From: Desulfurellaceae bacterium
GTDB lineage: Bacteria; Desulfobacterota; Binatia; Bin18
Assembly: GCA_021296095.1 (NCBI GenBank)
Contig: JAGWBB010000002.1
Coordinates: 21,463-85,462, forward strand
DNA length: 64,000 nt
Reading direction: 5' to 3'
Part shown: one piece after another, positions 1 through 64,000 of the stretch
Layout: the number at the start of each line of letters is the position of its first letter
Position numbering within the stretch: position 1 is the first letter of the stretch
Made by a program: the position numbers and the translations under genes
The notes under the pieces: model-generated
What the model saw: only the letters and a program-made list of their open reading frames with translations
What the model was told of the DNA's origin: nothing
Database searches by the model: none

Positions 1-458
1 TGCGCCAGCGTGGCGATATGCGCCGCCTGGTCCAGACCGTGCGGCCCGATATTGCGATTGTGAATACCCTGACGCCCAGCTACAGCACCGATGTCGAACT
101 GCTCGGCACCTTGCAGGAGGAAATCCGGACCTTGTGCGACACGGTCGGCCCACGGTGTCGGTTTATCATCGACGGCGACGACCCGCTGCTGGCAGACATT
201 GCCGCGTCTGTCTCCGCTGCGGCGGCCGAGTCTGGGGACCCGCTCTTGGTGCGGCGGGCAGACTGGTCTCCGAACGGTGACGGGCTGGTCCTGCGCAGCC
301 CGACTCGTCGCTATCCGGTGAGTCGGGAGCTGATCGGCGAGAGCGAACGCAGCTCGGTTCAGGCTGCGGTGCTGCTGGCCGAGCGCTGGACCGCACTGAG
401 CCAGGCCGATATCAGCGGGTTTCTGGCTGCCGAGGGGGGACGGGCTGAGCCTCGGTGA
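1..458 (+). CDS. 3' part of a Mur-ligase-family protein; the 5' end lies outside the window. Motifs resemble the Mur ligase central domain (IVNTL...FIIDGDDP), but the C-terminal domain looks short.
   Basis: The reading frame stays open to the window edge. Motif similarity to the Mur ligase middle domain was judged by eye. Confidence 0.3.
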   Translation, partial: RQRGDMRRLVQTVRPDIAIVNTLTPSYSTDVELLGTLQEEIRTLCDTVGPRCRFIIDGDDPLLADIAASVSAAAAESGDPLLVRRADWSPNGDGLVLRSPTRRYPVSRELIGESERSSVQAAVLLAERWTALSQADISGFLAAEGGRAEPR

Positions 459-641
459 GGGTGTTGCACGTGCTCGGGTCGAGCCCGCATCCGGCGGGTT
501 CCTGTGTCCGCCCTCTTGCAAAAAAAGCACCGCTCATACTATGCTGGTCCACAGCTTATGGATGACCCTCCATATCAAAGTAGTCGCCCGAGGCTGACTG
601 CACTGGTGTCATCCTCCCCTCGGGAGAGATGAAAGCAGGCC

Positions 642-2003
642 ATGGACAGTCCGGCTCTCGGCATTCTCATTACGCTGCTGTTGGTGCTGGCCAACGCCTT
701 CTTTGTGGCGGCCGAATTCGCCCTGGTCAAAGTTCGCTCTTCACAGATTGAGCTACTGGTCCAGACCGGTAGCAGAACGGCCCGCATGGCCCAACACCTG
801 ATCGCCCACCTGGACGCCTACCTGTCGGCCACCCAGCTGGGCATCACCCTGGCCTCGCTCGGTCTGGGCTGGATCGGCGAACCGGTCGTCGCCCGCCTGT
901 TGCTCGGCGCCATGGCCGCGGTCGGCCTGCACCCCGATCCCGAACTGGCCCATACTCTGGCTCTGCCGGTCGCCTTTCTGCTGCTGACGTTTCTGCATAT
1001 CGTGTTTGGTGAGCTGGCTCCCAAATCGCTGGCCATCCAGCGTCCGCGACCGACCGCCCTGGTCGTGGCCTTTCCCCTGTGGCTGTTCTCGGTGTTGTTG
1101 TTTCCGGTCATCACCGCCCTCAACTGGGTGGCCAACAAGGTCTTGTGGCTGCTCGGCATCGAACCGGCCAGCGAGTCGTCGCACTACCACTCGGGCCAGG
1201 AACTCCGCCTGCTGCTCGAGCAGAGCCGCGAGGACGGAACGATTGAAGAAGCCGAGCACGAGCTGATCGAAAACGTCTTTGAGTTCAGCGAGACGGTTGT
1301 CAAGGAGATCATGGTCGCCCGGACGCACATTGTCGCTCTCGACATCCACGCCTCTTCAAGCCGGCTTCTCAAAACCATGGTCGAAGAGGGCTATACGCGG
1401 ATGCCGCTGTACGACGGCGACCTGGACAATATCCGCGGCATCGTGCACGCTAAGGATTTGTTTCCACTGCTGGAGCATAAGGACCTGATCATCCTCCAGG
1501 ACATTCTGCGGCCGGCCTTTTTTGTACCCGAAACCAAACCCATCTCGCAGCTGCTGCGCGAATTTCAGCGCCGTAAGGAGCAGCTGGCGATTGTAGTCGA
1601 CGAGTTCGGCAGCACGGCCGGGCTGGTGACGATGGAGGACATTCTGGAAGAGCTGGTGGGTGAAATCCAGGACGAGTATGACAACGAAACGGCCGGGGTG
1701 GAAAAGCTGGCCGAGGGCGGTTATGTCGTGCAGGGGTCGCTGACCATCTCGGATATCAATGATCGGCTGGACGATTTTCAGCTGCCCGAGGGCAGCGACT
1801 ACACCACCCTCAACGGCCTGGTCAACAAATGGTTCGACCGGATTCCGGAAGTCTCCGAGGCGTGCGAACGCGACGGGCTGCGCATCACCGTGCTCAAGAC
1901 CGAGAACCACCATGTCGAACAGGTCCGGATTGAGCATAGCGAACCCACCGGACCGCTCTCGCCGCAGCTGACCCAGTCCAACGGCCGGCCACCCCAGCCG
2001 TGA
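642..2003 (+). CDS. CNNM / HlyC-CorC family membrane protein (DUF21 TM domain + CBS pair + CorC_HlyC C-terminal domain)
   Basis: 453-aa ORF with an N-terminal hydrophobic DUF21-like region (AAEFALVKVR), a central CBS pair and a C-terminal transporter-associated domain. Confidence 0.85.
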   Translation: MDSPALGILITLLLVLANAFFVAAEFALVKVRSSQIELLVQTGSRTARMAQHLIAHLDAYLSATQLGITLASLGLGWIGEPVVARLLLGAMAAVGLHPDPELAHTLALPVAFLLLTFLHIVFGELAPKSLAIQRPRPTALVVAFPLWLFSVLLFPVITALNWVANKVLWLLGIEPASESSHYHSGQELRLLLEQSREDGTIEEAEHELIENVFEFSETVVKEIMVARTHIVALDIHASSSRLLKTMVEEGYTRMPLYDGDLDNIRGIVHAKDLFPLLEHKDLIILQDILRPAFFVPETKPISQLLREFQRRKEQLAIVVDEFGSTAGLVTMEDILEELVGEIQDEYDNETAGVEKLAEGGYVVQGSLTISDINDRLDDFQLPEGSDYTTLNGLVNKWFDRIPEVSEACERDGLRITVLKTENHHVEQVRIEHSEPTGPLSPQLTQSNGRPPQP

Positions 2004-2266
2004 CAGGATTCCCAGCCATGGCCAGCCTGACGCTGTACACCCGTCCCGATTGCTCCCTGTGTGACGCCATGCGCGCGACCCTGCTCGCAATCCAGGCCGA
2101 GACGCCGTTTCGGCTGGAGATCATCGACATCTCCGCCGACCCGGAGCTGAGCGCCCGCTTCGGCCTCGAGATCCCGCTACTGTATATCAACGGCCAGCGC
2201 GCGTTCATGTATGAGCTGAGCGCCACCGAACTCAGGCGGCGTCTGGACCAGGAACACACCCCATGA
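2000..2266 (+). CDS. Small glutaredoxin-like thioredoxin-fold protein with a CSLC motif
   Basis: 88-aa ORF. Its GTG start overlaps the upstream stop (gTGA); an alternative ATG is at 2018. CxxC motif near the N-terminus. Confidence 0.6.
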   Translation: MTGFPAMASLTLYTRPDCSLCDAMRATLLAIQAETPFRLEIIDISADPELSARFGLEIPLLYINGQRAFMYELSATELRRRLDQEHTP

Positions 2267-2598
2267 CCACTCCCTCCCCCCAGGCCTGCGTCGTCCTGGT
2301 CACCACCGGTTCGGAGGCCGAGGCCGAAACAATCGCCACTGCCCTGCTCGAAGAACGGTTGGCGGCGTGCGCCAATATTCTCAGCCCGGTCCGCTCCGTG
2401 TACCGCTGGCAGGGCAAGATTGCGGACGACCGCGAGTGGCTGCTGGTGATCAAAACCCGGGCGGAACGCTTTGCCGCAGTCGAGGCCAGGGTACGCGCCC
2501 TGCACTCCTACGAGGTTCCGGAGGTCATCGGCCTGCCGTTGCTGGCCGGATCGGCCGACTATCTCGACTGGATTGTGACCGAAACGGCCGACGGCTGA
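2263..2598 (+). CDS. cutA: Divalent-cation tolerance protein CutA
   Basis: 111-aa ORF with a CutA1-like sequence (VLVTTGSEAEAETIATALLEERLAACANI...YRWQGKI). ATGA overlap with the upstream gene. Confidence 0.8.
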   Translation: MTTPSPQACVVLVTTGSEAEAETIATALLEERLAACANILSPVRSVYRWQGKIADDREWLLVIKTRAERFAAVEARVRALHSYEVPEVIGLPLLAGSADYLDWIVTETADG

Positions 2599-2658
2599 GG
2601 ACGGGACGCGGTTTGGCGCGCTTGTCCTGACTTCACGTCGGGTGTACCATTCCAAGCC

Positions 2659-3357
2659 ATGGCAGGCTTCAATTCCCCCTTCCGCCACCTCAGCAAGCAG
2701 GCCCGCAAACGTCACAAGCAGGTCCAGTCCGCCCCCAAGCCGAAATCTCCGGCCCTGCGGATCGCGCAGGCGCCCAGCGACGCCGAACTGTTCGCGCAGG
2801 AGATGAAAGATGTCGTCCCACTCAAAAAGGACGCCGGCGCACGGGTCGGCCGGCCGTCCCCGGCCGTGTTACGCCGCAGCCTGATCGATGAGGAGAACGA
2901 GGCCCTGGCCGAGCTGTACGATCTGGTTGCCGGCCGGTCCGAGTTTGATGTCACCGATACCGATGAATACGTGGAGGGCTGCGTCATAGGGCTGGATACC
3001 CGGCTGGTCCATAAGCTGCGCCAGGGCGCCTTTTCCCGCCAAGCCTCGCTGGACCTGCACGGCATGACAACCGAGGAAGCCCAGGCCGAGGTCGAAGGCT
3101 TTGTGCTCGGAGCGCTGCGCTCCGGTCTGCGCTGCGTTCTGGTCATCCACGGCCGGGGACGCAACTCGCCCGGCCAGATGCCGGTGCTGAAAGATCGGCT
3201 GAAATACTGGCTGACCCGCGGCAAGCTGGCCAAGGTCGTGCTGGCCTTTGCCACCGCCCGGGCCTACGACGGGGGACCGGGCGCCCTGTACATCCTGCTG
3301 CGCCACGAGCACGCGCCCAAGCAGCCGCTGATCGTCCTGGAGGGAGCCAAGCGCTAA
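2659..3357 (+). CDS. Smr (MutS2-related small nuclease) domain protein
   Basis: C-terminal Smr motif LDLHGMTTEEA...VLVIHGRGRNS. Confidence 0.7.
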   Translation: MAGFNSPFRHLSKQARKRHKQVQSAPKPKSPALRIAQAPSDAELFAQEMKDVVPLKKDAGARVGRPSPAVLRRSLIDEENEALAELYDLVAGRSEFDVTDTDEYVEGCVIGLDTRLVHKLRQGAFSRQASLDLHGMTTEEAQAEVEGFVLGALRSGLRCVLVIHGRGRNSPGQMPVLKDRLKYWLTRGKLAKVVLAFATARAYDGGPGALYILLRHEHAPKQPLIVLEGAKR

Positions 3358-3379
3358 GTCGAACCGATAGGGAGGGCTT

Positions 3380-4636
3380 ATGGCCGTCGCAGCACCGCCT
3401 TCAGCTCCGCGTCTCGCCTACACCGGCGAGAAGGGCAACATCTTCATTGCTACCCCTCAGTCGGGCCAGCCACAGCAGCTGACCTGGAGTTGGGACGAGC
3501 CGGCCTCGGACAAGGACGGCGCCCAACTGAGCCATGTGTGGCCCAGCTGGGCGCCGGACGGCAGCCGGCTGGCCTGCTTTGGTCTGCGGGGGACGGGCGG
3601 TCCGGAGGTACGCACCAGTCTGTACGCGCTTGCGACCGACGGTGTTGAATCCTGGGAGCTGGCCAGTATCAGCGGCGGCATGCCGATCTACGGCAACTGG
3701 TCGCCCCGCGCCGATGCGTTCGCCGCCCTCATTCAGCGGGAGAAATCCGCGCTGTCGCTGGAAGTCGCCGTCCTGGGCCAGCCGGGTGACATGACGGCCG
3801 TGCTGCACGGCGCGCCGCTGTTCTGGTCCTGGTCGCCGAGCGGGAAGCGGCTGGCCGCCCATGTGGGCCGCCGCACCGGCTCTGACCAGGCGGCTCGAGT
3901 GGTCTTGCTGGACGTCGCCTCGCGACAGGTTATCCGTGAGATCTCAGACCGACCGGGCGATTTTCGCGTGCCGGCCTGGTCGCCGACCGAAGAGCTGCTG
4001 GTGTATGTCGAGCGGCAAGACAACGGCGACAATATGCTCCGTCTGTTCGACGTACCGAGCGGCCAGACGGCGCCGGTTGCCGTGCTGCCCGGCTCGGTCG
4101 CCGCGGTATGGTCGGCCGACGGACAAGCCCTGGCCTTTGGCAGCACCGCCAGACCGGGCTCGCTGCTGTTTTCCGGGCTGCGGATTCTCGATCTGGGCAG
4201 CGGCCGGATTACGTCGCTGCTGGACGAGACGGAGCGCGCGATTACGGGGTTCTTCTGGTCGCCGCGCGGCGACGCCCTGCTGTATCTGAGCGTTGACGTC
4301 CGCCACAGCCATATGCGCTGGCACCGGTTGTCGCGTGCCAACGACACCAGCCGTGAACTGGTCCGCTTTCTGCCCAGCCGCGAGCAGACCTTTATCTTTT
4401 CGTTTTTTGACCAGTACGCCGGCTCACATCCACCCGTCGCTCCAGACGGCAGCGCACTGGCCTTTGCCGGGCATCGCATCGGGCCGGTCGCGCTCGACAC
4501 CGGCTCCCCGGCCCGGGTGTACAGCGTGTCCCTGGACGAAATGGACGCTCCGCCCGCCATCCAAGCCGTCGGCACCGGCAATTTTGTGTGCTGGGAGCCA
4601 CCCTACCCCACCCTTTCGGCCCGCGGCAAAAAGTGA
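3380..4636 (+). CDS. TolB-like beta-propeller protein with PD40/WD40-like repeats
   Basis: Repeated WSPDG / WSPRGD / SWSPSGKRLA motifs typical of PD40 propeller blades. Confidence 0.6.
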   Translation: MAVAAPPSAPRLAYTGEKGNIFIATPQSGQPQQLTWSWDEPASDKDGAQLSHVWPSWAPDGSRLACFGLRGTGGPEVRTSLYALATDGVESWELASISGGMPIYGNWSPRADAFAALIQREKSALSLEVAVLGQPGDMTAVLHGAPLFWSWSPSGKRLAAHVGRRTGSDQAARVVLLDVASRQVIREISDRPGDFRVPAWSPTEELLVYVERQDNGDNMLRLFDVPSGQTAPVAVLPGSVAAVWSADGQALAFGSTARPGSLLFSGLRILDLGSGRITSLLDETERAITGFFWSPRGDALLYLSVDVRHSHMRWHRLSRANDTSRELVRFLPSREQTFIFSFFDQYAGSHPPVAPDGSALAFAGHRIGPVALDTGSPARVYSVSLDEMDAPPAIQAVGTGNFVCWEPPYPTLSARGKK

Positions 4637-4656
4637 GACCGCAGGGCTCGGCCGGA

Positions 4657-4872
4657 TCAGAGGTCGTCCGGTTTGAGGCCAGTCCGTTTAGCAATACGAG
4701 CCAGCATCCGCGGACCGATCTCTTCTCTATCATGAAAGGCAAAGACAAAATCCGGCCAGCCGGGACGTGTGAGAACTCGGTGTGAGCCACGAATGCGACG
4801 CTTTATGGTCCAGCCCAGCCTTTGCAACGCGACCAACACTTGCCGCGCTTTAGTGGCTGGCCACCGGCTCAT
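4657..4872 (-). CDS. hicA: HicA mRNA-interferase toxin
   Basis: 71-aa ORF with HicA/YcfA-like motifs (LGW...GSHRVL...P). 4-nt overlap with the upstream hicB. Confidence 0.75.
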   Translation of the reverse strand: MSRWPATKARQVLVALQRLGWTIKRRIRGSHRVLTRPGWPDFVFAFHDREEIGPRMLARIAKRTGLKPDDL

Positions 4873-5075
4873 GTGATGACCGAGAAGACGGCGGCCATCT
4901 GCGGCACTGACTCACCGTGCTCCAGCCGGTCAGCGACGACTCGGAGCGCTAAGGCTTGGACACGCGCTATGGCCTCTTCACGGGTCTGGCCGTAGGCGAG
5001 AGCCCCAGGGAGTTCTGCTACCTCGCCAAGCCAGCGTCCATCCTCTTCTTGCTCAACTTCGACCGTGAAGTTCAT
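4869..5075 (-). CDS. hicB: HicB antitoxin (UPF0150 family)
   Basis: 68-aa acidic ORF directly upstream of hicA and translationally coupled to it. Confidence 0.65.
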   Translation of the reverse strand: MNFTVEVEQEEDGRWLGEVAELPGALAYGQTREEAIARVQALALRVVADRLEHGESVPQMAAVFSVIT

Positions 5076-5361
5076 GGTCGTATCTTCCTTCTTTCAGTCA
5101 GACCGCTGTCGCCGTGGAGCATAGCGCACCACTGAGCAACTGCAACCAGCAGCGCTGCCGCCTTTGAGAAAAGAGCGAGTGAAGGGGATCTGCCAGGCGT
5201 GAGTCCCGGGTACTGTCCTAATTTGAGGTTTTTCCCTCAACAGCAACAGTGGCTTACAGTTCAAAATAGGACAGCACCGAGTCCCGGGCCTTCCCTTGCC
5301 CGTCCCGGCCAAGCGCGCTAGGCTGTCCGACACACCAGACCGAAGCCTAAAGGAGGGGACT

Positions 5362-6471
5362 GCCATGGCAGCACATCGGATTATTTCTGCGGATTCGCAT
5401 TTTGTCGAACCACCGACAATGTGGGCCGAACGGATTGACGCCAAGTTTCGTGACCGGGCACCACACACCCAGCAGGGGTATAAGGGCAGACCCGGCGAGT
5501 GGTTCAGGTGCGAAAATATCCAGCCGGTTCAGGTCGGCGGCTTTTTCGGTTCGGGCAAAAGCTCCGAGGAGCTGCCCGAACACCTCAAGAAAGGCTTTGA
5601 GGTCGCCCCCAAGAGCGTCTGGGACCCGGCCGAACGCCTCAAGGAACAGGACCGCGACGGCGTCAGCGCCGAGGGGCTGTACACCTCGATGGGCATGCTG
5701 CTGTTCGGCCTCGACGATGCCGAGCTGCGCGCCGCCAGTTTCACCGCCTTCAACGACTGGGCGGCCGAGTATTGCAGCTATGATTCCAAGCGCCTGATCG
5801 GCCTCGGCGCGATCACCCTGGAAGACATTCCGGCCGGCGTCAAAGAGCTGGAACGGATCGCCAACAAGGGCCTGCGGGGTACGCTGATCTGGGGCTCGCC
5901 GCCCGAAGACGCACCGTATAGCGATCCGGTCTACGATCCGTTCTGGGCCGCCGCCCAAGACCTGAACATGCCGCTGTCGCTGCATATCCTGACCGGCCGG
6001 GGCGGTAACCGGTTCAGCCGCCGCCGGGTCTTGTACGGCTATATGCGCCTGCCCCAGGAAATCCAGCTGACCCTGGCCGATATGGTCACCGGCGGGGTGT
6101 TTGAGCGCTTCCCCAAGCTGAGAATCGTGTCGGCCGAAAACGACGTGTCGTGGCTGCCCCACTTCATGTATCGGCTCGACCACGCCTATGATCGGCTGCG
6201 CCATATCGAGGGCCTGACCCTGTCGATGCTGCCCAGCGAGTACATCAAGCGCAACATCTGGGCGACCTTCCAGTTTGAGACCAGCAATGTCGAGTTCACC
6301 CGCCAGGCGGTCGGCACCGAACAGATCATGTGGTCCTCAGACTACCCCCATACCGACTCGCCGTGGCCGCGCTCGCGCGAGTTTATCGCCGGGGCGTTCG
6401 AGGACATGCGCGAAGACGACATAGCCAAGATCGTCGGCGGCAACGCCGCCGAGCTGTACGGGATCGAGTAG
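5362..6471 (+). CDS. Amidohydrolase family 2 (ACMSD-like metal-dependent hydrolase)
   Basis: Motifs ISADSHFVEP ... HI ... SSDYPH. AGGAGG ribosome-binding site 8 nt upstream of the ATG at 5362. Confidence 0.75.
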   Translation, partial: AMAAHRIISADSHFVEPPTMWAERIDAKFRDRAPHTQQGYKGRPGEWFRCENIQPVQVGGFFGSGKSSEELPEHLKKGFEVAPKSVWDPAERLKEQDRDGVSAEGLYTSMGMLLFGLDDAELRAASFTAFNDWAAEYCSYDSKRLIGLGAITLEDIPAGVKELERIANKGLRGTLIWGSPPEDAPYSDPVYDPFWAAAQDLNMPLSLHILTGRGGNRFSRRRVLYGYMRLPQEIQLTLADMVTGGVFERFPKLRIVSAENDVSWLPHFMYRLDHAYDRLRHIEGLTLSMLPSEYIKRNIWATFQFETSNVEFTRQAVGTEQIMWSSDYPHTDSPWPRSREFIAGAFEDMREDDIAKIVGGNAAELYGIE

Positions 6472-6530
6472 GACGCGTTTCGTCCTTCAGGAGGAGAGCC
6501 CGGGACGGCCCTCCTCCTGAAAGGGGCGGT

Positions 6531-7193
6531 ATGAGTACGATCAAAATCCTGCCGTCTATCCTGGCTGCGGATTTTCGCTGCCTGGGCCAGCAGATCGCCG
6601 AGGTGGAGCGGGCCGGAGCGGACGGAATTCATATTGATGTGATGGACGGCCGCTTCGTGCCCAATATCAGCCTCGGTCCGTTCATCGTCGAGGCGGTTCG
6701 GCACACCACCAGCCTCACCCTCGACGTGCATCTGATGATCGTCGAGCCCGAGCGCTATGTGGACGACTTCGCCCGCGCCGGGGCCGACATCATCTCGGTC
6801 CACCAGGAAGCCTGTCTCCATGTGCACCGCACCGTCCAACACATCAAGCAGCTGGGCAAGCAGGCCGGGGTGGTGCTGAACCCCGGCACGCCGCTGTCGA
6901 GCCTGGAAGACCTGCTGGATGAGGTCGATCTGATTCTGCTGATGAGCGTCAATCCCGGCTTTGGCGGCCAGCGTTTTATCGCCGCCAGCACCGATAAGGT
7001 CCGCCGGCTACGCGAGCTACTCGACACCCGGGACTCGACCGTCCTGCTGGAGATTGACGGCGGGATTGATCCCCGCACCGCGCCTCAGGCGGTCGCCGCC
7101 GGAGCCCGAATGCTGGTCGCCGGCTCAGCCGTGTTTGGCGCCCCCGGTGGCCCGGCTCAGGGCGTGAAGCGCCTGCGGGACAGCCTCGCCTAG
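6531..7193 (+). CDS. rpe: Ribulose-phosphate 3-epimerase
   Basis: Signature MSTIKILPSILAADF...HIDVMDGRFVPN...GGI. Confidence 0.85.
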   Translation: MSTIKILPSILAADFRCLGQQIAEVERAGADGIHIDVMDGRFVPNISLGPFIVEAVRHTTSLTLDVHLMIVEPERYVDDFARAGADIISVHQEACLHVHRTVQHIKQLGKQAGVVLNPGTPLSSLEDLLDEVDLILLMSVNPGFGGQRFIAASTDKVRRLRELLDTRDSTVLLEIDGGIDPRTAPQAVAAGARMLVAGSAVFGAPGGPAQGVKRLRDSLA

Positions 7194-7213
7194 GGGCGAC
7201 GCGGGCGGTCTGC

Positions 7214-8656
7214 CTACTTCTTCATTTTCTGCTGCAGCAGATCTCCCAGCGTGGTGCCAAAACCACGGCTGGCCTGTCCGGAATCGCTCATATACGCCTG
7301 GGCCTCGAGTCGTTCCTCCTGGGCTTGGGCTTTGGAACGCGACAGCCTGATCCGTCGGCCCTTGTCCTCAACCGCCAAGACCAGGACTTTCACCTCGGTG
7401 TCCGGCCCAAAGTCCTTGGTGTGGTCGGTGCCGCGCGGCGTCCCCATCTCGGCGTTAGGAACCAAGCCGATTTGTCCGGGCCCGAGCCGGACAAACACCC
7501 CGAACGGTTCGACCCGGTCGACCCGGCCGTTCAGCACGCTGCCGACGGTGATGACGGTTTCTTCGATCTGTTGGCCGAGACTCACTCCTTCGGGGGCCAG
7601 GGCCAGGGCAATCCGGCGCTTGTCAGGGTCGATGCTGAGGATCATGACCGTGATCTGGGACTGCTCGGCGGCCGCGTCCTTGAGCGTACCGTGCTGGCTG
7701 CGCGGGATTTCGCTGACGTGCAGGAGGCCGTTGACCCCGGGCAAGACCTCGACAAAGGCGCCAAAATCGGCCATCCGCACGACCTGGCCGGTGACGATCT
7801 GGCGCGCCTTGAGCTGCTCGGCGACCTGTTCCCAGGGGTCGCCCTCAAGCGCCTTCATGCTCAGGGAAATCTTGCCCGTCTGTTCGTTGACCTTGAGGAC
7901 TTTGACGCTCACCGCCTGACCGCCGCTCAGGAATTCGGCCGGCTTGACGGTGCGGGAGTGGGACAGCTCCGAAACGTGGACCAAGCCCTGGACACCGCCG
8001 CCGAGATCGACAAAGGCACCGAAGTCGGTCAGCGAGGTCACCGTGCCCGGCAAGACCGCGTCGGGCACGATTTTTTCCCGGACCGCCTCGGCTTCCTTGG
8101 CCGCCGCCGCTTCGAGCAGGCGCCGCCGTGAGATGACGATATTGCGGCCGTTTTCGGTATAGCGCGTCACCAGGAATTCCAGGGTCTGGTTCAGAAAAAC
8201 GTCTGAGGACTCGACCCGCCGGATATCCATCTGAGAAAACGGGCAGAAGGCCCGCAGCCCGCCGACCATGACCTCATAGCCGCCCTTGATGACCGCGTGG
8301 ACCGTTCCCTCGACCGGCAGCCCGTGCGCAAAGGCCGCCTCCAATTGCTGGCGGGCCTGCATGCCCTTGAGCAGCTTGCGGGACAGACGAATCTCGCCCT
8401 CGGTCGATAACACCGTCGCCTCGATCTCGTCCCCGACCTCGACCTGCAGGCTGCCGTCCTCGTCCTCCAACTCGGCCCGGGCGATGATGCCCTCGCCCTT
8501 ATCGCGGACATCGACGAAGATGCTGTCCTCGCCGATCTGGATCACACTGCCCTTGACGATCTGACCCGTTTGGAGCGTGGGCTGCGTCGCTTCCTGGGCC
8601 AGCAGCGCCGCAAAATCCTCTGCCGTGTCGGTGGTGGGTGTCTGCGCGTCACTCAT
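7214..8656 (-). CDS. rpsA: S1 RNA-binding-domain protein (four S1 repeats; ribosomal protein S1-like)
   Basis: 480-aa acidic protein with repeated S1 motifs (G.V.G.V..IT.FGAFV.L..GV.GL.H.SE). Overlaps the glnE stop by 4 nt. Confidence 0.6.
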   Translation of the reverse strand: MSDAQTPTTDTAEDFAALLAQEATQPTLQTGQIVKGSVIQIGEDSIFVDVRDKGEGIIARAELEDEDGSLQVEVGDEIEATVLSTEGEIRLSRKLLKGMQARQQLEAAFAHGLPVEGTVHAVIKGGYEVMVGGLRAFCPFSQMDIRRVESSDVFLNQTLEFLVTRYTENGRNIVISRRRLLEAAAAKEAEAVREKIVPDAVLPGTVTSLTDFGAFVDLGGGVQGLVHVSELSHSRTVKPAEFLSGGQAVSVKVLKVNEQTGKISLSMKALEGDPWEQVAEQLKARQIVTGQVVRMADFGAFVEVLPGVNGLLHVSEIPRSQHGTLKDAAAEQSQITVMILSIDPDKRRIALALAPEGVSLGQQIEETVITVGSVLNGRVDRVEPFGVFVRLGPGQIGLVPNAEMGTPRGTDHTKDFGPDTEVKVLVLAVEDKGRRIRLSRSKAQAQEERLEAQAYMSDSGQASRGFGTTLGDLLQQKMKK

Positions 8657-11600
8657 ACTTCAGGTCCTTTCTGGCGTGCAAACCAGCGCGTGTAACAGTC
8701 CCGGATGGCCTCGCGTTGGACGTGATAGTCGGCCAGCAGCCGGGACGCCGCGTCGTCGCCGCCATAGCCCATCCGTCTGGCCAACCGGGGCAGTTGCGCG
8801 CCCTCGCTCTCCAGCGCTTCAACCGGCTGGTCACAGTCGATGCGGAGACGGTTTTCCAAGGTCCGCAGAAAACGGTAGCCCTGACTTAAGAGCTGACAAT
8901 CGTCGGCCGGCAGAACTCCGCAGGTCTGGAGAGCCTCAAGAGCCTGGAGTGTGGCGCGCTGTCTCAGCGCCGGAAGACGCCGACCATACCGCAGCTGCAA
9001 CATTTGTACAAGGAACTCGATATCGACAATGCCGCCCCGACCGGTCTTGATATTGAAGCGGTCGCTGGCCTCGCCGGCCAGCTCATTTTCCATGCGTCCG
9101 CGCAGCCGGTCGATTTCGGCCACATCATCCACGGTGATGGCGTCGGCATACACGATTGACTCCAGCAAGGCCTGTATCGGATCGGCCAGAGACACATTCC
9201 CGACCACCACCCGGGCCTTGATCAGGGCCTGGCGCTCCCACACCTGAGAGCTGGCCTGATGGTAGCGTTCAAAAGCCGACAGGGACGAGACCAGCGAGCC
9301 GGACCGGCCCGAGGGCCGCAGCCGCGTGTCGATTTTATACACATAGCCCTCGCGGGTCTGGACTTGCAGGGTCGAGATAATGCGCTGGGCCAGCTTGGTG
9401 AAGAGTTCGTGCGGCCCGACCTTGGGGTGGGCAGCGCCCCGGTCGAGCTGTGCGGCCGGCTGGTACAGAAAAATCAGATCAAGGTCCGAGTTGTAGTTGA
9501 GTTCCCGGGCGCCCAGCTTGCCCATGCCGACAATGGCGAAGCGGCCCGGCAGGGCGCTGAGCCCGAGCTGCTCAAACAGGGCCGCCCGCGCCGTCTCATA
9601 GGCGCCGCCCAGACAGGTCTGGGCCAGGTCGGACAGCTGTATGCTGACCTGGGTGCAGTCCAGCAGCCCGTTGCTGTCGTTGATCCCAATCCGCAAAAAC
9701 TCTTCGGTCCGGTAGCGGCGCAGGATATCGAGCCGATCCTCCAGGTCGTTCACCTCGGCCAAACGGGCCGACAGCTCGGCCTGCATCATGGCCTGGGATT
9801 TATGGATGTGGACCAGATCGGCCCGCACCAGACTGTCGAGCAGCTCGGGGTGGCGCAAAAAGGTCCGCGACAGATAGGCGCTCGTGCCAAACAGCCCGAC
9901 CAGGGTGCGCAGGGTGGACGGATTCTCGCGCAGCAAGGCCAGAAAGCTGGAGCGCGCCCCAATCGAGGCGACCAGGTTGGCTATGCCGGACAGCGCAAAG
10001 TCCGGATCCGGGGTCTGGGTCACCTCGCGGAACAGACTCGGGGCGAGTTCGTACAGAATCTTGCGCCGCCGGGGTGAGGCCGGCGAGTGCGGCGGTCCGG
10101 CGTGGAGCAGCACCGCGTGCTGATAGCTGTGCTCGATATCGCGAAAGCCGAACTGCCGCAGCAACTCGGCGGCCCGTTCCCGGTCGTCCAGCGCCTCAAA
10201 AAAAGTCTGGACGGCCTCGGCGTGGGGGTCGTCGGCCTGCTGCTGTTCCTGGGGCGCATAGAAGAGCGAGCAGAAAACCTGATGGACCGCCTCGGTATGG
10301 GAGTGGAACAGCGACCGGAACAGCGCCACCTCGTCGTCCGGGAGAGGAGAGTTTTGCCCTTTGAGTTTTGCCCTTTGAGTTTTGCCTTCTCTCCAGTCTT
10401 CTACCCGCAGCCGGCGGGCCAGCACCCGAATCTCCGCCTCGGTGTCCGGCAGGCTGTGGGTTTGACGGTCGTGAACGATCTGGATTTTGTGTTCGACCTG
10501 ACGCAGAAAGCGGTAGGCATGGCGCAGGCGGTCACGATCCTTCGCCGACAGGTAATGGCCCTCGGCCAGGCGGTCGAGCGCCGGTAGGGTCTTCAGCTCC
10601 CGCACGTGGGGATCTTTGCCGGCGTGAATGAGCTGAAGCACCTGGCTGACAAACTCGACCTCCCGGATGCCGCCGCGCCCGAGCTTGACGTTGGAGCTGG
10701 CGGGTTCGGTTTTGTTCAGGCTGCGCTCAATCCGAGCTTTCATGTCCTTGAGGTCTTCAACCGTCGTAAAATCGAGATAGCGCCGAAACACAAACGGCTG
10801 AATCTCGGTAATGAAACGCTCCCCCAAGGCCAGGTCTCCGGCAATCGGCCGGGCCTTAAGCAGGGCCGCCCGCTCCCAGGTCTGGCCCCAGGCTTCGTAA
10901 TAACCCAGGGTATTGGACAGGGAATTGACCACCGGGCCATTCGAGCCGTCCGGCCGCAGGCGCAGGTCAACCCGAAACACCCGTCCACCAGCCACCTGAT
11001 CGCTCAGCGCTCGGGTCAATTTCTGGGCCAAATGGGTGAAGAACTCGCGCGGTGCCAGGCTGCCCTTGCTGCCCCCGGTGGTGTGCCCGGCATCGCTCTC
11101 GTACATATAGATCAGATCGATGTCAGAACTGAAATTCAAATCCTGACCACCGAGCTTCCCCATGCCAAAGACGACGAATCCGAGCGGCCGGCCGTCGGAC
11201 GAGACAGCCTGACCGTAGAGCTCACACAGCCGCGCCCGGCTGTACTCGTAGGCGACCTCGACCGCAGCGTCAGCCAGACAGCTCAGCTCCCGGGTCGTCT
11301 CTTCCAGCCTGGCCAGGGACAGCAGGTCGCGGGTACCGATGCGCAGGTACGCGCGGTCACGGTAGACCCGCAGCGCGTGCCAAAACTCCTCCTCAGGCAG
11401 CTCGTGCGGCAGCCGGGCGCGGAGCGTGGACAGATGCTGGGCAAGGCTGCTACCCGACGCCTGACAATCGGCCAAAAAGGCCGCTTCCCACGCCTCAGCC
11501 TGACGCAGCAAGACCGTGGTGAGATGTTGGCTGGCGCCGAGCACAAAGAGCAGGTCGGCACACCGCCGGGCGTCTCCCAGCACCCTGCCCCGGCCGCTTC

Positions 11601-11757
11601 CATGGTCGAGCAGGCGGCTCAGATTCGTCGCCGCCAGGCCAGGGTCCGGCGCGGCCGCCACGCCGGCCGCAATGGCGTCCCACCAGGCGGACAGGCTTTC
11701 ACGCAGGGGCAGGAGAATGTGGAGGGGCTCGGAGACGGACGGGGTGGCGGTGGACAT
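8653..11757 (-). CDS. glnE: Bifunctional glutamine synthetase adenylyltransferase / adenylyl-removing enzyme GlnE
   Basis: 1034-aa protein with two nucleotidyltransferase modules (GMGKLGG.ELN..SDIDLI). Contains an in-frame 54-nt repeat insertion in the linker. Confidence 0.85.
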   Translation of the reverse strand: MSTATPSVSEPLHILLPLRESLSAWWDAIAAGVAAAPDPGLAATNLSRLLDHGSGRGRVLGDARRCADLLFVLGASQHLTTVLLRQAEAWEAAFLADCQASGSSLAQHLSTLRARLPHELPEEEFWHALRVYRDRAYLRIGTRDLLSLARLEETTRELSCLADAAVEVAYEYSRARLCELYGQAVSSDGRPLGFVVFGMGKLGGQDLNFSSDIDLIYMYESDAGHTTGGSKGSLAPREFFTHLAQKLTRALSDQVAGGRVFRVDLRLRPDGSNGPVVNSLSNTLGYYEAWGQTWERAALLKARPIAGDLALGERFITEIQPFVFRRYLDFTTVEDLKDMKARIERSLNKTEPASSNVKLGRGGIREVEFVSQVLQLIHAGKDPHVRELKTLPALDRLAEGHYLSAKDRDRLRHAYRFLRQVEHKIQIVHDRQTHSLPDTEAEIRVLARRLRVEDWREGKTQRAKLKGQNSPLPDDEVALFRSLFHSHTEAVHQVFCSLFYAPQEQQQADDPHAEAVQTFFEALDDRERAAELLRQFGFRDIEHSYQHAVLLHAGPPHSPASPRRRKILYELAPSLFREVTQTPDPDFALSGIANLVASIGARSSFLALLRENPSTLRTLVGLFGTSAYLSRTFLRHPELLDSLVRADLVHIHKSQAMMQAELSARLAEVNDLEDRLDILRRYRTEEFLRIGINDSNGLLDCTQVSIQLSDLAQTCLGGAYETARAALFEQLGLSALPGRFAIVGMGKLGARELNYNSDLDLIFLYQPAAQLDRGAAHPKVGPHELFTKLAQRIISTLQVQTREGYVYKIDTRLRPSGRSGSLVSSLSAFERYHQASSQVWERQALIKARVVVGNVSLADPIQALLESIVYADAITVDDVAEIDRLRGRMENELAGEASDRFNIKTGRGGIVDIEFLVQMLQLRYGRRLPALRQRATLQALEALQTCGVLPADDCQLLSQGYRFLRTLENRLRIDCDQPVEALESEGAQLPRLARRMGYGGDDAASRLLADYHVQREAIRDCYTRWFARQKGPEV
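10341..10394. repeat. 54-nt element inside glnE: GTTTTGCCCTTTGA x2.6 flanked by a GGAGAG/CTCTCC inverted repeat
   Basis: Tandem 14-mers at 10351-10386 between GGAGAGGAGA and TTCTCTCC. Length is 18 codons, so the glnE frame is kept. Confidence 0.7.
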
Positions 11758-11807
11758 GGTGACAGGACGGGCCGTGTCACAGGCCGAAAGCCCGTGACAC
11801 GCGATCC

Positions 11808-12404
11808 CTATTTGCTCAGCGTCTCACACGCCCCCATCAGCCATTTGACACTGGACAGCTCATCGTCGACCAGCGAGCCGAGCAACTCTTTGCTGTGCTG
11901 ATCGTCCTGGATCTGGCCGATGGCGTCGGTCAGCGGTTTGAGGATCTCGACCGGATCCTTGAGCTGAGCGGCAATGGACTGGAGCTTCTCGATGTCGTTG
12001 CTGTCGGTCGAGGCAAAGAACGGCAGCTCTTTCTCGCGCCGTTCGGCCGGCACGCTGCACTGCGGGGAGCCGCCCAGCTCGCGCAGCCGCTCTTCCAGAA
12101 TCTGAGCGTGGTAAGCCTCGCGCTGCTGCACCACCCGCAGACCGCCCTTGACACACTCCTGATCGCTGACTTCAACCCAGCGGTTCAGGTATTCAGCCGC
12201 AAAATCCTCGGCGCACCGAAACTCGTCCAGGATACCCAGGACCAGCTCTTTCTCGGTCTCATAGGATTTCCCGTTGTAGCTGTAGCCCTGGCTGGCCGGG
12301 TCGCTCCGCAGCTCTTGCATCTGTTCCTCAAACAGCTCGTCCGAGATCAAGCCCTTGCGGTAGGCCTTGAGCAGTTGTCGGGCCTCAAAATCTGTCGTCG
12401 CCAT
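11808..12404 (-). CDS. Hypothetical helical protein with an N-terminal SHOCT-like motif, possibly a ferritin-like fold
   Basis: AAGGAG ribosome-binding site 7 nt upstream of the ATG at 12404. KGLISDELFEEQM motif. No recognisable catalytic motif. Confidence 0.4.
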   Translation of the reverse strand: MATTDFEARQLLKAYRKGLISDELFEEQMQELRSDPASQGYSYNGKSYETEKELVLGILDEFRCAEDFAAEYLNRWVEVSDQECVKGGLRVVQQREAYHAQILEERLRELGGSPQCSVPAERREKELPFFASTDSNDIEKLQSIAAQLKDPVEILKPLTDAIGQIQDDQHSKELLGSLVDDELSSVKWLMGACETLSK

Positions 12405-12603
12405 AGTGTGGCTCCTTTCGTGTGATTCCTGCAAACGTATCCACGTGCATAGGAAATCGCCTGGGTCTTGTCAAGCAATCGCCTGTGTCTAGAACTTAGG
12501 CACAAGTCGGCACGGCTGCCTGTCTGCTGAGCAGCTTTTTTGCCCGGCTGGCCGAAAACCGGCTTTTCCCCGGGATTTTTACGCTTTTTACCACGGCGGC
12601 GGC

Positions 12604-12618
12604 TGGTACGGTCTTTGC
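12604..12618 (+). promoter_or_regulatory. Sigma-54-type promoter (TGGTAC-N5-TTGC) upstream of porin-glnK-amtB
   Basis: The GG and GC dinucleotides are spaced as in the TGGCAC-N5-TTGC consensus, about 68 nt upstream of the porin start. Confidence 0.5.
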
Positions 12619-12685
12619 TCATACAGAGTAGACTTCGGGCACAGGGCAGGTGCGTCTGAAGTCACACCAGACCAAGGAGGTAGGA

Positions 12686-14352
<1,667 letters not shown>

Positions 14353-14477
14353 CGGTGCGAGGTGCACCGGCGGGCGGGGCGTACTGCCATACGCCCCGCC
14401 CCTTATCCGTCACACACAGCCCCAAAAGACTGCCCGGACAGGATACACCGGGCGATTATAACCAGGAGGTTCAGACA

Positions 14478-15911
<1,434 letters not shown>

Positions 15912-15992
15912 GACCAAGCCGGAAGGGCGCTCCGGTGACATGTCCCGGCCGCGCCCTTCCCTCGCGTCCTCTCGGTACACGCGTGGCCAAGC

Positions 15993-17183
15993 ATGAACGC
16001 CTTACAGGAACGTCTCGAGGCACTGTTTTCGATAGGGACGGAGATCTCCTCGACCCTCCAGCTCGACGAGGTGCTGAATCGGGTGACGGCCCAGGCCTGC
16101 CGGCTGATGGAGGCGCGGGTTGCCTCCCTGCTGCTGATTGACACCGAGCGCGGCACGCTCCGCCCGGCCGCGACCCACGGCGCCAGCGACGCCTATCTGG
16201 CCCTGCCCGACCGGGAGGTCAATTCGAGTCTGATCAGCCAGGTCATTACCAGCGGCCGGCCGCTGCACATTCCAGACGTACGCCAGGAAACCCGCTATCG
16301 CGTCTCCGACGTGGCGCGCCAGGAGGGGCTGTGCACGCTGGTTTCGATTCCGCTGCGGACCAAGACGGCGATCATCGGCGTTCTCAACGTGTATACCGGC
16401 GAGCCGCGCTGTTTTGACGACGACGACCTGCGGCTGCTGACCCTGCTGGCCAGCCAGTCGGCCATCGCCATTGAAAACGCCAGGCTGCACCGCGACGAGA
16501 TGGAGACCCGAGAGCGGCTGCGCCAGTCCGAGAAACTGGCCGCGCTAGGGACCTTGTCGGCCGGGCTGGCCCACGAGCTGCGCAATCCGCTCAACACGGT
16601 CAGCATGCTCATGTATGCCATGGGCCAAGACCTGGCGGCCGACAGCGCCTTTGCCGACGACGTCAAGATCGTCCGGACCGAGCTGGCCCGCATGTCGCTG
16701 TTGATTGAGCAGTTTCTCGAATTCGCCCGTCCGCGGCCGCCCCACTTTCAGCGCGAACGGATCGAAGAAGTCATGGAAGAAACCTTGCTGCTGATCGGGC
16801 CCGAGGCGCGTACGCGGGGGATTCGGGTGGTCAAAGACTGGGCCAGGCAGCTGCCTGCGGTCTGGGCCGACGGGACCCAGATCAAACAGGTCTTTTTGAA
16901 CCTGCTGCTCAACGCCATGCAGGCCATGGACCACGGCGGGACGCTGACCGTGCGCATCGCGGTCAGCGGCGGCAGTCTGTTGACCGCCATCATGGACGAG
17001 GGCACGGGCGTCTCGCCCGAGGTTCGGGCCAAACTGTTTGAGCCGTTTTTCAGCACCAAACAGGGCGGCACCGGTCTGGGTCTGTCCATCTCCCAGCGCA
17101 TTGTCGAGAGCCATAACGGCCGCCTGCGCCTGTCCTCCCAGCCCGGAGCGGGTACTGCGGTGATTGTCCGTCTGCCCTTATAA
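15993..17183 (+). CDS. Soluble GAF-domain sensor histidine kinase
   Basis: GAF region followed by an H-box (LAHELRNPLN) and N, G1, G2 boxes (GGTGLGL). No TM segment. Confidence 0.8.
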   Translation: MNALQERLEALFSIGTEISSTLQLDEVLNRVTAQACRLMEARVASLLLIDTERGTLRPAATHGASDAYLALPDREVNSSLISQVITSGRPLHIPDVRQETRYRVSDVARQEGLCTLVSIPLRTKTAIIGVLNVYTGEPRCFDDDDLRLLTLLASQSAIAIENARLHRDEMETRERLRQSEKLAALGTLSAGLAHELRNPLNTVSMLMYAMGQDLAADSAFADDVKIVRTELARMSLLIEQFLEFARPRPPHFQRERIEEVMEETLLLIGPEARTRGIRVVKDWARQLPAVWADGTQIKQVFLNLLLNAMQAMDHGGTLTVRIAVSGGSLLTAIMDEGTGVSPEVRAKLFEPFFSTKQGGTGLGLSISQRIVESHNGRLRLSSQPGAGTAVIVRLPL

Positions 17184-17197
17184 CAACGAGCCTCAAG

Positions 17198-18592
17198 ATG
17201 ACCAAGATTCTGGTGGTCGATGACGAGCGCAACGTGCACTATTCGTTCCGGCGCGTCCTGGGCGGCAGCTACGAGCTGCTGTCGGCCTACTCGGGTGAAG
17301 AGGCGCTGCAACAGATCGAGGACCCAGCCCTGCGGCTCGTGCTGATGGACGTGCGCATGCCGGGCAAAGACGGGCTGGCGACGCTCCAGGAACTCAAACA
17401 GCGCCGCCCCGATCTGCCGGTCATCATCATGACCGCCTTTGTGTCGGCCGAAACCGCCATCCGGGCCACGACTTTTGACGCCGAGGATTATCTCGAAAAG
17501 CCGCTAGACATCGAACGGCTCAAGCGGCTGATCAGCGAAACCCTCCAGCACTCGAGTCCGGCCATGACCGACGGAGCAGCCCTCCCCGACGAGACGGCCG
17601 AGGCCGAGGCGCTGACGACCAGGGGCGCAGCGCTGCTCGGCCACAGCCGCGCCATGCAGGAGGTGTATAAGACGATTGGCAAAACCGCAGCCCGCGACGT
17701 GACCGTCCTCATCACCGGAGAGAGCGGGACCGGTAAAGAACTCGTCGCCCGCGCGCTCAAGACCTACTCCCAGCGCGACCGGGGTCCCTTCGTGGCGCTG
17801 AACTGCGCCGCCATTCCAGAGTCCCTGTTGGAGAGCGAGCTGTTCGGCCATGAACGCGGCGCCTTTTCCGGGGCGGCCGAGGCACGACCGGGAAAATTTG
17901 AGCTGGCTCATACCGGCACCCTGTTCCTGGATGAAATCGGTGATATGCCGCTGGTGTTGCAGTCAAAGCTGCTGCGCGTGCTCCAGGAACGAGAGCTGTA
18001 CCGCCTGGGCGCCCGCGCGCCCCGCCTGGTCGATGTACGCATCATTGCCGCCACCAACCAGGCCCTGGAAGAGCTGGTGACAGCGGGCCGGTTTCGCGAA
18101 GACCTGTACTACCGGCTCAACGTCGTGCGGATCAAGCTGCCCCCGCTCCGCGAGCGGGGAGACGACATCGTGCTCTTGGCCAAACGTTTTCTGCAACGCC
18201 AAGCCGACGCCCAGGGGCCGCGCGGCTTTTCAGAAGACGCCTGCCACGCCCTCCTCGACTATGCCTGGCCGGGCAACGTGCGCGAGTTGGAGAACGTCAT
18301 CGCCCAGGCCGTTCTGCGCGCCCGGGGGCCGGTCATCCGGGCCGGGGATCTGGCCCTGCACGACAGCCAACTCCACTCCGTCGCCCGGGAAACGGCTCCG
18401 ACCGGCCCAGCGGACGCCAGCCTCGACGCCCTGTTTGAACGGCACGCCGGCAAGGTGTCCGCCGTTGCCGAGCAGCTGCTGGTCAGCAAGGCGCTCGAAC
18501 TGACCCGCCATAATCAGGTCCAGGCCGCCCGTCTGCTCGGCATCAGCCGCAACGTCCTGCGAGAGCGGATGAAGCGCTACCGCCTGTTCTGA
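17198..18592 (+). CDS. Sigma-54-dependent response regulator (NtrC family)
   Basis: REC domain (VDDE...D), AAA+ sigma-54 activator domain ([14 protein letters not shown]) and a C-terminal HTH. Confidence 0.85.
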
Positions 18593-18680
18593 CGGACGAC
18601 CTCTCCGCGGATCGCCCTCGCTCGCCCCGTCGCCTCCGACGTGCTAGCCTACGCAGGCTATCTCCGAGGAGGTTGGATAC

Positions 18681-18944
18681 ATGGCGTGGTTAGAACAAAT
18701 GGGTGAGCGACTGGCCGCCACCAGCGGACACACGGCCGACTCTCTGGCTGTGACGCCGGACCGCATGCGCGAGCTGCTCGAGCTGGCCGGACTGGCCGCC
18801 CGCAGCAGCGGCAACCGTACTAACGCGCCGCTGCTGTGTTACGTGCTCGGTCTGGCCGTGGGACGCGGAGCGACGTTTGACGAGTTAGCCGAGACGATCC
18901 GTGAGGCACTGGCTAACGACGGCTCGGATACGGCGGACGGCTGA
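18681..18944 (+). CDS. Hypothetical small protein
   Basis: 87-aa ORF with plausible codon usage but no recognisable motif. Confidence 0.35.
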   Translation: MAWLEQMGERLAATSGHTADSLAVTPDRMRELLELAGLAARSSGNRTNAPLLCYVLGLAVGRGATFDELAETIREALANDGSDTADG

Positions 18945-18982
18945 GCAGCTCTTCAGCTCCCTTTGGTCCAGGAGCATGTCCC

Positions 18983-19801
18983 ATGGCGTGGTTAGGCTCG
19001 GAACACCACAAAGAGGTGTTTTGCCGAGAGTTCCTCGATACCCATCAGCCCTATCAGGTCGCCAGCCTGCGCTGGCCTGAGCTCGACCCGGCGAGCCGGG
19101 AACGGCTGCGGAGCCTGCCCTTCTGGGACGAAGCCGTGGCCACCGAACGTCTGACCGCCGCCAAGGTCCAGGCCCAGACCGCGCTGGAGACCGACCCGCT
19201 GATCCGCCGCGCGGTCGCGCTGCAGGGCGCGGAGGAGAAGCGGCACTCACAGCTCCTCGACTCCCTGTTGCGGGCTTACGATATCCAGCCTGCTGGCACC
19301 GGAGCGCTGGCCCGGCCGGTCACGGTCGGGGCGGATATCGAGTGGGTCTTTATGCGGGCCGAGTACGGCGAATGTTTTGACTCCTTTTTTGCCTTCGGCC
19401 TGTTTGCCGTGGCCAAAGACTCGGGATTTTTTCCAGCCGCGCTGATCGAACGCTTTGAGCCGATCATCCAGGAGGAGGCGCGTCATATTCTGTTTTTCGT
19501 CAACTGGCTGGCCTACCGACGGATCCGGCTGGGCTGGTGGCAACAGCCCGTTCACCTGGGCCGCCGCCTGACAGCGCTGACCGTTCAGGCGTGGCGGCGG
19601 TTGCGGACGGCCCGCGGCATGGATGACGAACACTTCACCATACGCGGCCACGAAGCCATTGACCTCGATATCTCCCCGCGCGGCTTCCTGGAGCTGTGTC
19701 TGCGGGAAAACGAGCGGCGCCTCGGCGTGTACGACCGGCGCCTGCTGCGCCCGCGCCTCGTCCCCACTCTGGCCAGGGCCGCGTGTCGGTTTTTGCGCTA
19801 G
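18983..19801 (+). CDS. Ferritin-like diiron-carboxylate protein, possible oxygenase or desaturase
   Basis: Two E-x-x-H motifs (EEKRH, EEARH) with helical spacing typical of diiron sites. Confidence 0.45.
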   Translation: MAWLGSEHHKEVFCREFLDTHQPYQVASLRWPELDPASRERLRSLPFWDEAVATERLTAAKVQAQTALETDPLIRRAVALQGAEEKRHSQLLDSLLRAYDIQPAGTGALARPVTVGADIEWVFMRAEYGECFDSFFAFGLFAVAKDSGFFPAALIERFEPIIQEEARHILFFVNWLAYRRIRLGWWQQPVHLGRRLTALTVQAWRRLRTARGMDDEHFTIRGHEAIDLDISPRGFLELCLRENERRLGVYDRRLLRPRLVPTLARAACRFLR

Positions 19802-19805
19802 CCGC

Positions 19806-20966
<1,161 letters not shown>

Positions 20967-21194
20967 TTGGAGTGCTCAGAAAGAAGCGGCAGGTTTCGTC
21001 AGCCTCCTGTTACATGCAAGTGGACAGGCAGACGGGAGCATAGTCAGGAACCACCGGCAAGTCAACGACGGCCGCAGCTGTGAGCGTCCAACCTCTGAAA
21101 GGCGAGGCTCAGGGGCGACCGCCTCTGGTGAGCCGGATGTCTTGTGCGAAGGCCATCCGTGGCGTAAGCATGAGCAGAGAAGAACGGACCCCCC

Positions 21195-22273
21195 ATGCTG
21201 TCCGCAGTAGAACAAACACGTCGTGAGGTGTCACGAGCCATCGCGGCGAAGAGGAAATCGCAACTCGGTCAATTTTTCACCCCGGCGAGAACGGCTCGGT
21301 TCATGGCCGGGCTGTTTGTCCAGACACCGAGCAGCTCCTGCCATCTGTTCGACGCTGGCGCCGGGGTTGGCTCGCTGAGTGCGGCCTTTCTGGAAAGACT
21401 GGCTTCCGGCGGCCTCGACTATCAGCACATCACAATCGACGCTTTCGAGCGTGACGAGTCCCTCCACCCCTATTTGCACAAAACGCTGGAGGAGTACGGG
21501 CAGTCTCTCAATATCGTGTCACACGTCGAGGGGGGCGACTTCATAGAAATCGCGGTTCAGTCGATGTGCGGGAGCCTTTTTGCCCCAGCTCTTCCCCGCT
21601 ATACCCATGCCCTGCTGAATCCGCCGTACAAAAAAATACGGAGCGATTCTGTACACCGCAGGGCCTTGCGTAGAGCTGGTATCGAAACAGTCAACCTGTA
21701 CTCAGCCTTTGTCGCCCTGTCTCTCGCCCTGCTTGCCCATCGCGGTCAGCTTGTCGCAATCATACCGCGCAGCTTCTGCAACGGTCCCTACTATCGACCT
21801 TTTCGCGAGTTCGTTCTGGAGCGCGCGGCAATCCAACACCTGCACTTATTCGCCTCGCGCAACACGGCCTTCAAAGACGACGGCGTCCTGCAAGAAAACC
21901 TCATCCTCAGGTGTGAGCGAGGCGCACCGCAGGGCAAGAGGTCACGGTGACAAGTTCGACCGATGACAGTTTCACCGGTTTACAGACCGATACCTATCCC
22001 TTTGAACGCATTGTCCTTCCAGATGATCGTGAGCGTTTCATCCATATTCCCCACTCGTCCAGACAGCCCATGCTTGAGGAATCGCCGACGGCTCGCTCTT
22101 CCTTGAGCGAGCTTGGCATCAGCGTGTCCACCGGCCCGGTCGTCGATTTCCGTCGAGCGGCACGACGAAGAAAGAAAATTTTTCCAGAGTCGCCCCTGGG
22201 AAAAGCCCCGGAATTCGTGAGTGCCACTCTGCGTCTGGACAGCTTCGGACACCGTCAGGCACTCAGCCTGTGA
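21195..22273 (+). pseudogene. Decayed gamma-class N6-adenine DNA methyltransferase (Eco57I/TaqI-like), frameshifted and 3'-truncated
   Basis: Motif X (FFTPARTARFMA), motif I (FDAGAGVGSL) and motif IV (NPPY). The frame breaks near 21947 and the target-recognition domain is incomplete. Local GC is ~57%, against ~66% for the surrounding genome. Confidence 0.6.
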
Positions 22274-22298
22274 CTCGTAGCCCCGAACTGTAGATTTG

Positions 22299-24017
22299 TC
22301 AAAACAGAAAGTAGCGCTGGGCCAGCGCCAGCACGTTGGCCGGCTCGCAGGTCAGCAGCTGCCCGTCGGCCCGGACCTCATACGTCTCGGGATTGACCTC
22401 GATGTGCGGCAGCGCCCCATTGTGGATCAGGTCTGTTTTGCCCACCTGCCGGCAGTTGTGAACCGGCGCCAGCCGCTTTTGCAATCCGAGCTGCCCGGCC
22501 AGACCGTTGTCATGCGCCGCGCGGGAGACGAAACTGAGCGACAGGCTGGCCGGGGCACGACCAAAATGGCCGAACATCGGCCGACCGAAGACCGGCTGGG
22601 GGGTCGGAATCGAGGCGTTGGGGTCGCCCATCGCCGCCCAGGCAATAAAGCCGCCCTTCAGAATGAGTTCGGGCTTGACGCCGAAAAACTTGGGCTCCCA
22701 CAACACCAGATCAGCCAGCTTGCCGACCTCGATTGAGCCGACGTGGTCGGCAATGCCGTGGGTCAGGGCCGGGTTGATGGTGTACTTGGCCAGGTAGCGC
22801 TTGACCCGAAAATTGTCGTTGTCGCCGCTCTCCTCGGCCAGGCGTCCGCGCTGGACGCGCATTTTATGGGCCGTCTGCCAGGTGCGGAGAATCACCTCCC
22901 CGACCCGGCCCATGGCCTGGGAGTCGGAGGCCATCATGCTGAAGGCACCGAGATCGTGCAGCACGTCCTCGGCCGCAATGGTTTCCGGCCGGATGCGCGA
23001 CTCGGCAAAAGCCACGTCTTCGGGGACGCCGGGGTCGAGGTGGTGGCAGACCATCAGCATGTCGAGGTGTTCGTCAATCGTGTTGACAGTGAACGGCCGG
23101 GTCGGGTTGGTCGAAGACGGCAAGACGTTGGGAAAACCGCATACCTTGATGATGTCCGGGGCGTGGCCACCGCCCGCTCCCTCGGTATGATAGGTATGGA
23201 TCGTGCGGCCCTTGAAGGCCGCAAGCGTGTCCTCGACAAAGCCGGTCTCGTTCAGGGTATCGGTGTGAATGGCAACCTGGACATCATAGGCGTCAGCCAC
23301 CGACAGGGCGCAGTCAATCGCCGCCGGAGTCGAGCCCCAGTCCTCGTGCAGCTTGAGCCCCATCGCTCCGGCCTCAATCTGCTCGCGCAGCGCCTCGGGA
23401 CGCGAGGCGTTGCCCTTACCCAAAAACCCCAGGTTCATGGGAAAGGCTTCGATTGATTCGAGCATCCGGGCGATATTCCACGGTCCGGGGGTGCAGGTGG
23501 TGGCGTTGGTGCCGGTCGCCGGACCGGTCCCGCCGCCGAACATGGTGGTAATGCCGGAGGCCAGGGCTTCGGTGATCTGCTGCGGACAGATAAAGTGAAT
23601 ATGGGCGTCGATCCCGCCCGCAGTCAGGATCTTGCCCTCGCCGGCCAAAATCTCGGTGCCCGGCCCGATGACCAGTTCGGCCGATACGCCGTCCATCAGC
23701 AGCGGGTTGCCGGCCTTGCCGATGCCGCAGATACGGCCGTCTTTGATCCCCACGTCGGCTTTGACAATGCCCCAGTGATCGAGCACCGTGGCGTTGGTAA
23801 TGACCAGGTCGGGCGCGCCCTGAGCCGAGGTCTGGACCGGCGACTGGGCCATGCCGTCCCGAATCACCTTGCCGCCGCCAAACTTGACCTCGTCGCCGTA
23901 GACCGTGTGGTCGTGCTCGATCTCGACCACCAGCTCCGTGTCGGCCAGCCGTAGCCGGTCGCCGACGGTCGGCCCGAACATCTCGGCATACTGCCGGCGC
24001 TCAATCGTGTGACTCAT
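22299..24017 (-). CDS. ureC: Urease alpha subunit
   Basis: 572-aa protein with the canonical UreC N-terminus ([19 protein letters not shown]) and metal-site His residues. Confidence 0.95.
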
Positions 24018-24026
24018 GCCTGCCTC

Positions 24027-24329
24027 CTAGCGAATCGGCTGATGGACGCTGACCAGCTTGGTGCCGTCCGGGAACGTGGCCTCGACCTGGACCAGATCGA
24101 TCATCTCGGCCACCCCGTCCATGACCTCGGCGCGGCTGAGAATCGTCGCCCCGTAGGACATCAGCTCGGCGACCGACTTGCCGTCGCGCGCGCCTTCGAG
24201 AATCGCGCTGGTAATCAGGGCCATGGCCTCGGGGTAGTTCAGCCTCAGCCCCCGCCCCTGCCGCTCGCGGGCCAGCTGGGCGGCCAGGTAAATCATCAGC
24301 TTTTCCTGTTCGTGGGGGGTAAAGTGCAC
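24027..24329 (-). CDS. ureA: Urease gamma subunit
   Basis: [23 protein letters not shown]... Confidence 0.9.
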
Positions 24330-24403
24330 GGCGCTCCTCCTCGAAGAGGAAACGTGTCAACAGATTCATGTGGTTGGACGACACGTTTCCTCTTTGCTCA
24401 GTG

Positions 24404-25099
24404 CTAGACCGACAAATGCCGGCGGACAATCTCGTCGGTCAGCCCGGCGATGGGTCCCTCGGCGACCACACTGCCCTTTTCCATCACCGCAAAGGCGTCG
24501 GCCACTCGACGGGCAAAGGGCAGCTTCTGCTCAACCAGCAGGATCGTCAGCCCCTGCTCGTGGTTGAGCCGTAACAGAATATCGCCGATCTCCTGAACGA
24601 TATTGGGCTGGATGCCCTCGGTCGGCTCATCCAGAATCAGCAGCTTGGGATCGAGGACCAGGGCACGGCCGATGGCCAGCTGCTGCTGCTGTCCGCCCGA
24701 CAGATCGCCGCCGCGCCGGCCCAGCATCTGTTTCAGGACCGGGAAGAAGTCAAACACCGCGTCTGGAATCGCCCTCCGCCCGTCACGCCGCGCCGGCAGG
24801 CCGATGCGCAGGTTTTCCTCGACGCTCAGCTGGGGAAAGACTTCGCGCCCCTGGGGCACATAGCCGATACCCAGCCGGGCCCGCAGCTCGGCCGGGCGAC
24901 TCGTCAGCTCCAGGTCCTCAAACCGCAGACTGCCCGAGGCGGCCGGCAGGATGCCCATGATCGTCTTCAGCAGGGTGGTCTTGCCCACCCCGTTGCGTCC
25001 CATCAGGCAGGTGCACGAACCGGCCGGAATGGCGAGGCTGACATCCCACAGGATGTGACTCTCGCCGTAGTACTGGTTGAGCTGCTCGATTTGGATCAT
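24404..25099 (-). CDS. urtE: Urea ABC transporter ATP-binding protein UrtE (LivF-like)
   Basis: Walker A GRNGVGKTT and LSGGQQQ signature. Last gene of the urt cluster. Confidence 0.85.
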   Translation of the reverse strand: MIQIEQLNQYYGESHILWDVSLAIPAGSCTCLMGRNGVGKTTLLKTIMGILPAASGSLRFEDLELTSRPAELRARLGIGYVPQGREVFPQLSVEENLRIGLPARRDGRRAIPDAVFDFFPVLKQMLGRRGGDLSGGQQQQLAIGRALVLDPKLLILDEPTEGIQPNIVQEIGDILLRLNHEQGLTILLVEQKLPFARRVADAFAVMEKGSVVAEGPIAGLTDEIVRRHLSV

Positions 25100-25130
25100 C
25101 GCTGTCCACGCCTCTGCGGAACCGTTCCGG

Positions 25131-26003
25131 CTAGGCTCCCAGATACACCTCGACCACCCGAGGGTCGTTCTGCACCTCGGCCATACTGCCCTCGGCCAAG
25201 ACCCGTCCCTCGTGCAAGACCGTCACTTGCCGGGCCAGGCTGCGCACGAACTCCATGTCGTGCTCGACCACCACGACCGTATGCTGGCCGGCCAGCGAGA
25301 CCAGCAGTTCGGCCGTCCGCTCGGTCTCGTGCTGGCTCAGGCCGGCGACCGGCTCATCAACCAGCAGCAGCTGGGGGTCCTGGATCAGCAGCATACCCAG
25401 CTCCAGCCACTGCTTTTGTCCGTGGGACAGCAGGCCGGCCCGGGTGTGGAGGTGGTCGAGCAGGCCGATGGTCTCGGCAGTGGCGCCGATGCGGTCGTGC
25501 TGCTCGCCGCTCAGACGGGCCACCAGGCTGTGCCACACCGTCTTGGTCGCCTGCATGGCCAGCTCCAGGTTCTCGAACACGCTGTGGCCCTGAAACACGG
25601 TCGGTCCCTGGAACTTGCGGCCGATGCCGGCCAGGGCGATCTCGTACTCTGACAGCTGGGTCAGATCCAGGTTGTTGCCGAAAAATACCCGCCCGCTGTC
25701 GGGTCGGGTCCGGCCGGTGACGACATCCATCAGGGTCGTTTTGCCGGCTCCGTTGGGGCCGATCACACACCGCAGCTCGCCGGTGTTGAGATACAGACTG
25801 ATCCCGTCCAGGGCCTTAAAGCCGTCAAAGCTGACGGTCAGGTCTTCGATATACAGGCTCACCCCGTGGCTGGTGTCGATCACGCCCGGCCGGGCGACAT
25901 GGGCCAGCACCGGGCTGCCGCCCTGATCGCGATCAGTCGTCTCGTCTTTGGGCTCCATGCCAGGCTCCAGACTAGGGCCGCGCGGTGCGCTCGGCCGGAC
26001 CAA
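25131..26003 (-). CDS. urtD: Urea ABC transporter ATP-binding protein UrtD (LivG-like)
   Basis: Walker A GPNGAGKTT. N-terminal extension typical of UrtD. Start uncertain (25958 or 26003). Confidence 0.8.
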   Translation of the reverse strand: MVRPSAPRGPSLEPGMEPKDETTDRDQGGSPVLAHVARPGVIDTSHGVSLYIEDLTVSFDGFKALDGISLYLNTGELRCVIGPNGAGKTTLMDVVTGRTRPDSGRVFFGNNLDLTQLSEYEIALAGIGRKFQGPTVFQGHSVFENLELAMQATKTVWHSLVARLSGEQHDRIGATAETIGLLDHLHTRAGLLSHGQKQWLELGMLLIQDPQLLLVDEPVAGLSQHETERTAELLVSLAGQHTVVVVEHDMEFVRSLARQVTVLHEGRVLAEGSMAEVQNDPRVVEVYLGA

Positions 26004-27168
26004 ACAGGCCGATCACCCCGCGCGGCAGAAACAGGGTCACGGCGATGAACAGACCGCCCAGGATGTACAGCCACAGGTCGGGAAAGGCGGCCGTACACCA
26101 GCTCTTGGCCCCGTTAATCAGAAATGCGCCCAGCAGCGCGCCCGACAGGCTGCCGCGGCCGCCGACCGCCACCCAGATTGCCATCTCAATCGAGTTGGAC
26201 GGCTGCATCTCGCTAGGGTTGATAATACCGACCTGAGGCACGTACAAGGCCCCGGCCAGGCCGCACAGGACGGCCGACAGGGTCCATAAAAACAGCTTGT
26301 AGCTGTACGGGTTGTAGCCGCAGAACATCAGGCGGCTCTCGGCGTCACGGACCGCCGTCAAGACCCGGCCGAGCTTGGACCGCACCAGATAGCGGCAGCC
26401 CAGGTAGGCCGCCACCAGGACGGCTGCGGACACCATATACAGCCCGAGCTTGGTCGATTGGGCCTGGAGCGAAAAGCCCACGATGCGCTTGAAGTCGGTC
26501 AGTCCGTTGTTGCCGCCAAAGCCGGTATCGTTGCGAAAAAAGAGCAGCATCAGGGCGTAGGTCATGGCCTGGGTGATGATGGAGAAATACACCCCGCGGA
26601 TGCGCGAGCGAAAGGCAAAAAAGCCGAATATATAGGCCAACAGGCCGGGAATCAGCAGGGCCATGAACAGGGCGAAGCCGAAGCTGCTGAAGCCGTACCA
26701 GTACCACGGCAGCTCCTTCCAATCCAGAAAGACCATGAAGTCGGGCAGCTCGCTGCGATAAACGCCCTCGGTGCCGATGGCCCGCATCAGATACATGCCC
26801 ATGGCGTAGCCGCCCAGGGCAAAGAACACGCCGTGGCCCAGGCTGAGAATACCGGCGTAGCCCCAGATCAGATCGACCGCCAGGGCGACCAGGGCGTAGC
26901 ACATGAACTTGCCGAGCAGGGGGATGAGGTAGTCGGGCAGGTGGAAAGCCGATTCGGCCGGCAACAGGTTCAGGACCGGAACGACGACCAGGGCCAGCAG
27001 CAGCGCCGCCAGGACCAGGCTCCAGCCGCCCCGGGTGTGCAGCCCGAGCAGGCCCGTAGCCGGCAACGGCAGCTCATCCAGCCTCTCTGCGAGCGGCTCG
27101 GCTGGGGTCTTGGTCAGGGAAACAACGGCCACGGGACTAGCCTTCTGCAATCCGGCCCTTGAGCGCAA
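25972..27168 (-). CDS. urtC: Urea ABC transporter permease UrtC (LivM-like)
   Basis: Polytopic membrane protein between urtB and urtD. Confidence 0.8.
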   Translation of the reverse strand: MRSRAGLQKASPVAVVSLTKTPAEPLAERLDELPLPATGLLGLHTRGGWSLVLAALLLALVVVPVLNLLPAESAFHLPDYLIPLLGKFMCYALVALAVDLIWGYAGILSLGHGVFFALGGYAMGMYLMRAIGTEGVYRSELPDFMVFLDWKELPWYWYGFSSFGFALFMALLIPGLLAYIFGFFAFRSRIRGVYFSIITQAMTYALMLLFFRNDTGFGGNNGLTDFKRIVGFSLQAQSTKLGLYMVSAAVLVAAYLGCRYLVRSKLGRVLTAVRDAESRLMFCGYNPYSYKLFLWTLSAVLCGLAGALYVPQVGIINPSEMQPSNSIEMAIWVAVGGRGSLSGALLGAFLINGAKSWCTAAFPDLWLYILGGLFIAVTLFLPRGVIGLFGPAERTARP

Positions 27169-28765
27169 ACAACCCCTGGGGACGCTGCTGGATGAACAGC
27201 ACGACGAAAATCAGCACGCCAATCTTGCCCAGTACGGCGCCGGCGACGGGTTCGAGGAACTTGTTGACCAGGCCCAGGCTCAGCGCCCCGACCACAGTCC
27301 CGGCAATATTGCCCACCCCACCCAGGACAACGACCATGAACGAATCGACAATATACAGGCGGCCCAGCTCGGGACCGACATTGCCGATCTGCGACAGGGC
27401 CACCCCGCCCAGGCCGGCAATACCCGACCCCAGGCCAAAGGTCCACATATCGACCCGGGCGACCGAAATGCCCATGCACGAAGCGATGGGCCGGTTCTGG
27501 GTCACCGCCCGGACCTGGAGACCCAGGCGGGTGCGCTGGAGGATGAGCCACACCGCACCGACCACCAGGGCCACGAAGACGAGGATGGCCAGCCGACTGT
27601 AGGGCAGGACGATGCCGTACAACACCTCGGTGCCGCCCGACAGCCAGGCCGGGTTGGCGACCTGGACATTCTGGGCGCCAAACAGGACACGCACGCTCTG
27701 AATCAGCACCAGGCTGATGCCCCAGGTAGCCAGCAGGGTCTCCAGCGGACGGCCGTACAAGAAACGGATGACGCCGCGCTCCAGGATCATGCCGGCCACC
27801 AGACACACGCCAAAGGCGGCCGGCACGGCCACCACCAGATACCAGTCAAACAGGGCCGGGAAGCGCTCCTGGAATATACCCTGGACCACATAGGTGGCGT
27901 AGGCGCCCAGCATCAGCATCTCGCCGTGGGCCATATTGATCACGCCCATCAGACCGAAGGTAATCCCCAGGCCGAGGGCGGCCAGCAGCAGGACGCTGCC
28001 CAGGCTGAAGCCGTAGAACAGGTTGCCGAAGCCATTAGTCAGAAGCTGGCGGCGCTCAAAACTGGTCAGGACCGTTTGCGCGGCCTGGCGCACCGCCGCG
28101 TCGGGCTCGACAAACGCACCGTCCTGGTCGGTCTCCAGCAGGGCTTCGAGCTGAGGTCTGAGGCCCAGATTCCCGGACTCGCCAATCATCCCAATCGCGG
28201 CCAGACGCTCGGCCCGGTCCTGGCTCTGGAGCTGGAGCTGGGCCAGGGCAACGGCCAGCGCCGTACGCACGTCCGGCGCCTGCTCACGCTCCAGGGCGGC
28301 CTGCAAGGGGCCGACTATCTCGGCCTGCGGCCGCCTGACCAGCTCTTCGGCCGCAGCCAGACGAACCTCGGCCTGCGGAGAGCCCAGCCGCAGCTGGGCG
28401 ATCACCGGCCGCAGGGCGCGGCGAATGGCGTTATTGATCCGGGGCGTGCGCAGACGCGCGGGGTCGAGGCCGACCGGCTCGCCGCTCAGCGCGGCCCGTA
28501 GCCCGTCCTCGTGGCTGATGTAGACATGACCCGCCTCATCGACCCGCAGACGCCGCTCGCCCAGGGCTTCCAGGGCCGGCAGGGCGGCCGGGTCGTTGAG
28601 CCGACCCAGCTCGCCGATGGCCTGTCTGATGTGACTGCGGCTTTTTGCCCCCAGTCCCTTGAGCAGCTCGACCAGCTCGGTGTCGGCCGCCTGGCCGGAG
28701 CTGACAAAGAGAGGGCTGAGCATCACCACGACGCTCAGCCGCAAGAGAAAAGACCAGACCGTCAT
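27137..28765 (-). CDS. urtB: Urea ABC transporter permease UrtB (LivH-like) with an N-terminal ~240-aa periplasmic helical-repeat extension
   Basis: Signal peptide MTVWSFLLRLSVVVMLSPLFVSSGQA, then an Ala/Leu-rich repeat domain, then the LivH-like permease. The ORF could extend to 28951. Confidence 0.75.
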   Translation of the reverse strand: MTVWSFLLRLSVVVMLSPLFVSSGQAADTELVELLKGLGAKSRSHIRQAIGELGRLNDPAALPALEALGERRLRVDEAGHVYISHEDGLRAALSGEPVGLDPARLRTPRINNAIRRALRPVIAQLRLGSPQAEVRLAAAEELVRRPQAEIVGPLQAALEREQAPDVRTALAVALAQLQLQSQDRAERLAAIGMIGESGNLGLRPQLEALLETDQDGAFVEPDAAVRQAAQTVLTSFERRQLLTNGFGNLFYGFSLGSVLLLAALGLGITFGLMGVINMAHGEMLMLGAYATYVVQGIFQERFPALFDWYLVVAVPAAFGVCLVAGMILERGVIRFLYGRPLETLLATWGISLVLIQSVRVLFGAQNVQVANPAWLSGGTEVLYGIVLPYSRLAILVFVALVVGAVWLILQRTRLGLQVRAVTQNRPIASCMGISVARVDMWTFGLGSGIAGLGGVALSQIGNVGPELGRLYIVDSFMVVVLGGVGNIAGTVVGALSLGLVNKFLEPVAGAVLGKIGVLIFVVLFIQQRPQGLFALKGRIAEG

Positions 28766-28817
28766 ACGCGTTCCGCAGCCGGCGGGCCGAGCCGCCTCAA
28801 CGGCTCGGCCGCCGTGC

Positions 28818-30128
28818 TCAGTGCTTGAACTGCGGCGCGGTGCAGTTGCCACACACCCACGGATAGGTCCAGTCGGCGACCTTCTCGGCGCTGTCGGGAA
28901 TGAACGGGCTCCAGGCCTGAGCCCGGATCGGTCCGTCGGTATTCCACACAATATCGAACTGGCCGTCCTCGCGGACTTCGCCGATCAGCACCGGCTTGTG
29001 CAGGTGGTGGTTCTTAGCGTCCATGGTGATGTCAAAACCCGACGGGGAGCGGACGACCTGGCTGCCAACCGCCTGACGCACCGCGTCAACCTCGGTGGTT
29101 TTGGCCTGTTCGACCGCCTGGGCCCACATCTTGACACCGATATAGGTGGCTTCCATGGGATCGTTGGTCACCCGCTTGTCGCCACCCGGCAGGCCATGCT
29201 TTTTGACGTACGCGTCCCACTTGGCGACAAAGGCTGTGTTCTCGGGCGTCTCGACCGACATGAAGTAGTTCCAGGCCGCCAGATGCCCGACCAGGGGTTC
29301 GGTATCAATCCCCCGCAATTCTTCCTCGCCGACCGAGAAGGCCACGACCGGAATATCCTCAGCCTTCAGGCCCTGGTTGGCCAGCTCTTTATAGAACGGC
29401 ACGTTGGAGTCGCCGTTGATGGTAGACACCACGGCCGTCGGCTTGCCGACCGCAAAGCGCTTGATATCGGCCACAATGGTCTGGTAGTCGCTGTGCCCGA
29501 ACGGCGTGTACAGCTCCATGATGTCGGCTTTGGCCACCCCTTTGGATTCCAGAAAGTAGTTCAGGATCTTGTTGGTGGTGCGTGGGTAGACATAGTCGGT
29601 GCCCAGCAGCACAAAGCGCTCGGCGCCGCCGCCGTCTTCGCTCATCAGGTATTCAACGGCCGGAATCGCCTGCTGGTTGGGCGCCGCACCGGTGTAGAAA
29701 ACGTTGAACGAAGACTCCTCGCCCTCGTACTGGACCGGATAGAACAGCAGGCCGTTCAGCTCTTCAAAGACCGGCAGGACCGACTTGCGGGACACCGAGG
29801 TCCAGCAGCCGAACACCACCGCGACCTTGTCCTGCTGGATCAACTCGCGCGCCTTTTCGGCGAACAGCGGCCAGTCCGAGGCCGGGTCAACCACAATCGG
29901 TTCGATCTGACGGCCGAGCACGCCGCCGTTTTCGTTCAGCTCCTCAATCGCCATCAGGGCGACATCCTTGAGCGAGGTTTCGCTGATGGCCATGGTGCCG
30001 CTCAGCGAGTGCAAAATACCGACCTTGATCGGGTCTGCGGCCCAGCCGGCACGCGCCCCGGTCAGCGACGCGACGAGCAGGCCGGCGAGCAGCAGCCCGG
30101 TTTGCCATCCTCTCAACTTCCTTTTCAT
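28818..30128 (-). CDS. urtA: Urea ABC transporter substrate-binding protein UrtA
   Basis: Signal peptide plus the UrtA-like motif KVGILHSLSGTMAISE. Confidence 0.9.
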   Translation of the reverse strand: MKRKLRGWQTGLLLAGLLVASLTGARAGWAADPIKVGILHSLSGTMAISETSLKDVALMAIEELNENGGVLGRQIEPIVVDPASDWPLFAEKARELIQQDKVAVVFGCWTSVSRKSVLPVFEELNGLLFYPVQYEGEESSFNVFYTGAAPNQQAIPAVEYLMSEDGGGAERFVLLGTDYVYPRTTNKILNYFLESKGVAKADIMELYTPFGHSDYQTIVADIKRFAVGKPTAVVSTINGDSNVPFYKELANQGLKAEDIPVVAFSVGEEELRGIDTEPLVGHLAAWNYFMSVETPENTAFVAKWDAYVKKHGLPGGDKRVTNDPMEATYIGVKMWAQAVEQAKTTEVDAVRQAVGSQVVRSPSGFDITMDAKNHHLHKPVLIGEVREDGQFDIVWNTDGPIRAQAWSPFIPDSAEKVADWTYPWVCGNCTAPQFKH

Positions 30129-30155
30129 ACGCAGGACCTCCTTACGTGTGGGTTG

Positions 30156-31484
30156 CTAAAAGAGAATCTGGGTCTGGATCCGAAACCGATTATCGCCCGT
30201 GCTGGTTCTGCTCGGGTCAAACGGATCGCCGTCCAGAAAGCTGTAGTCCAGCTGAAGTTTCACGGCGTGGCCGTACAGGTAGTAGTTGAGGCCGGCCGTG
30301 TACTCGCGCACATCGCCCCGGGTCCGGGGGTTGGAGCGATTGGCATTGTTGTCGAAGTGGAAATCGACGCCCGAGACCCGCCCGGCGAGTTCCAGGCGCT
30401 CGGTCAGGTAATAGCCGAGCTGGCCGTAATAGCCCCAGTCGTGACCGACTTCGCGGCCGATCTGGGCGGCGTTCTGGAAGTTGTTGCGCCGGTAGTAGCC
30501 GGCGGCCTGGACGCTCAGGCCCAGGTAGCGAAAACCGCCGTCAAGGGTCACGTTGGTCGTCCGGTCGCCGGGCCTGACGTTCTGGAAGCCGGAGGCGTCG
30601 TCAACCGGGTTGAAGGCGGCGGCCACGCCCAGCGACAGCTGCGGGGCGGCGGCCGGCGTGGGCGAGCTTTCCAGGTAGCCGTAGGGTTCGAGCAGGTCGT
30701 ACTCCAGGCGGCCCTGCCAGGCGACCTCAGAGCCCACGTTCTGCTGCCCGCCGGCATCCAGGGCGCGGATGCTGTTGGTGACCACCGCGTGGTAGGACAG
30801 CTTGCCGAGACTGCCGCTCAGATTGGCCCCAACCGCGCGCTGGAGGTTGAAGGCATAGTCGGCCTCGGACAGGTCGGAGAACAACAGATTGCCCGGATGG
30901 GTGTAGAACTGTCTGCTGTAGGGCAGGATAAAGCGCCCGGCCTGGACCTTGGCGGAGTCTGAAAAGCTGTACTGCATCCACCAGTCGAGCATGGTCTGGC
31001 GGTTGTTGTTGCCGAAGGTGGTCCCTTCAAACTGGAAGAAGTAGGACACCTTGGGGTCAAACACCGTGCCCGAAAAGGCCAGACGGGCCAGGGCCACGTC
31101 GAAATTGTTGCGGCTGCGGCCCTGTTCCGGGGCCAGAAACGTGTAGCGGCTCTGGACGAAGCCGTTCACGTTGAGCGAATAGCTGTTGTCTTTGCTGCGG
31201 ACGTAGAAGCCGCCGTCGTACACATCGCCGGCCTCCAGGCCGTCGCGGCGCAGCGCCTCGGGTTGGCTATAGCCGTACTCGATCTCTTTTTCGCTTCGCG
31301 TCTGCTCTTTGCCCTCAAGCTCAAGCAGCCGTTTTTCCATCAACTCCATGACCCGACGCTGCTCGGCCAGCTGCTGGCGCAACTCACCAATCTCGTCGGC
31401 CGCTACCCGGCCTGGGGTCCCACCCAGCGCGCCACAGGCGCAACAGACTCCGACAATCAGAGTCTTCCATGTGTGTGTTTGCAT
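30156..31484 (-). CDS. Outer-membrane porin (phosphate-selective porin O/P-like beta-barrel) heading the urt operon; candidate urea/short-amide porin
   Basis: Signal peptide, coiled-coil leader, beta-strand periodicity and a C-terminal F. Confidence 0.65.
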   Translation of the reverse strand: MQTHTWKTLIVGVCCACGALGGTPGRVAADEIGELRQQLAEQRRVMELMEKRLLELEGKEQTRSEKEIEYGYSQPEALRRDGLEAGDVYDGGFYVRSKDNSYSLNVNGFVQSRYTFLAPEQGRSRNNFDVALARLAFSGTVFDPKVSYFFQFEGTTFGNNNRQTMLDWWMQYSFSDSAKVQAGRFILPYSRQFYTHPGNLLFSDLSEADYAFNLQRAVGANLSGSLGKLSYHAVVTNSIRALDAGGQQNVGSEVAWQGRLEYDLLEPYGYLESSPTPAAAPQLSLGVAAAFNPVDDASGFQNVRPGDRTTNVTLDGGFRYLGLSVQAAGYYRRNNFQNAAQIGREVGHDWGYYGQLGYYLTERLELAGRVSGVDFHFDNNANRSNPRTRGDVREYTAGLNYYLYGHAVKLQLDYSFLDGDPFDPSRTSTGDNRFRIQTQILF

Positions 31485-31538
31485 AAATCCCTTCCCTTTC
31501 CGATCGTGACACGAAGCGCTTCAGGCCAGTCGAATAGA

Positions 31539-31553
31539 GCAAAAAGCGGGCCA
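31539..31553 (-). promoter_or_regulatory. Sigma-54-type promoter for porin-urtABCDE-ureAC (minus strand TGGCCC-N5-TTGC)
   Basis: Plus strand reads GCAAAAAGCGGGCCA, the reverse complement of the -24/-12 consensus with correct spacing. About 55 nt upstream of the porin start. Confidence 0.5.
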
Positions 31554-31784
31554 TATCCTGGCAGGTCAGGGCGACGGGGAGCGCGCAACGCTTGACGGCA
31601 GGAGGTCGCATGGCAAAAATACGTGCAGTGAGTAGGGTTACGGGGCCAGGCGGGCAGACGGCTCCTGGCCCGGCGGGCGGGTCGGCGACGGGCCGGCTGC
31701 CCAGGCTTTGGGCATGACATGCTTACTTTGTGGGCATCTTTTCTCCTGGGCCGGGAAAAAGCCCTCCCCCACCGGCCGTCAAAC

Positions 31785-31799
31785 TGGCAAGCTTCTTGC
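31785..31799 (+). promoter_or_regulatory. Sigma-54 promoter TGGCAA-N5-TTGC for ureBGDEF
   Basis: Near-perfect match to the TGGCAC-N5-TTGC consensus, 38 nt upstream of the ureB ATG. Confidence 0.6.
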
Positions 31800-31836
31800 G
31801 CACTTCGACAGCACGACCTAATCAAGAGAGGAAAAC

Positions 31837-32238
31837 ATGGCATCCCAGACACCCACGCCTATCCCCGGCGAGATTCTGCCGGCCACAGGCACGCTCAGCC
31901 TCAACGCCGACCGGCCGAGCCACTCCCTGACCGTGCTGAATAGCGGCGACCGGCCCATTCAGGTTGGCTCGCACTACCATTTCTTTGAGGTCAATCGGGC
32001 GCTGCGCTTCGACCGCGCGGCCGCCTTTGGCCTGCATCTGGACATTCCGGCCGGCACTGCGGTGCGCTTCGAGCCCGGAGCAGAGAAACAGGTCAGCCTC
32101 GTGCCGTTCGGCGGCCAGCGCATCGTGCTGGGTCTGAACAGCCTGACCGAGGGCAGTACGACGGACGCCGAGGTTCGCCGGCAGGCGCTGCGGACCGCCC
32201 GGGAACGCGGCTTTGTGGAGCCCGAGGAGACGCCCTGA
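31837..32238 (+). CDS. ureB: Urease beta subunit
   Basis: IPGEI...LNADRP...[11 protein letters not shown]. Confidence 0.9.
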
Positions 32239-32849
32239 TGCCCGTCGAGGTGCCCCGTCTGGGCATTGGCGGCCCGGTCGGCTCGGGCAAGACGGCGCTG
32301 ATCGAGCGGCTCGTGCCCCGGCTGCAGGACAGCGGCAAACGGGTCGCGGTGGTGACCAACGATATCCTGACCGAAGAAGACGCCCGGCGTTTGCGCAGCC
32401 GAGGGTTCCTGGCCCCGGAACGGATCGTCGGAGTGGAGACCGGGGCGTGCCCGCATACGGTGATCCGGGAAGATCCGACCATGAACCTGGAGGCTGTCCG
32501 CCAGCTGGAAGTCCGCTTTCCCGACCTCGACCTCATCCTGCTGGAGAGCGGCGGGGATAATCTGGCCTCGACCTACTCACCGGAGCTGGCCGATGCGTTC
32601 ATTTTTGTGATTGATGTGGCCGGCGGCGACGATATCCCCCGCAAGCAGGGCCCGGGCATCACCCGCTCCGACCTGCTGGTCATCAATAAAGTCGATCTCG
32701 CCCCGTATGTGGGCGCCAGCCTTGAGGTCATGGCTGAGGACGCCCGGCGTGTACGCGGCCAGCGCCCGGTCGTGTTCACCAACTGCAAAACCGGCCAGGG
32801 CATCGGCGAGGTAGGGGCGTGGATACAGCGCGAGCTGCTGTTCGGCTAG
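32238..32849 (+). CDS. ureG: Urease accessory GTPase UreG
   Basis: P-loop GPVGSGKT and ESGGDNL motifs. Confidence 0.9.
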
Positions 32850-33775
32850 CCGAGCCGAACCCGGCCGACGCGCCGGTTTCGCGCCAGGCGGCGTCTGACG
32901 CCTGGCCGGCCGTCTTCCGCGCCTACGCGGCCGAGCCGCTCGCCCAGCGCCCGGCCGGATCGACCGGAAAGCGGGGGGTATGTCGGCTGGCCTTCGCCGT
33001 CCGCTCGGATACGACCCGACTGGGCCACGCCTTTGTCTCGCATCCGTTTCACTGCACCCGGCCGTGGTATCTCGACCCGGCCGTGCCGGGCATGGCTGTG
33101 GTATACGTCCAAACTCCGGCCGGCGGACTGATCCAGGGCGACCGCGCCGAGCTACGGTTTAGTCTGGACGCCGGCGCCCAGGTTCATATCACCAACCAGG
33201 CGGCCGAGAAGATCCACACCATGACGGCCAACTGCGCCCTCCAGCGCGTCGGCTTCAGCCTCGGCCCCGGGGCCTACGCCGAGTACTGCCCCGAGCCGCT
33301 GATCCTGTTTCCCGGGGCGCGTTTCGGTCAGGCGCTGCGCATCGAGCTGGCGGCCGGGGCGAGTTTTCTGGGAACCGAAGTCATCCTGTCCCGAGCCGCA
33401 GCCGACGGTGCGACTTTTGAGGCGTTCAGCACCAGCCTGAGCGTCGTGGACGCCGAGCGGCGCGTTCTCGTCCGAGACCACGGCCTGGCCCTGCCCGCCC
33501 AACTCCCCCTCGACGGGCCGGGAGTCCTGGGCGGATATCATGTCTGGGGCCAGGCTTTCCTGGTCGGTCCCGACATTCCGGCCGACTGGGCTCACGAACT
33601 CCAGGCCGACCTGCCGGGAACGGTCTGGGGGGTCAGCCTGTTGCCGCAAGAGCGCGGCATCAGCGTCAAGGTCGTCGGCTCGGAGGTGCAAGCCGTCCGG
33701 CGTCTGCTGTTCAGCGCCTGGCAGCTGCTGCGGCTGCGTCATCGGGGCGTGCCGGCGCCCCATTTTCCAAAATAG
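32819..33775 (+). CDS. ureD: Urease accessory protein UreD/UreH
   Basis: Position and UreD-like sequence. Start uncertain. Confidence 0.7.
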
Positions 33776-33795
33776 TCGGCAGACGAGGGAGAACC

Positions 33796-34341
33796 ATGCT
33801 GCGGATACGCAAACGGCTGGGCAATATGCACACCGACCCCGAGGTCGCCGAGCAGGTCCGGCGCTGGCGACAATCGGCCCGGCTGGAGGAAGTCAGCCTC
33901 GACGAGCGCGACGCCCACAAGAGCCGCCTGCGCGTCCAGACCGCCAGCGGTCTCGTCCTGGGTCTGATCCTGCCGCGTGGCACCAGCCTGGGCGAGGGCG
34001 ACGTGTTTGCCCTGGCCGACCAGGACGGGGGAGTGCTGATCCACATCAGTCTCCAGGAAGTCATGGTCCTCACCCCCTCGTCCGAGACCGACCCGGCCGA
34101 ACGGCTCAGGCGCGCGGTGCGGCTGGGCCACGTGCTGGGCAATCAGCACTGGCCGGTGGCGTTTGTCGGAGAGCACATCCTGGTGCCCGTGTCGCTGGAC
34201 CGGGCGGTGATGGAGACGGTGTTACGGACGCACCGCATGACGGACTGTTTTCGCATTCGCTACGAACGCCGTGCCTGGCCGCGCGATCAGCAGGGCGCCT
34301 CGCCAACTCACACCCATGAACGCCCAGATGAACATGGATGA
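33796..34341 (+). CDS. ureE: Urease accessory protein UreE (His-containing C-terminus)
   Basis: UreE fold motifs and a C-terminal HTHERPDEH tail. Confidence 0.75.
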   Translation: MLRIRKRLGNMHTDPEVAEQVRRWRQSARLEEVSLDERDAHKSRLRVQTASGLVLGLILPRGTSLGEGDVFALADQDGGVLIHISLQEVMVLTPSSETDPAERLRRAVRLGHVLGNQHWPVAFVGEHILVPVSLDRAVMETVLRTHRMTDCFRIRYERRAWPRDQQGASPTHTHERPDEHG

Positions 34342-35024
34342 ACATGGACGATAGCGCACTGCTGGCCGCCCTGCAGCTGGCCGACTCGTTTTTTCCGTCC
34401 GGCATGGTCAACCTGTCGCACGGGCTTGAGACCTTTGTGAGCCTGGCACCGGACACCGACGTGCGGCGTCTGCTCGAAGATTATCTCCGCTACAAAGTCG
34501 CCCCGCTCGAACTGCTGGCCTATCTGCACGCCTACCGGGCGGCCGAAGCGGCCGACCTCGAACGGCTGCACGAGGTGGACCGCGCGCTGAGCGCCTCGCT
34601 CCTGCCCCAGGAGTTACGCCAGGCCTCGGCCCGCTCGGGCCGGGCCATGCTGGAAAGCCTGCGCCCGTCGGAAAACGACGCCCTCTTCCGGGCCTTTGTC
34701 AGCGAGATTGACCGGCGCCGCAGCCAGGCCAACGGCCCGGTGTGTCTGGCCGTGGTATGTGTCGGCTGGCAGGTGCCGCAACGGGCCGGCGGGATTGTGC
34801 TGCTGCACAGCTTCATGGTCAGCTTTGTGAGCGCCGCCCTGCGGCTGGGCAGCCTCGGCCACCGCCAGGCCCAGGCCATCCTGCGCGACCTCCGCCCCCA
34901 GCTGTCGTCCCTGGTCGATATGGTCTGGCAACGCGAGCTGGACGAGCTGGGCGGCTTTACCCCCCTGGCCGACATCCGGGCCATGCAGCACGCCTATCTG
35001 CCGGTGCGGCTGTTCAGCAGCTGA
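34338..35024 (+). CDS. ureF: Urease accessory protein UreF
   Basis: LQLADSFFPSGMVNLSHGLE motif. Confidence 0.8.
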   Translation: MNMDDSALLAALQLADSFFPSGMVNLSHGLETFVSLAPDTDVRRLLEDYLRYKVAPLELLAYLHAYRAAEAADLERLHEVDRALSASLLPQELRQASARSGRAMLESLRPSENDALFRAFVSEIDRRRSQANGPVCLAVVCVGWQVPQRAGGIVLLHSFMVSFVSAALRLGSLGHRQAQAILRDLRPQLSSLVDMVWQRELDELGGFTPLADIRAMQHAYLPVRLFSS

Positions 35025-35087
35025 GCGCCACATGCCGGCAGCCCCGACACCGGCTACATCCCGTGGGCCGAGAGGCGCTGCACCGGC

Positions 35088-35885
35088 TCAGCTGGCCTGC
35101 ATCAGGAAATGCAACACCTCGTTGCGCAGCTGGGTGTACTCCGGCAGATCGATAATCGTCTCCCGTCGCCGCGGCCGAGGAATCCTGACATCTAAGCATT
35201 CGGCCAGACGGGCGGCGGGGCCGGTACTCATCAAGGCAACGCGGTCCGAGAGCAGAATCGCCTCATCCACGTCATGCGTCACCATGAAGACCGTGGTGCC
35301 GGTTGCCTCCCACATCTTCATCAGCTCTTGTTGAATGACACCTCGGGTGAGGGCGTCGATCTGGGCAAACGGCTCGTCCAGCAGCAACACTTTCGGCTGA
35401 ACGGCAAACGCCCGCGCCAGCCCGACCCGCTGCCGCATTCCGCCGGACAAGAAGGTCGGTTTCTTGTCGGCCGCACCGAGCAGGCTCATCATGCTGAGAT
35501 ACTTTTGGGTGTGGCTATCAACCTGCCCTCTGTCCCACTCCGGATAGGCCGCTTTGACCGCAATGCGGACATTGTCAAACGCGGACAGCCAGGGCATCAG
35601 GGCAAAGCTCTGGAACACGACCATCCGGTCCAAGCCCGGCTCGACAACCTCCCTGCCGTCCAGGATCATGCCGCCTTCGGAGGCCGTCTCAAAACCGGCC
35701 AGGATATTGAGCAGCGTACTCTTGCCACACCCCGAGTGACCAACCAGGGTAAGAAATTCTCCCTCCTCGATCTGGAGCGAGACATTCTCAAAGACACAGA
35801 AGGTGTCCGCATTGTGGCCGTTGCCGGCCGCGCCCTCGCGGAGCGGAAAATGCTTGGTCACGTGGTCGATTTCAAGAAAGGACAT
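35088..35885 (-). CDS. ABC transporter ATP-binding protein (NrtD/CynD-type, nitrate/cyanate/bicarbonate family)
   Basis: Walker A GHSGCGKST, LSGGMRQR signature, Walker B LLLDEP. Confidence 0.85.
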   Translation of the reverse strand: MSFLEIDHVTKHFPLREGAAGNGHNADTFCVFENVSLQIEEGEFLTLVGHSGCGKSTLLNILAGFETASEGGMILDGREVVEPGLDRMVVFQSFALMPWLSAFDNVRIAVKAAYPEWDRGQVDSHTQKYLSMMSLLGAADKKPTFLSGGMRQRVGLARAFAVQPKVLLLDEPFAQIDALTRGVIQQELMKMWEATGTTVFMVTHDVDEAILLSDRVALMSTGPAARLAECLDVRIPRPRRRETIIDLPEYTQLRNEVLHFLMQAS

Positions 35886-35974
35886 CCTGACCTCCCTCCA
35901 ATAGGGACGACGCCTGCGCCGTCCCTACCATCCCGGCTAGCGTGCTGGAATGCTCTGGGGAATTGGCAAATGCT

Positions 35975-36970
35975 CTAGTCTGTATATGTCACCAACCGGG
36001 CAAGCCGATTGAAGCCGGAATCGAGCACGATCCCCACCACGCCGACAATCAGAATGGCAAACATCACGCCGGAAATGTTGAGGTTGTTCCACTCAATCCA
36101 GGTCAAATAGCCCATGCCGAGTTCGCCCAGCAGCATCTCGGCAGGCACCACAGCCACCAGGGCACTGCCAAAAGAGATACGCAAACCCGCGATAATGGTC
36201 GGTGCTGCCGCAGGCAGGATGACCATGACGAGGCGGCGGGTCCAAGACAGCTGCAGTAATCGAGCGACCTGGATGTACTCCTTGCGGATCGAACTCACCC
36301 CAAATGCCGTGTTGGCAATGGTTGGCCACAGCGAAGCCATGAAGACCACAAGAATAGCGGTCCAGGTCGGGTCTTGCACGCTGTACAATAAGAGCGGCAT
36401 CCAGGCCAGGGGAGAAATCGGTTTCAAGATTTGAATAAAGGGGTTCAGGGCCTGGTACAGCGGTCGCGACAGACCAATCAGAATCCCGATACACACGGCG
36501 ATCAGCGAGGCCGACATAAATCCGGCCGCAAAACGCGTCACCGTATAGACGACCAGATGACCGACCCCGTGATCGTTGGTGCCCTTCTTGTGGAACGGCT
36601 CTGACAGCTCCTCAACCGTTTTCCTGGCCAGAATGAGAGGGCCCGGGATGCCTCGGATTTTGTCGGGATTGTAGAGGTAGCTTCCCTGCTCGGTCCGGAT
36701 AATATCCCCGTTGAACTCCATGGTCATCAGCTGATCTTGTGTCAGGCCGGTCGGGTCAAACGCGGGCTGAAGGGTCACCACGTGCCAAACCGCCAGAAAA
36801 AAGGCCAGCAGCGCGACCGACAGGAGCCAGGGCTGGCCTTGAAGAGACATTTTTTGTCCCGGCGGCCGCGCACGCGCGTCAGCACCCTGCCTTTCGCCTG
36901 CCTCACCCTCCGCCTGCCGCATGAGCAGGGCCGTTGTGGTGTCTCGCAGGGTTACAACACGTGTGTTCAT
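35975..36970 (-). CDS. ABC transporter permease (NrtB/CynB-type)
   Basis: Polytopic binding-protein-dependent permease. Start uncertain (36970, 36850 or 37006). Confidence 0.75.
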   Translation of the reverse strand: MNTRVVTLRDTTTALLMRQAEGEAGERQGADARARPPGQKMSLQGQPWLLSVALLAFFLAVWHVVTLQPAFDPTGLTQDQLMTMEFNGDIIRTEQGSYLYNPDKIRGIPGPLILARKTVEELSEPFHKKGTNDHGVGHLVVYTVTRFAAGFMSASLIAVCIGILIGLSRPLYQALNPFIQILKPISPLAWMPLLLYSVQDPTWTAILVVFMASLWPTIANTAFGVSSIRKEYIQVARLLQLSWTRRLVMVILPAAAPTIIAGLRISFGSALVAVVPAEMLLGELGMGYLTWIEWNNLNISGVMFAILIVGVVGIVLDSGFNRLARLVTYTD

Positions 36971-36974
36971 AGCC

Positions 36975-37418
36975 TTACCATTTGCGGTACGGGAGAAACT
37001 TGCCACTATAGGTCACAACGACCCGATCCCCTTTCGGATCTTCCTGTTTCTGAATATCGATCTCAAAGTCGATGGCGCTCATGATGCCGTCCCCGAACAT
37101 CTCGTGGATCACGGCCTTCATTGCCGTGCCGTAGACCTGGGTGATTTCGTGAAACCGATAGATGAGCGGATCGACCGGGACCGTGGTGTCCAAAGCCCCT
37201 TTAAGGGGGGGCTCCTGGAGTGGGGCGGTCACCTCTGGGCTTGTGCCCAAGACCTCGGCCAGCTGCCGCGCTTCGGCTGCCGACAGCGTCGCCTGGCCCA
37301 TCAGGGCGGCGGCGACCCAGACCTTGTCTCTGGCCAGGGTCTTTGCCAGGTCGGCGAAAGACAGCCCTTTCTCTTTTTTGGCGGTCAGTAATATGTCCAG
37401 TGCTTCCTGCCGTGTCAT
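36975..37418 (-). CDS. cynS: Cyanate hydratase (cyanase)
   Basis: 147-aa protein with the cyanase C-terminal domain (LIYRFHEITQVYG...FGDGIMSAIDF...GKFLPY). Confidence 0.9.
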   Translation of the reverse strand: MTRQEALDILLTAKKEKGLSFADLAKTLARDKVWVAAALMGQATLSAAEARQLAEVLGTSPEVTAPLQEPPLKGALDTTVPVDPLIYRFHEITQVYGTAMKAVIHEMFGDGIMSAIDFEIDIQKQEDPKGDRVVVTYSGKFLPYRKW

Positions 37419-37439
37419 GTTGTGTCCTCCTTTGCCTGA

Positions 37440-38630
37440 CTAGAGATTGCTGATCGGAAAACTCTTGACGTATTCCTCAGGTTTACCGGGGTCAAAAGTC
37501 TTTCCCATCAGGACATGCGTACTATAGGTCTGGGCGTGATCGTCGTAGCCAAGTTCCCGGGAAATTTTGTCGCACTCCGAGGCCAGATATACTTCCTCGG
37601 CGACCTTTTGATAATCAAAGTCGCTCTCGACATGCTTCCAGCGCTTCATCTGGGTCAGAATCCAAACCGCCATCGAATGCCACGGAAAGGGATCGAAGTC
37701 GATCCGGTCCGGCACATTCCGAATATTGCCGAGTCCGTCGGCAAACCTTCCGGTCAGGACTTGCTCAAGCACGATGACGGGTTGGTTGAGGTAGTTTTTG
37801 GGCGCAATGGCTTTGGCGATGTCTTTGCGGTTCTCCGGTTTGGAGGCGTAGTGGGTTGCGTCCACAATAGACTTGAACAGGGCCAGGAACGTATTGGGAT
37901 AGCTTGACGCAAACTCTTGAGAAATGGCAAAGGCACAGCACGGGTGCCGATCCCAGATCTCTTTTGACAGCAGGTAAATGAATCCGGCGTTTTCGTACAC
38001 CGCCCGTTGGTTAAACGGGTCGGGGGCGAGATAGCCGTCGACGTTTTCGGCTTTGAGGTTGGCCACCATCTCCGGCGGCGGAACGACCCGAATCTGTACA
38101 TCCTTGTCCGGGTGGACGCCGCCCTCGGCCAGATAGTAGCGCAGCAAGTAGTTGTGCATGGAGTAGCGAAAGGGCACACAGAAGCGGAAGCCCTTCATGT
38201 CTTGGGCCGATTTGACCTCCTTGTGCTTGGTATGCAGGGTAATGGCCTGGCCGTTGATGTTTTCCACCGCCGGCATGAAGTAGGGCACCTGCTGTGAGCC
38301 GGCCCCGAGCGTAATCGACAGGGGCATCGGACTCAGCATATGGGCCGCGTCAACGTCTTTGTTAATCGACCAGTCGCGCACCATTGCCCAGCCGGCGGCG
38401 CGACGAACCTTGGCGTTCAGCCCGTGTTTTTCGTAAAACCCCATGGGCTCGGCCATGATAATCGGCGTGGCGCAGGTAATCGGAATAAAGCCGATCGTCA
38501 GGTCTGTCTTTTCAATCGCGCCGGCCTTTTCCTGGGCCATGGCTTTTGCGGTTTTGAGGGGGAAGAAGGTCTCGATGAGCGCCGCCGCCCCGCCCGCCCC
38601 AACCAGCTGCATGAAGCGGCGCCGCTTCAT
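37440..38630 (-). CDS. ABC substrate-binding protein (NrtA/CynA-type) with a TAT signal
   Basis: TAT motif RRRFMQLVGAGGAAAL at the N-terminus if the start is 38630. The ORF is open to 38819. Confidence 0.8.
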   Translation of the reverse strand: MKRRRFMQLVGAGGAAALIETFFPLKTAKAMAQEKAGAIEKTDLTIGFIPITCATPIIMAEPMGFYEKHGLNAKVRRAAGWAMVRDWSINKDVDAAHMLSPMPLSITLGAGSQQVPYFMPAVENINGQAITLHTKHKEVKSAQDMKGFRFCVPFRYSMHNYLLRYYLAEGGVHPDKDVQIRVVPPPEMVANLKAENVDGYLAPDPFNQRAVYENAGFIYLLSKEIWDRHPCCAFAISQEFASSYPNTFLALFKSIVDATHYASKPENRKDIAKAIAPKNYLNQPVIVLEQVLTGRFADGLGNIRNVPDRIDFDPFPWHSMAVWILTQMKRWKHVESDFDYQKVAEEVYLASECDKISRELGYDDHAQTYSTHVLMGKTFDPGKPEEYVKSFPISNL

Positions 38631-39027
38631 GTCATTCCCGCCAAACAGGGCTCGCACCACCGTGCTCTCAACGGCCCGGTCAATGATTTTTTCGGAGGTG
38701 TCAGGCAGAGCCTGGTTGTCCGGCGTGGGCTGCCCACCATGGTCGTGGGCATGCTCAAGCGAGGTATTGGGATCGAAAGGATCTTGTAAGCTGTTATGGG
38801 CCATACACATGCCCTCCAAGCAAGAGGATTCGTTCCGCTAAGAAAGAGAACGTGGGAGAGAAGAACAGCAATTCACGTGCCAAGACACCGCGCAGAGCGC
38901 GGAAAGCCAAAAGACACGGAAAAACAAGGCGTTTACCGCAGGGGAAACGAACACAGATCAAACGAGCCGGGCACAGGGGTGTTTGTGGAGCAACAGAAGA
39001 GCACAAAACTGTTCATTCAATAGGCAG

Positions 39028-39058
39028 TGTTTGCAATAAACAGTGTTTGCAATAAACA
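39028..39058. promoter_or_regulatory. Two tandem copies of the 15-bp palindrome TGTTTGCAATAAACA upstream of the cyn transporter operon; candidate operator
   Basis: Perfect inverted repeat TGTTT-N5-AAACA, duplicated head to tail, in the divergent region between the SBP gene and the porin gene. Confidence 0.5.
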
Positions 39059-39103
39059 GCGTGTGACTGCTCAAGACGAACCGCCACAACGCCTCGCTTG
39101 CAT

Positions 39104-39133
39104 AAAAAAAGGGAGCCGGAAGCTCCCCTTTTC
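39104..39133. terminator. Rho-independent terminator hairpin GGGAGC-CGGAA-GCTCCC with an A-tract on one side and a T-tract on the other (bidirectional), at the 3' end of the minus-strand porin gene
   Basis: GC-rich stem-loop flanked by AAAAAAA and CTTTT. Confidence 0.7.
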
Positions 39134-39154
39134 TACTGACCATCTGGAGACCGC

Positions 39155-40699
39155 TCAGATCCTCAGCGTCATCTCAATATAGCCAAAGTTGGCGTCGTCG
39201 CCCGGGAATATCCGGTCCACAATGCTGTCGCCGAACACGTGGGCAAAGAAGACATTGACGTTGACGTGCTTGTTGACCGTGTAGCTCAGCGTGGTTTCGA
39301 TGATCTGGAACAGACCGCGTTTGCCGAACGCCGGCCGACCGACATAGCCAAAGCCGGCCTGACGATCCTCCAGCGTTGCCCCGGCGCCCTGGTACCACAG
39401 GTCGTTTTTCTCGCTGACCCGAATGTTGTGAAAATCGGTCCGCCAGATCAGCCCGGTGAGCGGCCGGAGGATGAGCTGGAAGAAGGCGTCCTCGTTGTTC
39501 ATCAGGTTGTAGAAGGTGGTGAACGAGTACACCCGGGCGGTGGGCAGGATCTGGAAGAAGGTCTCGTGGTCGCCGTCGGTGGGATCGTCGTCACCCGAGC
39601 TGCGGTTATAGCCGATCCGCAGCCAGGGTTTCCAGGGCAGGCCCTGTGGCTGCCAACCCGCCTCGAAGGCCAGCGCCCAGGCCGCATGGTCCTGCCGGCC
39701 CCAGTCGCCACCCTGTCCGACGCCCCAGCCCATCAGGTCGATGGGGCCGGCGGGAGTGGGCAGCAGGTGGATCAGATGGCCACCCCCGGTATGGATGGCG
39801 ATATGCTGGCGGTCGGCGTCACGCACCGCAGCAGGCCTGTTATCGGTCGGCCGCAGACCACGTCCATCGGCATAATAGATGTAAAACAGACGGGCGTCGC
39901 TGGTATCGGCAAACGACGGCCGGGTTATGTTGAACGCGGTGTACAGCAGGTCGATATCGTCTATCATTTTGATGCCGGCCAGATCGAATCCGCCCTGGGT
40001 CGGGTGAGAGCCGTGGACGGTCAGGTTATAGGCGTCCCTGGTATAACTGAAAGTGAATCCGTCGTATGAGCGACCGGTGTGCGACCAGCCAAACGGACCG
40101 ATCAGGCGCTGCGAGACGCGAAAGCGCTTGATCCAGTCGATAGTCGGGTCCTGGCTCAACACCTCGGCACCCTCGGCGATCAGGTGGCGGCCGCCCTTCA
40201 GCCTGAGGCCGGGAATACCGAGGTTTTTCAGCGTCAGATGCGCCTGTTTGAGAAAAATACCCGAGTCGTTATTGCGACGGTTGTGGGCACGATAGACTGT
40301 GCCGAGGCCAAACGCGGCCTGAGGGGCGGGGGCGCTGGCGTCGTCGGGCAGACCCATGAGCGAGGAGTTCTGGGCCTCCACGTACAGGTCGAACAGCTCA
40401 TCCGACCACTTCAGCCCAAACTTGGCTACGGTTGCCGCGTAGGCATAGGAAGGGTCACCCGACGAGCCCTCAAACCAGTCCCAGAACTCTCCCCGCACCC
40501 GCAGGTTGGCCGAGAGCGACAGTTTGGAGGAAATCTGGGGCAGCGCCATGTCTGCCCGGAGCCCGGACGGCAGGAACGCAAACAGGCACAGCGCGGGCAG
40601 GCAGAACGCGAGCAGAAGAGCCCGTCCGGGCCGTTTGAGAATAGGCCGATCCCTCATAGGTGTCATATGAGAAAGCCAAAGGTGTCGTCGCATCAGCAT
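39155..40699 (-). CDS. Outer-membrane beta-barrel protein (alginate-export/porin-like) next to the cyn transporter
   Basis: Signal peptide (LLLAFCLPALCLFAFLPSGLRA), beta-strand periodicity and a C-terminal aromatic motif. An alternative start is at 40666. Confidence 0.6.
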   Translation of the reverse strand: MLMRRHLWLSHMTPMRDRPILKRPGRALLLAFCLPALCLFAFLPSGLRADMALPQISSKLSLSANLRVRGEFWDWFEGSSGDPSYAYAATVAKFGLKWSDELFDLYVEAQNSSLMGLPDDASAPAPQAAFGLGTVYRAHNRRNNDSGIFLKQAHLTLKNLGIPGLRLKGGRHLIAEGAEVLSQDPTIDWIKRFRVSQRLIGPFGWSHTGRSYDGFTFSYTRDAYNLTVHGSHPTQGGFDLAGIKMIDDIDLLYTAFNITRPSFADTSDARLFYIYYADGRGLRPTDNRPAAVRDADRQHIAIHTGGGHLIHLLPTPAGPIDLMGWGVGQGGDWGRQDHAAWALAFEAGWQPQGLPWKPWLRIGYNRSSGDDDPTDGDHETFFQILPTARVYSFTTFYNLMNNEDAFFQLILRPLTGLIWRTDFHNIRVSEKNDLWYQGAGATLEDRQAGFGYVGRPAFGKRGLFQIIETTLSYTVNKHVNVNVFFAHVFGDSIVDRIFPGDDANFGYIEMTLRI

Positions 40700-41159
40700 G
40701 AATGTTCTCCTCCCTATCCCTGCCCTGTAAGTTAGCTAGCAAAAGAGAGACCAATCCTGTCAAAAGGCACGAGAGGGTGAAAGGAGCGCAGAATGACCGA
40801 ATTTATGACTCATTTCAAGCAGCTGTGTTTGAACAGGGAACAGGACGGTGCCGATTGCATAGGCACAACACCAACAATCTGCTGCGCGAGCAACAGACGT
40901 GGTGGGCACGTCAGATGATCGTTTCGTGCGCTTTCAGCACACCGGGTGCCCTAAAAACGGGCAGAAGGCGGGTTCAGACCGGTCTACTGTGGTCGTATCT
41001 CCACGAAAAACAAGGAGATAAGCGCTCAGCGTGATTTGGCACGTTTCCTGCCTTCACTATGGACCAACTGCATGACAGAACAGCCCTCCTGACATGCACC
41101 CTCCAGAGAGTCGGCCCCCCTCCTGGCCGGCTCTCTGCCTCCAAGGGATGGTGTTCCCC

Positions 41160-41906
41160 TCACATCTTTTGTGTAGCGTGCTGCGGGCGATGGTCGGCGC
41201 TGCCCTCGGTGCGGACCGCCCGGACAATCTGGGCCACTCCACCGCACAGCCGCTGTTTGCTGACCCGCTCGAATCCGGCGCTCTCAATCAGGCGCTGCAA
41301 CTCCCGGCTGTCGGGCAGGTAGGAGACCGAGCGTGGCAGGTAGGCATAGGCTGCGGCGTCGGATAGCAGAGCGCCAAGCCGGGGCACGATGCGGTTGAAA
41401 TACACCGCATGGGCGCGGCGTATGAGGCCGTTGGTGGGTGTATCGACCTCAATCAGGACCAGCCGTCCGCCGGCCTGGAGCACCCGGGCCGACTCGGCCA
41501 GCACGGCCGGAATCGACACGAAGTTGCGCAGCGCAAAGCCGGACACTACCGCGTCGGCCCAGGCCGACGGAAAGGGCAGCCGCCCGGCGTCAGCCTGCAC
41601 CCAGTCGGCCCGAATACCGCGCCGCCGCGCGCCGGCCAGCATCCGTCCGGCAAAGTCGACGCCCACCACCCAGGCCCCGGTCTGAGCGACCAGGGTACTC
41701 AGGTCGCCGGTCCCGCAGCCCAGGTCAATGACCCGGTCGCCGGCGCCAATCCCGGCCGCCCGCACCGCGCGCCGCCGCCAGCCCTGGTCCAGCCACAGCG
41801 AAATCAGGCGGTTCAGCATGTCGTAGCGCGGCGCGATGCGGTCGAACATGGCGCGCACGACGGCCGCCTTGTCCGCAGCGTCGGGCAACACGGATCGCTC
41901 TTTCAT
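41160..41906 (-). CDS. Class I SAM-dependent methyltransferase (UbiE/MenG-like)
   Basis: Motif VIDLGCGTGDL and UbiE-like N-terminus FDRIAPRYDMLN. Confidence 0.75.
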   Translation of the reverse strand: MKERSVLPDAADKAAVVRAMFDRIAPRYDMLNRLISLWLDQGWRRRAVRAAGIGAGDRVIDLGCGTGDLSTLVAQTGAWVVGVDFAGRMLAGARRRGIRADWVQADAGRLPFPSAWADAVVSGFALRNFVSIPAVLAESARVLQAGGRLVLIEVDTPTNGLIRRAHAVYFNRIVPRLGALLSDAAAYAYLPRSVSYLPDSRELQRLIESAGFERVSKQRLCGGVAQIVRAVRTEGSADHRPQHATQKM

Positions 41907-41920
41907 CGCTGCCGAACGGC

Positions 41921-43690
41921 CTAGGGAATGACCGGCAGGACAATATGGGAGCGAAACTCGCGGTTATGGAAAACCGTCTGCTCGGCCGTCTCAAACGTGG
42001 TGCCCGTGGCCTGCTCACCGCCGGTGTTGAGGTTGCGGTCAAAGCGCGGAAAATTGCTCGACGCAATCTCAAGCCGCAGCCGATGGCCGGGCAAAAACAC
42101 GTGGCTGGTGGCCCACAGGTCGATGCGCAGTTCAGTCGGCTTGCCGGGCGACAGGAGGGTCGGCGTCGTCCGCGACTCGCGGTAGCGGGCGCGGATGATG
42201 CCGTCGGCGATGTTCTGGGCATAGCCGTCGGGCCGGACATCGACCAGCTTGGCCGTGAAGTCGGTATCCAGGGCTGACGAGGCGGCGTACAGCACGACTG
42301 TCAGCGGGCCGGTCACCTCCAGGGGCTCGTCGAGCGGCGCGCCGGTATAGACCAGGACATCCTGGCGGCTTTCGACCTGGCGCTGGTCGGCCACGCCGAC
42401 CGGAATGACCAGCGTATTGCCGCCACAGGTCGGGACCGGATCGGCCGGGTCGTAGCGAAAGTGATCGTCGGCCTCCTCGGCCGGCGGCTCGGGGCTGAGC
42501 GCGCCGTCGCCGTTCAGGCTGTTGGCCTGGCCCGCGCTGTGCAGGTAGTAGGGTACGTATCGGGTTCGGGCCAGCGGCCACTCGTACTCATCGCGCCACT
42601 GGTTGGTGCCCATGACAAACAGCCGAATCGGGGCTTCCTCGGAAATACCGGTGTCGATTCCCTTCAGCCAGTAGTCGAACCAGCGCAGCTGGACATCGTG
42701 CAGCTCAATCGAGGCGTTCGGCCCAAAGTCAATGTCACCGGTCCCGCCGCTGATCGGCGTGGTGTATGGAAACAGGTGCGCCCAGGGACCGATCAACAGC
42801 TTTTGTCCGCCGCGCGCCTGGGGGGTCATGGCCCGGGACTGGAGGCCGCAGAAATGGACGAAGGCGTCGCGCAGAAAAATATCGTACCACGAGCTGACGT
42901 GGAACATGGGGATGTTGATATTGCGGTGCTGGCGTTCGACATTGATCGCCCACCAGTACGGCCCGTCCTCGGGATGGGTCAGGTAATCGCGCAGATACGG
43001 CGCCACATCGTGCAGGATGTCGGCCCAGTCCATCAGCGGCAAACGGCGGTAGGCCTCGGGCGTCAGGGGATTGGCGAAGTTGATCGAGCGCTCCAGACTG
43101 GGCCGGATGCGCGGCCACAGTTCGTCTTTGATGCCCTTGCGGTCAATCGTGTTGCGGGCCAGAAAAATGGCGTAGGGCACCTGCCAGCCCAGGGACAGGG
43201 CGCCGCCGGTATGGTACACCCAGCTCTGGTGCGCGTCGGCCGCAGCCGAGACCGGAAATGCGCAGCGCAGGTGGGGTGGTCGGGTCGGGGCCAGCTGATA
43301 CTGGGTGGCGCCGAGGTAGGACTGGCCCTGGGTGCCGACCAGACCGTTGCTGTAGGGCAGGCTGGCCGCCCACTCGACCGTATCGTAGCCGTCCTGGGCC
43401 TCGTCGATCAGGGCGTAGTACTCGCCCTCGGACTCAAACCGGCCCCGGCCGTCCTGAACAATCACCACATAGCCGCGGGCCGGAAAGTACTCGTGGTCGC
43501 CAAACAGCTCGGCCATGTGCTTGCCGTACGGCAGGCGGAGCAGGATGACCGGGAAGCGCCCCTCGGCGTCGGGCCGGTACACGTCGGCGTACAGCTTGGT
43601 GCCGTCCCGCATGGTGACACACACATTTTTTTCGGTTCGGATCGCGTATTGTGGACGACTGCCGTGTGGCATACACCCCTCCTTTTTCAC
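41921..43690 (-). CDS. CocE/NonD family hydrolase (S15 X-Pro dipeptidyl-peptidase-like)
   Basis: 589-aa protein with LPYGK...GYVVIVQDGRG and a GQSYLG nucleophile elbow. An alternative start is at 43672. Confidence 0.8.
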   Translation of the reverse strand: MKKEGCMPHGSRPQYAIRTEKNVCVTMRDGTKLYADVYRPDAEGRFPVILLRLPYGKHMAELFGDHEYFPARGYVVIVQDGRGRFESEGEYYALIDEAQDGYDTVEWAASLPYSNGLVGTQGQSYLGATQYQLAPTRPPHLRCAFPVSAAADAHQSWVYHTGGALSLGWQVPYAIFLARNTIDRKGIKDELWPRIRPSLERSINFANPLTPEAYRRLPLMDWADILHDVAPYLRDYLTHPEDGPYWWAINVERQHRNINIPMFHVSSWYDIFLRDAFVHFCGLQSRAMTPQARGGQKLLIGPWAHLFPYTTPISGGTGDIDFGPNASIELHDVQLRWFDYWLKGIDTGISEEAPIRLFVMGTNQWRDEYEWPLARTRYVPYYLHSAGQANSLNGDGALSPEPPAEEADDHFRYDPADPVPTCGGNTLVIPVGVADQRQVESRQDVLVYTGAPLDEPLEVTGPLTVVLYAASSALDTDFTAKLVDVRPDGYAQNIADGIIRARYRESRTTPTLLSPGKPTELRIDLWATSHVFLPGHRLRLEIASSNFPRFDRNLNTGGEQATGTTFETAEQTVFHNREFRSHIVLPVIP

Positions 43691-43824
43691 CGCCTCTTAT
43701 AGAAGCCCGCCGGGCAAAAGGCAATCCAAACCCGCATTGAGTCGTGCCTCAGTTATTGCCGCGTATCAGCCACAGCGGTCCGCTCTGACTATTGACGTTT
43801 GCGCCGGGAAAAATCCCCCTCAGT

Positions 43825-43908
43825 CCCCCTTTGGCAAAGGGGGAAGCACGAAGGCACAAGGAGGCCGGGAGGCAACCTCGTAGGGGCGGGTTTGAAACCC
43901 GCCCCTAC
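43825..43908. repeat. Two perfect hairpins (CCCCCTTTGGCAAAGGGGG and GTAGGGGCGGGTTTGAAACCCGCCCCTAC) in a divergent intergenic region; REP-like
   Basis: Perfect inverted repeats 43825-43843 and 43880-43908. Confidence 0.55.
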
Positions 43909-44015
43909 CCGCTGCGGCCGGCCTTGTTGGGGTGCGGTCAGGCGTGCTACACCCGCCACAGACCACGACCGCACTGACAGGCTGGCAGCGCTCAGCGCGG
44001 TCTTGCGAGGACGCC

Positions 44016-44441
44016 ATGCACTACTGGTTAGTCAAATCAGAACCGTACAAATACTCCTGGGATCAGTTCTGTCAGGACGGCTCGACCTACTGGGACGGGG
44101 TGCGCAACTATCAGGCCCGCAACAATCTGCAAGCCATGAAAGTCGGCGATCAGGTCTTGTACTACCACAGCAACGAGGGGTTGGCCGTTGTCGGGGTGGC
44201 CCGCGTCACCCGGGAAGCCTACCAGGACCCGACCACCGACGACGAGCGCTGGGTGGTGGTCGATCTGGAACCGGTCCAGGCCCTGGCCCGGCCGGTCAGC
44301 CTGCGTGAGATCAAGCAGGACGCCCGCTTGCAGGACATCGGCCTGATCAAACAGAGCCGTCTGTCTGTGATGCCGGTACGCAAAAAGGACTTCGACCTGA
44401 TCGTCAAAAAGGGACAGGGTCAGCCGACCCGAAAAGCCTGA
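44016..44441 (+). CDS. EVE (PUA-like) domain protein
   Basis: MHYWLVKSEPYKYSWDQ...VLYYHS motif. Confidence 0.8.
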   Translation: MHYWLVKSEPYKYSWDQFCQDGSTYWDGVRNYQARNNLQAMKVGDQVLYYHSNEGLAVVGVARVTREAYQDPTTDDERWVVVDLEPVQALARPVSLREIKQDARLQDIGLIKQSRLSVMPVRKKDFDLIVKKGQGQPTRKA

Positions 44442-44474
44442 TTCGCAGCGCGGGGACGCCATCCGGTCAAGAAC

Positions 44475-45290
44475 ATGAAAGAGCCGCAACGAAAGGCCCA
44501 GGCGACCTACAACGCCGCCGCTGACCACTTCGACGATCCAGCCAACGCCTACTGGGATCGCTACGGTCGGAGGACAGTCGAGCAGTTGCAGCCTCGTCCC
44601 GGGCTCAAGATACTGGACCTTGCCTGCGGTACCGGAGCATCCGCCCTGCCAGCGGCAGAGGCGGTGGGTCCGACCGGACAGGTCGTCGCCGTCGATGTAG
44701 CAGACCGGCTCTTGGCCCTTGCCCGAACGAAAGCGAAAGGCCGAGGTCTGGACCAGGTCGAATTTCGCAACGGCGACATGACCCGGCTGGGCCTGCCCGA
44801 CACCAGCTTCGATACGGTCGTTTGCGTTTTCGGCATCTTCTTTGTTCCCGACATGCAAGCGCTCGTCGCCGAGTTATGGCGCATGGTACGGCCGGGCGGC
44901 AGGCTGGCAATCACCACCTGGGGTCCGAATCTCTTCGAGCCCATGTATTCCGCCTTCGATCAAGCCCTTCAAGATGAGCGGCCAGACCTGGTATCGGATT
45001 TCCGACCGTGGGACCGTCTCACGGAAGTTCACGCGGTGGAAAAGCTTCTTGCGGAGAGTGGGGCCGCAGCAATCGAGGTTATGGCCGAGGAGGGGCAGCA
45101 AGCCTTGGCGAGCCCCGAGTCCTGGTGGAGCGTCGTGCTCGGCTCAGGACTGCGTGCTGCGGTAGAAACGATGGGACCCGCGTCCGCAGCGCGGGTCCGA
45201 GCGCATAATTTCGCATTCATTCGAGCGCATGGCGTGGAGTCGATTACGACGAACGTGATCTATGGCAGGGCCACCAAGGCGCACGTGTGA
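44475..45290 (+). CDS. Class I SAM-dependent methyltransferase
   Basis: ILDLACGTG motif. Confidence 0.7.
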   Translation: MKEPQRKAQATYNAAADHFDDPANAYWDRYGRRTVEQLQPRPGLKILDLACGTGASALPAAEAVGPTGQVVAVDVADRLLALARTKAKGRGLDQVEFRNGDMTRLGLPDTSFDTVVCVFGIFFVPDMQALVAELWRMVRPGGRLAITTWGPNLFEPMYSAFDQALQDERPDLVSDFRPWDRLTEVHAVEKLLAESGAAAIEVMAEEGQQALASPESWWSVVLGSGLRAAVETMGPASAARVRAHNFAFIRAHGVESITTNVIYGRATKAHV

Positions 45291-45380
45291 GCTGCTTGGC
45301 CCGAGGAATTCGGCATCCCTATCGCTTGGCTTGACCCGCCGGGAGGGGTTCGCTAACGTCCGGGCTGAGGAGGGACCGCC

Positions 45381-46193
45381 ATGCCATCACCTCGGTCGTA
45401 CCTAGCCGCAGCCGTCCAAATGACGGCCTCAAGCTCAAAAGAAGAAAATCTGGCCAAGGCCGAAACCTTTGTCCGCCTGGCGGCTCAGCGGGGCGCCGCC
45501 CTTGTGGTCCTGCCCGAGGTGTTTGCCTGGCGCGGGCCGCGCAAAGAGGAACCGGCCCAACTCGAATCCATCCCCGGCCCGACCTCGGAGCGTCTGGCCG
45601 AGCTGGCTCGCAGCCTGGGCATCCATCTGCTGGCCGGCTCGTTCCTGGAGAAGACGACCGAATGGCGCGCCTACAACACCAGCCTGCTGTTCAGCCCAAC
45701 CGGCGACCTGCTGGCCCAGTATCGCAAGATTCATCTGTTCGATATCGACCTGCCCGGGCAGGTCAGCATCAAGGAGTCGGACACCAAAAAACCGGGTCGC
45801 GAGGTGGTCACCGCCAGCACCGAGCTGGGGACGGTCGGCCTGTCAATCTGCTACGACCTGCGCTTCCCCGAGCTGTACCGTGGGCTGGCCGACGGGGGCG
45901 CCGAACTCATCTGCGTGCCGGCCGCCTTCACCTTTCCGACCGGGGCGGCCCACTGGGAAGCCCTGCTGCGCGCCCGCGCCATTGAGAACCAGAGCTATCT
46001 CATCGCGCCCAACCAGATCGGCAAAAACGTGTACGGCTTTGCCGACTACGGCAACTCGATGATTATTGATCCGTGGGGCAAGATCCTGGCCCGGGCGCCG
46101 GACAAAGAGTGCCTGATCACGGCCGAGATTGACCGTGATTATCTGGAGAAAGTCAGAAGGGAATTGCCATGCCTCGCGCATCGGCGGCTGTAG
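45381..46193 (+). CDS. Carbon-nitrogen hydrolase (nitrilase superfamily, Nit/YafV-like)
   Basis: E-K-C triad context (LPEVF, RKIHLFD, SICYDLRFPE). Confidence 0.8.
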   Translation: MPSPRSYLAAAVQMTASSSKEENLAKAETFVRLAAQRGAALVVLPEVFAWRGPRKEEPAQLESIPGPTSERLAELARSLGIHLLAGSFLEKTTEWRAYNTSLLFSPTGDLLAQYRKIHLFDIDLPGQVSIKESDTKKPGREVVTASTELGTVGLSICYDLRFPELYRGLADGGAELICVPAAFTFPTGAAHWEALLRARAIENQSYLIAPNQIGKNVYGFADYGNSMIIDPWGKILARAPDKECLITAEIDRDYLEKVRRELPCLAHRRL

Positions 46194-47443
46194 CGCCGGC
46201 TCCGGTCAAAGCTTTTTTCCGGGTCGTCAGCTGTAGCGACGCCCAGGCGCAGCTGGCAGCCTTCGCCCCCCTGACCCCAAGCGAAACCATTCCGGTCCTG
46301 AACGCCGACGGGCGGGTCCTGGCCAAGGCCCTGAGATCGTCGGTCCACCTGCCCCATTTCAACCGGGCCAATATGGACGGCTACGCCGTGCGGGCTCAGG
46401 ACACGTTTGGCGCCTCGCCGAGTTTGCCGACCTATCTCAAACTGGTCGGGGTAATCGAGATGGGCCAGGAGGCCAAGCGGCGGCTCAAAAAGGGTGAGAC
46501 CATGCGCATCTCGACCGGCGGCATGCTGCCGCCCGGCGCCAATTCCATGGTCATGGTCGAGTACACCGAGGAGATGGGCGACGGGACAATCGAAGTCCAG
46601 CGCAGCGTCTCGCCGTGGGAAAACATCCTGCGGGTGGGTGAGGACATCAAAAAAGGCGCCCCGATTTTTCCGGCCGGCCGCCGGCTCCACGCCCAGGACA
46701 TCGGGGCGTTGACCGGGGTCGGGATTGCCAAGGTCACGGTCTACCGGCGGCCGGTAGTGGGCCTGATCTCCACCGGCGACGAGATTGTGCCTCCCGAAAA
46801 AACGCCTAAGCCGGGCCAGATCCGAAATGTCAACCAGTACTCGCTGCGGGCGATGATTGCCCAGGCCGGCGGCGAAGTGTGTGACCTAGGCGTGGTCAAA
46901 GACGACCGCCAAGCGTTTGAGAAAGCCCTGGCTCAGGCGCTCAAAAAGGCCGACGTAGTCATGATCTCGGGCGGCAGCTCGGTCGGCACAAAAGACATGG
47001 CGGTCGAGGTGATCTGTTCCTTTCCGCGCTCCGAGCTGTTCTTCCACGGCATCTCGATTGCGCCGGGCAAGCCGACTATTTTTGCCGCCGCGGCGGGCAA
47101 GCCGGTCATGGGCCTGCCGGGCCACCCGGTCTCGGCGCTGGTCGTGTTCTCACTGTTTGGCATGCCGCTGGTCCGCATGATGGGCGGGGAATCGGCTCAG
47201 GTGGCGTTCACCCCGGCCCGCACCACCCGGGCCCGGCTGAGCCAGAACATTCCGTCCGCCCCGGGCCGCGAAGACTACGCCCGGGTCACCCTCAGCGGTG
47301 CCAACGGCAGCCTGGCGGCCGACCCCGTGCCCGGCAAATCGGGCGCCATCTTCAGCCTCGTCCGTGCCGACGGCATGGTCCGCATTCCGCACAACGCAGA
47401 GGGTAAGGAGGCGGGCGAAGAGGTGGAGGTCATTCTGTTTTAG
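46169..47443 (+). CDS. moeA: Molybdopterin molybdotransferase MoeA
   Basis: MoeA domains (NRANMDGYAV ... GGSSVG ... GLPGHPVSA). Confidence 0.8.
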   Translation: MPRASAAVAPAPVKAFFRVVSCSDAQAQLAAFAPLTPSETIPVLNADGRVLAKALRSSVHLPHFNRANMDGYAVRAQDTFGASPSLPTYLKLVGVIEMGQEAKRRLKKGETMRISTGGMLPPGANSMVMVEYTEEMGDGTIEVQRSVSPWENILRVGEDIKKGAPIFPAGRRLHAQDIGALTGVGIAKVTVYRRPVVGLISTGDEIVPPEKTPKPGQIRNVNQYSLRAMIAQAGGEVCDLGVVKDDRQAFEKALAQALKKADVVMISGGSSVGTKDMAVEVICSFPRSELFFHGISIAPGKPTIFAAAAGKPVMGLPGHPVSALVVFSLFGMPLVRMMGGESAQVAFTPARTTRARLSQNIPSAPGREDYARVTLSGANGSLAADPVPGKSGAIFSLVRADGMVRIPHNAEGKEAGEEVEVILF

Positions 47444-47445
47444 CC

Positions 47446-49527
47446 ATGCCACAGCACCATCCCCATAAATCGAATACTCCTGAAAGGCGAACGAGGCTGA
47501 CCGCCTCATCAGAAAGAGATCATCGTTCGTCTTCACGGAAACGCTACTTACAGAAGAAACCGCTGGGCGAAGCCCTGGCGCTTCTCCTCGATACCGTCAC
47601 ACCGCCACGACGAATGGAAACGGTGGCGGTGGAAGACGCCCTGGGCCGGACTACGGCCGAGCCCATCTTCGCCGTGCTGTCCGCCCCCCACTACCACGGG
47701 GCGGCCATGGACGGCATTGCGGTCCGCGCCGAGGATACCTTTGGGGCGAGTGAGTTTTCGGCCCTCAGCCTGACTGTGGTCAAGCCCGACACCAGGCGGC
47801 TCAGCTCCGACGGCCGCCCGTTTCAGTATGTGGACACCGGCAGCCCGCTGCCGGCCTGGGCCAACTCAGTCATCATGATCGAGCAGGTGTTCAAGAAGAG
47901 CGATACCGAGGTAGAAATCCGGGATGCCGCAACGCCCTGGCAGCACGTCCGCCTGGTCGGCGAGGACATTGTCGCCACCGAGCCGCTGCTGCCGCGCGGC
48001 CACACCCTGCGGCCCTACGACCTCGGCGCCCTGCTGGCCGCCGGCCACACCACTATTCCGGTTCTGGCCCGGCCAACGGTCGGCATCATTCCGACCGGCT
48101 CGGAGCTGATTGAACCGGGCGAGTTGGCCGAGCCGGGACGGATTATCGAGTTCAACTCGCGGGTGGCCGGCGCCTTTATTGAAGAGTGGGGCGGGCAGCC
48201 CAAACGCCGGCCTCGGGTTGTGGATGAGCTGGCCAAGATTGTCCGGGCGCTCAAAAAATCGGTCAGCGACAACGATGTCACCATCATCATTGCCGGCTCC
48301 TCGGCCGGTGAACACGATTTTACGCTACGCGCCCTGGAGTCGGTTGGCGAGGTCCTGGTCCACGGCATCGACGTCATGCCCGGCAAGCCGGCGATTCTGG
48401 CCGTCGTGGACGGCAAAGCGGTGATCGGTCTGCCCGGCTATCCGGTGTCGGCGGTCGTCATCTGTCAGCAGATTGTCCGCCCCCTGCTGGCCCACCTGCT
48501 GGGTCGGCCGGCCGAGGAGCCGCCTAAGATACAGGCTGTTCTGCCACGCAAGGTCCCCTCGCGGCTGGGTCTGGAAGAGTTTGTCCGGGTCAGTCTGGGC
48601 AAGGTCGGCGAGCGGCTGATTGCCAATCCGCTCGGGCGCGGTGCCGGGGTGATTACGACCATGGTCAAGGCCGACGGCGTGCTGCGGATTCCGCCGCTCG
48701 ACGAGGGGCTGAACGCCGGCCAGGAGGTGCTGATCGAACTCCTGCGCCCGGCCGAGGAGATTGCCCATACCATTCTGTTCACCGGCAGCAACGACCTCAC
48801 CATTGGTGTGCTCGACGACCAGCTGCGGGGTCAGCACCCGGGGTTCAAGATTTCGGCCAGTAATGTCGGCTCGCTGGGCGGCCTGGTCGCTCTCAAACGC
48901 GGCGAGGCGCATATCATCGGCAGCCATCTGCTCGACCCGAGCAGCGGGACCTACAACCTGCCCGACCTCAAAAAGCAGGGGCTGGTGTCCAAGGTCGTGG
49001 TGCTGAACCTGGTGATCCGCGAGCAGGGGCTGATCGTGCCCAAGGGCAATCCCAAAAAGCTGCGCGGCATCAAGGATCTGGCCCGCAAGGGCCTGCGCTT
49101 TGTCAACCGTCAGTCCGGAGCCGGCACGCGGATCTTGCTCGACTACACACTGGCCAAACTCGGCATCAGGCCGGACGCCATCCACGGCTATGAGCACGAA
49201 GAGGTCACCCACATGGCCGTGGCGGTCGCCGTGGCCAGCGGCCTGGCCGACACCGGACTCGGCGTCAAATCGGCCGCCAGAGCCCTCGGTCTGGACTTTA
49301 TCCCGGTCGAGCGCGAGGACTACGACCTCATTTTTCTCAAAGACTTCTTCAACACCGACGCCGGCCAAAAACTGGTCGCGGTGATCCGCTCCGACGCATT
49401 CAGACGGGCGGTCGAGCGCCTCGACGGCTATGACACGGCCAAGACCGGCAGCCTCAAAAGCCCGGCGCCCAAACGGACTGACAAGAAACGGGCGGGCAAG
49501 AAACCCGCAGCCCGGCGCACCGCGTAG
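47446..49527 (+). CDS. MoeA-like protein fused to a C-terminal periplasmic-binding-protein-like (PBP-like) domain
   Basis: Second MoeA module (YHGAAMDGIAV ... GSSAG ... GLPGYPVSA) followed by a ~260-aa PBP-like domain and a Lys/Arg-rich tail. Confidence 0.7.
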   Translation: MPQHHPHKSNTPERRTRLTASSERDHRSSSRKRYLQKKPLGEALALLLDTVTPPRRMETVAVEDALGRTTAEPIFAVLSAPHYHGAAMDGIAVRAEDTFGASEFSALSLTVVKPDTRRLSSDGRPFQYVDTGSPLPAWANSVIMIEQVFKKSDTEVEIRDAATPWQHVRLVGEDIVATEPLLPRGHTLRPYDLGALLAAGHTTIPVLARPTVGIIPTGSELIEPGELAEPGRIIEFNSRVAGAFIEEWGGQPKRRPRVVDELAKIVRALKKSVSDNDVTIIIAGSSAGEHDFTLRALESVGEVLVHGIDVMPGKPAILAVVDGKAVIGLPGYPVSAVVICQQIVRPLLAHLLGRPAEEPPKIQAVLPRKVPSRLGLEEFVRVSLGKVGERLIANPLGRGAGVITTMVKADGVLRIPPLDEGLNAGQEVLIELLRPAEEIAHTILFTGSNDLTIGVLDDQLRGQHPGFKISASNVGSLGGLVALKRGEAHIIGSHLLDPSSGTYNLPDLKKQGLVSKVVVLNLVIREQGLIVPKGNPKKLRGIKDLARKGLRFVNRQSGAGTRILLDYTLAKLGIRPDAIHGYEHEEVTHMAVAVAVASGLADTGLGVKSAARALGLDFIPVEREDYDLIFLKDFFNTDAGQKLVAVIRSDAFRRAVERLDGYDTAKTGSLKSPAPKRTDKKRAGKKPAARRTA

Positions 49528-49562
49528 GGCTGCGTTCCGTTTTCCTCTGCCATGATTGATCC

Positions 49563-50777
49563 ATGATCGACTTCAGCCCGCCCGCCCATGTCCAGACCGC
49601 AGTCGGCGATATCAGGCGCTTTATCGCCGACGACATCAGGCCCATGGAGCGCGAGCTGGCCGACTACCTGACCAACGAACACCTGTACCTGCAAGCCGAC
49701 GGCCGTCTCGCCCCGCCGATCCTGGCCGCCCAACGCACCATCCGCAAAATGTCTGCCAAGCGTGGCCTGTACGCCCTGCACATGCCGACCGAGGTCGGCG
49801 GCGGCGGTTTCAGCCTGACCGATATGTTCTTTGTTCACGAGGCCGTCTACCAGCACGGCATTGGGCTCAGCCAGTGGATGCTGTCGTGGACCGAGGGACC
49901 CAACCAGATGCAGATGTGGCTGAGCGAGGAGCAACAACAGCGCTACCTGTTGCCGCTGGTCCGGGGCGAGCAGACCGCCGCCTACGCCATCACCGAGTAT
50001 CGGGGCGGCTCGGACGTACTGGGCATGCAGACCCGGGCCGAGCGGCGCGGCGACGGGTGGAGCATCAATGGCACCAAAGCCTATATCACCAACGCCCAGT
50101 ACGCGGACCAGATCTTTGTCTGCGCGCTCACCGCACCCGACAAGGGTAGTGCGGGCGCGACCGCCTTTATCGTTGAGAACGACGCTCCGGGCCTCGGCAT
50201 CGGTCGCACGTATCGGACGATCATGGACGACGGCATGACCGGCGAGCTGATCTTCGACGACTGCCGGGTGCCGCTGGACAACACCTGGGGACGCGAGGGT
50301 CAGGGCTTCTACCTCAGCATGGGCATGATCAACTGGATTCGCGTCCGCCGGGGCGGCATGTGCAGCGGCCTGGGTCAGTATCTGCTCGACCGCTGCATCG
50401 ACTACACCAAAAACCGCCAGGCGTTTGGCGGCCGGCTGAGCCGTTTCCAGGCCCTGCAGTGGATGATGGTCGATTCCTATCTCGACGTGCAGGCGATGCG
50501 CAGCATGGCCTTGCAGAGCCTGTGGAAGGCCGACCAGGGCGATCTGTGGGCGCTCAAGGTTGACCCACAGCTGATCCAGACCGTGTGTGGCCTGAAAGTC
50601 TTCTGTGACGAGGCTCTGTACCGGGTCGCCGACCGGGCGGTGCAGCTGCACGGCGCCTACGGGCTCAGCAAGGACTCGGGGATTGAAAAAATCTTTCGGA
50701 TTGCCCGCAACCTGCGCATTCCGGGCGGCACGGACGAGATCCAGCGGGTGAATATTGCCAAGGCCCTGGGTCTGTGA
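49563..50777 (+). CDS. Acyl-CoA dehydrogenase family protein
   Basis: ACAD fold motifs. The 3' end (RIARNLRIPGGTDEIQRVNIAKALGL) is duplicated at 56578-56656. Confidence 0.8.
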   Translation: MIDFSPPAHVQTAVGDIRRFIADDIRPMERELADYLTNEHLYLQADGRLAPPILAAQRTIRKMSAKRGLYALHMPTEVGGGGFSLTDMFFVHEAVYQHGIGLSQWMLSWTEGPNQMQMWLSEEQQQRYLLPLVRGEQTAAYAITEYRGGSDVLGMQTRAERRGDGWSINGTKAYITNAQYADQIFVCALTAPDKGSAGATAFIVENDAPGLGIGRTYRTIMDDGMTGELIFDDCRVPLDNTWGREGQGFYLSMGMINWIRVRRGGMCSGLGQYLLDRCIDYTKNRQAFGGRLSRFQALQWMMVDSYLDVQAMRSMALQSLWKADQGDLWALKVDPQLIQTVCGLKVFCDEALYRVADRAVQLHGAYGLSKDSGIEKIFRIARNLRIPGGTDEIQRVNIAKALGL

Positions 50778-50796
50778 GGGCGTGTATTCAAATGGT

Positions 50797-51084
50797 TCAC
50801 GCCGGACGAACCACTTCGAGTTTCAAGCCTGTCGCCCGAACGACCGGAGCCAGGGTTGACCAGCGCGGCTTACCCTTGGCCGACAGCACGCGATACAGAC
50901 TCTCCCGGGGAATCCCCGCCCGTTTGGCGACCGCCGCCATGCCCTGCGCCTCGGCGACTTTCCGCAGCGCTTGCAGGAAGACCGCCGGCTCTTCGTCCTC
51001 TGCCGCTGCCGTCAGATAGTCGGCGCTGAAACCGGGATCTTTGAGCTGTTCACGCAGCCACTCGTTGTGCTTCACCTTTTTCAT
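50797..51084 (-). CDS. higA: Orphan HigA-type addiction-module antidote protein (HTH); near-identical copy of 56676-56963
   Basis: MKKVKHNEWLREQLKDPGFSA... No cognate toxin upstream; the Tn3-like IR-L begins 39 nt from its start. Confidence 0.7.
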   Translation of the reverse strand: MKKVKHNEWLREQLKDPGFSADYLTAAAEDEEPAVFLQALRKVAEAQGMAAVAKRAGIPRESLYRVLSAKGKPRWSTLAPVVRATGLKLEVVRPA

Positions 51085-51530
51085 GATCCTGTCGCTCACA
51101 GCTGCCCAACAATGCGGCAAGGTGGACCAGCGGGGGCATTTGCACAGAAACCTACGGTTTGGCGAATGTTGACCAACAGCATCACAGGATTTTCAGCCAT
51201 TGCCTCGTGCTCTCGATAAGGAATCCGCCCCCATAGGTGAGGGTTGGCCCATGTTTCAGATCGATGCGGCCCACACCGCCGCGAAAGACCGGAGTCCACA
51301 GCGCGAGATTCGTCGTCTCGCCACCGTCGTTCACGGATGGAACAAGGGATTCTGCACCTGGAATCCCTTGAACGAGTGGGCGATGCTCATCGCGCCGAGC
51401 GCAAACACCAGTACGACGGTGACGCTGACGACTCCCACAGACTTCCGTAGTCGGGGGTTTTTGCCCGCCCCCTCGAAAAGGTATAGTAGCGCGCGTCATC
51501 CGGCGAGAATCCGTCGCACGGGGCCATGGG

Positions 51531-52124
51531 CTAAGCACCACGCGTACTCTTTCCTGAGCGAGTCGTCTGATTCGCCACCAGCGTAACCGCCGTTTTTAGA
51601 GACGAGATTAGTCCGTTCAGGTCACGTCGGCTCTTCGCGCTATATTTGAATGCCATAGCTGCTGTCACAAAGAAATGGGCGAATTGGTTGAGACTTTGCC
51701 CTGACGCTTCTATCTGCTTTGTGTACGGCGACAGCAGGCGCGTAATCAGTTTCGTGTGGCGAGCATGGGATTCCGCGAGAGCGTCTCTCCCAGCTTCGTT
51801 GTGCCCGCTGATCAGATCCTCAGCGTCACCTGATGTTTGTAAGAGCTCAAAGGATTTGATGATGGTTTCCGCAAAATAGACGTCGAGTTGCGCCTCCAGG
51901 GATTCGCACGCGCCAAGGCGTGCTTCGACCTGAGACAGGTTGTGATCGGTGATGTGACGTACCGACGCAACGATCAACTGATCCTTGCTTCCAAAGACAT
52001 CGTACAGCGTCTGCCGTGAGACTTTGGCTTCTTGAGCGATGTCAGCCATCGCCGTTTTTCGGGCTCCGTATCTCACGAAGGTGCGGATGGCGGCTTCAAC
52101 AATCTTTGTTTCTATGTCAGACAT
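51531..52124 (-). CDS. TetR-family transcriptional regulator (transposon cargo)
   Basis: N-terminal HTH (AAIRTFVRYGARKTAMADIAQEAKVSRQTLYDVFGSKD). Confidence 0.85.
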   Translation of the reverse strand: MSDIETKIVEAAIRTFVRYGARKTAMADIAQEAKVSRQTLYDVFGSKDQLIVASVRHITDHNLSQVEARLGACESLEAQLDVYFAETIIKSFELLQTSGDAEDLISGHNEAGRDALAESHARHTKLITRLLSPYTKQIEASGQSLNQFAHFFVTAAMAFKYSAKSRRDLNGLISSLKTAVTLVANQTTRSGKSTRGA

Positions 52125-52390
52125 ATGCGCCCTGTACGTGGCTCCTCGTGTTTTAGGGAGCTAATTGTAGCAAAAATGGACTACTTGACAATACTCATAT
52201 TTATGTAAAACTACAACTTTACAGATGTCGTTAGTTTGTACACCCAGAACGCATTGGAGGATGGTGAGCGAGCCCAGATTCTAAGCCTGAATGCAGCTCA
52301 TGTTTTTAAGTTTGCAATTCCTGCGCGCTGTCTGAAGCACGCAGGTGCAGCAGCCGTTGCCTCGGCAGTGGCGTATCGAGAGGAGAGCAC

Positions 52391-53209
52391 ATGGAGAACA
52401 ACAGGAGTCAGAAGGTCATTTTGATTACGGGCGCCTCTTCCGGCATCGGTAAGGAGTCAGCCAAACAGCTCGTCTCAAAAGGGTATCGCGTATACGCGGC
52501 AGCCCGGCGACTTGAGCAGATGCAAGATCTTGAAGCACTCGGATGCGCGACGATCAGGATGGACATCTCGAAAGAAGAAGAGGTGGAAGAAGTCGTCGGC
52601 AACATCTTGGACGAAGCAGGGACAGTTGATGTGCTCGTCAATAACGCAGGGTATGCAACCCAAGGGCCAGTCGAAGAAATGCCTTTGGAGGATGCCCGGG
52701 CAATCTTCGATGTCAACCTGTTCGGACTTGGGTACCTCACGAAGCTGGTCCTACCCGGCATGCGGGAACAGGGCGCAGGGAGGATCGTTAATATTGGCTC
52801 TGCAGGCGGGAAGGTCTATCTGCCTTTGAGTGCCTGGTATATCGCGTCCAAGCATGCATTGGAAGGCTGGAACGATTGCTTGCGCACGGAGTTAAAGCAA
52901 TTTGGGATTGACGTCGTGTTGATTGAACCCGGCGCCATTGCTACGGAGTTCAACGGTGTGGCCATGAGCTCCATATTAGAAAGATCGGGCGATGGCCCGT
53001 ACGGCAAGTTGGCCCATGCGTATGTCAATCTGGACGTACCAGAATCACATCCGTCCGTCATCGCGGATGTGATTGTGAAGGCGGTTGAGACAAAAAAGAC
53101 GAAATACCGCTACGTCGCTGGAAAGATGGCTAGGACAACGATCGGAATGCGGAAGTGGTTGGGGGACAAAGCGTACGACCGGCTTCTCGACACCATTTAC
53201 AAAGTGTAG
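52391..53209 (+). CDS. SDR-family short-chain oxidoreductase (transposon cargo)
   Basis: TGASSGIG cofactor motif, NNAG, and the Y-x3-K catalytic motif (YIASK). Confidence 0.85.
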   Translation: MENNRSQKVILITGASSGIGKESAKQLVSKGYRVYAAARRLEQMQDLEALGCATIRMDISKEEEVEEVVGNILDEAGTVDVLVNNAGYATQGPVEEMPLEDARAIFDVNLFGLGYLTKLVLPGMREQGAGRIVNIGSAGGKVYLPLSAWYIASKHALEGWNDCLRTELKQFGIDVVLIEPGAIATEFNGVAMSSILERSGDGPYGKLAHAYVNLDVPESHPSVIADVIVKAVETKKTKYRYVAGKMARTTIGMRKWLGDKAYDRLLDTIYKV

Positions 53210-53360
53210 ACATCCCTAGCTCTACGCTGAGGTCTCTCAACAAGGAATCAATCAATGAGCAATCGTACCGTTGGTTTCGTTGGTCTCGGCGCGATGGGTG
53301 AACCCATGGTCGCCCGGGAACAACGGTGCTCCTCATGCGCACGATAATCTCTTTTTGTGA

Positions 53361-53861
53361 GTGATGAACATGACACTATTGCATGCAAAATGGTTTCTGT
53401 CGCTATTGCTGCTGACTGTGGGGGGCTGTCATTCTGTGTATACAGAACTGACGATCCCAGCCGGTCCCGAAGAAATTTGGCCCATCTTAACAGATGCCCC
53501 GGGATATCAAGAGTGGAACCCGGTCTTTGTTCACGTCGAAGGTGAATACCGGGAAGGGGGAACGCTCCAATATCAGATGAAATCCCCTGACAGTGAACAA
53601 ATGGCTGTGCAGGCGACCGTGAAAAAATTGGTTCCCAACAAAGAGTTGAACCAATATGGCGGCTTTCCTGGAGTTTTGACCTTTAGCCACACCTATCTTC
53701 TGGAACCTGTCGATGGAGGGACTCGCGTCATTCAAAAGGAGGAATACCGCGGCATATGGGTGCCGTTTTGGGATTCGAGTTGGGTGGAGCCAGCCTATAA
53801 TAAAGTGAATGAAGCCCTCCAGGACAGGGTGGCGCAGTTGAAGGAGAATGGACGACCATAA
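53361..53861 (+). CDS. SRPBCC (Bet v1-like / polyketide-cyclase-like) protein with an N-terminal lipoprotein-type signal (transposon cargo)
   Basis: LLLTVGGC lipobox-like N-terminus and SRPBCC-like length and pattern. Confidence 0.6.
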   Translation: MMNMTLLHAKWFLSLLLLTVGGCHSVYTELTIPAGPEEIWPILTDAPGYQEWNPVFVHVEGEYREGGTLQYQMKSPDSEQMAVQATVKKLVPNKELNQYGGFPGVLTFSHTYLLEPVDGGTRVIQKEEYRGIWVPFWDSSWVEPAYNKVNEALQDRVAQLKENGRP

Positions 53862-53897
53862 CTACCGTGCCTCGGCAATCTGCATCACCTCCATCGT

Positions 53898-54455
53898 CTA
53901 CGGGGAGGCACTCGGTGCGCTGAGATAGCGATAGACACTGGCTTTGGAGAGTTGGTAGTCCGCCATTAAGATTTTAATGAGTGTTCCTTTCTTGCGTCGG
54001 CGTCGCAGTTCCGTGGTCTTTTGGGGAGTCAACTGCTTTTGCCGGCCGAAGTGCACGCCGCGCGCTTTGGCTTGCTGTATCCCATCCATCTGGCGCTCGG
54101 CCCGAATCTCCGTCTCAAACTGCGCAATGGCTCCCAACATATTGAACAGCAAGCGGCCGGTCGCATCACTGGTGTCGATATGCTGATCGAGGACCTGAAG
54201 ATGGACCTGTTTGCGAGCGAGCTCGTCGGCAATCTGACACAGATGCAGGGTCGAGCGCGCCAAGCGGTCTAAGCGCGTGACGACGAGTGTATCGCCTTCT
54301 CTTACGTACTCCAAGCAGGCGTGTAGCCGGGGCCGCTTGTGGGTCGCACCGCTCTTTTTCTCTTGAAAGAGTTTATCGCAGTGTTTGAGCTTCTCACGCT
54401 GAACGGCCAGACTTTGGCCTACTGAACTGACGCGCGCATACCCGACCAAGGCCAT
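53898..54455 (-). CDS. tnpR: Serine recombinase (Tn3-type resolvase TnpR)
   Basis: MALVGYARVSSVGQSLAVQ... catalytic Ser motif and C-terminal HTH. Confidence 0.85.
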   Translation of the reverse strand: MALVGYARVSSVGQSLAVQREKLKHCDKLFQEKKSGATHKRPRLHACLEYVREGDTLVVTRLDRLARSTLHLCQIADELARKQVHLQVLDQHIDTSDATGRLLFNMLGAIAQFETEIRAERQMDGIQQAKARGVHFGRQKQLTPQKTTELRRRRKKGTLIKILMADYQLSKASVYRYLSAPSASP

Positions 54456-54595
54456 CGCTTGACTCCTCGTGTTTCAGTATGTCTCAGGCTATGTGCGAAG
54501 GCCACAATGAGACATGAATTGAGACACGTCAAGAGCAGTGTCTTGGAAGGTCTACCTTTGGAGACGCTGCGCTCCCCTACAGAAAGGTCCTCTCT

Positions 54596-55330
54596 ATGCC
54601 CATGCCCGAACAGTTTTTACCCAACCGCAAGCGCACGCAGCCCATCTCCCTGCCTCACGACTTTTCCGACGAAGAGATGGACCGCGACTGGTTTTTATCC
54701 GCAAAGGATAAAACCGAGATCAACAAGTATTGGCGCAGCTTCCGATTGGGGATCGCCGTCCAGCTCTGCGCGGTCCGCTTATATGGGCGCTTCTTGACCG
54801 GTCTCCAAGACCTTTCGCCACGCATTCTTAACCACCCCGCCAGCCAGCTCGCGCTGCCTCCGACCCTCACGATTGAAGAACCCGAGCGAGAAGCGACGGC
54901 ATTGGAGCAGCGCAAGAATATCCTCCGCTATCTGGGCTTTCAGCGCTTCGATAACACCCGTCAAGCGCAGCTCCAGAGCTGGTTGGAAGAGCAGGCCAAA
55001 CAGTACCGTCATAAGCTGCCCCGCCGGGTGTTCTTTGCCGATCAAGGCGAATTCACCACCGGCGATTATGAGGCGCTCATGAACAAAGCCAGCTGCTTGA
55101 GTCTGGTGTCGAACGCCATCCTGTATTGGAATACGCTCAAGATTACGGACATTGTGGACCAGCTCAGACAGCAGGGGGAAGCAATTGAGGACGAGACCTT
55201 AGCGCATGTCTCGTTGTTGCCATTTAAGCATGTCCTGCCCAATGGCACCTATTTTTTTAACGACGACTATCCGAGGGCATTTGGCCAGAAAGGTACGGTT
55301 CTGACTCCAGGACGCCGCCCGAAACCGTAG
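54596..55330 (+). pseudogene. tnpA: Internally deleted Tn3-family transposase: DUF4158-like N-terminus fused to the extreme C-terminus, 244 aa against a full length of about 1000
   Basis: N-terminal RLGIAVQLCAVRLYGRFL and C-terminal SNAILYWNT ... LLPFKHV..NG.Y.F resemble the Tn3 TnpA termini. The stop lies inside IR-R. Confidence 0.65.
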
Positions 55331-55438
55331 GTTTCTGTTCAAATGCCCCCGCTGGTCCAAGGTCTCAAACAGCATCTTCCCTGCACTTGCACCTAGGTTT
55401 GATATCTTTTGTAAATTTCCTGGTCTGAGAGAGCTGTT

Positions 55439-55699
55439 TCATTGCTCCCAGCTCTCGAACATGTCTTCCAGCGTGTCGAAGGTTTCCACATCCTCCCCCG
55501 TGCGGCTTTTCTCAAGTGTCTGTTTTGTCAAGGCATTCGGAATCAGGATGGGAAACGGCAGGCCCCCATGCAGACAGATCTGGCGGTAAAAGAGCCGAAT
55601 TGCCTCAGTGGGGGTAAGACCGAGTTTTCGGAGTACACTTTCGGCCTGCTTCTTGGTCTGCGGCTCCACACGCGCATGGACGACGGCTGATTTATTCAT
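55439..55699 (-). CDS. RelB/DinJ-family antitoxin (orphan; no toxin gene downstream before the transposon IR-R)
   Basis: MNKSAVVHARVEPQTKKQAESVLRKLGLTPTEAIRLFYRQ. Confidence 0.7.
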   Translation of the reverse strand: MNKSAVVHARVEPQTKKQAESVLRKLGLTPTEAIRLFYRQICLHGGLPFPILIPNALTKQTLEKSRTGEDVETFDTLEDMFESWEQ

Positions 55700-55992
55700 G
55701 CGGTCCAGCGTGTCACACATGCAACACACCATCAAGCTTGTCCCATCGTCATTGACCCACCCCCGCCACCTTGACAATCCCTCTGCTTGCTCCAGGTTGT
55801 TCTGCTATAAGCGTCCAGGTTTCCACAGGATATACTCCTACAGAAAACGGAGATACCGTCGGCATCTCGTGTGTGACCGAGTTATGTCGCTCCAACAGTC
55901 ATCAGCGCGCACAGTACGGATACGAGATAGTGCGTTTAGCATCAATATCGTGACCGTTGTTCAGAGAGTACCATAGTGGTACCATCGGCGGG

Positions 55993-56196
55993 ATGCCGCC
56001 GAAAATTCGAGAGCTGATCAAAGACTTGGAAGCGGCTGGATTCGTCAACAGAGGCGGAAGAGGAAGCCACAGAAATTTCAAGCATCCACAAGGCGTTCGT
56101 ATCACCATCAGCGGCAGACTGGGGAGCGATGCCCAGGCGTACCAAGAGCGCGAGGTGAAGAGAGCCATAGACAGAGTCCGTCATGAAAAAGAGTGA
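55993..56196 (+). CDS. hicA: HicA toxin
   Basis: MPPKIRELIKDLEAAGFVNRGGRGSHRNFKHPQG. Confidence 0.8.
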   Translation: MPPKIRELIKDLEAAGFVNRGGRGSHRNFKHPQGVRITISGRLGSDAQAYQEREVKRAIDRVRHEKE

Positions 56197-56521
56197 TCGC
56201 TACCTGAAAATCGTCGAATGGTCCGACGAGGACCAGTGCTATATCGGAAGAGCCCCCGGCGTCATGCTGGGTGGGGTACACGGCCGGAATGAGGCCGAGG
56301 TGTACGCCGAACTGTGTACGGCCGTAGAAGAGTGGATACACATCCAGGAGACCGATGGCGACCCGCTCCCGCCCGAGACCGCAAACAAGACGTATTCGGG
56401 CAAATTCAACCTGCGGGTAGGCAAAGTCCTGCACCAACGGCTGGCCGTCGCTGCCCGCAAAGCCGACCAGAGCCTGAATGCATTTTGTGTCAAAGCCCTC
56501 GAAAAGGCGCTTGGCGGCTAG
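56183..56521 (+). CDS. hicB: HicB antitoxin
   Basis: HicB N-terminal RNase-H-like fold region (YIGRAPGV...GVHGRNEAEVYAEL) and a C-terminal DNA-binding tail. Confidence 0.75.
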   Translation: MKKSDRYLKIVEWSDEDQCYIGRAPGVMLGGVHGRNEAEVYAELCTAVEEWIHIQETDGDPLPPETANKTYSGKFNLRVGKVLHQRLAVAARKADQSLNAFCVKALEKALGG

Positions 56522-56577
56522 CAGCCTATTGATGAGAGTATACTCTTCAGAAGCTCTTTCTCGTTGCCTTATGGTCA

Positions 56578-56656
56578 GATTGCCCGCAACCTACGCATTC
56601 CGGGCGGCACGGACGAAATCCAGCGGGTGAATATTGCCAAGGCCCTGGGGTTGTGA
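56578..56656 (+). pseudogene. Duplicated 3'-terminal fragment of the acyl-CoA dehydrogenase gene (26 codons plus stop)
   Basis: About 95% identical to 50699-50777. The homology continues through the adjacent higA copy. Confidence 0.7.
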
Positions 56657-56675
56657 GGGCGGTCAGTCAGGTCGC

Positions 56676-56963
56676 TCACGTCACGCGAACCACTTCGATC
56701 TTCAAGCCCGTTGCCCGAACGACCGGAGCCAGGGTTGACCAGCGCGGGTTGCCCTTGGCCGACAGCACGCGATACAGACTTTCCCGGGGAATCCCCGCCC
56801 GTTTGGCAACCGTCGCCATGCCCTGCGCCTCGGCGACTTTTCGCAGCGCTTGCAGGAAGACCGCCGGCTCTTCGTCCTCTGCCGCCGCCGTCAAATACTC
56901 GGCGCTGAAACCGGGATCTTTGAGCTGTTCACGCAGCCACTCGTTGTGCTTCACCTTTTTCAT
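56676..56963 (-). CDS. higA: HigA-type addiction-module antidote protein
   Basis: Paralogue of 50797-51084. Lies downstream of higB. Confidence 0.75.
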   Translation of the reverse strand: MKKVKHNEWLREQLKDPGFSAEYLTAAAEDEEPAVFLQALRKVAEAQGMATVAKRAGIPRESLYRVLSAKGNPRWSTLAPVVRATGLKIEVVRVT

Positions 56964-56995
56964 GATCCCGTCGCTCACTTCCAGCTCACAGTACG

Positions 56996-57316
56996 TCACA
57001 GTCTTGACCGCCAGTCCTTCAATCGCGCCTTCGCCGCTGCAATGTCAGACTGTTGCGTCCCCTTGGTGCCACCACACAGCAGCAAAATGACGTGCTTCTG
57101 GGTCGTGGCAAAGTAGACGCGGTACCCAGGGCCATAATTAATCCGCAGTTCCATGACTCCACCCTTCACTGATCGACAGTCACCCAGCAAACCGAATTCG
57201 AGGCGTTCAACCCGCGCCGCGATCCGCGCTACTGCCCTCTGGTCTCGCAAGCTGCTCAGCCAGGCATCAATCAAATCTCGCCCGTCAGCATCGGTGTAGT
57301 GGAGAACTTCAGCCAT
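56996..57316 (-). CDS. higB: HigB/RelE-type addiction-module killer protein
   Basis: 106-aa RelE-fold protein (MELRINYGPGYRVYF...VILLLCGGTKGTQ). Confidence 0.75.
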   Translation of the reverse strand: MAEVLHYTDADGRDLIDAWLSSLRDQRAVARIAARVERLEFGLLGDCRSVKGGVMELRINYGPGYRVYFATTQKHVILLLCGGTKGTQQSDIAAAKARLKDWRSRL

Positions 57317-57377
57317 AGAAGTCTTGGAAACTGTAACTTATTCGTTACATATGTCAAGGCATTGTTATGGCTAGGTC

Positions 57378-57560
57378 CAGGAAGTCGATGGCGACCCGCT
57401 CCCGCCCGAGACCGTAAACAAGGCGTATTCGGGCAAATTCAACCTGCGGGTAGGCGAAGCCCTGCACCAACGGCTGGCCGTCGCTGCCCGCAAAGCCGAT
57501 CAGAGCCTGAACGCATTTTGTGTCAAAGCCCTCGAAAAGGCGCTTGGCGGCTAGCAGCCT
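57378..57560 (+). pseudogene. Duplicated 3' half of hicB (about 90% identical to 56350-56530)
   Basis: Clear nucleotide homology, including the stop and the trailing CTAGCAGCCT. Confidence 0.65.
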
Positions 57561-57604
57561 CCCGCCACCTTGACAATCCCCCGCCTGCCCCATACTGCGT
57601 CCGA

Positions 57605-58924
57605 ATGAAGACCTCCCCCGCGGCGACCAGGGAACTGGCCGCTCCCCCTCCCCCGGCTCCCGCACCGCGCATCTTTTACGGCTGGATCGTACTCGGCCTG
57701 GCCTTTACCGTCCTGTTTTTCGCCTACGGCATTCAGTTCACGTTCGGGGTGTTCATGCCGGCCATTGAGGCCGATACGGGCTGGGATCGGGCCAGCCTGT
57801 CCCTGCCCTATGCCCTGTATGTGTTCCTGTACAGCGCCCTGGGAGCCGCCAGCGGCTGGGCGACTGATCGCTGGGGGCCGCGGGTGGTGATCCTGAGCGG
57901 GGGATGTCTGCTGGGCGGTGGTATTCTGCTGACCAGCCAAGTGCAGGAGCTGTGGCAGCTGTATGTCAGCCTCGGGCTCATTGCCGCCATGGGCATGAGC
58001 GCAGCCTTTGTGCCGTGCAACTCCACGGTCGTACGCTGGTTCATACGGCGCCGGGGCCTGGCTCTGAGTATTTCAACCAGCGGCGGCAGCATGGGCAATT
58101 TCCTTTTTCCGCCGCTTGCCGCCGCCCTGATCGGCGCCTATGGCTGGCGTTCGGCGTATCTGATTCTGGGCAGTGTCGGCCTGACCGTCATCGGCCTGTG
58201 CGCGGTGTTCATCGTGCGCGATCCACAACAGCTGAACCTCCAGCCGGACGGCGCTGCCCCGGCGCCGGCACAGGAAGAGCCGCACCCCCATACCGTTTCC
58301 GGAGCGGGCTACACGCTCGCCGAGGCGCGCGGGACGCTTTCTTTCTGGCTACTGAACCTCGTGTTTACCCTGACCTGGCTGGTCGTGTTCATGCCGTTTA
58401 TTCACCTCGTTCCGTTTGCCATCGACCTGGGCGTGCCCCAGGTTGGGGCGGCCACGGTGATGAGTGTGATGGGTCTCGGCAGTCTGAGCGGCCGGCTGCT
58501 GAGCGGCGCCATCTCCGACCGCCTGGGACGCCTGCCGACCCTGGGCATCAGCCTGGCCCTGCAAATGCTGGCCTTTATCGGCTTTATGCTGAGCAGCGAT
58601 CTGCGCCTGCTGTACCCCAGCGCGCTGATCTTCGGCGTGGCCTACGGCGGGGCGGCCACCCTGTTTCCGGCCATTGTGGGAGATTTTTTTGGTCTGATAT
58701 CGGTCGGCGCGATTGTCGGTTTCATCTTTGCCGTTGCCGGCTCGACCGCCGCCTTCGGTCCCTATATCGCCGGCTACATCTATGACGCCAGCGGTTCGTA
58801 TACCACGGCTTTTCTGCTCGGAGCGGGGCTCAATCTGCTCGGTCTGGGGGTGCTCTTTTTTGTCAGAAAGCCGCCGGCCAAGGGGATCGCGCCAGCCCCT
58901 GCGGCAGCTGTTCACAGCAGGTGA
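57605..58924 (+). CDS. MFS transporter (OFA-like)
   Basis: 12-TM MFS pattern. The ORF is open upstream to 57299, but the hydrophobic start is at MKTSP. Confidence 0.8.
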   Translation: MKTSPAATRELAAPPPPAPAPRIFYGWIVLGLAFTVLFFAYGIQFTFGVFMPAIEADTGWDRASLSLPYALYVFLYSALGAASGWATDRWGPRVVILSGGCLLGGGILLTSQVQELWQLYVSLGLIAAMGMSAAFVPCNSTVVRWFIRRRGLALSISTSGGSMGNFLFPPLAAALIGAYGWRSAYLILGSVGLTVIGLCAVFIVRDPQQLNLQPDGAAPAPAQEEPHPHTVSGAGYTLAEARGTLSFWLLNLVFTLTWLVVFMPFIHLVPFAIDLGVPQVGAATVMSVMGLGSLSGRLLSGAISDRLGRLPTLGISLALQMLAFIGFMLSSDLRLLYPSALIFGVAYGGAATLFPAIVGDFFGLISVGAIVGFIFAVAGSTAAFGPYIAGYIYDASGSYTTAFLLGAGLNLLGLGVLFFVRKPPAKGIAPAPAAAVHSR

Positions 58925-58972
58925 GCCTTGCGTCGCTCTTGTTGTTTGCCGTCACTCAGGATATGGCACACC

Positions 58973-59038
58973 CCAAGTCCAGGCCAAGTCCAGGCCAAGT
59001 CCAGGCCAAGTCCAGGCCAAGTCCAGGCCAAGTCCAGG
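58973..59038. repeat. Six perfect tandem copies of the 11-mer CCAAGTCCAGG immediately upstream of the ribosome-binding site of the hydrolase gene
   Basis: Read directly in the sequence. The repeat is followed by CG AGGAGG AAGCC ATG. Confidence 0.9.
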
Positions 59039-59051
59039 CGAGGAGGAAGCC

Positions 59052-59855
59052 ATGCTACGTGCACGGGTGAACAGCGTCGAGTTAGTCTACGAGCTGAACG
59101 GCTCGGGCGAGCCCCTGGTCTTGATTCACGGGGCACAGAGTGACCGGAGTATTTTTGCCGGACTGCTGCCCAGCTTCACTGATCGGTTTCAGGTCTTGAG
59201 CTTTGATCAGCGCGGCTCGGGTCAGAGCGACAAGCCCGACATGGACTACACCATCGGCCTACTGGCCGATGACACCGCAGCCCTCATGGAGCAGGTCGGG
59301 TTCGATTCAGCCCATATCATCGGCGTGTCCATGGGCGGCATGATCGCCCAGGAGTTTGCGCTCCGCCACCCGGCCAAGGCGCGCAGTCTGGTCCTCGGCT
59401 GCACCACCCCCGGCGGTCCCCAGGCTGTCCCGCTGTCCGGCGAGGGCATCGCCAGCGCTTATTCCACCAAAGAGATGTCGGCCGAAGAGCGCGGCCGAGC
59501 CCTGGCCGAGGCAGCCTTCACCACGGGCTATATCGAGGCCCACCCGGAGGTCATCACGGCCATGATTGAGGCCCGCCGCAACCGGCCGATTGATACGGTC
59601 GGCTTTGGTCATCGGATGAAAGCCGCCTTCAGCCACGATACCTACGACCGCCTGCCCAACATCGCCTGCCCGACCCTGGTGCTGACCGGCAAACAGGACG
59701 CCCTGATCGCCTGGGAAAATTCCACCTTGCTGGCCGAACGGATTCCCGGCGCCGAGTGTGTGGTGCTGGAGCCGGCCGGGCATGTGTTCTGGATTGAACA
59801 GCCCGAGCAGTCGCGTCGGGCCATCCTGGATTTTTTGCACCACCACACCGCATGA
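59052..59855 (+). CDS. Alpha/beta-fold hydrolase
   Basis: HG oxyanion motif (LIHGAQSD) and GVSMGG nucleophile elbow. AGGAGG ribosome-binding site 5 nt upstream. Confidence 0.8.
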   Translation: MLRARVNSVELVYELNGSGEPLVLIHGAQSDRSIFAGLLPSFTDRFQVLSFDQRGSGQSDKPDMDYTIGLLADDTAALMEQVGFDSAHIIGVSMGGMIAQEFALRHPAKARSLVLGCTTPGGPQAVPLSGEGIASAYSTKEMSAEERGRALAEAAFTTGYIEAHPEVITAMIEARRNRPIDTVGFGHRMKAAFSHDTYDRLPNIACPTLVLTGKQDALIAWENSTLLAERIPGAECVVLEPAGHVFWIEQPEQSRRAILDFLHHHTA

Positions 59856-59865
59856 AGGACGCCAT

Positions 59866-60903
59866 ATGTCACAGCGACAGCTGACGAAAGACAGCCAGGC
59901 CCGCACCCTGCGCGGCTGGATGCTGGGTTTGCACGCCACCCATATCATCGACGTTGGCGGGCGGCTGGGCTATTTTTCGGCCCTCCGCCAGCGGGACGGC
60001 AGGGCAACCGCAGCCGAGTTGGCGACCGCCCACGACCTCGACCCGTGGCGTACTGCGGTGTGGTGTAAAGCCGCCTGCACGGTCGGTATTCTGCGGGCGA
60101 CCGACGAAACGGCTGACACCGCCTACAGTTTTGCGCCGTTCATGGACGAACTGCTGGCCGACAACGCGCCCGACCTGCTGACCTCGCACGTGCTGGCCAG
60201 CCTATCCCGCGACTATCCGGGCTATCCCGAGGCGTTTCGGACCGGGGCGACCAAGACCTTTCACGACCACGACGAGGACTTCTTCGCCCACCAGGGGCGG
60301 ATTTCGGCGCTGCGTGCCCCGCTTATACTGGCCGCCGCCCGGCAACTGCCCGGCGTCGAAGAGCGTCTGAGTGCGGGCGGCACGATCATGGATATCGGCT
60401 CGGGCAGCGGGACGGTCCTGGTCAGCTTTGCCGAAGCCTTTCCCGGCTGTCAGGTAATCGGCATCGAGCCCCTGCCGTATTTTGTCCACAGCTCACGCCA
60501 GCGCCTGGCAGAGCGGGGTCTGGCCCAGCGGGTCCGGGTTGAATCGGTCGGCGGCGAGGGGATGGACTTCGCGCAGACTGCCGATCTGATCACCATGGTC
60601 CAGGTCTTCCACGAGCTGCCGGATACGGAAAAAATCGCCATTCTGCACCGCTGCCATCACGCCCTCAAACCCGGCGGCAGCCTGCTGCTGGTCGACCGCT
60701 GCGCGCCGGAGAGCGCCCAGGACATTCAGGACCGGCGCTTCAGCATGAGCATCCTGGAGCAGTGGTTCGAGGTCACCTGGGGCAATATCGTCAACACCCG
60801 GAGCGAAATCCTGGCCATGCTGGGCCAGACAGGCTTCAGCGTCAGCCAGGAAAACCCCGACATGGTGCCGACCTATTGGTCGTTTGTGGCAAACAAGGGC
60901 TGA
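59866..60903 (+). CDS. SAM-dependent O-methyltransferase (class I; plant/bacterial OMT-like with an N-terminal dimerisation domain)
   Basis: MDIGSGSGT motif and OMT-like architecture. Confidence 0.75.
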   Translation: MSQRQLTKDSQARTLRGWMLGLHATHIIDVGGRLGYFSALRQRDGRATAAELATAHDLDPWRTAVWCKAACTVGILRATDETADTAYSFAPFMDELLADNAPDLLTSHVLASLSRDYPGYPEAFRTGATKTFHDHDEDFFAHQGRISALRAPLILAAARQLPGVEERLSAGGTIMDIGSGSGTVLVSFAEAFPGCQVIGIEPLPYFVHSSRQRLAERGLAQRVRVESVGGEGMDFAQTADLITMVQVFHELPDTEKIAILHRCHHALKPGGSLLLVDRCAPESAQDIQDRRFSMSILEQWFEVTWGNIVNTRSEILAMLGQTGFSVSQENPDMVPTYWSFVANKG

Positions 60904-60926
60904 GGGTTGGAGGCGGGGAGCGTCGT

Positions 60927-61910
60927 ATGTCTCGACTTGGCATGGTGGTGTATCACGGGATTGAGAGTGGCGCCGAGCTGGCCGAGTACGGTCGGATTGC
61001 CGAAGGGGCGGGGTTTGACTCGCTGTGGGTCACCGAGCGCTATTTTCACGAGGAAACCTTTTCACTGTTAGGCTATCTGGCGGCCGTGACCCGAACGCTC
61101 ACGCTCGGCGTTGGGGTGGTCAATCCGTATACCCGCAACCCGGCCCTGCTGGCCATGGCCGCAGCGACTCTGGACCGGCTCAGCGGCGGGCGGCTGGTGC
61201 TGGGACTGGGCCGCAGCGAGCCGGCGGTCATTCAGGACAAAATGGGCATTCGCTACGGCAAGGCCGGCGCGGCCATGGAGGGCGCGGTCAGCCTGCTGGG
61301 CCGCCTGCTGTCGGGCCAGCGGGTGAGCGCCACGGCCGGTCCGTTCAGCCTGACCAACGCCAAGCTGTCGCCCGAGCCGATTCGGAAGACGCCGATTTAT
61401 CTGGCCGCCATCGGCCGCAAGGGCCTGGGGCTGACCGGCGCGATTGCCGACGGGGTGGTTCTCAACGCCTATGTGCCGACCAGCTATGTAGGCTATGCGG
61501 TCGAAGAAATCCGTAGCGCCGCGCGTGCCGCAGGCCGCGACCCGGCCGCGATTGACATCAGCTGCATGCTCGTCGTCCGCCTCACCGACGAACCGCAGCG
61601 GCTGTACCCGGGGCTGAAGAGGCGGCTGGCGCGTCTGTTGGACGAGGATTTTGTGGGAGAAATCCTGCTCGAAAAAGGCGGTTTTGACCCTGGCGTTCTG
61701 GTACCTCTGCGGGCGGCCTACCGCAGCCGGGATGAGGAAACTGCGGCCAAACTGGTAAGCGACGAGATGGTGAGAGCGTTCTATGTGATCGGGCCGGCCG
61801 AGACCTGCAAGGAGCGCATCAACGCCTACCGGGCGGCCGGGGTTGACGCGCCCCTGCTGTTGCCACGTCTGGAGGATTATCGCAAGGTGGCCGAGGCCCT
61901 GCGGGACTAA
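60927..61910 (+). CDS. LLM-class (luciferase-like) F420-dependent oxidoreductase
   Basis: LLM fold motifs (FDSLWVTERYF ... RLVLGLG). Confidence 0.75.
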   Translation: MSRLGMVVYHGIESGAELAEYGRIAEGAGFDSLWVTERYFHEETFSLLGYLAAVTRTLTLGVGVVNPYTRNPALLAMAAATLDRLSGGRLVLGLGRSEPAVIQDKMGIRYGKAGAAMEGAVSLLGRLLSGQRVSATAGPFSLTNAKLSPEPIRKTPIYLAAIGRKGLGLTGAIADGVVLNAYVPTSYVGYAVEEIRSAARAAGRDPAAIDISCMLVVRLTDEPQRLYPGLKRRLARLLDEDFVGEILLEKGGFDPGVLVPLRAAYRSRDEETAAKLVSDEMVRAFYVIGPAETCKERINAYRAAGVDAPLLLPRLEDYRKVAEALRD

Positions 61911-61937
61911 CTCTCGTCAGCCTTCACCCCGCCGGCC

Positions 61938-62017
61938 GCCGGCCAGCGTGCTTGGCAAAGCCATATTTTTAACATTTGACTTTTGCCCTTTGACTTTCCC
62001 CTCACTCCGTCCGACTG
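61938..62017. repeat. 80-nt AT-richer insert carrying TTTGACTTTTGCCCTTTGACTTTCCCC, bounded by the 15-18-nt direct repeat GCCTTCACCCCG(CC)GGCC; related to the glnE internal repeat
   Basis: Shares the exact 13-mer TTTTGCCCTTTGA with 10352-10364. Direct repeats at 61920-61937 and 62018-62032. Confidence 0.5.
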
Positions 62018-62931
62018 GCCTTCACCCCGGCCAAGAAATCAAGCACGGCCAGCCCAAAAGCATCGTTCTGGTCTCCGGCCACCATATGGCCCGCGCCCGA
62101 GACATCCGCGTACTGGGCGTGGGGTACGGCGTGACGAAACTCGTCGGCGGTCTCTTCACTGACCACATCGCTGATTTTTCCACGGACCAGCAGGGTCGGG
62201 ACGGTCAGGCCCCGGGCGGCCGCCAGCATCCGCTCGGGGTCACGGCGCAGCCGGGCCGGGCTCAGCATCTGGGGGTCCCAGTGCCAGCGGTAGCGGCCGT
62301 CCTCGCCCTGGCGCAGATTTTTTTCGAGGCCGCTCAGATTCTTGGGTCGTGGCCGGTGGGGCAGATAGGCGGCTACATAGTCGGCCGCCTCTTCGAGGTC
62401 GGCAAAGCCATTGGGCCGGCCGGTCATGAAGGCTCGGATGCGGTCAACCCCCTCCTGCTCTACCCGGGGCGTGATATCCACCAGCACGACGGCCGAGCTG
62501 ACCGGCTCGGCCGACTCGCCCTCGGTCAGCAGCGAGGTCATGCCGCCCAGCGAGGCGCCGATCAGGACCGGCCGCTGGCTGAAATGGCCCAGGACTTTAT
62601 GCAGGTCCGCCACATAGGCGTCGATATTATAATTGCCGTCCGGCGCCCAGTCGCTGTCGCCGTGGCCGCGCAGGTCAATCGAGACCGCATACCAGCCCTG
62701 CTCGGCCAGGGTCCGCGCCGTCCCGCCCCAGGCGTAGCGGGTCTGTCCCCCGCCGTGCAAGAGCAGAACGGGCGGAGCGTCGCTCGCCCCCCAGGCATCG
62801 GCGGTCAGCCTCAGTTGAGTCTCGACCTGATAGTGGATCTTTTGCGGAGAACCGGTGTTGTGTCCTACCATCGCACTTCCTTGTGTCTCAAAATGATGCC
62901 GCAGCCTAACAGGACGACGGGTCCGAGACAA
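62002..62931 (-). CDS. Alpha/beta-fold hydrolase
   Basis: HGGGQ oxyanion region and GASLGG nucleophile elbow. An alternative start is at 62871. Confidence 0.8.
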   Translation of the reverse strand: MSRTRRPVRLRHHFETQGSAMVGHNTGSPQKIHYQVETQLRLTADAWGASDAPPVLLLHGGGQTRYAWGGTARTLAEQGWYAVSIDLRGHGDSDWAPDGNYNIDAYVADLHKVLGHFSQRPVLIGASLGGMTSLLTEGESAEPVSSAVVLVDITPRVEQEGVDRIRAFMTGRPNGFADLEEAADYVAAYLPHRPRPKNLSGLEKNLRQGEDGRYRWHWDPQMLSPARLRRDPERMLAAARGLTVPTLLVRGKISDVVSEETADEFRHAVPHAQYADVSGAGHMVAGDQNDAFGLAVLDFLAGVKASRTE

Positions 62932-63041
62932 GTCTTATCCAACTGAACGCTCAGTCAGCCAGCCCCGCCTATTGACCCGGCCGAGAGAATTGAGTACCGA
63001 GCTAGGAGCACCTGACGGGTGTTGAGAAAGGAACGGACAGG

Positions 63042-63944
63042 ATGGCTGACAGCGCAAGTTTTGCGGCCGACCCGCGCTACGCGGGCTGCGACCAGATCAC
63101 GACGGTCGGCACCGGGGTGCTCAACAGCCGACGCGCGTTTCGGGCGCAGTCTCAGCTGGTGTGGGCGGTTCAGGGTGCGGGCAGAGCCTATCTGCAACGG
63201 CGCCCCGGCTCTGCACCCGGCCCGGACGCCACTCCCTGGCAGCGGCTCCAGTCGGCCTATGGACGGATCAGGGTACCGATTCCTGAGGGTCATGCGGCCC
63301 GCAGCCGGGTTGCCCGGCTTGAGGTCGGCGACGCCGCCGACCTGATCTACATCGGGGTTGAGGACCTGGACGCCGGCGGCCTGGGCTCAAAGTTTGTCGT
63401 GGCTTTTTCTGAGCGTCCGGCTGCGGTCGAGAACCTGCCGTCGCTGGCCAGCCTGCCCGATCACAGCTGGCAACCAGCCGTCCTGCCGACCGACCAGGCG
63501 CTGCGCTGGTTGGGGCCGCCGGCCGAGAGCATCGAAGCCCTGGCGGTCCAGGCGAGTCTGATGTCGATCAACCGTTCCAAAGCGTTTGACCGTCAGCTGG
63601 GCGTGGCGCCGGATCAAACCGGAAAGGGTAGACGTTTGTATATGGCGCTCGACCTCCGCATTGACCGCCTGGCAGACTGGCCCCACACGCCTGACGAGCC
63701 GCTGGTGGCCTACCACCGGACCGATCTATTACAGCCGGACTCCGGCTCACACCTGCACCAGCTGTTGCTCGCTCCGGTCGCTAGCCAACAGGTCTTGTGT
63801 CGGGCGGTGGTGCACATTGTGCGGATAGGGCCGCGCCAGGACACGGCGCGGCCGTGGGGGACGATTACTGCCGCCGGGGTGGCCACCAAGCCGCAGCGGC
63901 TGGACGGACTGTTCTTTTACCCGGCGCTCGACTTTGTGGCCTGA
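63042..63944 (+). CDS. Hypothetical protein
   Basis: 300-aa ORF with genome-typical composition and no recognisable motif. Confidence 0.4.
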   Translation: MADSASFAADPRYAGCDQITTVGTGVLNSRRAFRAQSQLVWAVQGAGRAYLQRRPGSAPGPDATPWQRLQSAYGRIRVPIPEGHAARSRVARLEVGDAADLIYIGVEDLDAGGLGSKFVVAFSERPAAVENLPSLASLPDHSWQPAVLPTDQALRWLGPPAESIEALAVQASLMSINRSKAFDRQLGVAPDQTGKGRRLYMALDLRIDRLADWPHTPDEPLVAYHRTDLLQPDSGSHLHQLLLAPVASQQVLCRAVVHIVRIGPRQDTARPWGTITAAGVATKPQRLDGLFFYPALDFVA

Positions 63945-64000
63945 GAGAAATCGGCCGGCGCTCGGCCCTTGGTAAAGACAAAGCTCTGGCCCATATCCGC

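Follow-up and report, generated by a model that had tools for sequence, protein, structure and literature searches.

How does a conserved gene of central nitrogen control come to carry a tandem DNA repeat within its reading frame, and what kind of repeat can it be? We addressed this question for the glnE gene in a 64,000-nt stretch of a contig from a Desulfurellaceae bacterium (hereafter the window), by comparing its repetitive segment with the corresponding DNA and protein of relatives. In our reading, to which we assign a probability of roughly 0.8, the segment is a heptanucleotide SSR array that belongs to a dispersed GKCAAAR family (YTTTGMC on the other strand) in a Candidatus Binatia genome and has been shaped by slippage together with filters of orientation and frame.

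Structure of the repeat in glnE

The gene (8653..11757, minus strand) encodes a bifunctional glutamine synthetase adenylyltransferase/adenylyl-removing enzyme of 1034 aa, as assigned from Pfam, PDB and AF2. GlnE homologues contain two copies each of PF03710 and PF08335, and the protein matches PDB entries 1V4A (E. coli AT-N; E = 1.9e-71 over residues 112-456) and 3K7D (E = 1.5e-59 over residues 561-968), which gives it a tandem pair of nucleotidyltransferase domains, the homologues of AT-N and AT-C in E. coli. On the plus strand, positions 10341-10394 read GGAGAGGAGA-G-TTTTGCC CTTTGAG TTTTGCC CTTTGAG TTTTGCC-TTCTCTCC, and the minus-strand ORF translates the array segment as ...DWREGKTQRAKLKGQNSPLPDDE.... 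Analysis of the window with TRF returned 10349-10386 with a period of 14, 2.7 copies, 100% matches and a score of 76, the second highest of 27 rows after an 11-nt array at 58973-59039 (score 134). The tandem 14-nt repeat described in the first-pass annotation is thus real, and the short inverted repeat that it placed around the array also exists (9-nt arms, 89% complementary). The 13-mer TTTTGCCCTTTGA, which was said to recur at a second site, indeed has an exact copy there: it occurs exactly three times in the window, at 10352, 10366 and 61981 (61981-61993), and the number of further exact copies expected in 64 kb from base composition is 0.0006.

The view of 14 nt as the basic unit has to be given up, as relatives with 95% identity carry heptamers in place of 14-mers. 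The true unit is a heptamer, GKCAAAR/CTCAAAG on the coding strand, and the 14-mer is two heptamers forming a higher-order unit specific to the lineage of the window strain; the heptamer register could be established because orthologue DNA shows 7-nt units at the glnE loop. In this register, the core array (10352..10386, minus strand) comprises five heptamers, GGCAAAA CTCAAAG GGCAAAA CTCAAAG GGCAAAA on the coding strand, which encode approximately K459-N469 of GlnE. It is bordered by a degenerate 5' edge unit (10387..10394, minus strand; GGAGAGAA on the coding strand, GGGGAGAA or GGGGAAAG in relatives), which constitutes the right arm of the inverted repeat, and by a C-rich 3' flank (10341..10351, minus strand; CTCTCCTCTCC on the coding strand, encoding SPLP). 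The latter is the left arm and occupies the place of a second, C-rich heptamer array (CCCYAAC/CCCCCAA) found in more distant orthologues.

The glnE array is not an assembly artefact, since an independent assembly (L127, Logan SRR35761419) contains an identical glnE with 0 differences in 3105 nt. Comparison with Rfam yielded no family for this array or for the second one described below. We also considered, and rejected, a role of the inverted repeat as a hairpin or RNA structure: the element has an MFE of -12.9 kcal/mol, compared to a mean of -15.0 for shuffled sequences (z = +0.79), of which 157 of 200 fold as well as it does.

Position of the array in the GlnE protein

The 1V4A alignment ends at ..DW, immediately ahead of the array-encoded residues, and the array loop lies between predicted helices 453-463 and 476-499. 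In the loop region of the AF2 model, pLDDT drops below 50 only at 459-473, with confident helices on both sides. According to this model, the array-encoded residues form a disordered loop at the protein surface, shortly before the N-terminal (adenylyl-removing) domain ends. A second low-pLDDT stretch, at 501-507 (YAPQEQQQADD) and ~30 residues beyond the array loop, is likely to be the Q-linker equivalent of GlnE.

Q-linkers, which occur in bacterial regulatory proteins including GlnE, are hydrophilic, poorly conserved and flexible segments of ~15-25 residues. The array loop is similar to them in being a spacer near a domain boundary and presumably also in composition, and the repeat might have been kept for the protein, as a basic, flexible linker of the KxKGQ type whose tunable length adjusts how the two antagonistic GlnE domains communicate, with the DNA periodicity being secondary. 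Most GlnE orthologues above ~64% identity do retain the expanded loop. However, the loop peptide is not conserved even between GlnE sequences that are ~85% identical, four within-clade orthologues (P0011, P0026, P0027 and P0038) are down to only 4 loop residues, the same DNA units are found both in non-coding sequence and in a protein unrelated to GlnE (see below), and the model is disordered at precisely this place. Unlike a Q-linker, the array loop also precedes the last helix of the N-terminal domain, and its sequence derives from a DNA repeat. Maintenance of the repeat for the sake of the linker is, in our opinion, quite unlikely.

Variation of the array among GlnE orthologues

Across 113 GlnE sequences, the loop ranges from 4 to 67 aa (4-9 aa in distant and 14-67 aa in closer orthologues), and all sequences at or below ~62% identity have a loop of 7-9 aa. 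This comparison bears out the earlier suggestion of a lineage-specific in-frame insertion in glnE. The lineage of orthologues with heptamer arrays in the same GlnE loop is Candidatus Binatia, in which both units and copy numbers differ. The loop DNA reads GTCAAAA GTCAAAG CGCAAAA GTCAAAG GGCAAAA in L001 (95% identity) and (GTCAAAA)3 GTCAAAG GGCAAAA in L003, and in L132, L004 and L002 it has two units and is exactly 21 nt (three heptamers) shorter. The loop arrays of orthologues include (GTCAAAR)2-5, (CAAGTCY)14 in L133, (CAGCAGT)12 plus (CCCYAAC)5 in L134, and GTCAAAG arrays plus (CCCCCAA)3 in L006. At the protein level, residue identity within the loops of the 113 sequences is 20.2% at lag 7 versus 6.7-10.2% at the other lags from 1 to 14.

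Between the window and L001, the array differs at 7/51 positions, compared to 4.8% over the whole gene (binomial P = 0.011). The substitutions lift the lag-14 self-identity from 0.86 to 1.00, a pattern of concerted evolution. As a separate observation on the same pair, an apparent G-C to A-T covariation is seen between the two array flanks, in two sequences only.

Within one 90%-identity GlnE cluster, most members have a loop of 23 aa, two have one of 16 aa, and P0123, which has lost 2 aa in the SPLPT flank adjoining the array, has one of 21 aa; the array has 5 or 2 units. The first-pass annotation had argued that a change in copy number would shift the GlnE frame; this agrees with the data, in which the sole array-length variants observed differ by 21 nt. 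A metagenome scan with GACTGG N34-64 GACGARGTGGCGCTGTTC for glnE length variants returned only 4 unrelated chance matches.

In Haemophilus, slippage changes the copy number of the 7-bp repeats of HMW1A, and contingency loci switch promoter strength or frame. The glnE array is likewise a tandem heptamer with a changing copy number, 7 is not a multiple of 3, and the array is placed between two catalytic domains. If it served phase variation as a contingency locus, adding or removing one or two heptamers would disable the C-terminal adenylyltransferase and keep the N-terminal adenylyl-removing domain, and the outcome would be a heritable, reversible change in nitrogen control. The sister array described below does vary by one or two units between strains. 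Unlike HMW1A, though, glnE yielded no out-of-frame allele: all recovered loop-spanning sequences are in frame (113 orthologues and over 40 of ~100 listed cluster members), and none of them is from a gene truncated at the array. Moreover, the length of the glnE array changes in steps of 21 nt only, and the array has just five units. We regard phase variation at this locus as improbable in the extreme.

A second array at the 3' end of a hydrolase gene

A second array of the GKCAAAR family is located at 61967..62001 (minus strand; hereafter site 2). It lies between a luciferase-like monooxygenase (LLM) gene (60927..61910, plus strand) and a convergent alpha/beta-hydrolase gene (62002..62871, minus strand; 289 aa from MVGHNTG...). 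The LLM start is probably MSRLG..., which gives 327 aa as in relatives. Site 2 reads TTTTAAC ATTTGAC TTTTGCC CTTTGAC TTTCCCC on the plus strand and GGGGAAA GTCAAAG GGCAAAA GTCAAAT GTTAAAA in hydrolase orientation, starts right after the hydrolase stop codon (62002-62004), and amounts to about 3-5 heptamer units in the window. Three contigs encoding an identical hydrolase protein have 4, 6 and 6 units, compared to 3-4 in the window; judged by these counts, site 2 behaves as a true VNTR free of frame constraint. No promoter or terminator was found when site 2 was scanned for them.

A 12-nt exact direct repeat, GCCTTCACCCCG, brackets site 2 at a spacing of 98 nt. Its first copy (61920..61931, plus strand) is located just beyond the LLM stop codon, and its second copy (62018..62029, plus strand) encodes, on the minus strand, the hydrolase C-terminus ..GVKA, in which VKA is widely conserved among homologues and the residue before it varies. 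Direct repeats had been reported here with a length of 15-18 nt; they are present, but their exact length is 12 nt. A 33-nt insert specific to L136 was examined as a target duplication and rejected, the doubled CTACACGGC being all on one side of the insert.

A discrete mobile element, MITE-like or otherwise, with defined ends, transposase-type movement and the frame kept on insertion, could be invoked for a unit that is present at three unrelated loci. The 9-nt imperfect inverted repeat around the glnE array would fit such an element, as would the 12-nt exact direct repeat bracketing site 2, whose second copy duplicates hydrolase C-terminal codons. The copies, however, vary in length (2 to 14 units) and in unit order and so lack the uniformity of a MITE; they have no ends in common but a degenerate purine-rich first unit, and length variants differ by whole heptamers, not by the presence or absence of a fixed element. 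The inverted repeat is missing at site 2 and in the ABC-F copy (contig L117, see below), is variable among orthologues, and, as noted above, folds no more stably than shuffled sequence. Furthermore, the glnE junctions are without direct repeat or target-site duplication, and relatives L135-137 retain the site-2 array without the first direct-repeat copy. Of the repeat/MITE-like family proposed in the first-pass annotation, a single family across both sites is upheld and the MITE is dropped, there being no shared TIR and no TSD at glnE. Movement of a discrete element thus appears very unlikely.

A third locus and the wider occurrence of period-7 arrays

L117, a Binatia contig with a GlnE of the 90% cluster, also encodes an ABC-F protein whose C-terminal linker contains a third array, (GTCAAAR)2(GGCAAAG)3. 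This linker is likewise hypervariable among homologues. The GKCAAAR unit is therefore present at three unlinked loci, namely the glnE loop, the hydrolase 3' end 51 kb away, and the ABC-F gene of a close relative. With 7-nt head-to-tail units, several unlinked loci and a copy number polymorphic between close strains, these arrays have the properties of the SSR class. In addition, related 7-aa periods (SAIRNPQ, KSQVSSL and PDSGLRT) are shared by GlnE loops and ABC-F linkers across Binatia.

A census of 230 kb of related DNA for tandem periodicity, at a threshold of 18/21 matches, returned nine hits for lag 7 and eleven for lag 14, versus 0-1 at other lags from 4 to 16; most of these loci were chosen for glnE or for the pattern, and unselected places hold only 4 arrays (18/21) or 7 (17/21). 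A genome-wide period-7 excess is hinted at by these counts. A contig scan for (TTTGMSN)3TTTGMS produced at least 120 matches spread over many phyla; among the matches listed, L117 was the one useful Binatia hit, and the glnE of the source genome was absent. We also examined the coding strand of 132 arrays among the matches listed: a stop-free frame of at least 150 aa was found only on the GSKCAAA strand in 57 and only on the other strand in 2. This asymmetry was discounted as evidence, because TTTGA contains TGA, which largely forces it, and because GC-rich DNA often has long stop-free frames by chance.

Proposed origin of the arrays

We propose that replication slippage, or unequal exchange between units, lengthens, shortens and homogenises the arrays. 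A point mutation in one unit may be amplified in this way, and the unit sequence would drift while the 7-nt period persists. GlnE would tolerate the array owing to its placement in a disordered surface loop, where two filters may operate. The first concerns orientation: as three YTTTGAC units put TGA into every frame, GKCAAAR is the only possible coding strand. The second concerns frame: since 7 and 3 have no common factor, a net change in glnE would survive only if it amounts to 21 nt (three units). Intergenic site 2 is free of both filters and varies as an ordinary VNTR. The encoded peptide, composed of K, G, Q, S, V, R and N, would be a by-product serving as a flexible spacer. What we infer is that slippage is the mechanism and that the peptide is neutral, and the slippage rate expected at only 5 units is modest.

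Slippage leaves two observations unexplained, i.e., the presence of the GKCAAAR unit at three unrelated loci and the 12-nt direct repeat bracketing site 2. Both, together with the 7-aa periods shared by GlnE and ABC-F, would be explained if an active, sequence-specific process seeded the arrays by writing or copying tracts of one heptamer into new sites, for example through templated synthesis at breaks or a recombinase acting on repeats. Insertions would in that case survive in permissive protein loops (GlnE, ABC-F) and at gene 3' ends. Such seeding is unlikely; a heptamer SSR array under slippage and the two filters is the reading we prefer.

Relation to known heptamer repeats

The class of heptameric SSRs has already been described in other bacteria (cyanobacterial STRR, Xanthomonas GGGAATC and Beggiatoa TAACTGA), and GKCAAAR is a new addition to it. 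STRR (short tandemly repeated repetitive) is the name for the heptanucleotides of Calothrix and Nostoc, which are described as intergenic. Both STRR and the arrays reported here are tandem heptamer families, but the latter differ in phylum and units. Many filamentous cyanobacteria were among the matches listed from a (TTTGMSN)4 scan, e.g., at least 5 loci of Aerosakkonema. Rickettsia palindromic elements (RPE) are of fixed length (~100-150 bp) and are inserted in frame in protein genes. As with RPE, repeated DNA in glnE is translated as an extra surface-exposed peptide in a conserved protein; unlike RPE, the repeat consists of tandem heptamers and its hairpin is insignificant.

In many bacterial genomes, no SSR class is more abundant than the heptamers, which can be translated only when their orientation is free of stops (PMC4679880, PMC4692102). 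The heptamers of Xanthomonas (GGGAATC) and Nostoc (GGGGAYT) form dispersed tandem arrays of 2 to 26 units, often <50 nt from a stop codon; they are rich in G, form G-quadruplexes and are under-represented within genes' coding sequence (Rehm et al. 2015, PMC4692102). Site 2 is similarly close to a stop codon, and the C-rich CCCYAAC/AATCCCC units in the GlnE loops of relatives are the complement of this G-rich type. In contrast, GKCAAAR has no G-tracts, and two of its three known copies are within genes. For Calothrix PCC 7601, the same article cites three heptanucleotides (PMC4692102). The TAACTGA repeats of marine Beggiatoaceae and cyanobacteria represent one heptamer at many loci with no known dispersal mechanism, and their arrays, translatable only in the stop-free orientation, give 7-aa peptide repeats (MacGregor 2015, PMC4679880). 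By comparison, the GKCAAAR copies occupy a loop of one protein, the linker of another and the 3' end of a gene.

Significance

Dispersed heptamer repeats have been known for decades, and their origin and function are unsettled. The glnE heptamer array reveals no new mechanism; what it does show is reading-frame selection restricting a repeat to three-unit changes. The two sites of the window form a natural experiment, in which frame-constrained glnE has 21-nt steps only, whereas unconstrained site 2 has steps of 7 and 14 nt that separate strains whose neighbouring protein is identical. Caution is needed in annotation, as low-complexity inserts such as KVKGQ or QSAVSSQ in conserved proteins can be DNA repeats and not functional motifs. 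In the uncultured Binatia, one loop of GlnE, a protein of central nitrogen control, and an ABC-F linker have repeatedly been filled with translated microsatellites.

A tandem heptamer array within glnE

On the plus strand, positions 10341-10394 read GGAGAGGAGA G TTTTGCC CTTTGAG TTTTGCC CTTTGAG TTTTGCC TTCTCTCC, and TRF reports a period of 14 at 10349-10386 (2.7 copies, 100% matches, score 76). The host gene is an ORF on the minus strand (8653-11757) encoding a 1034-aa GlnE, as identified by two GlnE and two GlnD_UR_UTase Pfam domains on homologues and by matches to PDB 1V4A and 3K7D; the segment is translated as DWREGKTQRAKLKGQNSPLPDDE. The first-pass annotation had described a 13-mer, TTTTGCCCTTTGA, as recurring in the window, and exact copies are located at 10352, 10366 and 61981, with 0.0006 extra copies expected from base composition. 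Because of this recurrence, and because glnE is identical in an independent assembly, the observation stands. The proposed repeat family was also borne out, in the form of heptamer arrays at glnE and at a second site (site 2; 61967-62001) between convergent luciferase-like monooxygenase (LLM) and alpha/beta-hydrolase genes.

The alignment to the structure of the E. coli N-terminal domain (1V4A) ends at ..DW, directly before the array. In an AlphaFold2 model of GlnE (49 sequences, mean pLDDT 85.6), pLDDT falls below 50 at residues 459-473, which are exactly the array-encoded peptide and sit between confident helices 453-463 and 476-499. Based on the alignment end and the low pLDDT, the array is placed in a loop, predicted to be disordered, close to where the adenylyl-removing domain ends. 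About 30 residues beyond it, the model contains a Q-rich stretch (501-507), also of low confidence, which we interpret as equivalent to the first Q-linker.

Unit and lineage distribution of the GlnE loop

We aligned 113 full-length GlnE sequences and defined the loop as the segment between LARRLR and DEVALF. It has 7-9 residues in every orthologue at or below ~62% identity, four residues in four closer orthologues, and 14-67 residues in all other closer ones; thus, the suspected lineage specificity was confirmed, and array residues were not found in orthologues lacking the nucleotide repeat in this comparison. Loop residue identity is 20.2% at lag 7, versus 6.7-10.2% at each of the remaining lags in the 1-14 range, and 7-residue periods (e.g. 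QSAVSSQ, KSQVSSL, PDSGLRT) are the expected product of a heptamer array read through all three frames. Homologues of the hydrolase and of an ABC-F ATPase are named Binatia by NCBI, and one member of a GlnE cluster at 64% identity is labelled Nitrospira sp., so the deeper lineage labels are not uniform.

The same loop was then read on the coding strand of orthologous glnE genes (percentages are identities to the window GlnE). The window has GGCAAAA CTCAAAG GGCAAAA CTCAAAG GGCAAAA, L001 (95%) has GTCAAAA GTCAAAG CGCAAAA GTCAAAG GGCAAAA, and L003 (87%) has (GTCAAAA)3 GTCAAAG GGCAAAA. Only two units, with a loop exactly 21 nt shorter, are present in L132 (same 90% cluster as L001), L004 (86%) and L002 (85%). 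Further away, five GTCAAAR units occur in L005 (71%), two GTCAAAG blocks plus (CCCCCAA)3 in L006 (73%), 14 CAAGTCY units leading into C-rich CCCYAAC units in L133 (66%), and 12 CAGCAGT units followed by five CCCYAAC units in L134 (65%). Since these loops keep a 7-nt register, the true unit is 7 nt, and the 14-nt unit of the first-pass annotation is a higher-order unit of two heptamers. Seven of 51 array positions differ between the window and L001, against a rate of 4.8% elsewhere in the gene (P = 0.011). These changes perfect the 14-nt periodicity, the hallmark of an array undergoing concerted evolution.

Between its two GTCAAAG blocks, the L006 loop also contains GCCTGTCCTGAGCCCAGTCGAAGGA (11390-11420), encoding RPVLSPVEGS. 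This peptide presumably resembles those (..LSLSKG.. / ..PVEG..) read from a dispersed, GC-rich repeat that is frequent in soil and groundwater MAGs.

Frame and orientation constraints

Measured from one fixed anchor to the other, the glnE arrays of close relatives fall into two length classes, 57 nt and 36 nt, which are three heptamers apart. Within one 90% cluster, the loop has 23 aa in most members, 16 aa in two and 21 aa in one, the last having lost 2 aa in the flank with the array itself unaffected. The expectation of an in-frame but frameshift-prone element agrees with these 21-nt steps, and no out-of-frame glnE allele was present among the recovered sequences. At site 2, the array (TTTTAAC ATTTGAC TTTTGCC CTTTGAC TTTCCCC) begins right after the hydrolase stop codon; it has 3-4 units in the window and 4, 6 and 6 units in three contigs with an identical hydrolase protein. 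The repeat is thus a free VNTR at site 2, which has no frame to keep, and 21-nt-quantised in glnE, which does. Orientation is constrained as well: three units of YTTTGAC are enough to put a TGA into all frames, which leaves GKCAAAR as the only possible coding strand, and this is the orientation of both coding copies (glnE and ABC-F).

A MITE-like element, as initially proposed, is not supported, because no terminal inverted repeat common to the copies and no duplication at the glnE junctions were found, the copies vary in length and unit order, and the glnE copy folded as RNA no more stably than shuffled sequences (z = +0.79). One loose end would favour an insertion event at site 2: an exact 12-nt direct repeat, GCCTTCACCCCG (61920-61931 and 62018-62029; spacing 98 nt), brackets the array, but relatives carry the array without the first copy. 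That copy lies just beyond the stop of the LLM gene, and the second encodes the hydrolase C-terminus ..GVKA, in which VKA is widely conserved. Removing the 98 nt between the copies would overlap the LLM and hydrolase stop codons (TTAG/CTAA). One hydrolase locus (L136, ~11075-11110) has an extra 33 nt, AAAGGGGGATTGAGGGGGATTTGCTACACGGCC, relative to L135 and L137, with a doubled CTACACGGC and an identical hydrolase protein; GGGGGATT in this locus resembles the Nostoc GGGGAYT repeat unit.

Heptamer arrays elsewhere in the lineage

An ABC-F ATPase gene, on a Binatia contig also bearing a 90%-cluster GlnE, carries the array (GTCAAAR)2(GGCAAAG)3 in the part that encodes the C-terminal linker. Like the GlnE loop, this linker is hypervariable among homologues, with peptides of the same type (e.g. 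SAIRNPQ, KSKVQSP). The ABC-F gene (L117, 4689-6815) additionally has a ~22-aa lineage-specific insert (KADAPNRSSEKSGASASQ...) that follows the beginning of the second ABC domain; the three closest sequences have a partial duplication of it (+17 aa), and homologues below ~80% identity lack it.

When 230 kb of related DNA was examined for tandem periodicity (18/21 matches), nine cases fell at lag 7, 11 at lag 14 and 0-1 at each other lag from 4 to 16, most of them at selected loci. Unselected places include (GGGGTTA)4 upstream of glnE and (AGTGAAR)n after an S1-domain gene in L133, (GCTGAYN)n in L005, two NNAGGCT arrays in L134, and inverted (AGTCCTG)n / (ACTCRGG)n in L006 (14629-14659 and 14690-14741) between convergent S1-domain and rpe genes; several have a stop codon no more than a few tens of bases away. 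In L006, the rpe product has 241 aa instead of 220, so the 3' end of this gene seems to have taken up the array. A (TTTGMSN)4 scan across species genomes gave, among the matches listed, many filamentous cyanobacteria, along with Acidobacteriota, Patescibacteria and others.

Other features in the window

A perfect 11-nt x6.1 tandem repeat, CCAAGTCCAGG (58973-59039), lies between an MFS-type ORF (ending at 58924) and an alpha/beta-hydrolase whose likely start is ATG 59053, behind GAGGAGG; its copy number could affect promoter spacing or the length of the 5' untranslated region. It has CAAGTCC in common with the (CAAGTCY)14 GlnE-loop array of L133. A perfect 16-nt x2.2 repeat, CAGTGTTTGCAATAAA (39025-39059; TRF score 70), is AT-rich for the genome. 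The full-length Rfam RF02514 (5' ureB sRNA) match at 23567-23864 (+; 95 bits) is antisense to a 572-aa urease alpha ORF (22299-24017, -) and is probably conserved urease coding sequence fitting the model rather than a real sRNA.

Interpretation

We consider it likely (about 80%) that the glnE segment is an SSR array of heptanucleotide units that evolves by slippage and is filtered for orientation and reading frame: slippage would change array length, and the filters would decide which glnE variants persist. It seems improbable that an active process seeds one heptamer unit at different loci. As summarised in PMC4679880 and PMC4692102, a 2007 SSR survey found that heptamers outnumber all other SSR classes in many bacterial genomes, above all in those that are large and GC-rich, with the suggestion that ~7 nt is the length in contact with the polymerase during slippage. 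Dispersed single-heptamer families are known from Xanthomonas (GGGAATC), Nostoc (GGGGAYT) and Calothrix (PMC4692102), and TAACTGA heptamers from Beggiatoaceae and cyanobacteria (PMC4679880). Translation of TAACTGA arrays only in the stop-free orientation has already been noted (PMC4679880), a property that the glnE array shares. The glnE and site 2 arrays therefore belong to a known class, the heptamer SSR; what is new here is the host lineage, the unit, and the way in which arrays have persistently occupied one enzyme loop while their units turned over.

Follow-up and report, generated by a model that had tools for sequence, protein, structure and literature searches.

A conserved split urease gene order in Candidatus Binatia, with two predicted divergent sigma-54-type promoters

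The canonical urease operon keeps ureA, ureB, and ureC contiguous. In the locus described here, from a genome of the uncultured lineage Candidatus Binatia, ureA and ureC adjoin one another, and ureB, at a distance of 7.5 kb and on the opposite strand, heads ureG-ureD-ureE-ureF. We analyzed a window of 64 kb, by which we mean the whole stretch of DNA considered. A preliminary description had drawn this arrangement from the letters of the window, and the gene calls agree with it in every coordinate. We think it reasonably likely that these genes encode a working three-subunit Ni-urease and that the locus has a fixed gene order, two co-regulated sigma-54 operons, and a mosaic origin. The porin gene, the conservation across the lineage, and the signs of different ancestry in the two operons go beyond the preliminary description.

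Gene content of the two divergent units

The seven urease genes of the window, all intact and with a complete accessory set (UreD, UreE, UreF, and UreG), are as follows:
22299..24017, minus strand: ureC, urease alpha (catalytic) subunit, 572 aa, the final gene of the minus-strand unit
24027..24329, minus strand: ureA, urease gamma subunit, 100 aa, GTG start
31837..32238, plus strand: ureB, urease beta subunit, 133 aa, "long" form
32238..32849, plus strand: ureG, Ni-chaperone GTPase (Pfam cobW)
32819..33775, plus strand: ureD (Pfam UreD)
33796..34341, plus strand: ureE (Pfam UreE_N and UreE_C)
34338..35024, plus strand: ureF (Pfam UreF)

UreC carries the Pfam domains Urease_alpha and Amidohydro_1, scores 983 bits against NCBIfam TIGR01792 (cut-off 680), and aligns end to end with Klebsiella aerogenes UreC, covering residues 3-567 of the latter at 927 bits. 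The motifs holding the Ni ligands and the carbamylated lysine (H134, H136, K217, H246, H272, and D360 in K. aerogenes) are all present in this alignment, and SDSQAMGR is among the motifs that line up. UreA corresponds to the Pfam Urease_gamma model over positions 1-99 of 99 and scores 164 bits against PRK13241 (cut-off 123). In UreB, which has matches in the PDB, Urease_beta at residues 10-106 is followed by the C-terminal helix typical of "long" beta subunits, and the score against PRK13203 is 148 bits (cut-off 129). Subunit lengths of 100/133/572 aa and Pfam and NCBIfam models above their cut-offs identify a three-subunit bacterial Ni-urease. A Helicobacter-type two-subunit enzyme, in which gamma and beta are fused (~238 aa), is ruled out by a UreA of 100 aa that is gamma alone; the NCBIfam gamma/beta fusion model matches it at the model's first 100 positions only.

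The 9 nt between ureA and ureC (TAG GAGGCAGGC ATG) contain a Shine-Dalgarno sequence only, and neither UreA nor UreC, both with canonical boundaries, contains a beta domain. The expectation that no cryptic or fused ureB would be found there is thus borne out, and a tblastn search of the 64 kb reveals no further copy of ureA, ureB, or ureC. A canonical contiguous ureA-ureB-ureC operon is likewise rejected, given this 9-nt gap and a ureB on the opposite strand. The ureB stop overlaps the ureG start (TGATG). A ureF-like relic adjoins the ureC stop.

The remainder of the minus-strand unit encodes urea uptake:
24344..24394, unstranded: perfect palindrome with arms of 15-16 bp (AAGAGGAAACGTGTC ... 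GACACGTTTCCTCTT) in the urtE-ureA gap
24404..25099, minus strand: urtE, urea ABC transporter ATPase (Pfam ABC_tran; NCBIfam TIGR03410, 332 bits, cut-off 286)
25131..26003, minus strand: urtD, urea ABC transporter ATPase (Pfam ABC_tran and BCA_ABC_TP_C)
25972..27168, minus strand: urtC, permease (Pfam BPD_transp_2)
27137..28765, minus strand: urtB, permease, start ATG at 28765
28818..30128, minus strand: urtA, urea-binding protein (NCBIfam TIGR03407, 585 bits, cut-off 493)
30156..31484, minus strand: outer-membrane porin, Porin_O_P family (Pfam PF07396), the first gene of the unit

All five components are present in the order urtA-B-C-D-E, with UrtA, UrtB, and UrtE above the cut-offs of their equivalog models and UrtC and UrtD assigned by Pfam family and position only. 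UrtB has an N-terminal extension of ~245 aa with HEAT repeats (Pfam HEAT_2), and its match to TIGR03409 spans residues 248-538. The orthologues of urtD encode 271-279 aa, and its real start probably lies slightly downstream of 26003.

The preliminary description proposed that the transporter is co-transcribed with ureAC. This is what we would predict from genes that all share one strand and from a urtE-ureA gap that shrinks from 74 nt in the window to 34, 28, or 20 nt in relatives, or disappears where the genes abut or overlap (L165). In four relatives (L162, L165, L166, and L167) the gap is at most 34 nt, leaving no space for a separate promoter. The palindrome within the gap is a dispersed REP-like element without a T-tract, and the urt-ure operon of L164 contains the same arms in three places.

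Conservation of the layout among relatives

The preliminary description had suggested comparing the urease loci of related genomes. The layout ureC<-ureA<-urtEDCBA<-porin facing ureB->(G-D-E-F) is found again in 11 further independent assemblies, 5 of which are megabase-scale contigs. It is identical or nearly so in L001, L002, L082, L162-L164, L166, L167, and L169, four of these (L162, L163, L164, and L167) lying on contigs of 4-6 Mb, and in the variant layouts of L165, L168, and L170 ureB still diverges from the porin gene, which occupies the same position in all related loci. A chimeric contig fusing two unrelated urease fragments might be suspected from the metagenome source and from wrong taxonomic labels on some related contigs (L003 "Klebsiella", L004 "Enterobacteriaceae"), but an artefact of assembly or binning is already refuted by the same junctions in these 11 assemblies, which come from different samples and platforms, and GC content is even across the locus.

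UreB identity among loci of the Binatia layout drops to ~62-68%, and dN/dS across the clade is ~0.03-0.16 (0.09-0.16 for ureB; 0.03-0.11 for ureA, ureC, and ureG). All nine relatives of UreB or UreD (49-80% identity) with a retrievable gene context have the split layout and never an ABC operon. Recurrence, UreB divergence, and low dN/dS together argue for an old, selected trait of the lineage rather than an artefact or a decaying locus. The arrangement is unusual: the genome sample selected by UreB holds 70 loci of order A-B-C and only five, all Binatia-type, without ureB beside ureA and/or ureC, the remaining loci being cyanobacterial ureA-ureB or cut by a contig end. Among the 80 nearest metagenome loci, 6-7 are non-contiguous as well.

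Some relatives nevertheless show decay or disruption. L006 is without ureA and most of ureC, retaining ureC-tail relics and a ureB match that begins at residue 19; ureC of L167 is called as two pieces; and L003 and L168 have no ureG beside ureB. The split layout is therefore not under uniform selection, and these cases, together with the fact that the sequence in view is a 64-kb window of the genome, would fit a redundant, decaying locus heading for loss while the working urease comes from a canonical ureABC at another site of the genome. Against this stand the seven intact genes and retained catalytic motifs of the window, the low dN/dS, and the persistence of the layout in 11 assemblies and in all nine retrievable UreB or UreD relatives, and we consider redundancy improbable. 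The split gene order is probably a fixed and working trait of the Binatia lineage and not a new kind of system.

The same seven proteins, with standard lengths and domain limits of UreA, UreB, and UreC, are encoded by the canonical operons of K. aerogenes (ureDABCEFG) and Bacillus/Sporosarcina (ureABCEFGD). The Binatia locus differs from these in its non-contiguous structural genes, in a ureB that heads ureGDEF on the opposite strand, in the appending of ureA-ureC to porin-urtABCDE, and in its sigma-54-type promoters. Cyanobacteria provide a precedent for urease structural subunits made from separate transcripts: all ure genes are dispersed in Synechocystis PCC 6803, the order is ureABGDEFC in Cyanothece PCC 7822, and in Anabaena PCC 7120 ureDAB and an unrelated gene precede ureC (PMC6737895). 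There the genes are dispersed on the chromosome or ureC is the gene set apart, whereas in Binatia a single divergent locus separates ureB and ureA abuts ureC.

Promoter boxes and proposed nitrogen regulation

The features relevant to transcription, the sigma-54 boxes having been located by pattern match, are:
31785..31799, plus strand: sigma-54 -24/-12 box TGGCAAGCTTCTTGC, for ureB-G-D-E-F
31539..31553, minus strand: sigma-54 -24/-12 box TGGCCCGCTTTTTGC, for porin-urtABCDE-ureA-ureC
31698..31736, unstranded: two TGC-N11-GCA sites (TGCCCAGGCTTTGGGCA, TGCTTACTTTGTGGGCA), 22 nt center to center, between the sigma-54 boxes
15993..17183, plus strand: GAF histidine kinase, NtrB-like
17198..18592, plus strand: NtrC-like sigma-54 activator (Pfam Response_reg, Sigma54_activat, and HTH_8)

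Two divergent sigma-54-type promoters had been proposed, and the boxes stand up to comparison. Each has the GG-N10-GC spacing and a single mismatch to TGGCACG-N4-TTGCW. In the aligned intergenic regions of eight loci, the GG and TTGC columns of TGGCAAGCTTCTTGC and the GCAA and CCA columns of TGGCCCGCTTTTTGC (GG/TTGC on the minus strand) are invariant in 8/8; the mean column identity of this alignment is 51%, and 16 of its 22 invariant columns fall in the sigma-54 boxes. Across the window the pattern TGGC-N7-TTGC matches seven times against 3.6 expected, two of the matches being the ure promoters. Another lies directly upstream of a cyanate transporter/cynS operon. With the porin as the first minus-strand gene, the predicted promoter of that unit is located ahead of the porin rather than ahead of urtA.

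The pair of TGC-N11-GCA sites is a candidate shared NtrC-type enhancer. The sites are short and partly conserved, their terminal half-sites being recognizable in 5-7 of the eight aligned loci (first site TGC/GCG...GCA/ACA; second TGC/TGT/GGC...GCA). A distance of 4 kb separates the NtrB/NtrC-like pair from ureC, the window also contains glnE and amtB, and rpoN is absent from the 64 kb. The best NCBIfam match of the activator is ntrC (TIGR01818) at 455 bits, under the cut-off of 559. Urea utilization genes of the proteobacterial NtrC regulon are sigma-54-dependent, with -24/-12 promoters and upstream TGC-N11-GCA sites. The Binatia locus resembles them in its boxes, its sites, and an NtrBC-like pair near glnE and amtB, and differs in having two divergent sigma-54 promoters whose upstream sites are apparently shared.

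We propose that one sigma-54 promoter would yield porin-urtABCDE-ureA-ureC, providing urea uptake and the gamma/alpha scaffold, and that the divergent promoter ~230 bp away would yield ureB-ureG-ureD-ureE-ureF, providing the beta subunit and the nickel-insertion machinery. Since both promoters flank the two NtrC-type sites, one activator would switch both transcripts; a single nitrogen-stress activator, probably the nearby NtrC-like protein as a candidate regulator of both promoters, may turn them on together. The preliminary description held that subunit stoichiometry must be coordinated across two transcripts. That issue is real, but the puzzle is smaller than was implied, given the shared sites flanked by both promoters. 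It would be eased further by spontaneous assembly: separately produced K. aerogenes (UreAC)3 and UreB reportedly bind one another spontaneously, and UreB is reported to be needed for docking of UreD, UreF, and UreG. The partition between (UreAC)3 and UreB is the same as that between the two Binatia operons, although in K. aerogenes the separation was engineered in E. coli and in Binatia it is a natural arrangement of the genes. Subunit balance in Binatia could accordingly be reached by joint activation and post-translational assembly, a (UreAC)3 core forming first and UreB then docking.

Ancestry of the two operons

Two classes of urease clusters were compared, G1, with ureG-ureD directly after ureC, and G2. 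The comparison loci were picked by similarity to UreB or UreC of the window, which biases the raw comparisons of these two proteins and not those of the accessory proteins; between these classes the two units show opposite differences in tblastn bit score. By profile log-odds, UreG (+32 to +47 bits, with 0/96 controls misassigned), UreD (+35 to +60), and UreF (+8 to +24) fall with G1 and UreC on the G2 side (-124 to -159); UreA is weakly on the G2 side (-5 to -10), between both control ranges. Neighbor-joining (NJ) bootstraps give the following groupings:
UreG: G1, 100%
UreD: G1, 91%
UreF: G1, 95%
UreC: G2, 84%
UreA: G2, 80%

For UreB the bootstraps divide into 23% G1, 42% G2, and 34% mixed, and the HMM test misassigned 26/119 controls; its ancestry may lean towards G1, the class of the accessory unit. 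In our sample ureG-ureD straight after the structural genes occurs in G1 clusters only. These include ureABC-G-D-E-F in cyanobacterial MAGs/genomes (L014 and L023) and an uncultured bacterium (L030), and ureE-F-A-B-C-G-D in Rhizobiales and Pseudomonas (L009-L013, L021, and L032). The window's accessory proteins have their nearest counterparts in G1 clusters, and the G-D-E-F order is identical; G1 clusters carry a ureA and ureC of their own, whereas UreC and UreA of the window belong to the other class. These affinities, first noticed here, suggest different ancestry, UreC, UreA, and Urt going with one cluster class and UreG, UreD, and UreF with another.

A single ancestral Binatia cluster might instead have been reshuffled, by a shift of ureB to the front of the accessory genes or of ureA-ureC to a position after urtE, without any second cluster. 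The failure of the bootstraps to put UreB with G1, the weakly G2-like UreA, and the location of all genes within one 13-kb locus are compatible with such a history, and the relic beside the ureC stop indicates that local rearrangements have occurred. We nonetheless judge it unlikely, as it sits poorly with UreG, UreD, and UreF in G1 at 91-100% bootstrap and UreC in G2 at 84%, and with a G-D-E-F order confined to G1-type clusters within the sample. In the mosaic origin that we favor, the ureA-ureC-urt unit would derive from one class of urease cluster and the accessory unit, possibly with ureB, from another with the order ABC-G-D-(E-F).

A more specific and tentative possibility is a naturally hybrid urease in Binatia, with an alpha/gamma core of one lineage and a beta subunit kept with the UreG-D-E-F machinery of the other, since accessory proteins would recognize the apoenzyme by way of UreB as their adaptor. 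If so, a second cluster would have been acquired and genes then lost reciprocally, which would have left them sorted by interaction partner. The gene order would then record which of the contacts made during urease maturation are specific to a lineage (UreB with UreD/F/G) and which can be exchanged (UreB with UreC/UreA).

Gene content of the split locus

The preliminary description of this locus had placed ureA directly beside ureC, with ureB elsewhere at the head of a divergent accessory operon, and its gene calls are borne out by ORF listing and profile searches, which delimit two units:

31484-30156, minus strand: Porin_O_P-family porin gene, first of its unit
30128-28818, minus strand: urtA
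28765-27137, minus strand: urtB (ATG start at 28765)
27168-25972, minus strand: urtC
~26003-25131, minus strand: urtD
25099-24404, minus strand: urtE
24329-24027, minus strand: ureA
24017-22299, minus strand: ureC
31837-32238, plus strand: ureB
32238-32849, plus strand: ureG
32819-33775, plus strand: ureD
33796-34341, plus strand: ureE
34338-35024, plus strand: ureF

UreA, UreB, UreC, UrtA, UrtB and UrtE exceed the curated cut-offs of NCBIfam equivalog models. The ureA-ureC gap is 9 nt long (TAG-GAGGCAGGC-ATG) and holds only a ribosome-binding site, which rules out a cryptic ureB between the two genes. A fused beta domain, the second arrangement that could have hidden a beta subunit, is ruled out by end-to-end alignment with the canonical subunits: UreA (100 aa) is gamma only, covering model positions 1-99 of 99, and UreC aligns over its whole length with residues 3-567 of K. 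aerogenes UreC, in which alignment the metal-site His/Lys/Asp motifs are intact. With both arrangements absent, the original observation stands. UreB is a standard "long" beta subunit, as in Yersinia and Sporosarcina, and tblastn with the window's own proteins (for ureB at E up to 10) revealed no further copy of ureA, ureB or ureC within the 64-kb window. UrtB carries a HEAT-repeat N-terminal extension of ~245 aa, its canonical permease core being residues 248-538; this long form is common to many urt operons of the G2 type described below.

Conservation and variation across Binatia

Comparison with related genomes, which the preliminary description had proposed, shows that the split recurs in Binatia-type loci, in which ureB is divergent from the porin gene. 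Among the best 80 loci of the genome collection by UreB similarity to the window, ureB adjoins ureA and/or ureC in every non-Binatia locus; the order is A-B-C in 70 loci, and the non-Binatia remainder are cyanobacterial ureA-ureB or truncated where a contig ends. L001-L004 and L006 are the only loci in this set with ureB but without neighbouring ureA and ureC, with UreB identical to that of the window in L001 (a Logan contig) and 95% identical in L002 (a Candidatus Binatota MAG contig). Context look-ups of UreB and UreD relatives gave nine further Binatia-type loci (L162-L167 and L168-L170), four of them on contigs of 4.3-6.0 Mb, with 61-80% (UreB) and 49-73% (UreD) identity to the window. ureB is divergent from the porin gene in all nine, and the full ureC<-ureA<-urtEDCBA<-porin unit is present in eight, L170 being cut after urtA. 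Another locus, from the metagenome scan (L082; UreC 87%), reads porin-urtABCDE-ureA-ureC, and the start of its ureB falls at the edge of the contig. A more distant cluster of ancestral type, sought through UreD homologues, did not emerge within the reach of the word-indexed search: all 98 matches were at least 49% identical, and the Binatia-type layout is present in each of the three whose context was inspected (L168, L169 and L170).

Variation among the relatives is confined to the accessory side of the locus, where ureB stands alone (L165), is followed by ureD without ureG (L003 and L168), has a formamidase and a second ABC transporter inserted 3' of ureB-ureG (L170), or lies upstream of an unknown ORF between ureE and ureF (L163) or of a type I restriction-modification (RM) island that separates ureD from ureE (L164 and L006). 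Pairwise dN/dS is 0.09-0.16 for ureB versus 0.03-0.11 for ureA, ureC and ureG. The ratio for ureB indicates purifying selection, although ureA and ureC have a dN only about one-third as high. Recurrence of the layout across related loci rules out an assembly artefact, and purifying selection on ureB rules out a pseudogene remnant as the explanation of the split locus; the split is thus an old lineage character that has been maintained.

The type I RM islands occupy 12063-17620 in L164 and 12004-17400 in L006 (Binatia chromosome OY761159.2), and the first 16 codons of ureE are duplicated at the insertion point in both; intact ureE-ureF resume beyond the island in L164. The L006 locus (2578-12051) is degraded: the island interrupts ureE after 16 codons, ureB matches from residue 19 onward only, ureA and urt are absent, and two minus-strand ureC C-terminal relics (aa 528-572, E = 1e-13, at 9904-10038; aa 550-572 at 4142-4210) flank an RND efflux cassette that has been inserted there. 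A second amide/urea-type ABC transporter adjoins ureB in L165 (10531-15454) and follows ureB-ureG in L170 (3205-9619), where the accompanying formamidase is FmdA_AmdA. In L167 (456-2174, on a 6.0-Mb Binatia contig), ureC is called as two genes of 253 aa and 246 aa, which could reflect a frameshift, an in-frame stop or a sequencing error. L003 (CAMBFS010000028.1) is labelled a Klebsiella pneumoniae MAG and L004 (CAZUFQ010000787.1) an uncultured Enterobacteriaceae; both carry Binatia-type ureB-(G)-D-E-F with 67-73% UreB identity and are therefore probably mis-binned or mislabelled.

Within the window, degraded Eco57I-like RM methylase ORFs (21195-22273) carry, fused to their end, a ureF-like relic (FVSATLRLDSFGHRQA; 22214-22261, plus strand) that lies 38 nt past the ureC stop. 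Over UreF residues 163-178, 13 of 16 aa and 38 of 48 nt agree (tblastn, E = 0.004), and the relic may be the scar of a past rearrangement; no counterpart turned up 3' of ureC in L082 or L162-L167, the seven Binatia-type loci examined for it. By tblastx, the fragments of RM genes to the left of ureC show no homology to the RM islands of L164 and L006. The region 52000-56000, with a GC content of 0.52-0.55 against ~0.64 elsewhere and a truncated Tn3-family transposase at 54596-55330, is probably a mobile-element remnant.

The split Binatia urease is not a new system. Urease structural genes are separated in cyanobacteria, being fully scattered in Synechocystis 6803, ordered ureABGDEFC in Cyanothece 7822 and arranged as ureDAB with ureC set apart in Anabaena 7120 (PMC6737895). 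Among the best 80 metagenome loci by UreC similarity to the window, 6-7 are non-contiguous, including a solitary ureC (L092, L107, L110 and L161), ureC-ureG (L145) and a scrambled order (L130). Also among them, a soil metagenome contig (L118; UreC 71% identical, with an adjoining cytochrome P460 gene) carries an independent ureD-ureA-ureC at 6505-9449, in which 10 nt separate ureA from ureC; within 18 kb there is neither ureB nor any other accessory gene. What is specific here is that ureA abuts ureC at the end of the urt operon while ureB heads a divergent accessory operon, both arrangements being conserved across a phylum-level lineage. A full-text search for Binatota and urease found no published description of this locus.

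Ancestry of the two units

By UreC, the comparison loci split into G1, with ~60% identity to the window and the orders ureABC-G-D-(E-F) or ureE-F-A-B-C-G-D, and G2, with at least 66% identity and the orders urtABCDE-(D)-ABC-... or ABC-(E)FGD. Among the window's proteins, UreA, UreC and UrtA-D have their higher scores against G2, and UreB, UreG, UreD, UreE and UreF against G1, a comparison that locus selection biases for UreB and UreC and leaves unaffected for the accessory proteins. Rank correlation of UreB and UreC identities was dropped as a test of discordance because the loci had been chosen by similarity to the window (collider bias), and was replaced by NJ bootstraps and group-profile scores, the latter with cross-validated controls.

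Placement of Binatia proteins in G1 or G2 by profile log-odds
UreG: +32 to +47 bits, G1; 0 of 96 controls misassigned
UreD: +35 to +60 bits, G1; 2 of 56 controls misassigned
UreF: +8 to +24 bits, G1; 5 of 83 controls misassigned
UreC: -124 to -159 bits, G2; 3 of 119 controls misassigned
UreA: -5 to -10 bits, weakly G2; 1 of 119 controls misassigned
UreB: +21 to +30 bits, leans G1; G1 median +27.8, G2 maximum +23.7

In the bootstraps, the neighbours are G1 for UreG (100%), UreD (91%) and UreF (95%) and G2 for UreC (84%) and UreA (80%); UreB is divided (23% G1, 42% G2, 34% mixed), and its alignment holds no clear class-assigning signature residues or indels. The discordant log-odds and bootstraps of the two units mark the locus as a mosaic which, as judged from these protein comparisons, has its transporter and alpha/gamma subunits from one cluster class and its maturation genes from another. 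Either ureB and the maturation genes arrived together, or ureB was relocated next to them. It is conceivable, though we consider it rather doubtful, that the enzyme is a natural hybrid urease whose UreB was kept along with its cognate maturation proteins.

Predicted promoters and nitrogen control, with implications

The divergent sigma-54-type promoters of the preliminary description are recognizable in the 352-nt porin-ureB spacer as two boxes, each with one mismatch to the consensus TGGCACG-N4-TTGCW, and further nitrogen-related features lie on either side:

8653-11757: glnE (GS adenylyltransferase)
12650-13963: OmpL-like porin gene
14355-15911: amtB
15993-18592: GAF histidine kinase and NtrC-like response regulator (Sigma54_activat, HTH_8)
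31553-31539, minus strand: sigma-54 box TGGCCCGCTTTTTGC, 55 nt 5' of the porin ATG
31698-31714 and 31720-31736: two TGC-N11-GCA sites, 22 nt apart, between the boxes
31785-31799, plus strand: sigma-54 box TGGCAAGCTTCTTGC, 38 nt 5' of the ureB ATG
36975-37418, minus strand: cynS (cyanase)
38868-38882, minus strand: third, near-consensus sigma-54 box TGGCACGTGAATTGC, directly 5' of the cyanate-type ABC transporter/cynS operon
39155-40699: AlgE-like porin gene, upstream of the cynS operon

In an eight-locus alignment of the spacer, mean column identity is 51%; of the 22 columns that are invariant, 16 belong to GG and TTGC in the two boxes. The TGC-N11-GCA pair has the half-site arrangement of NtrC-type sites, with terminal half-sites recognizable in most of the aligned loci, and is only suggestive of such sites. 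The nitrogen-control cluster (8653-18592) lies 4-14 kb from ureC, and the operon at 35088-38882 (minus strand; NMT1-type binding protein, cyanase, permease and ATPase) converges on ureF. The nearby nitrogen genes and the third box make the neighbourhood a nitrogen-scavenging island with predicted sigma-54 promoters.

We infer, in agreement with the preliminary description, that urt and ureA-ureC share one transcript, because they lie on one strand, the urtE-ureA gap of the window holds no promoter-like site, and this gap, 74 nt in the window, is 34, 28 or 20 nt in relatives and vanishes in L165, where the two genes abut or overlap. The gap contains a perfect palindrome (24344-24394) with arms of 15-16 bp (AAGAGGAAACGTGTC), which was rejected as a urease-specific attenuator or terminator hairpin, having no T-tract and folding barely better than shuffled sequences do (z = -2.0). 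The arm occurs three times in L164 (1842-1856, 2206-2220 and 3824-3838), including the ureA-ureC gap, which makes the palindrome a dispersed REP-like element; the window and L164 both have it in urt-ure intergenic gaps, and their UreB proteins are only 73% identical. The palindrome behaves as a REP/MITE-type element would and might influence segmental mRNA stability. A GC-rich stem-loop (GGCCGAGCCG...CGGCTCGGCC; 28776-28815, minus strand) lies between the urtA stop and urtB, and such placement, between a binding-protein gene and the genes downstream, is typical of elements that boost expression of the binding protein over that of those genes. On the plus strand, the ureB stop and ureG start overlap (TGATG). 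L162, L163 and L170 have this overlap too, and it suggests that translation of UreB is coupled to that of the maturation proteins.

When nitrogen is limiting, both promoters would be activated by an NtrC-type protein bound between them. The minus-strand transcript would then yield the porin, the Urt components and the gamma and alpha subunits, and the plus-strand transcript the beta subunit with UreG, UreD, UreE and UreF. Carter et al. reportedly found in 2011 that separately made K. aerogenes (UreAC)3 and UreB assemble spontaneously and that docking of UreD-F-G requires UreB. The Binatia genomic partition mirrors these separable modules, so that exact co-translation of the three subunits would be unnecessary.

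The reading of the locus in the preliminary description is supported by these results. Relative to that description, what is new is the lineage-wide conservation, the conserved sigma-54 boxes with an NtrC-like regulator nearby, the porin gene in first position and the mosaic ancestry. In this conserved, naturally occurring locus, the beta subunit is grouped genetically with the nickel-insertion proteins, not with the catalytic core; should the mosaic origin extend to ureB, the locus would lend itself directly to testing which contacts between subunits set the specificity for accessory proteins. Metabolic surveys and annotation pipelines that require ureABC to be contiguous would miscall Binatia. 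This lineage is widespread in soils and sediments, and its acquisition of urea, cyanate and ammonium is placed here under predicted sigma-54/NtrC-type control.

What the first reader, a model, noticed from the sequence alone, without database searches (positions are those of the whole stretch)
50699..57560. Mosaic toxin-antitoxin island built by segmental duplication and transposon insertion
A ~420-bp block, consisting of the last 26 codons of acdh plus a complete higA, occurs twice (50699-51122 and 56578-57000) at about 95% identity. The downstream copy has its higB toxin. The upstream copy is an orphan antitoxin that abuts IR-L of a Tn3-like element. Between the two copies lie the transposon, an orphan relB/dinJ (its expected toxin position is occupied by IR-R), and a hicAB pair. 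After higB lies a duplicated 3' half of hicB. The 20-mer CCCGCCACCTTGACAATCCC recurs at 55757 and 57561. The pattern suggests repeated integration and recombination at one site, with antitoxin genes surviving toxin loss. This would be expected if the antitoxins cross-neutralise paralogous toxins elsewhere.
Basis: seen in the sequence. Interest (0 to 1): 0.7.

Follow-up and report, generated by a model that had tools for sequence, protein, structure and literature searches.

The report
Toxin-antitoxin hot spot with stacked alleles
A 6.8-kb patchwork of toxin-antitoxin genes and a dead Tn3-type transposon sits between two housekeeping genes of an uncultured Binatia bacterium; it is a real, well-resolved example of a known kind of fast-turnover spot, where toxin genes are lost first and orphan antitoxin genes stay under selection.

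Summary
The repeats are real. Repeat A is 404 bp at 92.3%, not ~420 bp at 95%. The hicB-3' repeat is 185 bp at 95.1%. The 20-mer is at 55762 and 57561. About 30 Binatia species have acdh and the MFS gene adjacent, so the 6.8-kb island is an insertion hot spot.

The Tn3-family element (51124-55358) is a simple insertion. It has 37-bp IRs and a 5-bp duplication, AAGGT, and relative L001 shows the empty site. It landed in a yafQ toxin gene that was already truncated, so it did not orphan relB. Its transposase lacks about 750 internal residues.

The "duplication" is not a recent copy. Copy 1 matches the L001 allele (higA-yafQ'-relB-hicAB) and copy 2 matches the L086 allele (acdh-higA-higB-hicB). 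Two alternative alleles of one locus are stacked, most likely by recombination anchored in a flanking core gene. An independent 220-kb assembly (L089) has the same junctions, so this is not a one-off artefact.

Orphan relB and higA are under purifying selection (dN/dS 0.04-0.2), while the adjacent yafQ remnant drifts (80% identity). Some strains show further decay.

The pattern is already described for TA spots and for orphan immunity arrays. Cross-neutralisation remains untested.

The parts
49563..50777 (+). acdh (acyl-CoA dehydrogenase), left core-gene flank and probable recombination anchor
   Evidence: Pfam Acyl-CoA_dh_N/M/1. Orthologues found in 45 Binatia loci. Window-to-L089 identity falls from about 99% to 95-97% in its 3' part.
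50696..51099 (.). Repeat A copy 1 (acdh 3' end + spacer + higA1), L001-type allele
   Evidence: 404 bp, 92.3% identical to 56575-56978. The spacer at 50783-50796 groups with L001.
50797..51084 (-). higA1, orphan HigA-type antitoxin (95 aa from ATG 51084)
   Evidence: PF21716 2.8e-19. No higB upstream. The same orphan state occurs in L001. Against L001: Sd 16, Nd 8, p 2.6e-5.
51100..51123 (-). Distal piece of the yafQ 5' remnant, including the left target-site duplication AAGGT (51119-51123)
   Evidence: Contiguous with 55359 onwards in the empty site of L001. The resemblance to L041 yafQ codons ~26-35 is by eye, so this part is an inference.
51124..55358 (.). Defective Tn3-family transposon, 4235 bp, GC 54% against 64% in the flanks
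   Evidence: 37-bp IRs at 51124-51160 and 55322-55358 with 1 mismatch, and a 5-bp TSD. Empty site in L001. The same element at 99-100% identity is at the same site in 8 other contigs.
51182..51541 (-). orfX', truncated passenger ORF downstream of tetR
   Evidence: No Pfam hit. In L090 the ORF runs for at least 344 aa, and homology to the window stops at 51218. This indicates an internal deletion near IR-L.
51531..52124 (-). tetR-family regulator (passenger gene)
   Evidence: PF00440 4.8e-13.
52391..53209 (+). Short-chain dehydrogenase (passenger gene)
   Evidence: PF00106 2.3e-51.
53361..53861 (+). SRPBCC / polyketide-cyclase-like protein (passenger gene)
   Evidence: PF10604 3.7e-14.
53898..54455 (-). 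tnpR, serine resolvase
   Evidence: PF00239 6.4e-41. The identical protein is on 8 other contigs.
54596..55330 (+). tnpA', in-frame internal deletion of a Tn3-family transposase (244 aa)
   Evidence: DUF4158 plus only the last 83 positions of DDE_Tnp_Tn3. It aligns to residues 1-136 and about 887-974 of a 977-aa Alteromonas TnpA.
55359..55442 (-). Right TSD AAGGT (55359-55363) plus the first ~25 codons of a truncated yafQ toxin gene
   Evidence: tblastn with L041 YafQ residues 1-24, 67% identity, E 8.6e-5. Intact YafQ in L041: PF15738 2.9e-35. The remnant is only 80% identical to that of L001.
55439..55699 (-). relB/dinJ, orphan antitoxin (86 aa)
   Evidence: PF04221 7e-13. dN/dS 0.04-0.10 in all comparisons. 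Window vs L001: Sd 13, Nd 2, p 2.8e-7.
55762..55781 (+). 20-mer copy 1: duplicated piece of the MFS upstream region at the left edge of the hicAB segment
   Evidence: Exact repeat of 57561-57580. L041, which lacks hicAB, has a single copy.
55993..56196 (+). hicA toxin (67 aa from the ATG; the listed ORF starts at TTG 55957)
   Evidence: PF07927 3.3e-9. Intact in L002, L089 and L090; truncated in L086; deleted in L091.
56183..56521 (+). hicB antitoxin (112 aa)
   Evidence: PF05534 8.9e-14.
56343..56527 (.). Repeat B copy 1 (hicB 3' half, haplotype 1)
   Evidence: 185 bp, 95.1% identical to 57376-57560. Haplotype analysis.
56528..56574 (.). 47-bp junction of unknown origin between hicB and acdh'; contains the palindrome AGAGTATACTCT
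   Evidence: Unique in the window and in all fetched loci except L089, which has the same junction.
56575..56978 (.). Repeat A copy 2 (acdh' fragment 56575-56656 + spacer + higA2), L086-type allele
56676..56963 (-). higA2 antitoxin, paired with higB
   Evidence: PF21716 7e-19. 6 of 95 residues differ from HigA1.
56996..57316 (-). higB toxin (Gp49/HigB family, 106 aa)
   Evidence: PF05973 1e-6. A 94% identical protein sits next to acdh in L086. L089 carries a 197-bp deletion here.
57317..57375 (-). higBA promoter/operator region (TTGACA-16-TACAGT; inverted repeat GTAAC-N6-GTTAC)
   Evidence: Promoter-like site at 57357-57330 on the minus strand. 93% identical to the L086 region upstream of higB.
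57376..57560 (+). Repeat B copy 2: hicB' 3' fragment (haplotype 2), no start codon
   Evidence: Its last 6 bp (CAGCCT) match copy 1, whereas L089 keeps the native CTCCCT, which points to gene conversion.
57561..57580 (+). 20-mer copy 2: native sequence upstream of the MFS gene, containing TTGACA
   Evidence: Conserved upstream of the MFS gene in species with the empty site, e.g. L004.
57605..58924 (+). MFS transporter gene, right core-gene flank
   Evidence: PF07690 7.1e-48. Adjacent to acdh in about 30 species.

Best explanation
The acdh-MFS intergenic spacer of this Binatia lineage is a high-turnover spot. Type II toxin-antitoxin cassettes (yafQ-relB, hicAB, higBA) are gained there, exchanged between lineages by recombination, and eroded toxin-first.

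The window's version arose in three layers.

1. An older allele, acdh-higA-yafQ'-relB-hicA-hicB-MFS (L001-type). Most of the yafQ toxin gene had already been replaced by a promoterless higA, leaving two orphan antitoxins.

2. A second, alternative allele of the same locus, acdh-higA-higB-...hicB-MFS (L086-type), became stacked next to the first. One end of the incoming DNA recombined homologously in a flanking gene. The other end joined illegitimately inside acdh codon ~379 or just after hicB. This is homology-facilitated illegitimate recombination or an equivalent single-crossover event. It explains the acdh' fragment, the second higA, the hicB' fragment and the 47-bp junction. The two 'repeats' are therefore allelic homology rather than a fresh copy. 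Later gene conversion partly homogenised the hicB repeats.

3. A Tn3-family transposon inserted by ordinary transposition (5-bp duplication AAGGT) into the dead yafQ remnant. It later lost about 750 codons of tnpA and part of a passenger ORF, so it is now immobile. The Tn-bearing segment has since moved between diverged backgrounds by homologous recombination.

Toxins go first because losing the antitoxin first is lethal. The surviving relB and higA are not mere debris, because they are kept by purifying selection. The most likely reason is that they neutralise incoming or resident cognate toxins (here HigB) and repress their promoters, acting as anti-addiction or immunity genes.

Shown: the anatomy, the empty site, the allele types, independent assembly, and selection on the orphans. 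Inferred: the recombination route, the order of layers 2 and 3, and the protective function.
For: Hot spot
- acdh and MFS are adjacent, 110-150 bp apart, in about 30 species.
- Close relatives carry yafQ-relB (L041), yafQ'-relB-hicAB (L002), higA-yafQ'-relB-hicAB (L001), higA-higB-hicA'-hicB (L086) or a hicB remnant (L003).
- A distant species has an unrelated hicAB plus a CopG antitoxin at the same site.

Transposon
- 37-bp IRs, TSD AAGGT, and a single AAGGT in the L001 empty site.
- The tnpA deletion is shown.
- Tn genes are 99.2-100% identical among four contigs whose flanks are 94.6-98% identical.

Stacked alleles
- A1, A2, L001 and L086 are roughly equidistant (91.3-93.6%).
- The diagnostic spacer sites group A1 with L001 and A2 with L086.
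- higB at 94% protein identity lies next to acdh in L086.
- Both hicB-3' haplotypes occur as single-copy alleles in other strains.

Independent support
- L089 (220-kb contig, a different sample, ~98% identical) has the same B1|47 bp|acdh' junction and the same promoter|hicB' junction, with private mutations.
- A mirror-image case exists in L099. A 331-bp MFS 5' fragment is duplicated at 84% identity, flanking inserted TIR genes.
- Divergence between the window and L089 rises inside acdh.

Selection on the orphans
- relB dN/dS is 0.04-0.10. For window vs L001, which share the same truncation junction, Sd is 13 and Nd is 2, p 2.8e-7.
- The adjacent yafQ remnant is only 80% identical between the same two genomes.
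- Orphan higA, window vs L001: Sd 16, Nd 8, p 2.6e-5.

Erosion
- yafQ is truncated in two different ways (L002 vs L001/window).
- L089 has a 197-bp deletion in higB plus a higA2 frameshift.
- relB has a nonsense codon in L090 and a frameshift in L091.
- hicA is truncated or deleted in L086 and L091.

Published parallels: PMC13617665, PMC7192599, PMC5361080.
Against: - The donor of the 47-bp junction was not found in any fetched locus. An allele with exactly higB-promoter|hicB' as a single copy was not found either.
- The data cannot say which unit was resident and which was incoming.
- The hicB repeats share three derived changes relative to L001, L002 and L086. That fits an in-lineage origin or gene conversion as well as import.
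- The region recombines so often that divergence between the copies is a poor clock.
- relB is inactivated in two strains (L090, L091) and higA2 in L089, so selection on the antitoxins is not universal.
- Some of the purifying-selection signal could have accrued in lineages that still had the toxin and then been imported by recombination.
- No expression or toxicity data exist. In the window, higA1 is cut off from the relB promoter by the transposon.
Confidence: 0.6

Rival explanations
1. In-situ tandem duplication. An unequal exchange between sister chromosomes duplicated the whole interval from acdh codon ~379 to the end of hicB in an ancestor. The two units then diverged over a long time and decayed differently (unit 1 lost higB, unit 2 lost hicA and the hicB 5' half). 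Relatives lost one unit by recombination between the repeats.
For: - The layout is formally a tandem repeat of [acdh'-higA-...-hicB 3'].
- The hicB repeats are each other's closest relatives (95.1% to each other, 91-94% to L001 and L002) and share derived sites.
- L001, L090 and L091 could be deletion products of B1 x B2 recombination.
Against: - Copy 1 shares its exact higA|yafQ' junction with L001, so a copy made after that junction formed could not contain higB.
- L086 (full hicB plus hicA') cannot be derived from the tandem by repeat recombination.
- The single hicB of L090 keeps an ancestral site that neither window copy has.
- Copies A1 and A2 are no closer to each other than to orthologues in other species.
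- Even under this model, unit 1 still needs an imported yafQ'-relB-hicA segment, so recombination with other alleles is required anyway.
Confidence: 0.2
2. Assembly artefact. Two co-existing strain haplotypes of the locus were concatenated by the assembler.
For: - The genome is very probably a metagenome-assembled genome, since all relatives are MAGs.
- Several haplotypes of this locus co-exist in public samples.
- Short-read contigs L092 and L093 break inside or near the hicB repeat.
Against: - An independent 220-kb contig from another sample (L089) has the same junctions, plus private changes (a higB 197-bp deletion, a higA2 frameshift and a different left junction).
- The junction contains 47 bp of unique sequence and lies at non-homologous points (mid-acdh and mid-hicB). 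Haplotype switching would not produce that.
- Copies at 92-95% identity are easy for assemblers to separate.
Confidence: 0.03
3. Transposon-driven rearrangement. The Tn3-family element caused the toxin losses and the duplication through adjacent deletion, cointegrate resolution or recombination between two Tn copies, or it brought TA genes in as cargo.
For: - Tn3-family elements can make adjacent deletions and often carry TA pairs (PMC7157771).
- L089 and L091 do show a secondary deletion that removes IR-L and higA1.
Against: - There is a perfect 5-bp TSD, and the flanks are contiguous in L001.
- L001 has the same orphan higA and truncated yafQ without any Tn.
- All TA genes lie outside the IRs.
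- L090 and L091 carry the Tn but not the second unit.
- The window contains only one Tn copy.
Confidence: 0.03
4. Site-specific cassette integration. The 20-mer acts as an attachment site and TA cassettes are integrated there by a recombinase, as in integrons.
For: - The 20-mer directly flanks the hicAB-containing segment.
- L041 has one copy and no hicAB.
Against: - No integrase lies in or near the island.
- The 20-mer is the conserved native sequence upstream of the MFS gene in species with an empty site.
- The left copy is degenerate or absent in L001 and L002, which still have hicAB.
- A deletion between short direct repeats explains L041 equally well.
Confidence: 0.04

Closest known systems
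Chromosomal TA 'spots' with acquisition and erosion (Belot et al. 2026, Mol Biol Evol, PMC13617665)
   Same: - Several type II TA systems cluster in a small intergenic spot with high turnover.
- Independent acquisitions occur at the same location.
- Loss is mostly by toxin pseudogenisation or loss of both genes, rarely antitoxin alone.
- There is an association with a cointegrate-forming (Tn3-type) transposase.
   Different: - The host is an uncultured Binatia lineage, not Photorhabdus.
- No integrase or active transposase can be tied to the TA gains. The footprints (acdh' and MFS' fragments) point to recombination anchored in the flanking core genes rather than delivery by a mobile element.
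- The orphans show measurable purifying selection.
Orphan immunity-gene arrays built by sequential displacement (V. cholerae T6SS, Kirchberger et al. 2017, PMC5361080; also Rhs/CDI orphan modules cited there)
   Same: - An incoming toxin/immunity module is anchored by homology in a conserved flank and joined illegitimately at the other end.
- The old toxin is displaced or lost while the old protective gene is retained.
- Fragments of the conserved flanking gene are left behind.
- The arrays are mosaic and differ between strains.
   Different: - These are intracellular type II TA pairs, not secreted effectors with immunity proteins.
- The conserved anchor is an unrelated metabolic gene (acdh), not the 5' part of the toxin gene.
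- The array is short: two orphans plus two pairs.
Orphan antitoxins and anti-addiction modules (K. pneumoniae survey, PMC7192599; the anti-addiction concept of Saavedra De Bast et al. 2008 is cited from my own knowledge)
   Same: - Intact antitoxin genes sit without a toxin in the genomic context of a former pair.
- The hypothesis is that they neutralise homologous toxins.
   Different: - The cognate toxin for HigA1 is in the same island (HigB; the two HigA proteins differ at 6 of 95 residues).
- Neutralisation has not been tested here.
Tn3-family transposons, including TA-carrying members (Lima-Mendez et al. 2020, PMC7157771)
   Same: - IRs of about 38 bp and a 5-bp TSD.
- Divergent tnpR and tnpA.
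- Passenger genes.
   Different: - tnpA has an in-frame deletion of about 750 residues, so the element is non-autonomous.
- The TA genes lie outside the IRs and predate the insertion, so this is not a TA-carrying Tn3 member.
- The IR starts GGACCAGCGGGGG rather than with the usual terminal GGGG (the usual form is from my own knowledge).

Membership tests
Tn3-family transposon | Terminal inverted repeats of about 38 bp | tested here: met
   37-bp IRs at 51124-51160 and 55322-55358 with 1 mismatch. Near-identical 38-39-bp ends occur next to resolvase genes on E. coli and Acaryochloris plasmids.
Tn3-family transposon | 5-bp target-site duplication | tested here: met
   AAGGT at 51119-51123 and 55359-55363. 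A single AAGGT is present in the empty site of L001.
Tn3-family transposon | Large (~1000 aa) DDE transposase of the Tn3 type | tested here: inconclusive
   Only a 244-aa in-frame remnant is present: DUF4158 plus the last 83 positions of DDE_Tnp_Tn3. It equals residues 1-136 and ~887-974 of a 977-aa homologue. The ancestry is clear but the catalytic core is absent, so this is a defective member.
Tn3-family transposon | Site-specific resolvase and res site | tested here: met
   A serine resolvase (PF00239, 6.4e-41) is divergent from tnpA'. The res site itself was not analysed.
HigBA type II TA (second unit) | RelE-fold HigB/Gp49 toxin encoded upstream of an HTH HigA antitoxin in one operon | tested here: met
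   HigB is PF05973 (1e-6). HigA is PF21716 (7e-19) with a weak, sub-threshold HTH_31 match. The order is toxin first, with a 32-bp spacer and a promoter-like site with a palindrome upstream. The same pair occurs in L086, L087 and L088.
HigBA type II TA (second unit) | Toxin inhibits growth and the antitoxin neutralises it | not testable with these tools
   Needs a kill/rescue assay.
RelB(DinJ)-YafQ type II TA | RelB/DinJ antitoxin followed by a YafQ/RelE toxin gene | tested here: not met
   RelB is present (PF04221, 7e-13). Only about 25 codons (plus ~8 more across the Tn) of the 90-codon yafQ remain. The intact pair exists in L041 (PF15738, 2.9e-35). In the window this is an orphan antitoxin, not a TA system.
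HicAB type II TA | HicA toxin gene upstream of, and overlapping, a HicB antitoxin gene | tested here: met
   HicA is PF07927 (3.3e-9) and HicB is PF05534 (8.9e-14), with a 14-bp overlap. Both ORFs are intact. Activity was not tested.
Homology-facilitated illegitimate recombination / sequential-displacement array | One junction lies in homologous flank DNA and the other at a non-homologous point, leaving a partial duplicate of the flank gene | tested here: met
   The acdh' fragment starts at codon ~379 and is joined through 47 unique bp to the end of hicB. The mirror-image MFS' fragment occurs in L099.
Homology-facilitated illegitimate recombination / sequential-displacement array | Inserted segment demonstrably of foreign (other-lineage) origin | tested here: inconclusive
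   Unit 2 is L086-type and unit 1 is L001-type. However, no exact donor was found, and the hicB repeats look like sisters.
Anti-addiction / protective orphan antitoxin | Orphan antitoxin gene maintained by selection after toxin loss | tested here: met
   relB window vs L001: Sd 13, Nd 2, p 2.8e-7, with the adjacent yafQ remnant at 80% identity. higA: Sd 16, Nd 8, p 2.6e-5. Inactivated copies exist in L089, L090 and L091.
Anti-addiction / protective orphan antitoxin | Orphan neutralises a homologous toxin in trans | not testable with these tools
   Needs co-expression assays.

The most novel reading that the evidence does not exclude
At this spot, TA cassettes are traded between Binatia lineages without any dedicated recombinase. 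The route is homology-facilitated illegitimate recombination anchored in the flanking core genes, which leaves acdh' and MFS' fragments as footprints. The orphan antitoxins relB and higA are then kept by selection as an 'immunity array' that disarms incoming cognate toxins. This would be the TA counterpart of the orphan immunity arrays of T6SS, Rhs and CDI loci.
Probability: 0.35. Interest if true: 0.5.

Novelty: new member of a known kind. Interest (0 to 1): 0.3.

Why it matters
The locus gives an unusually complete series of evolutionary states for one TA spot in an uncultured phylum. The states run from the empty site, through a single intact pair, toxin-truncated orphans, stacked alleles and a transposon hit, to further decay.

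It gives sequence-level evidence for two points that are usually only inferred:
- TA cassettes can enter by recombination anchored in neighbouring core genes rather than on a mobile element.
- Orphan antitoxins can remain under purifying selection long after their toxin is gone.

It does not reveal a new kind of system. Its value is as a worked example and as a source of testable pairs: HigB with two HigA variants, and RelB with the YafQ of a sister lineage.

Tried and rejected
- Exact-protein look-ups of the window's acdh, HigB and HicB found nothing. The source genome itself is not in that index.
- The plasmid searches with the transposon found only the IRs, the resolvase and the transposase ends. 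No full-length relative or named element was found.
- I first read the transposon as lacking a target duplication, which would imply an adjacent deletion or recombination between two Tn copies. The L001 empty site showed that the outermost T/A of the apparent 38-bp IR belongs to a 5-bp duplication, so I dropped that idea.
- I looked for the 47-bp junction and for the 108 bp (55768-55875) present in the window but not in L001. Searches covered all fetched loci and the window, and found no source.
- I tried to decide which unit was resident from hicB-3' haplotypes and flank-identity profiles. The region recombines too much to tell.
- I searched the window for further HigB, YafQ or HicA paralogues and found none. 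The rest of the genome could not be searched.
- No structure prediction or RNA-family search was run, because neither bears on the question.

Full report
**Observation**

- Repeat A (50696-51099 vs 56575-56978) is 404 bp, ungapped and 92.3% identical (E 2e-169).
- Repeat B (56343-56527 vs 57376-57560) is 185 bp and 95.1% identical.
- The 20-mer CCCGCCACCTTGACAATCCC lies at 55762 and 57561.
- A pair of inverted repeats brackets 51124-55358.

Pfam confirms the gene calls:
- acyl-CoA dehydrogenase (49563-50777)
- HigA twice (PF21716)
- HigB/Gp49 (56996-57316)
- RelB (55439-55699)
- HicA and HicB
- inside the inverted repeats: TetR, an SDR, an SRPBCC protein, a serine resolvase and a 244-aa Tn3-type transposase remnant
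- an MFS transporter (57605-58924)

**Whose genome, and what is ancestral**

A scan of one genome per species with the acdh protein returned 74 loci. The best are Candidatus Binatia MAGs at 92-98% protein identity.

In about 30 of these species, acdh is followed after 110-150 bp by the MFS gene. The whole 6.8-kb stretch between them in the window is therefore an insertion into a conserved spacer.

The close relatives carry different contents:
- L041: acdh-yafQ-relB-MFS, with an intact YafQ toxin (PF15738, 2.9e-35).
- L002: about 8 codons of yafQ, then relB-hicA-hicB.
- L001: higA, about 24 codons of yafQ, then relB-hicA-hicB.
- L003: a hicB remnant.
- L086 (found through a 94% identical HigB): acdh-higA-higB, then a 5'-truncated hicA, then hicB-MFS.

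A more distant species (L006) holds an unrelated hicAB and a CopG antitoxin in the same spacer. L007 and L033 hold other genes there.

L099 holds a gene of unknown function, hicB, a duplicated 331-bp promoter-plus-5' fragment of the MFS gene (84% identical to the intact copy), and two TIR-domain genes.

This spacer is a hot spot.

**The transposon**

In L001 the window's left flank (up to 51123) and right flank (from 55358) are contiguous and overlap by CAAGGT.

Read against that empty site, the element is 51124-55358 (4235 bp). It has 37-bp IRs with one mismatch and a 5-bp duplication, AAGGT. That is the Tn3-family signature.

The insertion point lies inside the yafQ remnant. About 25 yafQ codons survive between relB and IR-R (tblastn E 8.6e-5). 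The 24 bp between higA1 and IR-L are contiguous with them in L001.

Because L001 has the same orphan higA and the same truncated yafQ without any transposon, the transposon did not orphan either antitoxin.

The transposase aligns to residues 1-136 and about 887-974 of a 977-aa Alteromonas homologue, so the catalytic core is missing.

The ORF after tetR is also truncated relative to L090, where it runs for at least 344 aa.

GC content is 54% in the element against 64% in the flanks.

**Population variants**

An exact-match look-up of the resolvase found eight more contigs carrying the same element at the same site.

- L092 is 100% identical to 51423-56248.
- L089 is a 220-kb contig from another sample, about 98% identical. 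It has the same hicB|47 bp|acdh' junction and the same higB-promoter|hicB' junction as the window. It also has private changes:
  - a deletion that removes higA1 and IR-L
  - a 197-bp deletion inside higB
  - a frameshift in higA2
- L090 and L091 carry the transposon but no second unit.
  - L090 has a nonsense codon in relB.
  - L091 has a relB frameshift and lacks hicA.

Transposon genes are 99.2-100% identical among these contigs, while adjacent genes are 94.6-98% identical. The Tn-bearing segment is therefore younger than the alleles around it, and has moved between backgrounds by homologous recombination.

Identity between the window and L089 is about 99% in the far flanks but falls to 95-97% in the 3' part of acdh.

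**Is the duplication a duplication?**

Copies A1 and A2 and the orthologous segments of L001 and L086 are roughly equidistant (91.3-93.6%).

The only clustered informative sites lie in the spacer after the acdh stop codon. They group A1 with L001 and A2 with L086.

A1 ends at the higA|yafQ' junction that it shares with L001. A2 continues into higB, as in L086.

So the window holds an L001-type allele and an L086-type allele of the same locus side by side.

The hicB repeats are closer to each other than to L001 or L002. However, both haplotypes also occur as single-copy full-length hicB genes: haplotype 1 in L091 and haplotype 2 in L090.

The last 6 bp of the window's second copy match the first copy, whereas L089 keeps the native sequence there. 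That points to gene conversion.

The simplest route is one recombination event with a homologous anchor in a flanking gene and an illegitimate joint. The joint would lie either at resident acdh codon ~379 (unit 1 incoming) or just after hicB (unit 2 incoming). I could not decide between these two.

The 47-bp junction has no match in anything I fetched.

A plain in-situ tandem duplication needs additional imports and does not account for L086. I rate it at 0.2.

An assembly artefact is very unlikely given L089.

**The 20-mer**

The 20-mer is the conserved sequence upstream of the MFS gene. It contains TTGACA and is present in species with the empty site. I infer that it is part of the MFS promoter.

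Its second copy marks the left edge of the hicAB segment. L041 has one copy and no hicAB.

**Selection on the orphans**

relB has dN/dS of 0.04-0.10 in every comparison.

Between the window and L001, which share the same yafQ truncation junction, relB differs at 13 synonymous and 2 non-synonymous sites (p 2.8e-7 against neutrality). The adjoining yafQ remnant is only 80% identical.

Orphan higA shows Sd 16 and Nd 8 (p 2.6e-5).

The orphans are therefore maintained, although not in every strain.

Toxin-first loss is the only viable order of decay. That fact alone explains why orphans exist. The selection signal suggests that they also do something. The most likely roles are neutralising and repressing cognate toxins such as the HigB 6 kb away, since the two HigA proteins differ at only 6 of 95 residues.

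This function is an inference. No other HigB, YafQ or HicA paralogue lies in the window.

**Comparison with what is known**

- Clustering of TA systems in small high-turnover spots, repeated acquisition at one site, predominance of toxin pseudogenisation, and co-occurrence with cointegrate-forming transposases are all described for Photorhabdus (PMC13617665).
- Abundant orphan antitoxins and the anti-addiction idea are discussed for Klebsiella (PMC7192599).
- The closest mechanistic analogue is the sequential displacement model for orphan immunity arrays in V. cholerae T6SS clusters, which invokes homology-facilitated illegitimate recombination (PMC5361080).
- TA pairs carried inside Tn3-family elements (PMC7157771) are a different situation, because here the TA genes lie outside the IRs.

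**Verdict**

It is wrong on two causal points. The copies are stacked diverged alleles rather than a fresh segmental duplication. The transposon landed in a toxin gene that was already dead.

This is a well-documented new instance of a known kind of locus. Interest 0.3.

Noticed in passing
window 58962-59049: An 11-bp tandem repeat, CCAAGTCCAGG, lies just upstream of the ATG (59046) of the alpha/beta-hydrolase gene. Exact copy number differs between relatives: window 6, L041 5, L002 3, L001 2, L089 2. This could be a contingency-type VNTR near a start codon.
   Followed up: partly
L099 4346-6045: In another Binatia lineage the same spot holds a 331-bp duplicate (84% identical) of the MFS promoter plus the first ~96 codons. 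The duplicates flank two TIR-domain genes (ThsB_TIR/TIR_2), and a 381-aa gene with no Pfam hit on record lies next to acdh. So the spot also takes up defence-type genes, and it leaves a mirror-image flank-gene fragment.
   Followed up: partly
L006 9590-10498: A more distant species (acdh 82% identical) carries an unrelated hicAB pair (PF07927, PF15919) and a CopG/RHH antitoxin in the same acdh-MFS spacer.
   Followed up: partly
L087 1607-8497: A close higBA relative (88% HigB identity) sits directly upstream of a five-gene cluster with the Pfam families Metallophos/GAAD, GASH, DO-GTPase2, DO-GTPase1 and GAP1-N1. This looks like a GTPase-centred conflict system.
   Followed up: no
window 51124-51160 and 55322-55358; L075, L097: The transposon's 37-bp ends are 95-97% identical over 38-41 bp to sequences next to resolvase genes on E. 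coli, E. albertii and Acaryochloris plasmids. The rest of the element has no close relative there. The same end sequence is therefore spread across distant phyla.
   Followed up: partly
L090 5031-6062 (equivalent to the region left of window 51218): The ORF following tetR in the transposon is at least 344 aa long in L090 and has no Pfam match. The window keeps only its first ~110 codons. The function of this passenger gene is unknown.
   Followed up: partly
L089 10295-10438 (between window 52161 and 52163): L089 has 143 extra bp in the tetR-SDR intergenic region of the transposon relative to the window.
   Followed up: no
window 49300-49600: Identity to L001, L041 and L086 dips to 84-89% in this 300-bp block, which covers the end of the MoeA-PBP fusion gene and the start of acdh. 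Neighbouring blocks are at 93-96%. This may be a local recombination tract or a variable linker.
   Followed up: no
window 56535-56546: The 47-bp junction contains a perfect 12-bp palindrome, AGAGTATACTCT. This might be an operator or a recombination-related site. It was found nowhere else in the fetched data except L089.
   Followed up: partly

Follow-up and report, generated by a model that had tools for sequence, protein, structure and literature searches.

Within the 64-kb stretch of DNA that was analyzed (the window), a Tn3-family unit transposon of 4,235 bp spans positions 51124-55358, with a GC content of 54% compared with 63% for the window, a foreign base composition. Its left inverted repeat (IR-L, 37 nt, GGACCAGCGGGGGCATTTGCACAGAAACCTACGGTTT, 51124-51160, plus strand) fits the family consensus, GGACYAGCGGGGGCATTTGAACAGAAACYTACGGTTT, and is complementary at 36 of 37 positions to its right inverted repeat (IR-R, 37 nt, 55322-55358, minus strand). 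The C at position 20 of IR-L is common to the Binatia relatives L011, L067, L069, and L072. The 29-nt core of the repeat occurs only twice in the window (0 expected from 100 shuffles). A first-pass annotation of this DNA had reported 38-bp repeats with one mismatch (51123-51160 and 55322-55359); the pair and its mismatch stand, but the true length is 37 nt, the apparent 38th paired base being the T...A of a target duplication.

This duplication is a perfect 5-bp direct repeat, AAGGT, with its left copy at 51119-51123 and its right copy at 55359-55363, directly outside the IR boundary defined by the family. In the 128 IRs, from at least 120 loci, that were used to draw this boundary, conservation ends exactly outside the terminal GGAC. 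IR-R has the same outer boundary in an unrelated flank in loci L006 and L046, and the solo right end in L006, with its different flank, is independent support for it. At the left end, a conserved sub-terminal segment (51161-51220), taken together with IR-L, is 93-97% identical to left-end relatives in differing flanks in Binatia and Thermodesulfobacteriota metagenome-assembled genomes (MAGs; L011, L067, L069, L072, and L103). Because the AAGGT duplication is perfect, arrival by transposition without later rearrangement is indicated, and the earlier statement that no 5-bp duplication is visible, along with the later rearrangement deduced from it, has to be withdrawn. No empty insertion site was recovered; the evidence for insertion is the target duplication together with the boundary seen across the family.

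The IR of this transposon belongs to a widespread Tn3 subgroup with the terminus GGAC, and related IRs are carried by at least 120 loci from many phyla. The repeats had been described as having a GGGGG core as in Tn3/Tn21 ends, a comparison that is out of register: GGGGG is internal, at IR positions 9-13, and is not the counterpart of the GGGG with which Tn3 ends. When aligned in register from GGAC, the IR matches that of Tn3 at 18 of 38 positions overall, with 15 of 22 matching at positions 14-35 and 3 of 13 at positions 1-13. A shifted alignment with GGGGG as IR position 1 was rejected, as it gives only 13 of 38 matches. In this subgroup, the inner half of the IR, to which the transposase binds, thus resembles that of Tn3, whereas the terminus reads GGAC in place of GGGG. 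The absence of the family's canonical terminal GGGG counts against the explanation that we favor below.

The gene at the right end, tnpA' (54596-55330, plus strand), encodes 244 aa and is identified by alignment to full-length TnpAs as an in-frame internal-deletion remnant of a Tn3-family transposase. The product has Pfam profile matches to DUF4158 (1-131) and to DDE_Tnp_Tn3 (307-389 of 389). Residues 1-136 correspond to residues 1-136 of a 977-aa Alteromonas TnpA (60% identity), and residues 137-224 correspond to residues 887-974 of the same protein (68% identity over a 116-column HSP, query 109-224). The deletion junction therefore lies at 55003|55004 (Q136|Y137), and the loss is exactly 750 codons, in frame and at a codon boundary. 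The protein also aligns to Tn4430 TnpA at residues 36-135 and 884-966. In Tn4430 TnpA, the DDE residues are D679, D751, and E881, and DBD1 reads IR box B (PMC9579193). The window protein retains DBD1 (Pfam DUF4158) and the last ∼108 residues; the position of the catalytic E881 is occupied by Q136, and 3 of 3 DDE residues are lost. With all three gone, tnpA' is predicted to be incapable of catalyzing transposition, and the element would be unable to move by itself. These profile matches and the deletion map, drawn against the 977-aa relative and Tn4430, agree with the first-pass description of a transposase reduced to a DUF4158-like N terminus and its last ∼100 residues, and the termini are indeed similar to those of TnpA proteins. 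The stop codon (55328-55330) falls inside IR-R, as had been noted with the remark "as in Tn3"; this position is atypical for the subgroup, in which most tnpA genes end 80-114 nt before the terminus.

The IR core recurs in inverted, degenerate form (IR', 55272-55300, plus strand) 20-22 nt inside IR-R, within the extended 3' end of tnpA'; this copy is 83% complementary to IR-R over 29 nt. It is an inverted duplicate of the inner half of the IR, and such duplicates are found at a fixed 20-nt offset in about one-third of the subgroup ends, mostly in non-coding sequence. The corresponding RNA hairpin has a free energy of −38.7 kcal/mol (z −2.6).

The presence of two inverted box B-like sites at the right end, together with the retention of the domain that reads IR box B in Tn4430, raises the question of whether the 244-aa fusion of DBD1 and C-terminal part is itself functional, binding IR box B and IR' so as to repress transposition, provide an immunity-like function, or control read-through at the right end. 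The exactly in-frame deletion at a codon boundary would fit such a role, but an in-frame outcome is expected by chance in about one-third of cases. The ORF is likewise intact in all 6 copies, yet it has zero substitutions in any variant, so that its sequence speaks for neither purifying selection nor neutral decay. In addition, the sole other two-domain short form (P0002) has a different junction, which argues against a conserved family of short TnpAs, and many unrelated truncations occur among the relatives. We regard a functional fusion as highly improbable.

Divergent from tnpA', as previously annotated, is the serine resolvase gene tnpR (53898-54455, minus strand; 185 aa; Pfam Resolvase, E = 6.4e-41, and HTH_7). 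The whole of its product can be aligned with Gin invertase and with the γδ and Tn3 resolvases, and it retains the YARVS motif, including serine 10; from its sequence, tnpR looks intact. The region between the two genes (54456-54595) is res-like in its motif cluster and Tn3-type position: 3 of the 7 exact TGTCTCA/TGAGACA motifs in the 64-kb window fall within 54480-54526, and further degenerate half-sites were read by eye at 54470, 54539, and 54565. In this putative res, no sub-sites could be made out and no inverted or direct repeats of at least 10 nt were found. Its position fits the Tn3-type layout, in which tnpR and tnpA diverge from a resolution region that separates them (PMC7157771).

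The left part of the transposon holds cargo genes of two kinds. Next to IR-L is the remnant of an older cargo gene (51218-51452, minus strand), a 3' part with ∼61 bp missing, recognized by its similarity to the gene next to IR-L in relatives (75-79% identity over 296 aligned columns to L067, L069, L103, L011, L006, and L046). In these relatives the gene codes for a 411-457-aa protein, for which there is no Pfam match; no intact ORF family was found at 51218-51452. Beyond it lie tetR (51531-52124, minus strand), encoding a 197-aa TetR/AcrR-family repressor (Pfam TetR_N, E = 4.8e-13), and, on the plus strand, genes for a 272-aa classical SDR oxidoreductase (52391-53209; Pfam adh_short, E = 2.3e-51; NCBIfam PRK06182, 353 bits with a cut-off of 305; nearest non-identical homolog, 65% identity) and a 163-166-aa SRPBCC protein (53361-53861; Pfam Polyketide_cyc2, E = 3.7e-14). 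The latter has a signal peptide, and inspection of its sequence shows a lipobox-like TVGGC. Between the SDR and SRPBCC genes is a 32-codon pseudogene fragment (53255-53350, plus strand) of a HIBADH-like (NAD_binding_2) dehydrogenase, assigned by synteny and by its match to the N terminus of the L133 protein, with which MSNRTVGFVGLGAMGEPM shares 13 of 18 residues at the syntenic position. A patch that includes the SRPBCC gene (53353-53870) has 96.5% identity with loci L130-L132; these are chromosomal and are without TetR, SDR, or transposon genes.

The spacer between tetR and the SDR gene (52125-52390) had been reported at 267 nt and measures 266 nt, with 48% GC. A promoter scan places a predicted tetR promoter, TTGTCA-16-TACAAT with an extended −10, at 52191-52164 on the minus strand (score 10/12). 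A conserved block at ∼52187-52225 includes TTGACA and the palindrome TGTAAA-N8-TTTACA, and the elements TTGACAAT..ATGTAAAACT..ACAACTTTACA are also kept in the spacer of the L133 module (54-65% identical); we infer that this block is the TetR operator within a divergent promoter/operator region. The TetR, SDR, and SRPBCC genes of the previously proposed module are thus all present, but they are not self-contained: the cargo is what remains, after partial decay, of a copy of a conserved module of five genes (TetR divergent from SDR, HIBADH-like, SRPBCC, and SDR2), with one gene reduced to a stub and one missing. This cargo has taken the place of the older one.

Whether the transposon can still be moved depends on a transposase from elsewhere. 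It might be a still-active non-autonomous element, similar to a TIME, for which a gene elsewhere in the genome or on a plasmid supplies a full-length cognate TnpA in trans, its own tnpA having been lost before or after arrival. Consistent with this, both IRs are intact, 36/37 identical mutually and near the family consensus, the target duplication is present, and the resolvase and res-like region are kept. Furthermore, the same IR type is found together with full-length TnpAs (e.g. in Alteromonas pMIT1002 and L127), the same IR-L lineage is found at four or more differing sites in Binatia and Thermodesulfobacteriota MAGs, and mobilization of Tn3 derivatives in trans has been shown experimentally (PMC4133298). 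However, 9 other contigs extend as far as the right junction, and in every one of them the insertion site is the same. The suggested search for a cognate transposase gave no second Tn3 transposase within the 64-kb window and, fragments aside, no TnpA whose identity to either of the retained parts exceeds ∼68% among 5.8 billion proteins or in a metagenome scan. Decayed variants, with a nonsense codon in tnpR (L003) or without IR-L (L001), point to relaxed selection on mobility. The earlier claim that the element could move only in trans is therefore reasonable as far as the loss of self-catalysis goes, but the single insertion site, the lack of a cognate TnpA, and the decaying variants speak against ongoing movement. 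Mobilization in trans may be possible; a transposon that is still active in this way is in our judgment unlikely.

The transposon, together with relB and hicAB, is enclosed by 91% identical direct repeats (D1, 50696-51099 and 56575-56978), so the currently dynamic unit could instead be the 5.9-kb D1-bounded segment, undergoing tandem duplication or circle excision by homologous recombination. D1 and D2 are direct repeats, and contig L138 links the flank of IR-R to that of IR-L through a hybrid D1 whose left part is copy 2-like and right part copy 1-like, the expected product of D1 × D1 recombination. The same contig would arise if a short-read metagenome assembler switched paths within an identical stretch of D1, and a single contig of this type was seen. 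We consider it distinctly unlikely that this segment, and not the transposon, is the dynamic unit; recombination at D1 is compatible with the transposon reading and would only add a later layer.

Based on the above results, we hold with high confidence that the locus is a decayed Tn3-family transposon with a duplicated AAGGT target, a gutted tnpA, a resolvase, and a partly decayed cargo. It transposed into an intergenic spot in a toxin-antitoxin-rich chromosomal region of a Binatia-lineage bacterium (NCBI: Desulfurellaceae), duplicating the 5-bp target AAGGT, and tnpA probably suffered its internal deletion after insertion. The older cargo was replaced by the TetR/SDR/SRPBCC block, with the 235-bp remnant surviving beside IR-L. 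Transposition would now require a cognate full-length TnpA acting in trans on both intact IRs as the only route, followed by resolution of the cointegrate by the element's own resolvase at the putative res; at present, the element is presumably immobile. By way of the conserved palindrome, TetR probably keeps both of the divergent promoters repressed; a hydrophobic small-molecule ligand may release it, and the SDR would then oxidize or reduce that compound or a relative. The transposon is an ordinary kind of Tn3-family element, now precisely mapped.

Like Tn3 and Tn1000 (γδ), the element has terminal IRs of ∼38 bp with an in-register inner half (15/22), a 5-bp target duplication, divergent tnpR and tnpA genes around a resolution region (PMC7157771), and a serine resolvase homologous to theirs. 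It differs from them in ending with GGAC instead of GGGG (3/13 at positions 1-13), in lacking TnpA residues ∼137-886, DDE triad included, in having an additional inverted copy of the IR core at its right end, and in carrying a TetR-regulated oxidoreductase cluster, not bla. The nearest annotated full-length TnpA (WP_049589046.1; 60% identity for residues 1-136 and 68% for the C-terminal part) belongs to an 8.99-kb Tn3-family transposon on Alteromonas macleodii plasmid pMIT1002 (NZ_OX359242.1, ∼65094-74078). That transposon shares the IR type (GGACCAGCGGGGGCATTTGAAC..., 94.6% identical to the window IR-R) and an IR' duplicate 20 nt inside the terminus, but its TnpA is full-length (977 aa), a tyrosine recombinase takes the place of the serine resolvase, the cargo is chrBA (chromate resistance), IR' is present at both ends, and tnpA stops before IR'. 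TIMEs and TIME-derived non-autonomous elements (Szuplewska et al. 2014, PMC4133298) also combine Tn3-family IRs with the lack of a working transposase, have 5-6-bp target duplications, include one derivative with a resolvase gene and res, and need TnpA in trans. Those were caught transposing, whereas the window element has a single known insertion site and is an internal deletion of tnpA with both gene ends kept, not a miniature IR pair or two-TIME composite.

Closer relatives are the sister elements in Candidatus Binatia and Thermodesulfobacteriota MAGs (L067, L069, L072, L103, and L011, with solo right ends in L006 and L046), in which IR-L and ∼100 bp are 93-97% identical and the right end, together with the 3' part of tnpA, is 90% identical. 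They have in common with the window the extended TnpA tail ...YPRAF(G/S)QKGTVL(T/P)PGRRPKP, and their transposition genes are defective too, with another tnpR-tnpA deletion in L067 and the 3' end of tnpA alone in L006. Their cargo consists of the 411-457-aa protein, a TPR protein, and an ArsR-rhodanese regulator, of which the window holds only the 235-bp remnant of the first gene, plus the TetR/SDR/SRPBCC block. The counterpart of that block is the five-gene module of metagenome ERZ22155170 (L133-L136), with the same gene order and orientation, identities of 54% (TetR), 65% (SDR), and 45% (SRPBCC), and conservation of both the HIBADH start codon region and the promoter/operator block. The window, by comparison, has only a stub of the HIBADH-like gene and lacks the second SDR, its spacer measures 266 nt against 101 nt in the module, and its SRPBCC patch matches unrelated chromosomal loci; the flanks of the metagenome module are IS elements and mazEF, not Tn3 ends.

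The inverted repeat that the first-pass annotation had mapped at 51123-51160 and 55322-55359, with one mismatch, is real, and its 29-nt core occurs at only two places in the 64-kb window, the left (IR-L) and right (IR-R) ends of the element, with no occurrence in shuffled sequences. Base-by-base reading of the junctions showed that the true repeat is 37 nt long (51124-51160 and 55322-55358; 36 of 37 positions identical between the two ends), rather than the 38 nt first assigned. The pentanucleotide AAGGT abuts the repeats on both sides (51119-51123 and 55359-55363) as a 5-bp target-site duplication, and the apparent 38th pair is simply the T and the A at the ends of this duplication. A target duplication had earlier been recorded as not visible and its absence ascribed to later rearrangement; neither statement survives, since AAGGT is present. 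The element so delimited measures 4,235 bp and has a G+C content of 54%, compared with 63% in the window.

The repeat had also been described as having a GGGGG core like that of Tn3 and Tn21 ends. When it was compared in register from the first base with the Tn3 repeat, a reference sequence checked beforehand against >5,000 plasmid records, 18 of 38 positions matched (15 of 22 at positions 14-35, only 3 of 13 at positions 1-13), a score reached by 368 of 100,000 shuffles. Sliding GGGGG to position 1 dropped the match to 13 of 38. Because the in-register fit from the first base is the better one, we conclude that GGGGG is internal and that the terminus deviates from box A: the element ends in GGACC, and the canonical GGGG(T) box A is absent. 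By comparison, the transposase of Tn4430 reads a "highly conserved box A, 5'-GGGGT" at the cleavage site (PMC9579193).

A scan for the repeat core, made with one genome per species, found it in at least 120 stretches from Cyanobacteria, Gammaproteobacteria, Chloroflexota, Binatia, Desulfobacterota, and other groups. The consensus of 128 aligned repeats of this subgroup is GGACYAGCGGGGGCATTTGAACAGAAACYTACGGTTT, and conservation among them stops abruptly just outside GGAC, which fixes the terminus independently of the target duplication. The solo right end seen in L006 and L046, where it adjoins hisH/hisF, has the identical outer boundary in flanking DNA unrelated to that of the window. The alternative in which GGGGG opens the repeat and GGACCAGC is flanking DNA or a palindromic target was ruled out by the target duplication, the family boundary, and the register test. 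A GGACY end in place of GGGG(T) was common to the subgroup loci listed (L009-L128, at least 120), elements with full-length TnpA among them. As GGACY is a subgroup trait found together with full-length Tn3-family TnpA, it modifies membership of the Tn3 family and does not exclude it; with the repeats, the target duplication, and matches to DUF4158 and DDE_Tnp_Tn3, the original family classification is essentially correct.

At two subgroup loci, inward-facing repeat pairs enclose only ∼0.9 kb (L014, 128-1038) and ∼0.35 kb (L023, 3514-3859), and judging by sequence they resemble miniature (TIME-like) derivatives. Inspection by eye showed no target duplication around these pairs or a third inward-facing pair in L123, so the 5-bp rule is unconfirmed there.

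Alignment to Tn3-family TnpA proteins bore out the proposal that the transposase gene is an internal-deletion derivative. The 244-aa product of the ORF at 54596-55330 (tnpA') matched positions 1-131 of the Pfam DUF4158 profile and 307-389 of the 389 positions of DDE_Tnp_Tn3, and it scored 145 bits against NCBIfam transpos_Tn3, for which the cut-off is 500. Its nearest annotated full-length relative is the 977-aa TnpA of an Alteromonas macleodii plasmid transposon, an element with the same type of inverted repeat. Residues 1-136 of tnpA' correspond to residues 1-136 of this protein (60% identity), and residues 137-224 correspond to 887-974 (68% identity over a 116-column HSP, query 109-224). 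The deletion junction lies between 55003 and 55004, exactly between codons, with 750 codons gone, leaving the first 136 and last ∼108 residues of a protein that is ∼1000 aa in the family. Across the junction tnpA' reads AKQ followed by YRHKLPR, and relatives read NKGE followed by YRHKLPR.

On the solved Tn4430 transposase, the two retained parts fall on residues 36-135 and 884-966, and HMMER places Q136 of tnpA' on E881. Catalysis by the Tn4430 protein depends on the triad D679, D751, and E881, and box B of the repeat is read mainly by DBD1 at the N-terminus (PMC9579193). Based on this mapping and the extent of the deletion, tnpA' retains the repeat-binding domain without any catalytic residue; it is homologous to Tn3-family TnpA but, judged from its sequence, is not a functional member.

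The stop codon of tnpA' does lie in IR-R, as had been noted, but reading this "as in Tn3" does not hold for the subgroup, where most tnpA genes end in NGTYFIED and a stop 80-114 nt from the terminus. The frame extends to within 28-49 nt of the terminus only in the lineage of the window element, namely in the window, in L006, in subgroup locus L081, and, less far, in subgroup locus L016, with the stop inside the repeat in the first three. The 64-kb window holds no other Tn3-type transposase sequence, and searches for a close full-length parent returned only fragments among proteins and one 63%-identical N-terminal fragment from the metagenome scan. Related tnpA genes carry truncations or internal deletions of their own at differing junctions (the 277-aa protein P0002; L067, a sister element, 7633-7999; L006, 3839-4495), and these independent events indicate that gutted transposases recur in the subgroup. 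A conserved family of short TnpA proteins was considered and rejected, as P0002 has a different deletion junction and the 256-aa P0071 is an unrelated fusion. Across the population variants tnpA' showed zero substitutions, so that a selection test gives no information.

Among the matches listed, about a third of the subgroup ends carry an inverted copy of the inner, box-B-like half of the repeat (IR') at a fixed distance of 20 nt from the repeat. These copies matched at 19-25 of 29 positions, versus at most 17 in the outer-flank control. They occur at ends beside tnpA, tnpR, or other genes and are mostly non-coding; the Alteromonas element has one at both ends, and the loci with such copies include L008 (26-102 and 8938-9014) and many of L009-L128. 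In the window, IR' lies at 55272-55300, and the hairpin that it can form with IR-R has a predicted energy of −38.7 kcal/mol (z −2.6). IR' may serve as an additional binding site for TnpA or as a hairpin resembling a terminator. It is the most interesting point of this analysis, and it concerns the subgroup, not the window element. A bolder proposal is that the subgroup uses a distinct end architecture, built on the fixed 20-nt IR', and that in the window element the surviving mini-TnpA (DBD1 plus C-terminus) is a working IR/IR'-binding regulator, such as a transposition inhibitor or immunity-like factor, and not debris. We consider this combination very unlikely; if true, the two together would amount to a new regulatory form of Tn3-family end.

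The presence of a serine resolvase divergent from the transposase gene was upheld. The 185-aa TnpR looks intact: it has Resolvase and HTH_7 domains, aligns along its length with Gin invertase and the γδ and Tn3 resolvases, and keeps the serine of YARVS (serine 10). Between tnpR and tnpA' is a 140-bp spacer, the place where res lies in the Tn3-type layout of divergent tnpR and tnpA (PMC7157771). Three of the seven exact TGTCTCA/TGAGACA motifs of the window fall inside a 47-bp part of this spacer, which also has several degenerate half-sites. A search of this putative res for repeats of at least 10 nt gave none, and attempts to define its three sub-sites by pairing half-sites by hand were ambiguous.

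The predicted cargo genes were confirmed by Pfam and NCBIfam matches as TetR (TetR_N), SDR, and SRPBCC, with TetR divergent from SDR, but they do not make up a complete module. The nearest non-identical SDR (65% identity) belongs to a conserved module of TetR, SDR, a HIBADH-like dehydrogenase, SRPBCC, and a second SDR; the window TetR is 54% identical to that of the module and the SRPBCC protein 45%. Of the HIBADH-like gene only the start is left, as a 32-codon ORF at 53255-53350 between SDR and SRPBCC (13 of 18 residues match in a BLAST check), and the second SDR is absent, leaving the cargo incomplete relative to the conserved module. A stretch of the tetR-SDR spacer with TTGACA and the palindrome TGTAAA-N8-TTTACA is kept between window and module and overlaps a good tetR promoter, and we infer that it is likely the TetR operator. 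The cargo would most likely work as a switch in which a ligand releases TetR and so turns on an oxidoreductase acting on a hydrophobic small molecule. A single metagenome contained four copies of the module, each on its own large contig (L133-L136, about 4327-7844 in each) and beside different IS transposases and a mazEF pair, which suggests that the module itself is often mobilized.

The cargo is also a mosaic. A 518-bp SRPBCC patch (53353-53870) is 96.5% identical to chromosomal loci L130 (7984-8501), L131, and L132, which have no TetR, SDR, or transposon genes and otherwise unrelated neighbors. Since the patch covers just this one gene and its left edge is the end of the HIBADH stub, it points to a recent recombinational exchange of a single gene. 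The remnant at 51218-51452, beside IR-L, comes from a gene for a 411-457-aa protein, to which it is 75-79% identical with about 61 bp missing. In sister elements from Binatia and Thermodesulfobacteriota MAGs, that gene comes first in a cargo of another kind, made up of an unknown protein, a TPR protein, and an ArsR-rhodanese regulator. In these sister elements IR-L and ∼100 bp are 93-97% identical to those of the window, and the flanks differ. Together, the differing flanks and the remnant of older cargo indicate that the lineage has been mobile and that the TetR block replaced an earlier cargo.

The host is a MAG with the NCBI name Desulfurellaceae bacterium, and an acyl-CoA dehydrogenase near the element clusters with one on a 5.2-Mb Candidatus Binatia contig. 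Five other metagenome contigs encode the exact 244-aa protein, and a further three, together with one permuted contig (L138), carry the flanking relB gene. In every one of these nine other distinct contigs that reaches the right junction, the insertion site was the same. Among the nine there was no copy at a different site with a different target duplication, and there was no second copy in the window; the relB look-ups returned only occupied sites and the permuted contig, and no empty site.

The insertion lies in a dense toxin-antitoxin cluster (50797-51120, 55439-55777, 55957-56521, and 56676-57316) in which an HI1420-type antitoxin gene and relB are orphans, hicAB is present, and a second copy of the antitoxin is paired with a Gp49/HigB-type toxin, the first copy having lost its toxin partner. 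Segmental direct repeats (D1, 50696-51099 and 56575-56978; D2, 56343-56527 and 57376-57560) bracket a 5.9-kb unit of transposon, relB, and hicAB. L138 joins the outer flanks of this unit through a hybrid D1, as would arise if the unit were duplicated in tandem or excised as a circle, although an assembly chimera would look alike. Farther on, just downstream of an MFS transporter ORF, is a tandem array of about seven copies of the 11-bp unit CCAAGTCCAGG (58962-59049).

Contigs of the same population show decay of the element. L001 lacks IR-L and the adjacent antitoxin gene, and tnpR of L003 has a premature stop, Q83stop (window 54209). In the tetR-SDR spacer, L001 also has a 142-bp MITE-like insertion (1311-1452) at window 52161-52163, a position closely downstream of the tetR −10 box. 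The terminal inverted repeats of this insertion are imperfect (GAGCGTTTTACG... and ...CGTAATTTGCTC), and CTA flanks it. In L005 the flanking relB (window 55462-55718) is ∼7% diverged (20 differences in 294 bp), and the adjoining 970 bp of the element are identical.

Inverted repeats at both ends and no functional transposase gene are the pattern of TIME-like non-autonomous derivatives. With two good repeats, a resolvase, and a res-like region, the element is formally mobilizable, because trans-mobilized Tn3 derivatives are known and have been demonstrated by experiment (PMC4133298). The earlier suggestion that it could move only in trans thus stands insofar as tnpA' cannot catalyze and the repeats and resolvase are kept, but there is no sign that it has moved in this way, all contigs that reach the right junction sharing a single site. 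A cognate full-length TnpA was absent from the 64-kb window, and public protein and contig collections yielded no sufficiently close one. The element is probably immobile now. In the best-supported history, a Tn3-family transposon arrived by transposition, a single in-frame deletion gutted its transposase before or after arrival, and the element is now fixed at one site in the population and slowly decaying.

By itself the element matters little, as decayed Tn3-family transposons with passenger genes are common. Four points of the first reading are corrected: a target duplication is present, the repeats align in another register, the cargo is an incomplete mosaic, and no evidence supports current mobility. 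The element does show past activity of a GGAC-terminated Tn3 subgroup in Binatia, which are uncultured and poorly known, and within a single transposon it illustrates clearly how one cargo replaced another and how decay proceeded step by step. It also brings to light a conserved module, TetR-controlled SDR/HIBADH/SRPBCC/SDR, carried by different mobile elements. Two features of the subgroup, its non-canonical terminus and the binding-box duplicate at a fixed offset, could interest work on how Tn3 transposases recognize and cut their ends, because in the solved Tn4430 complex the sequence read at the cleavage site is GGGGT.
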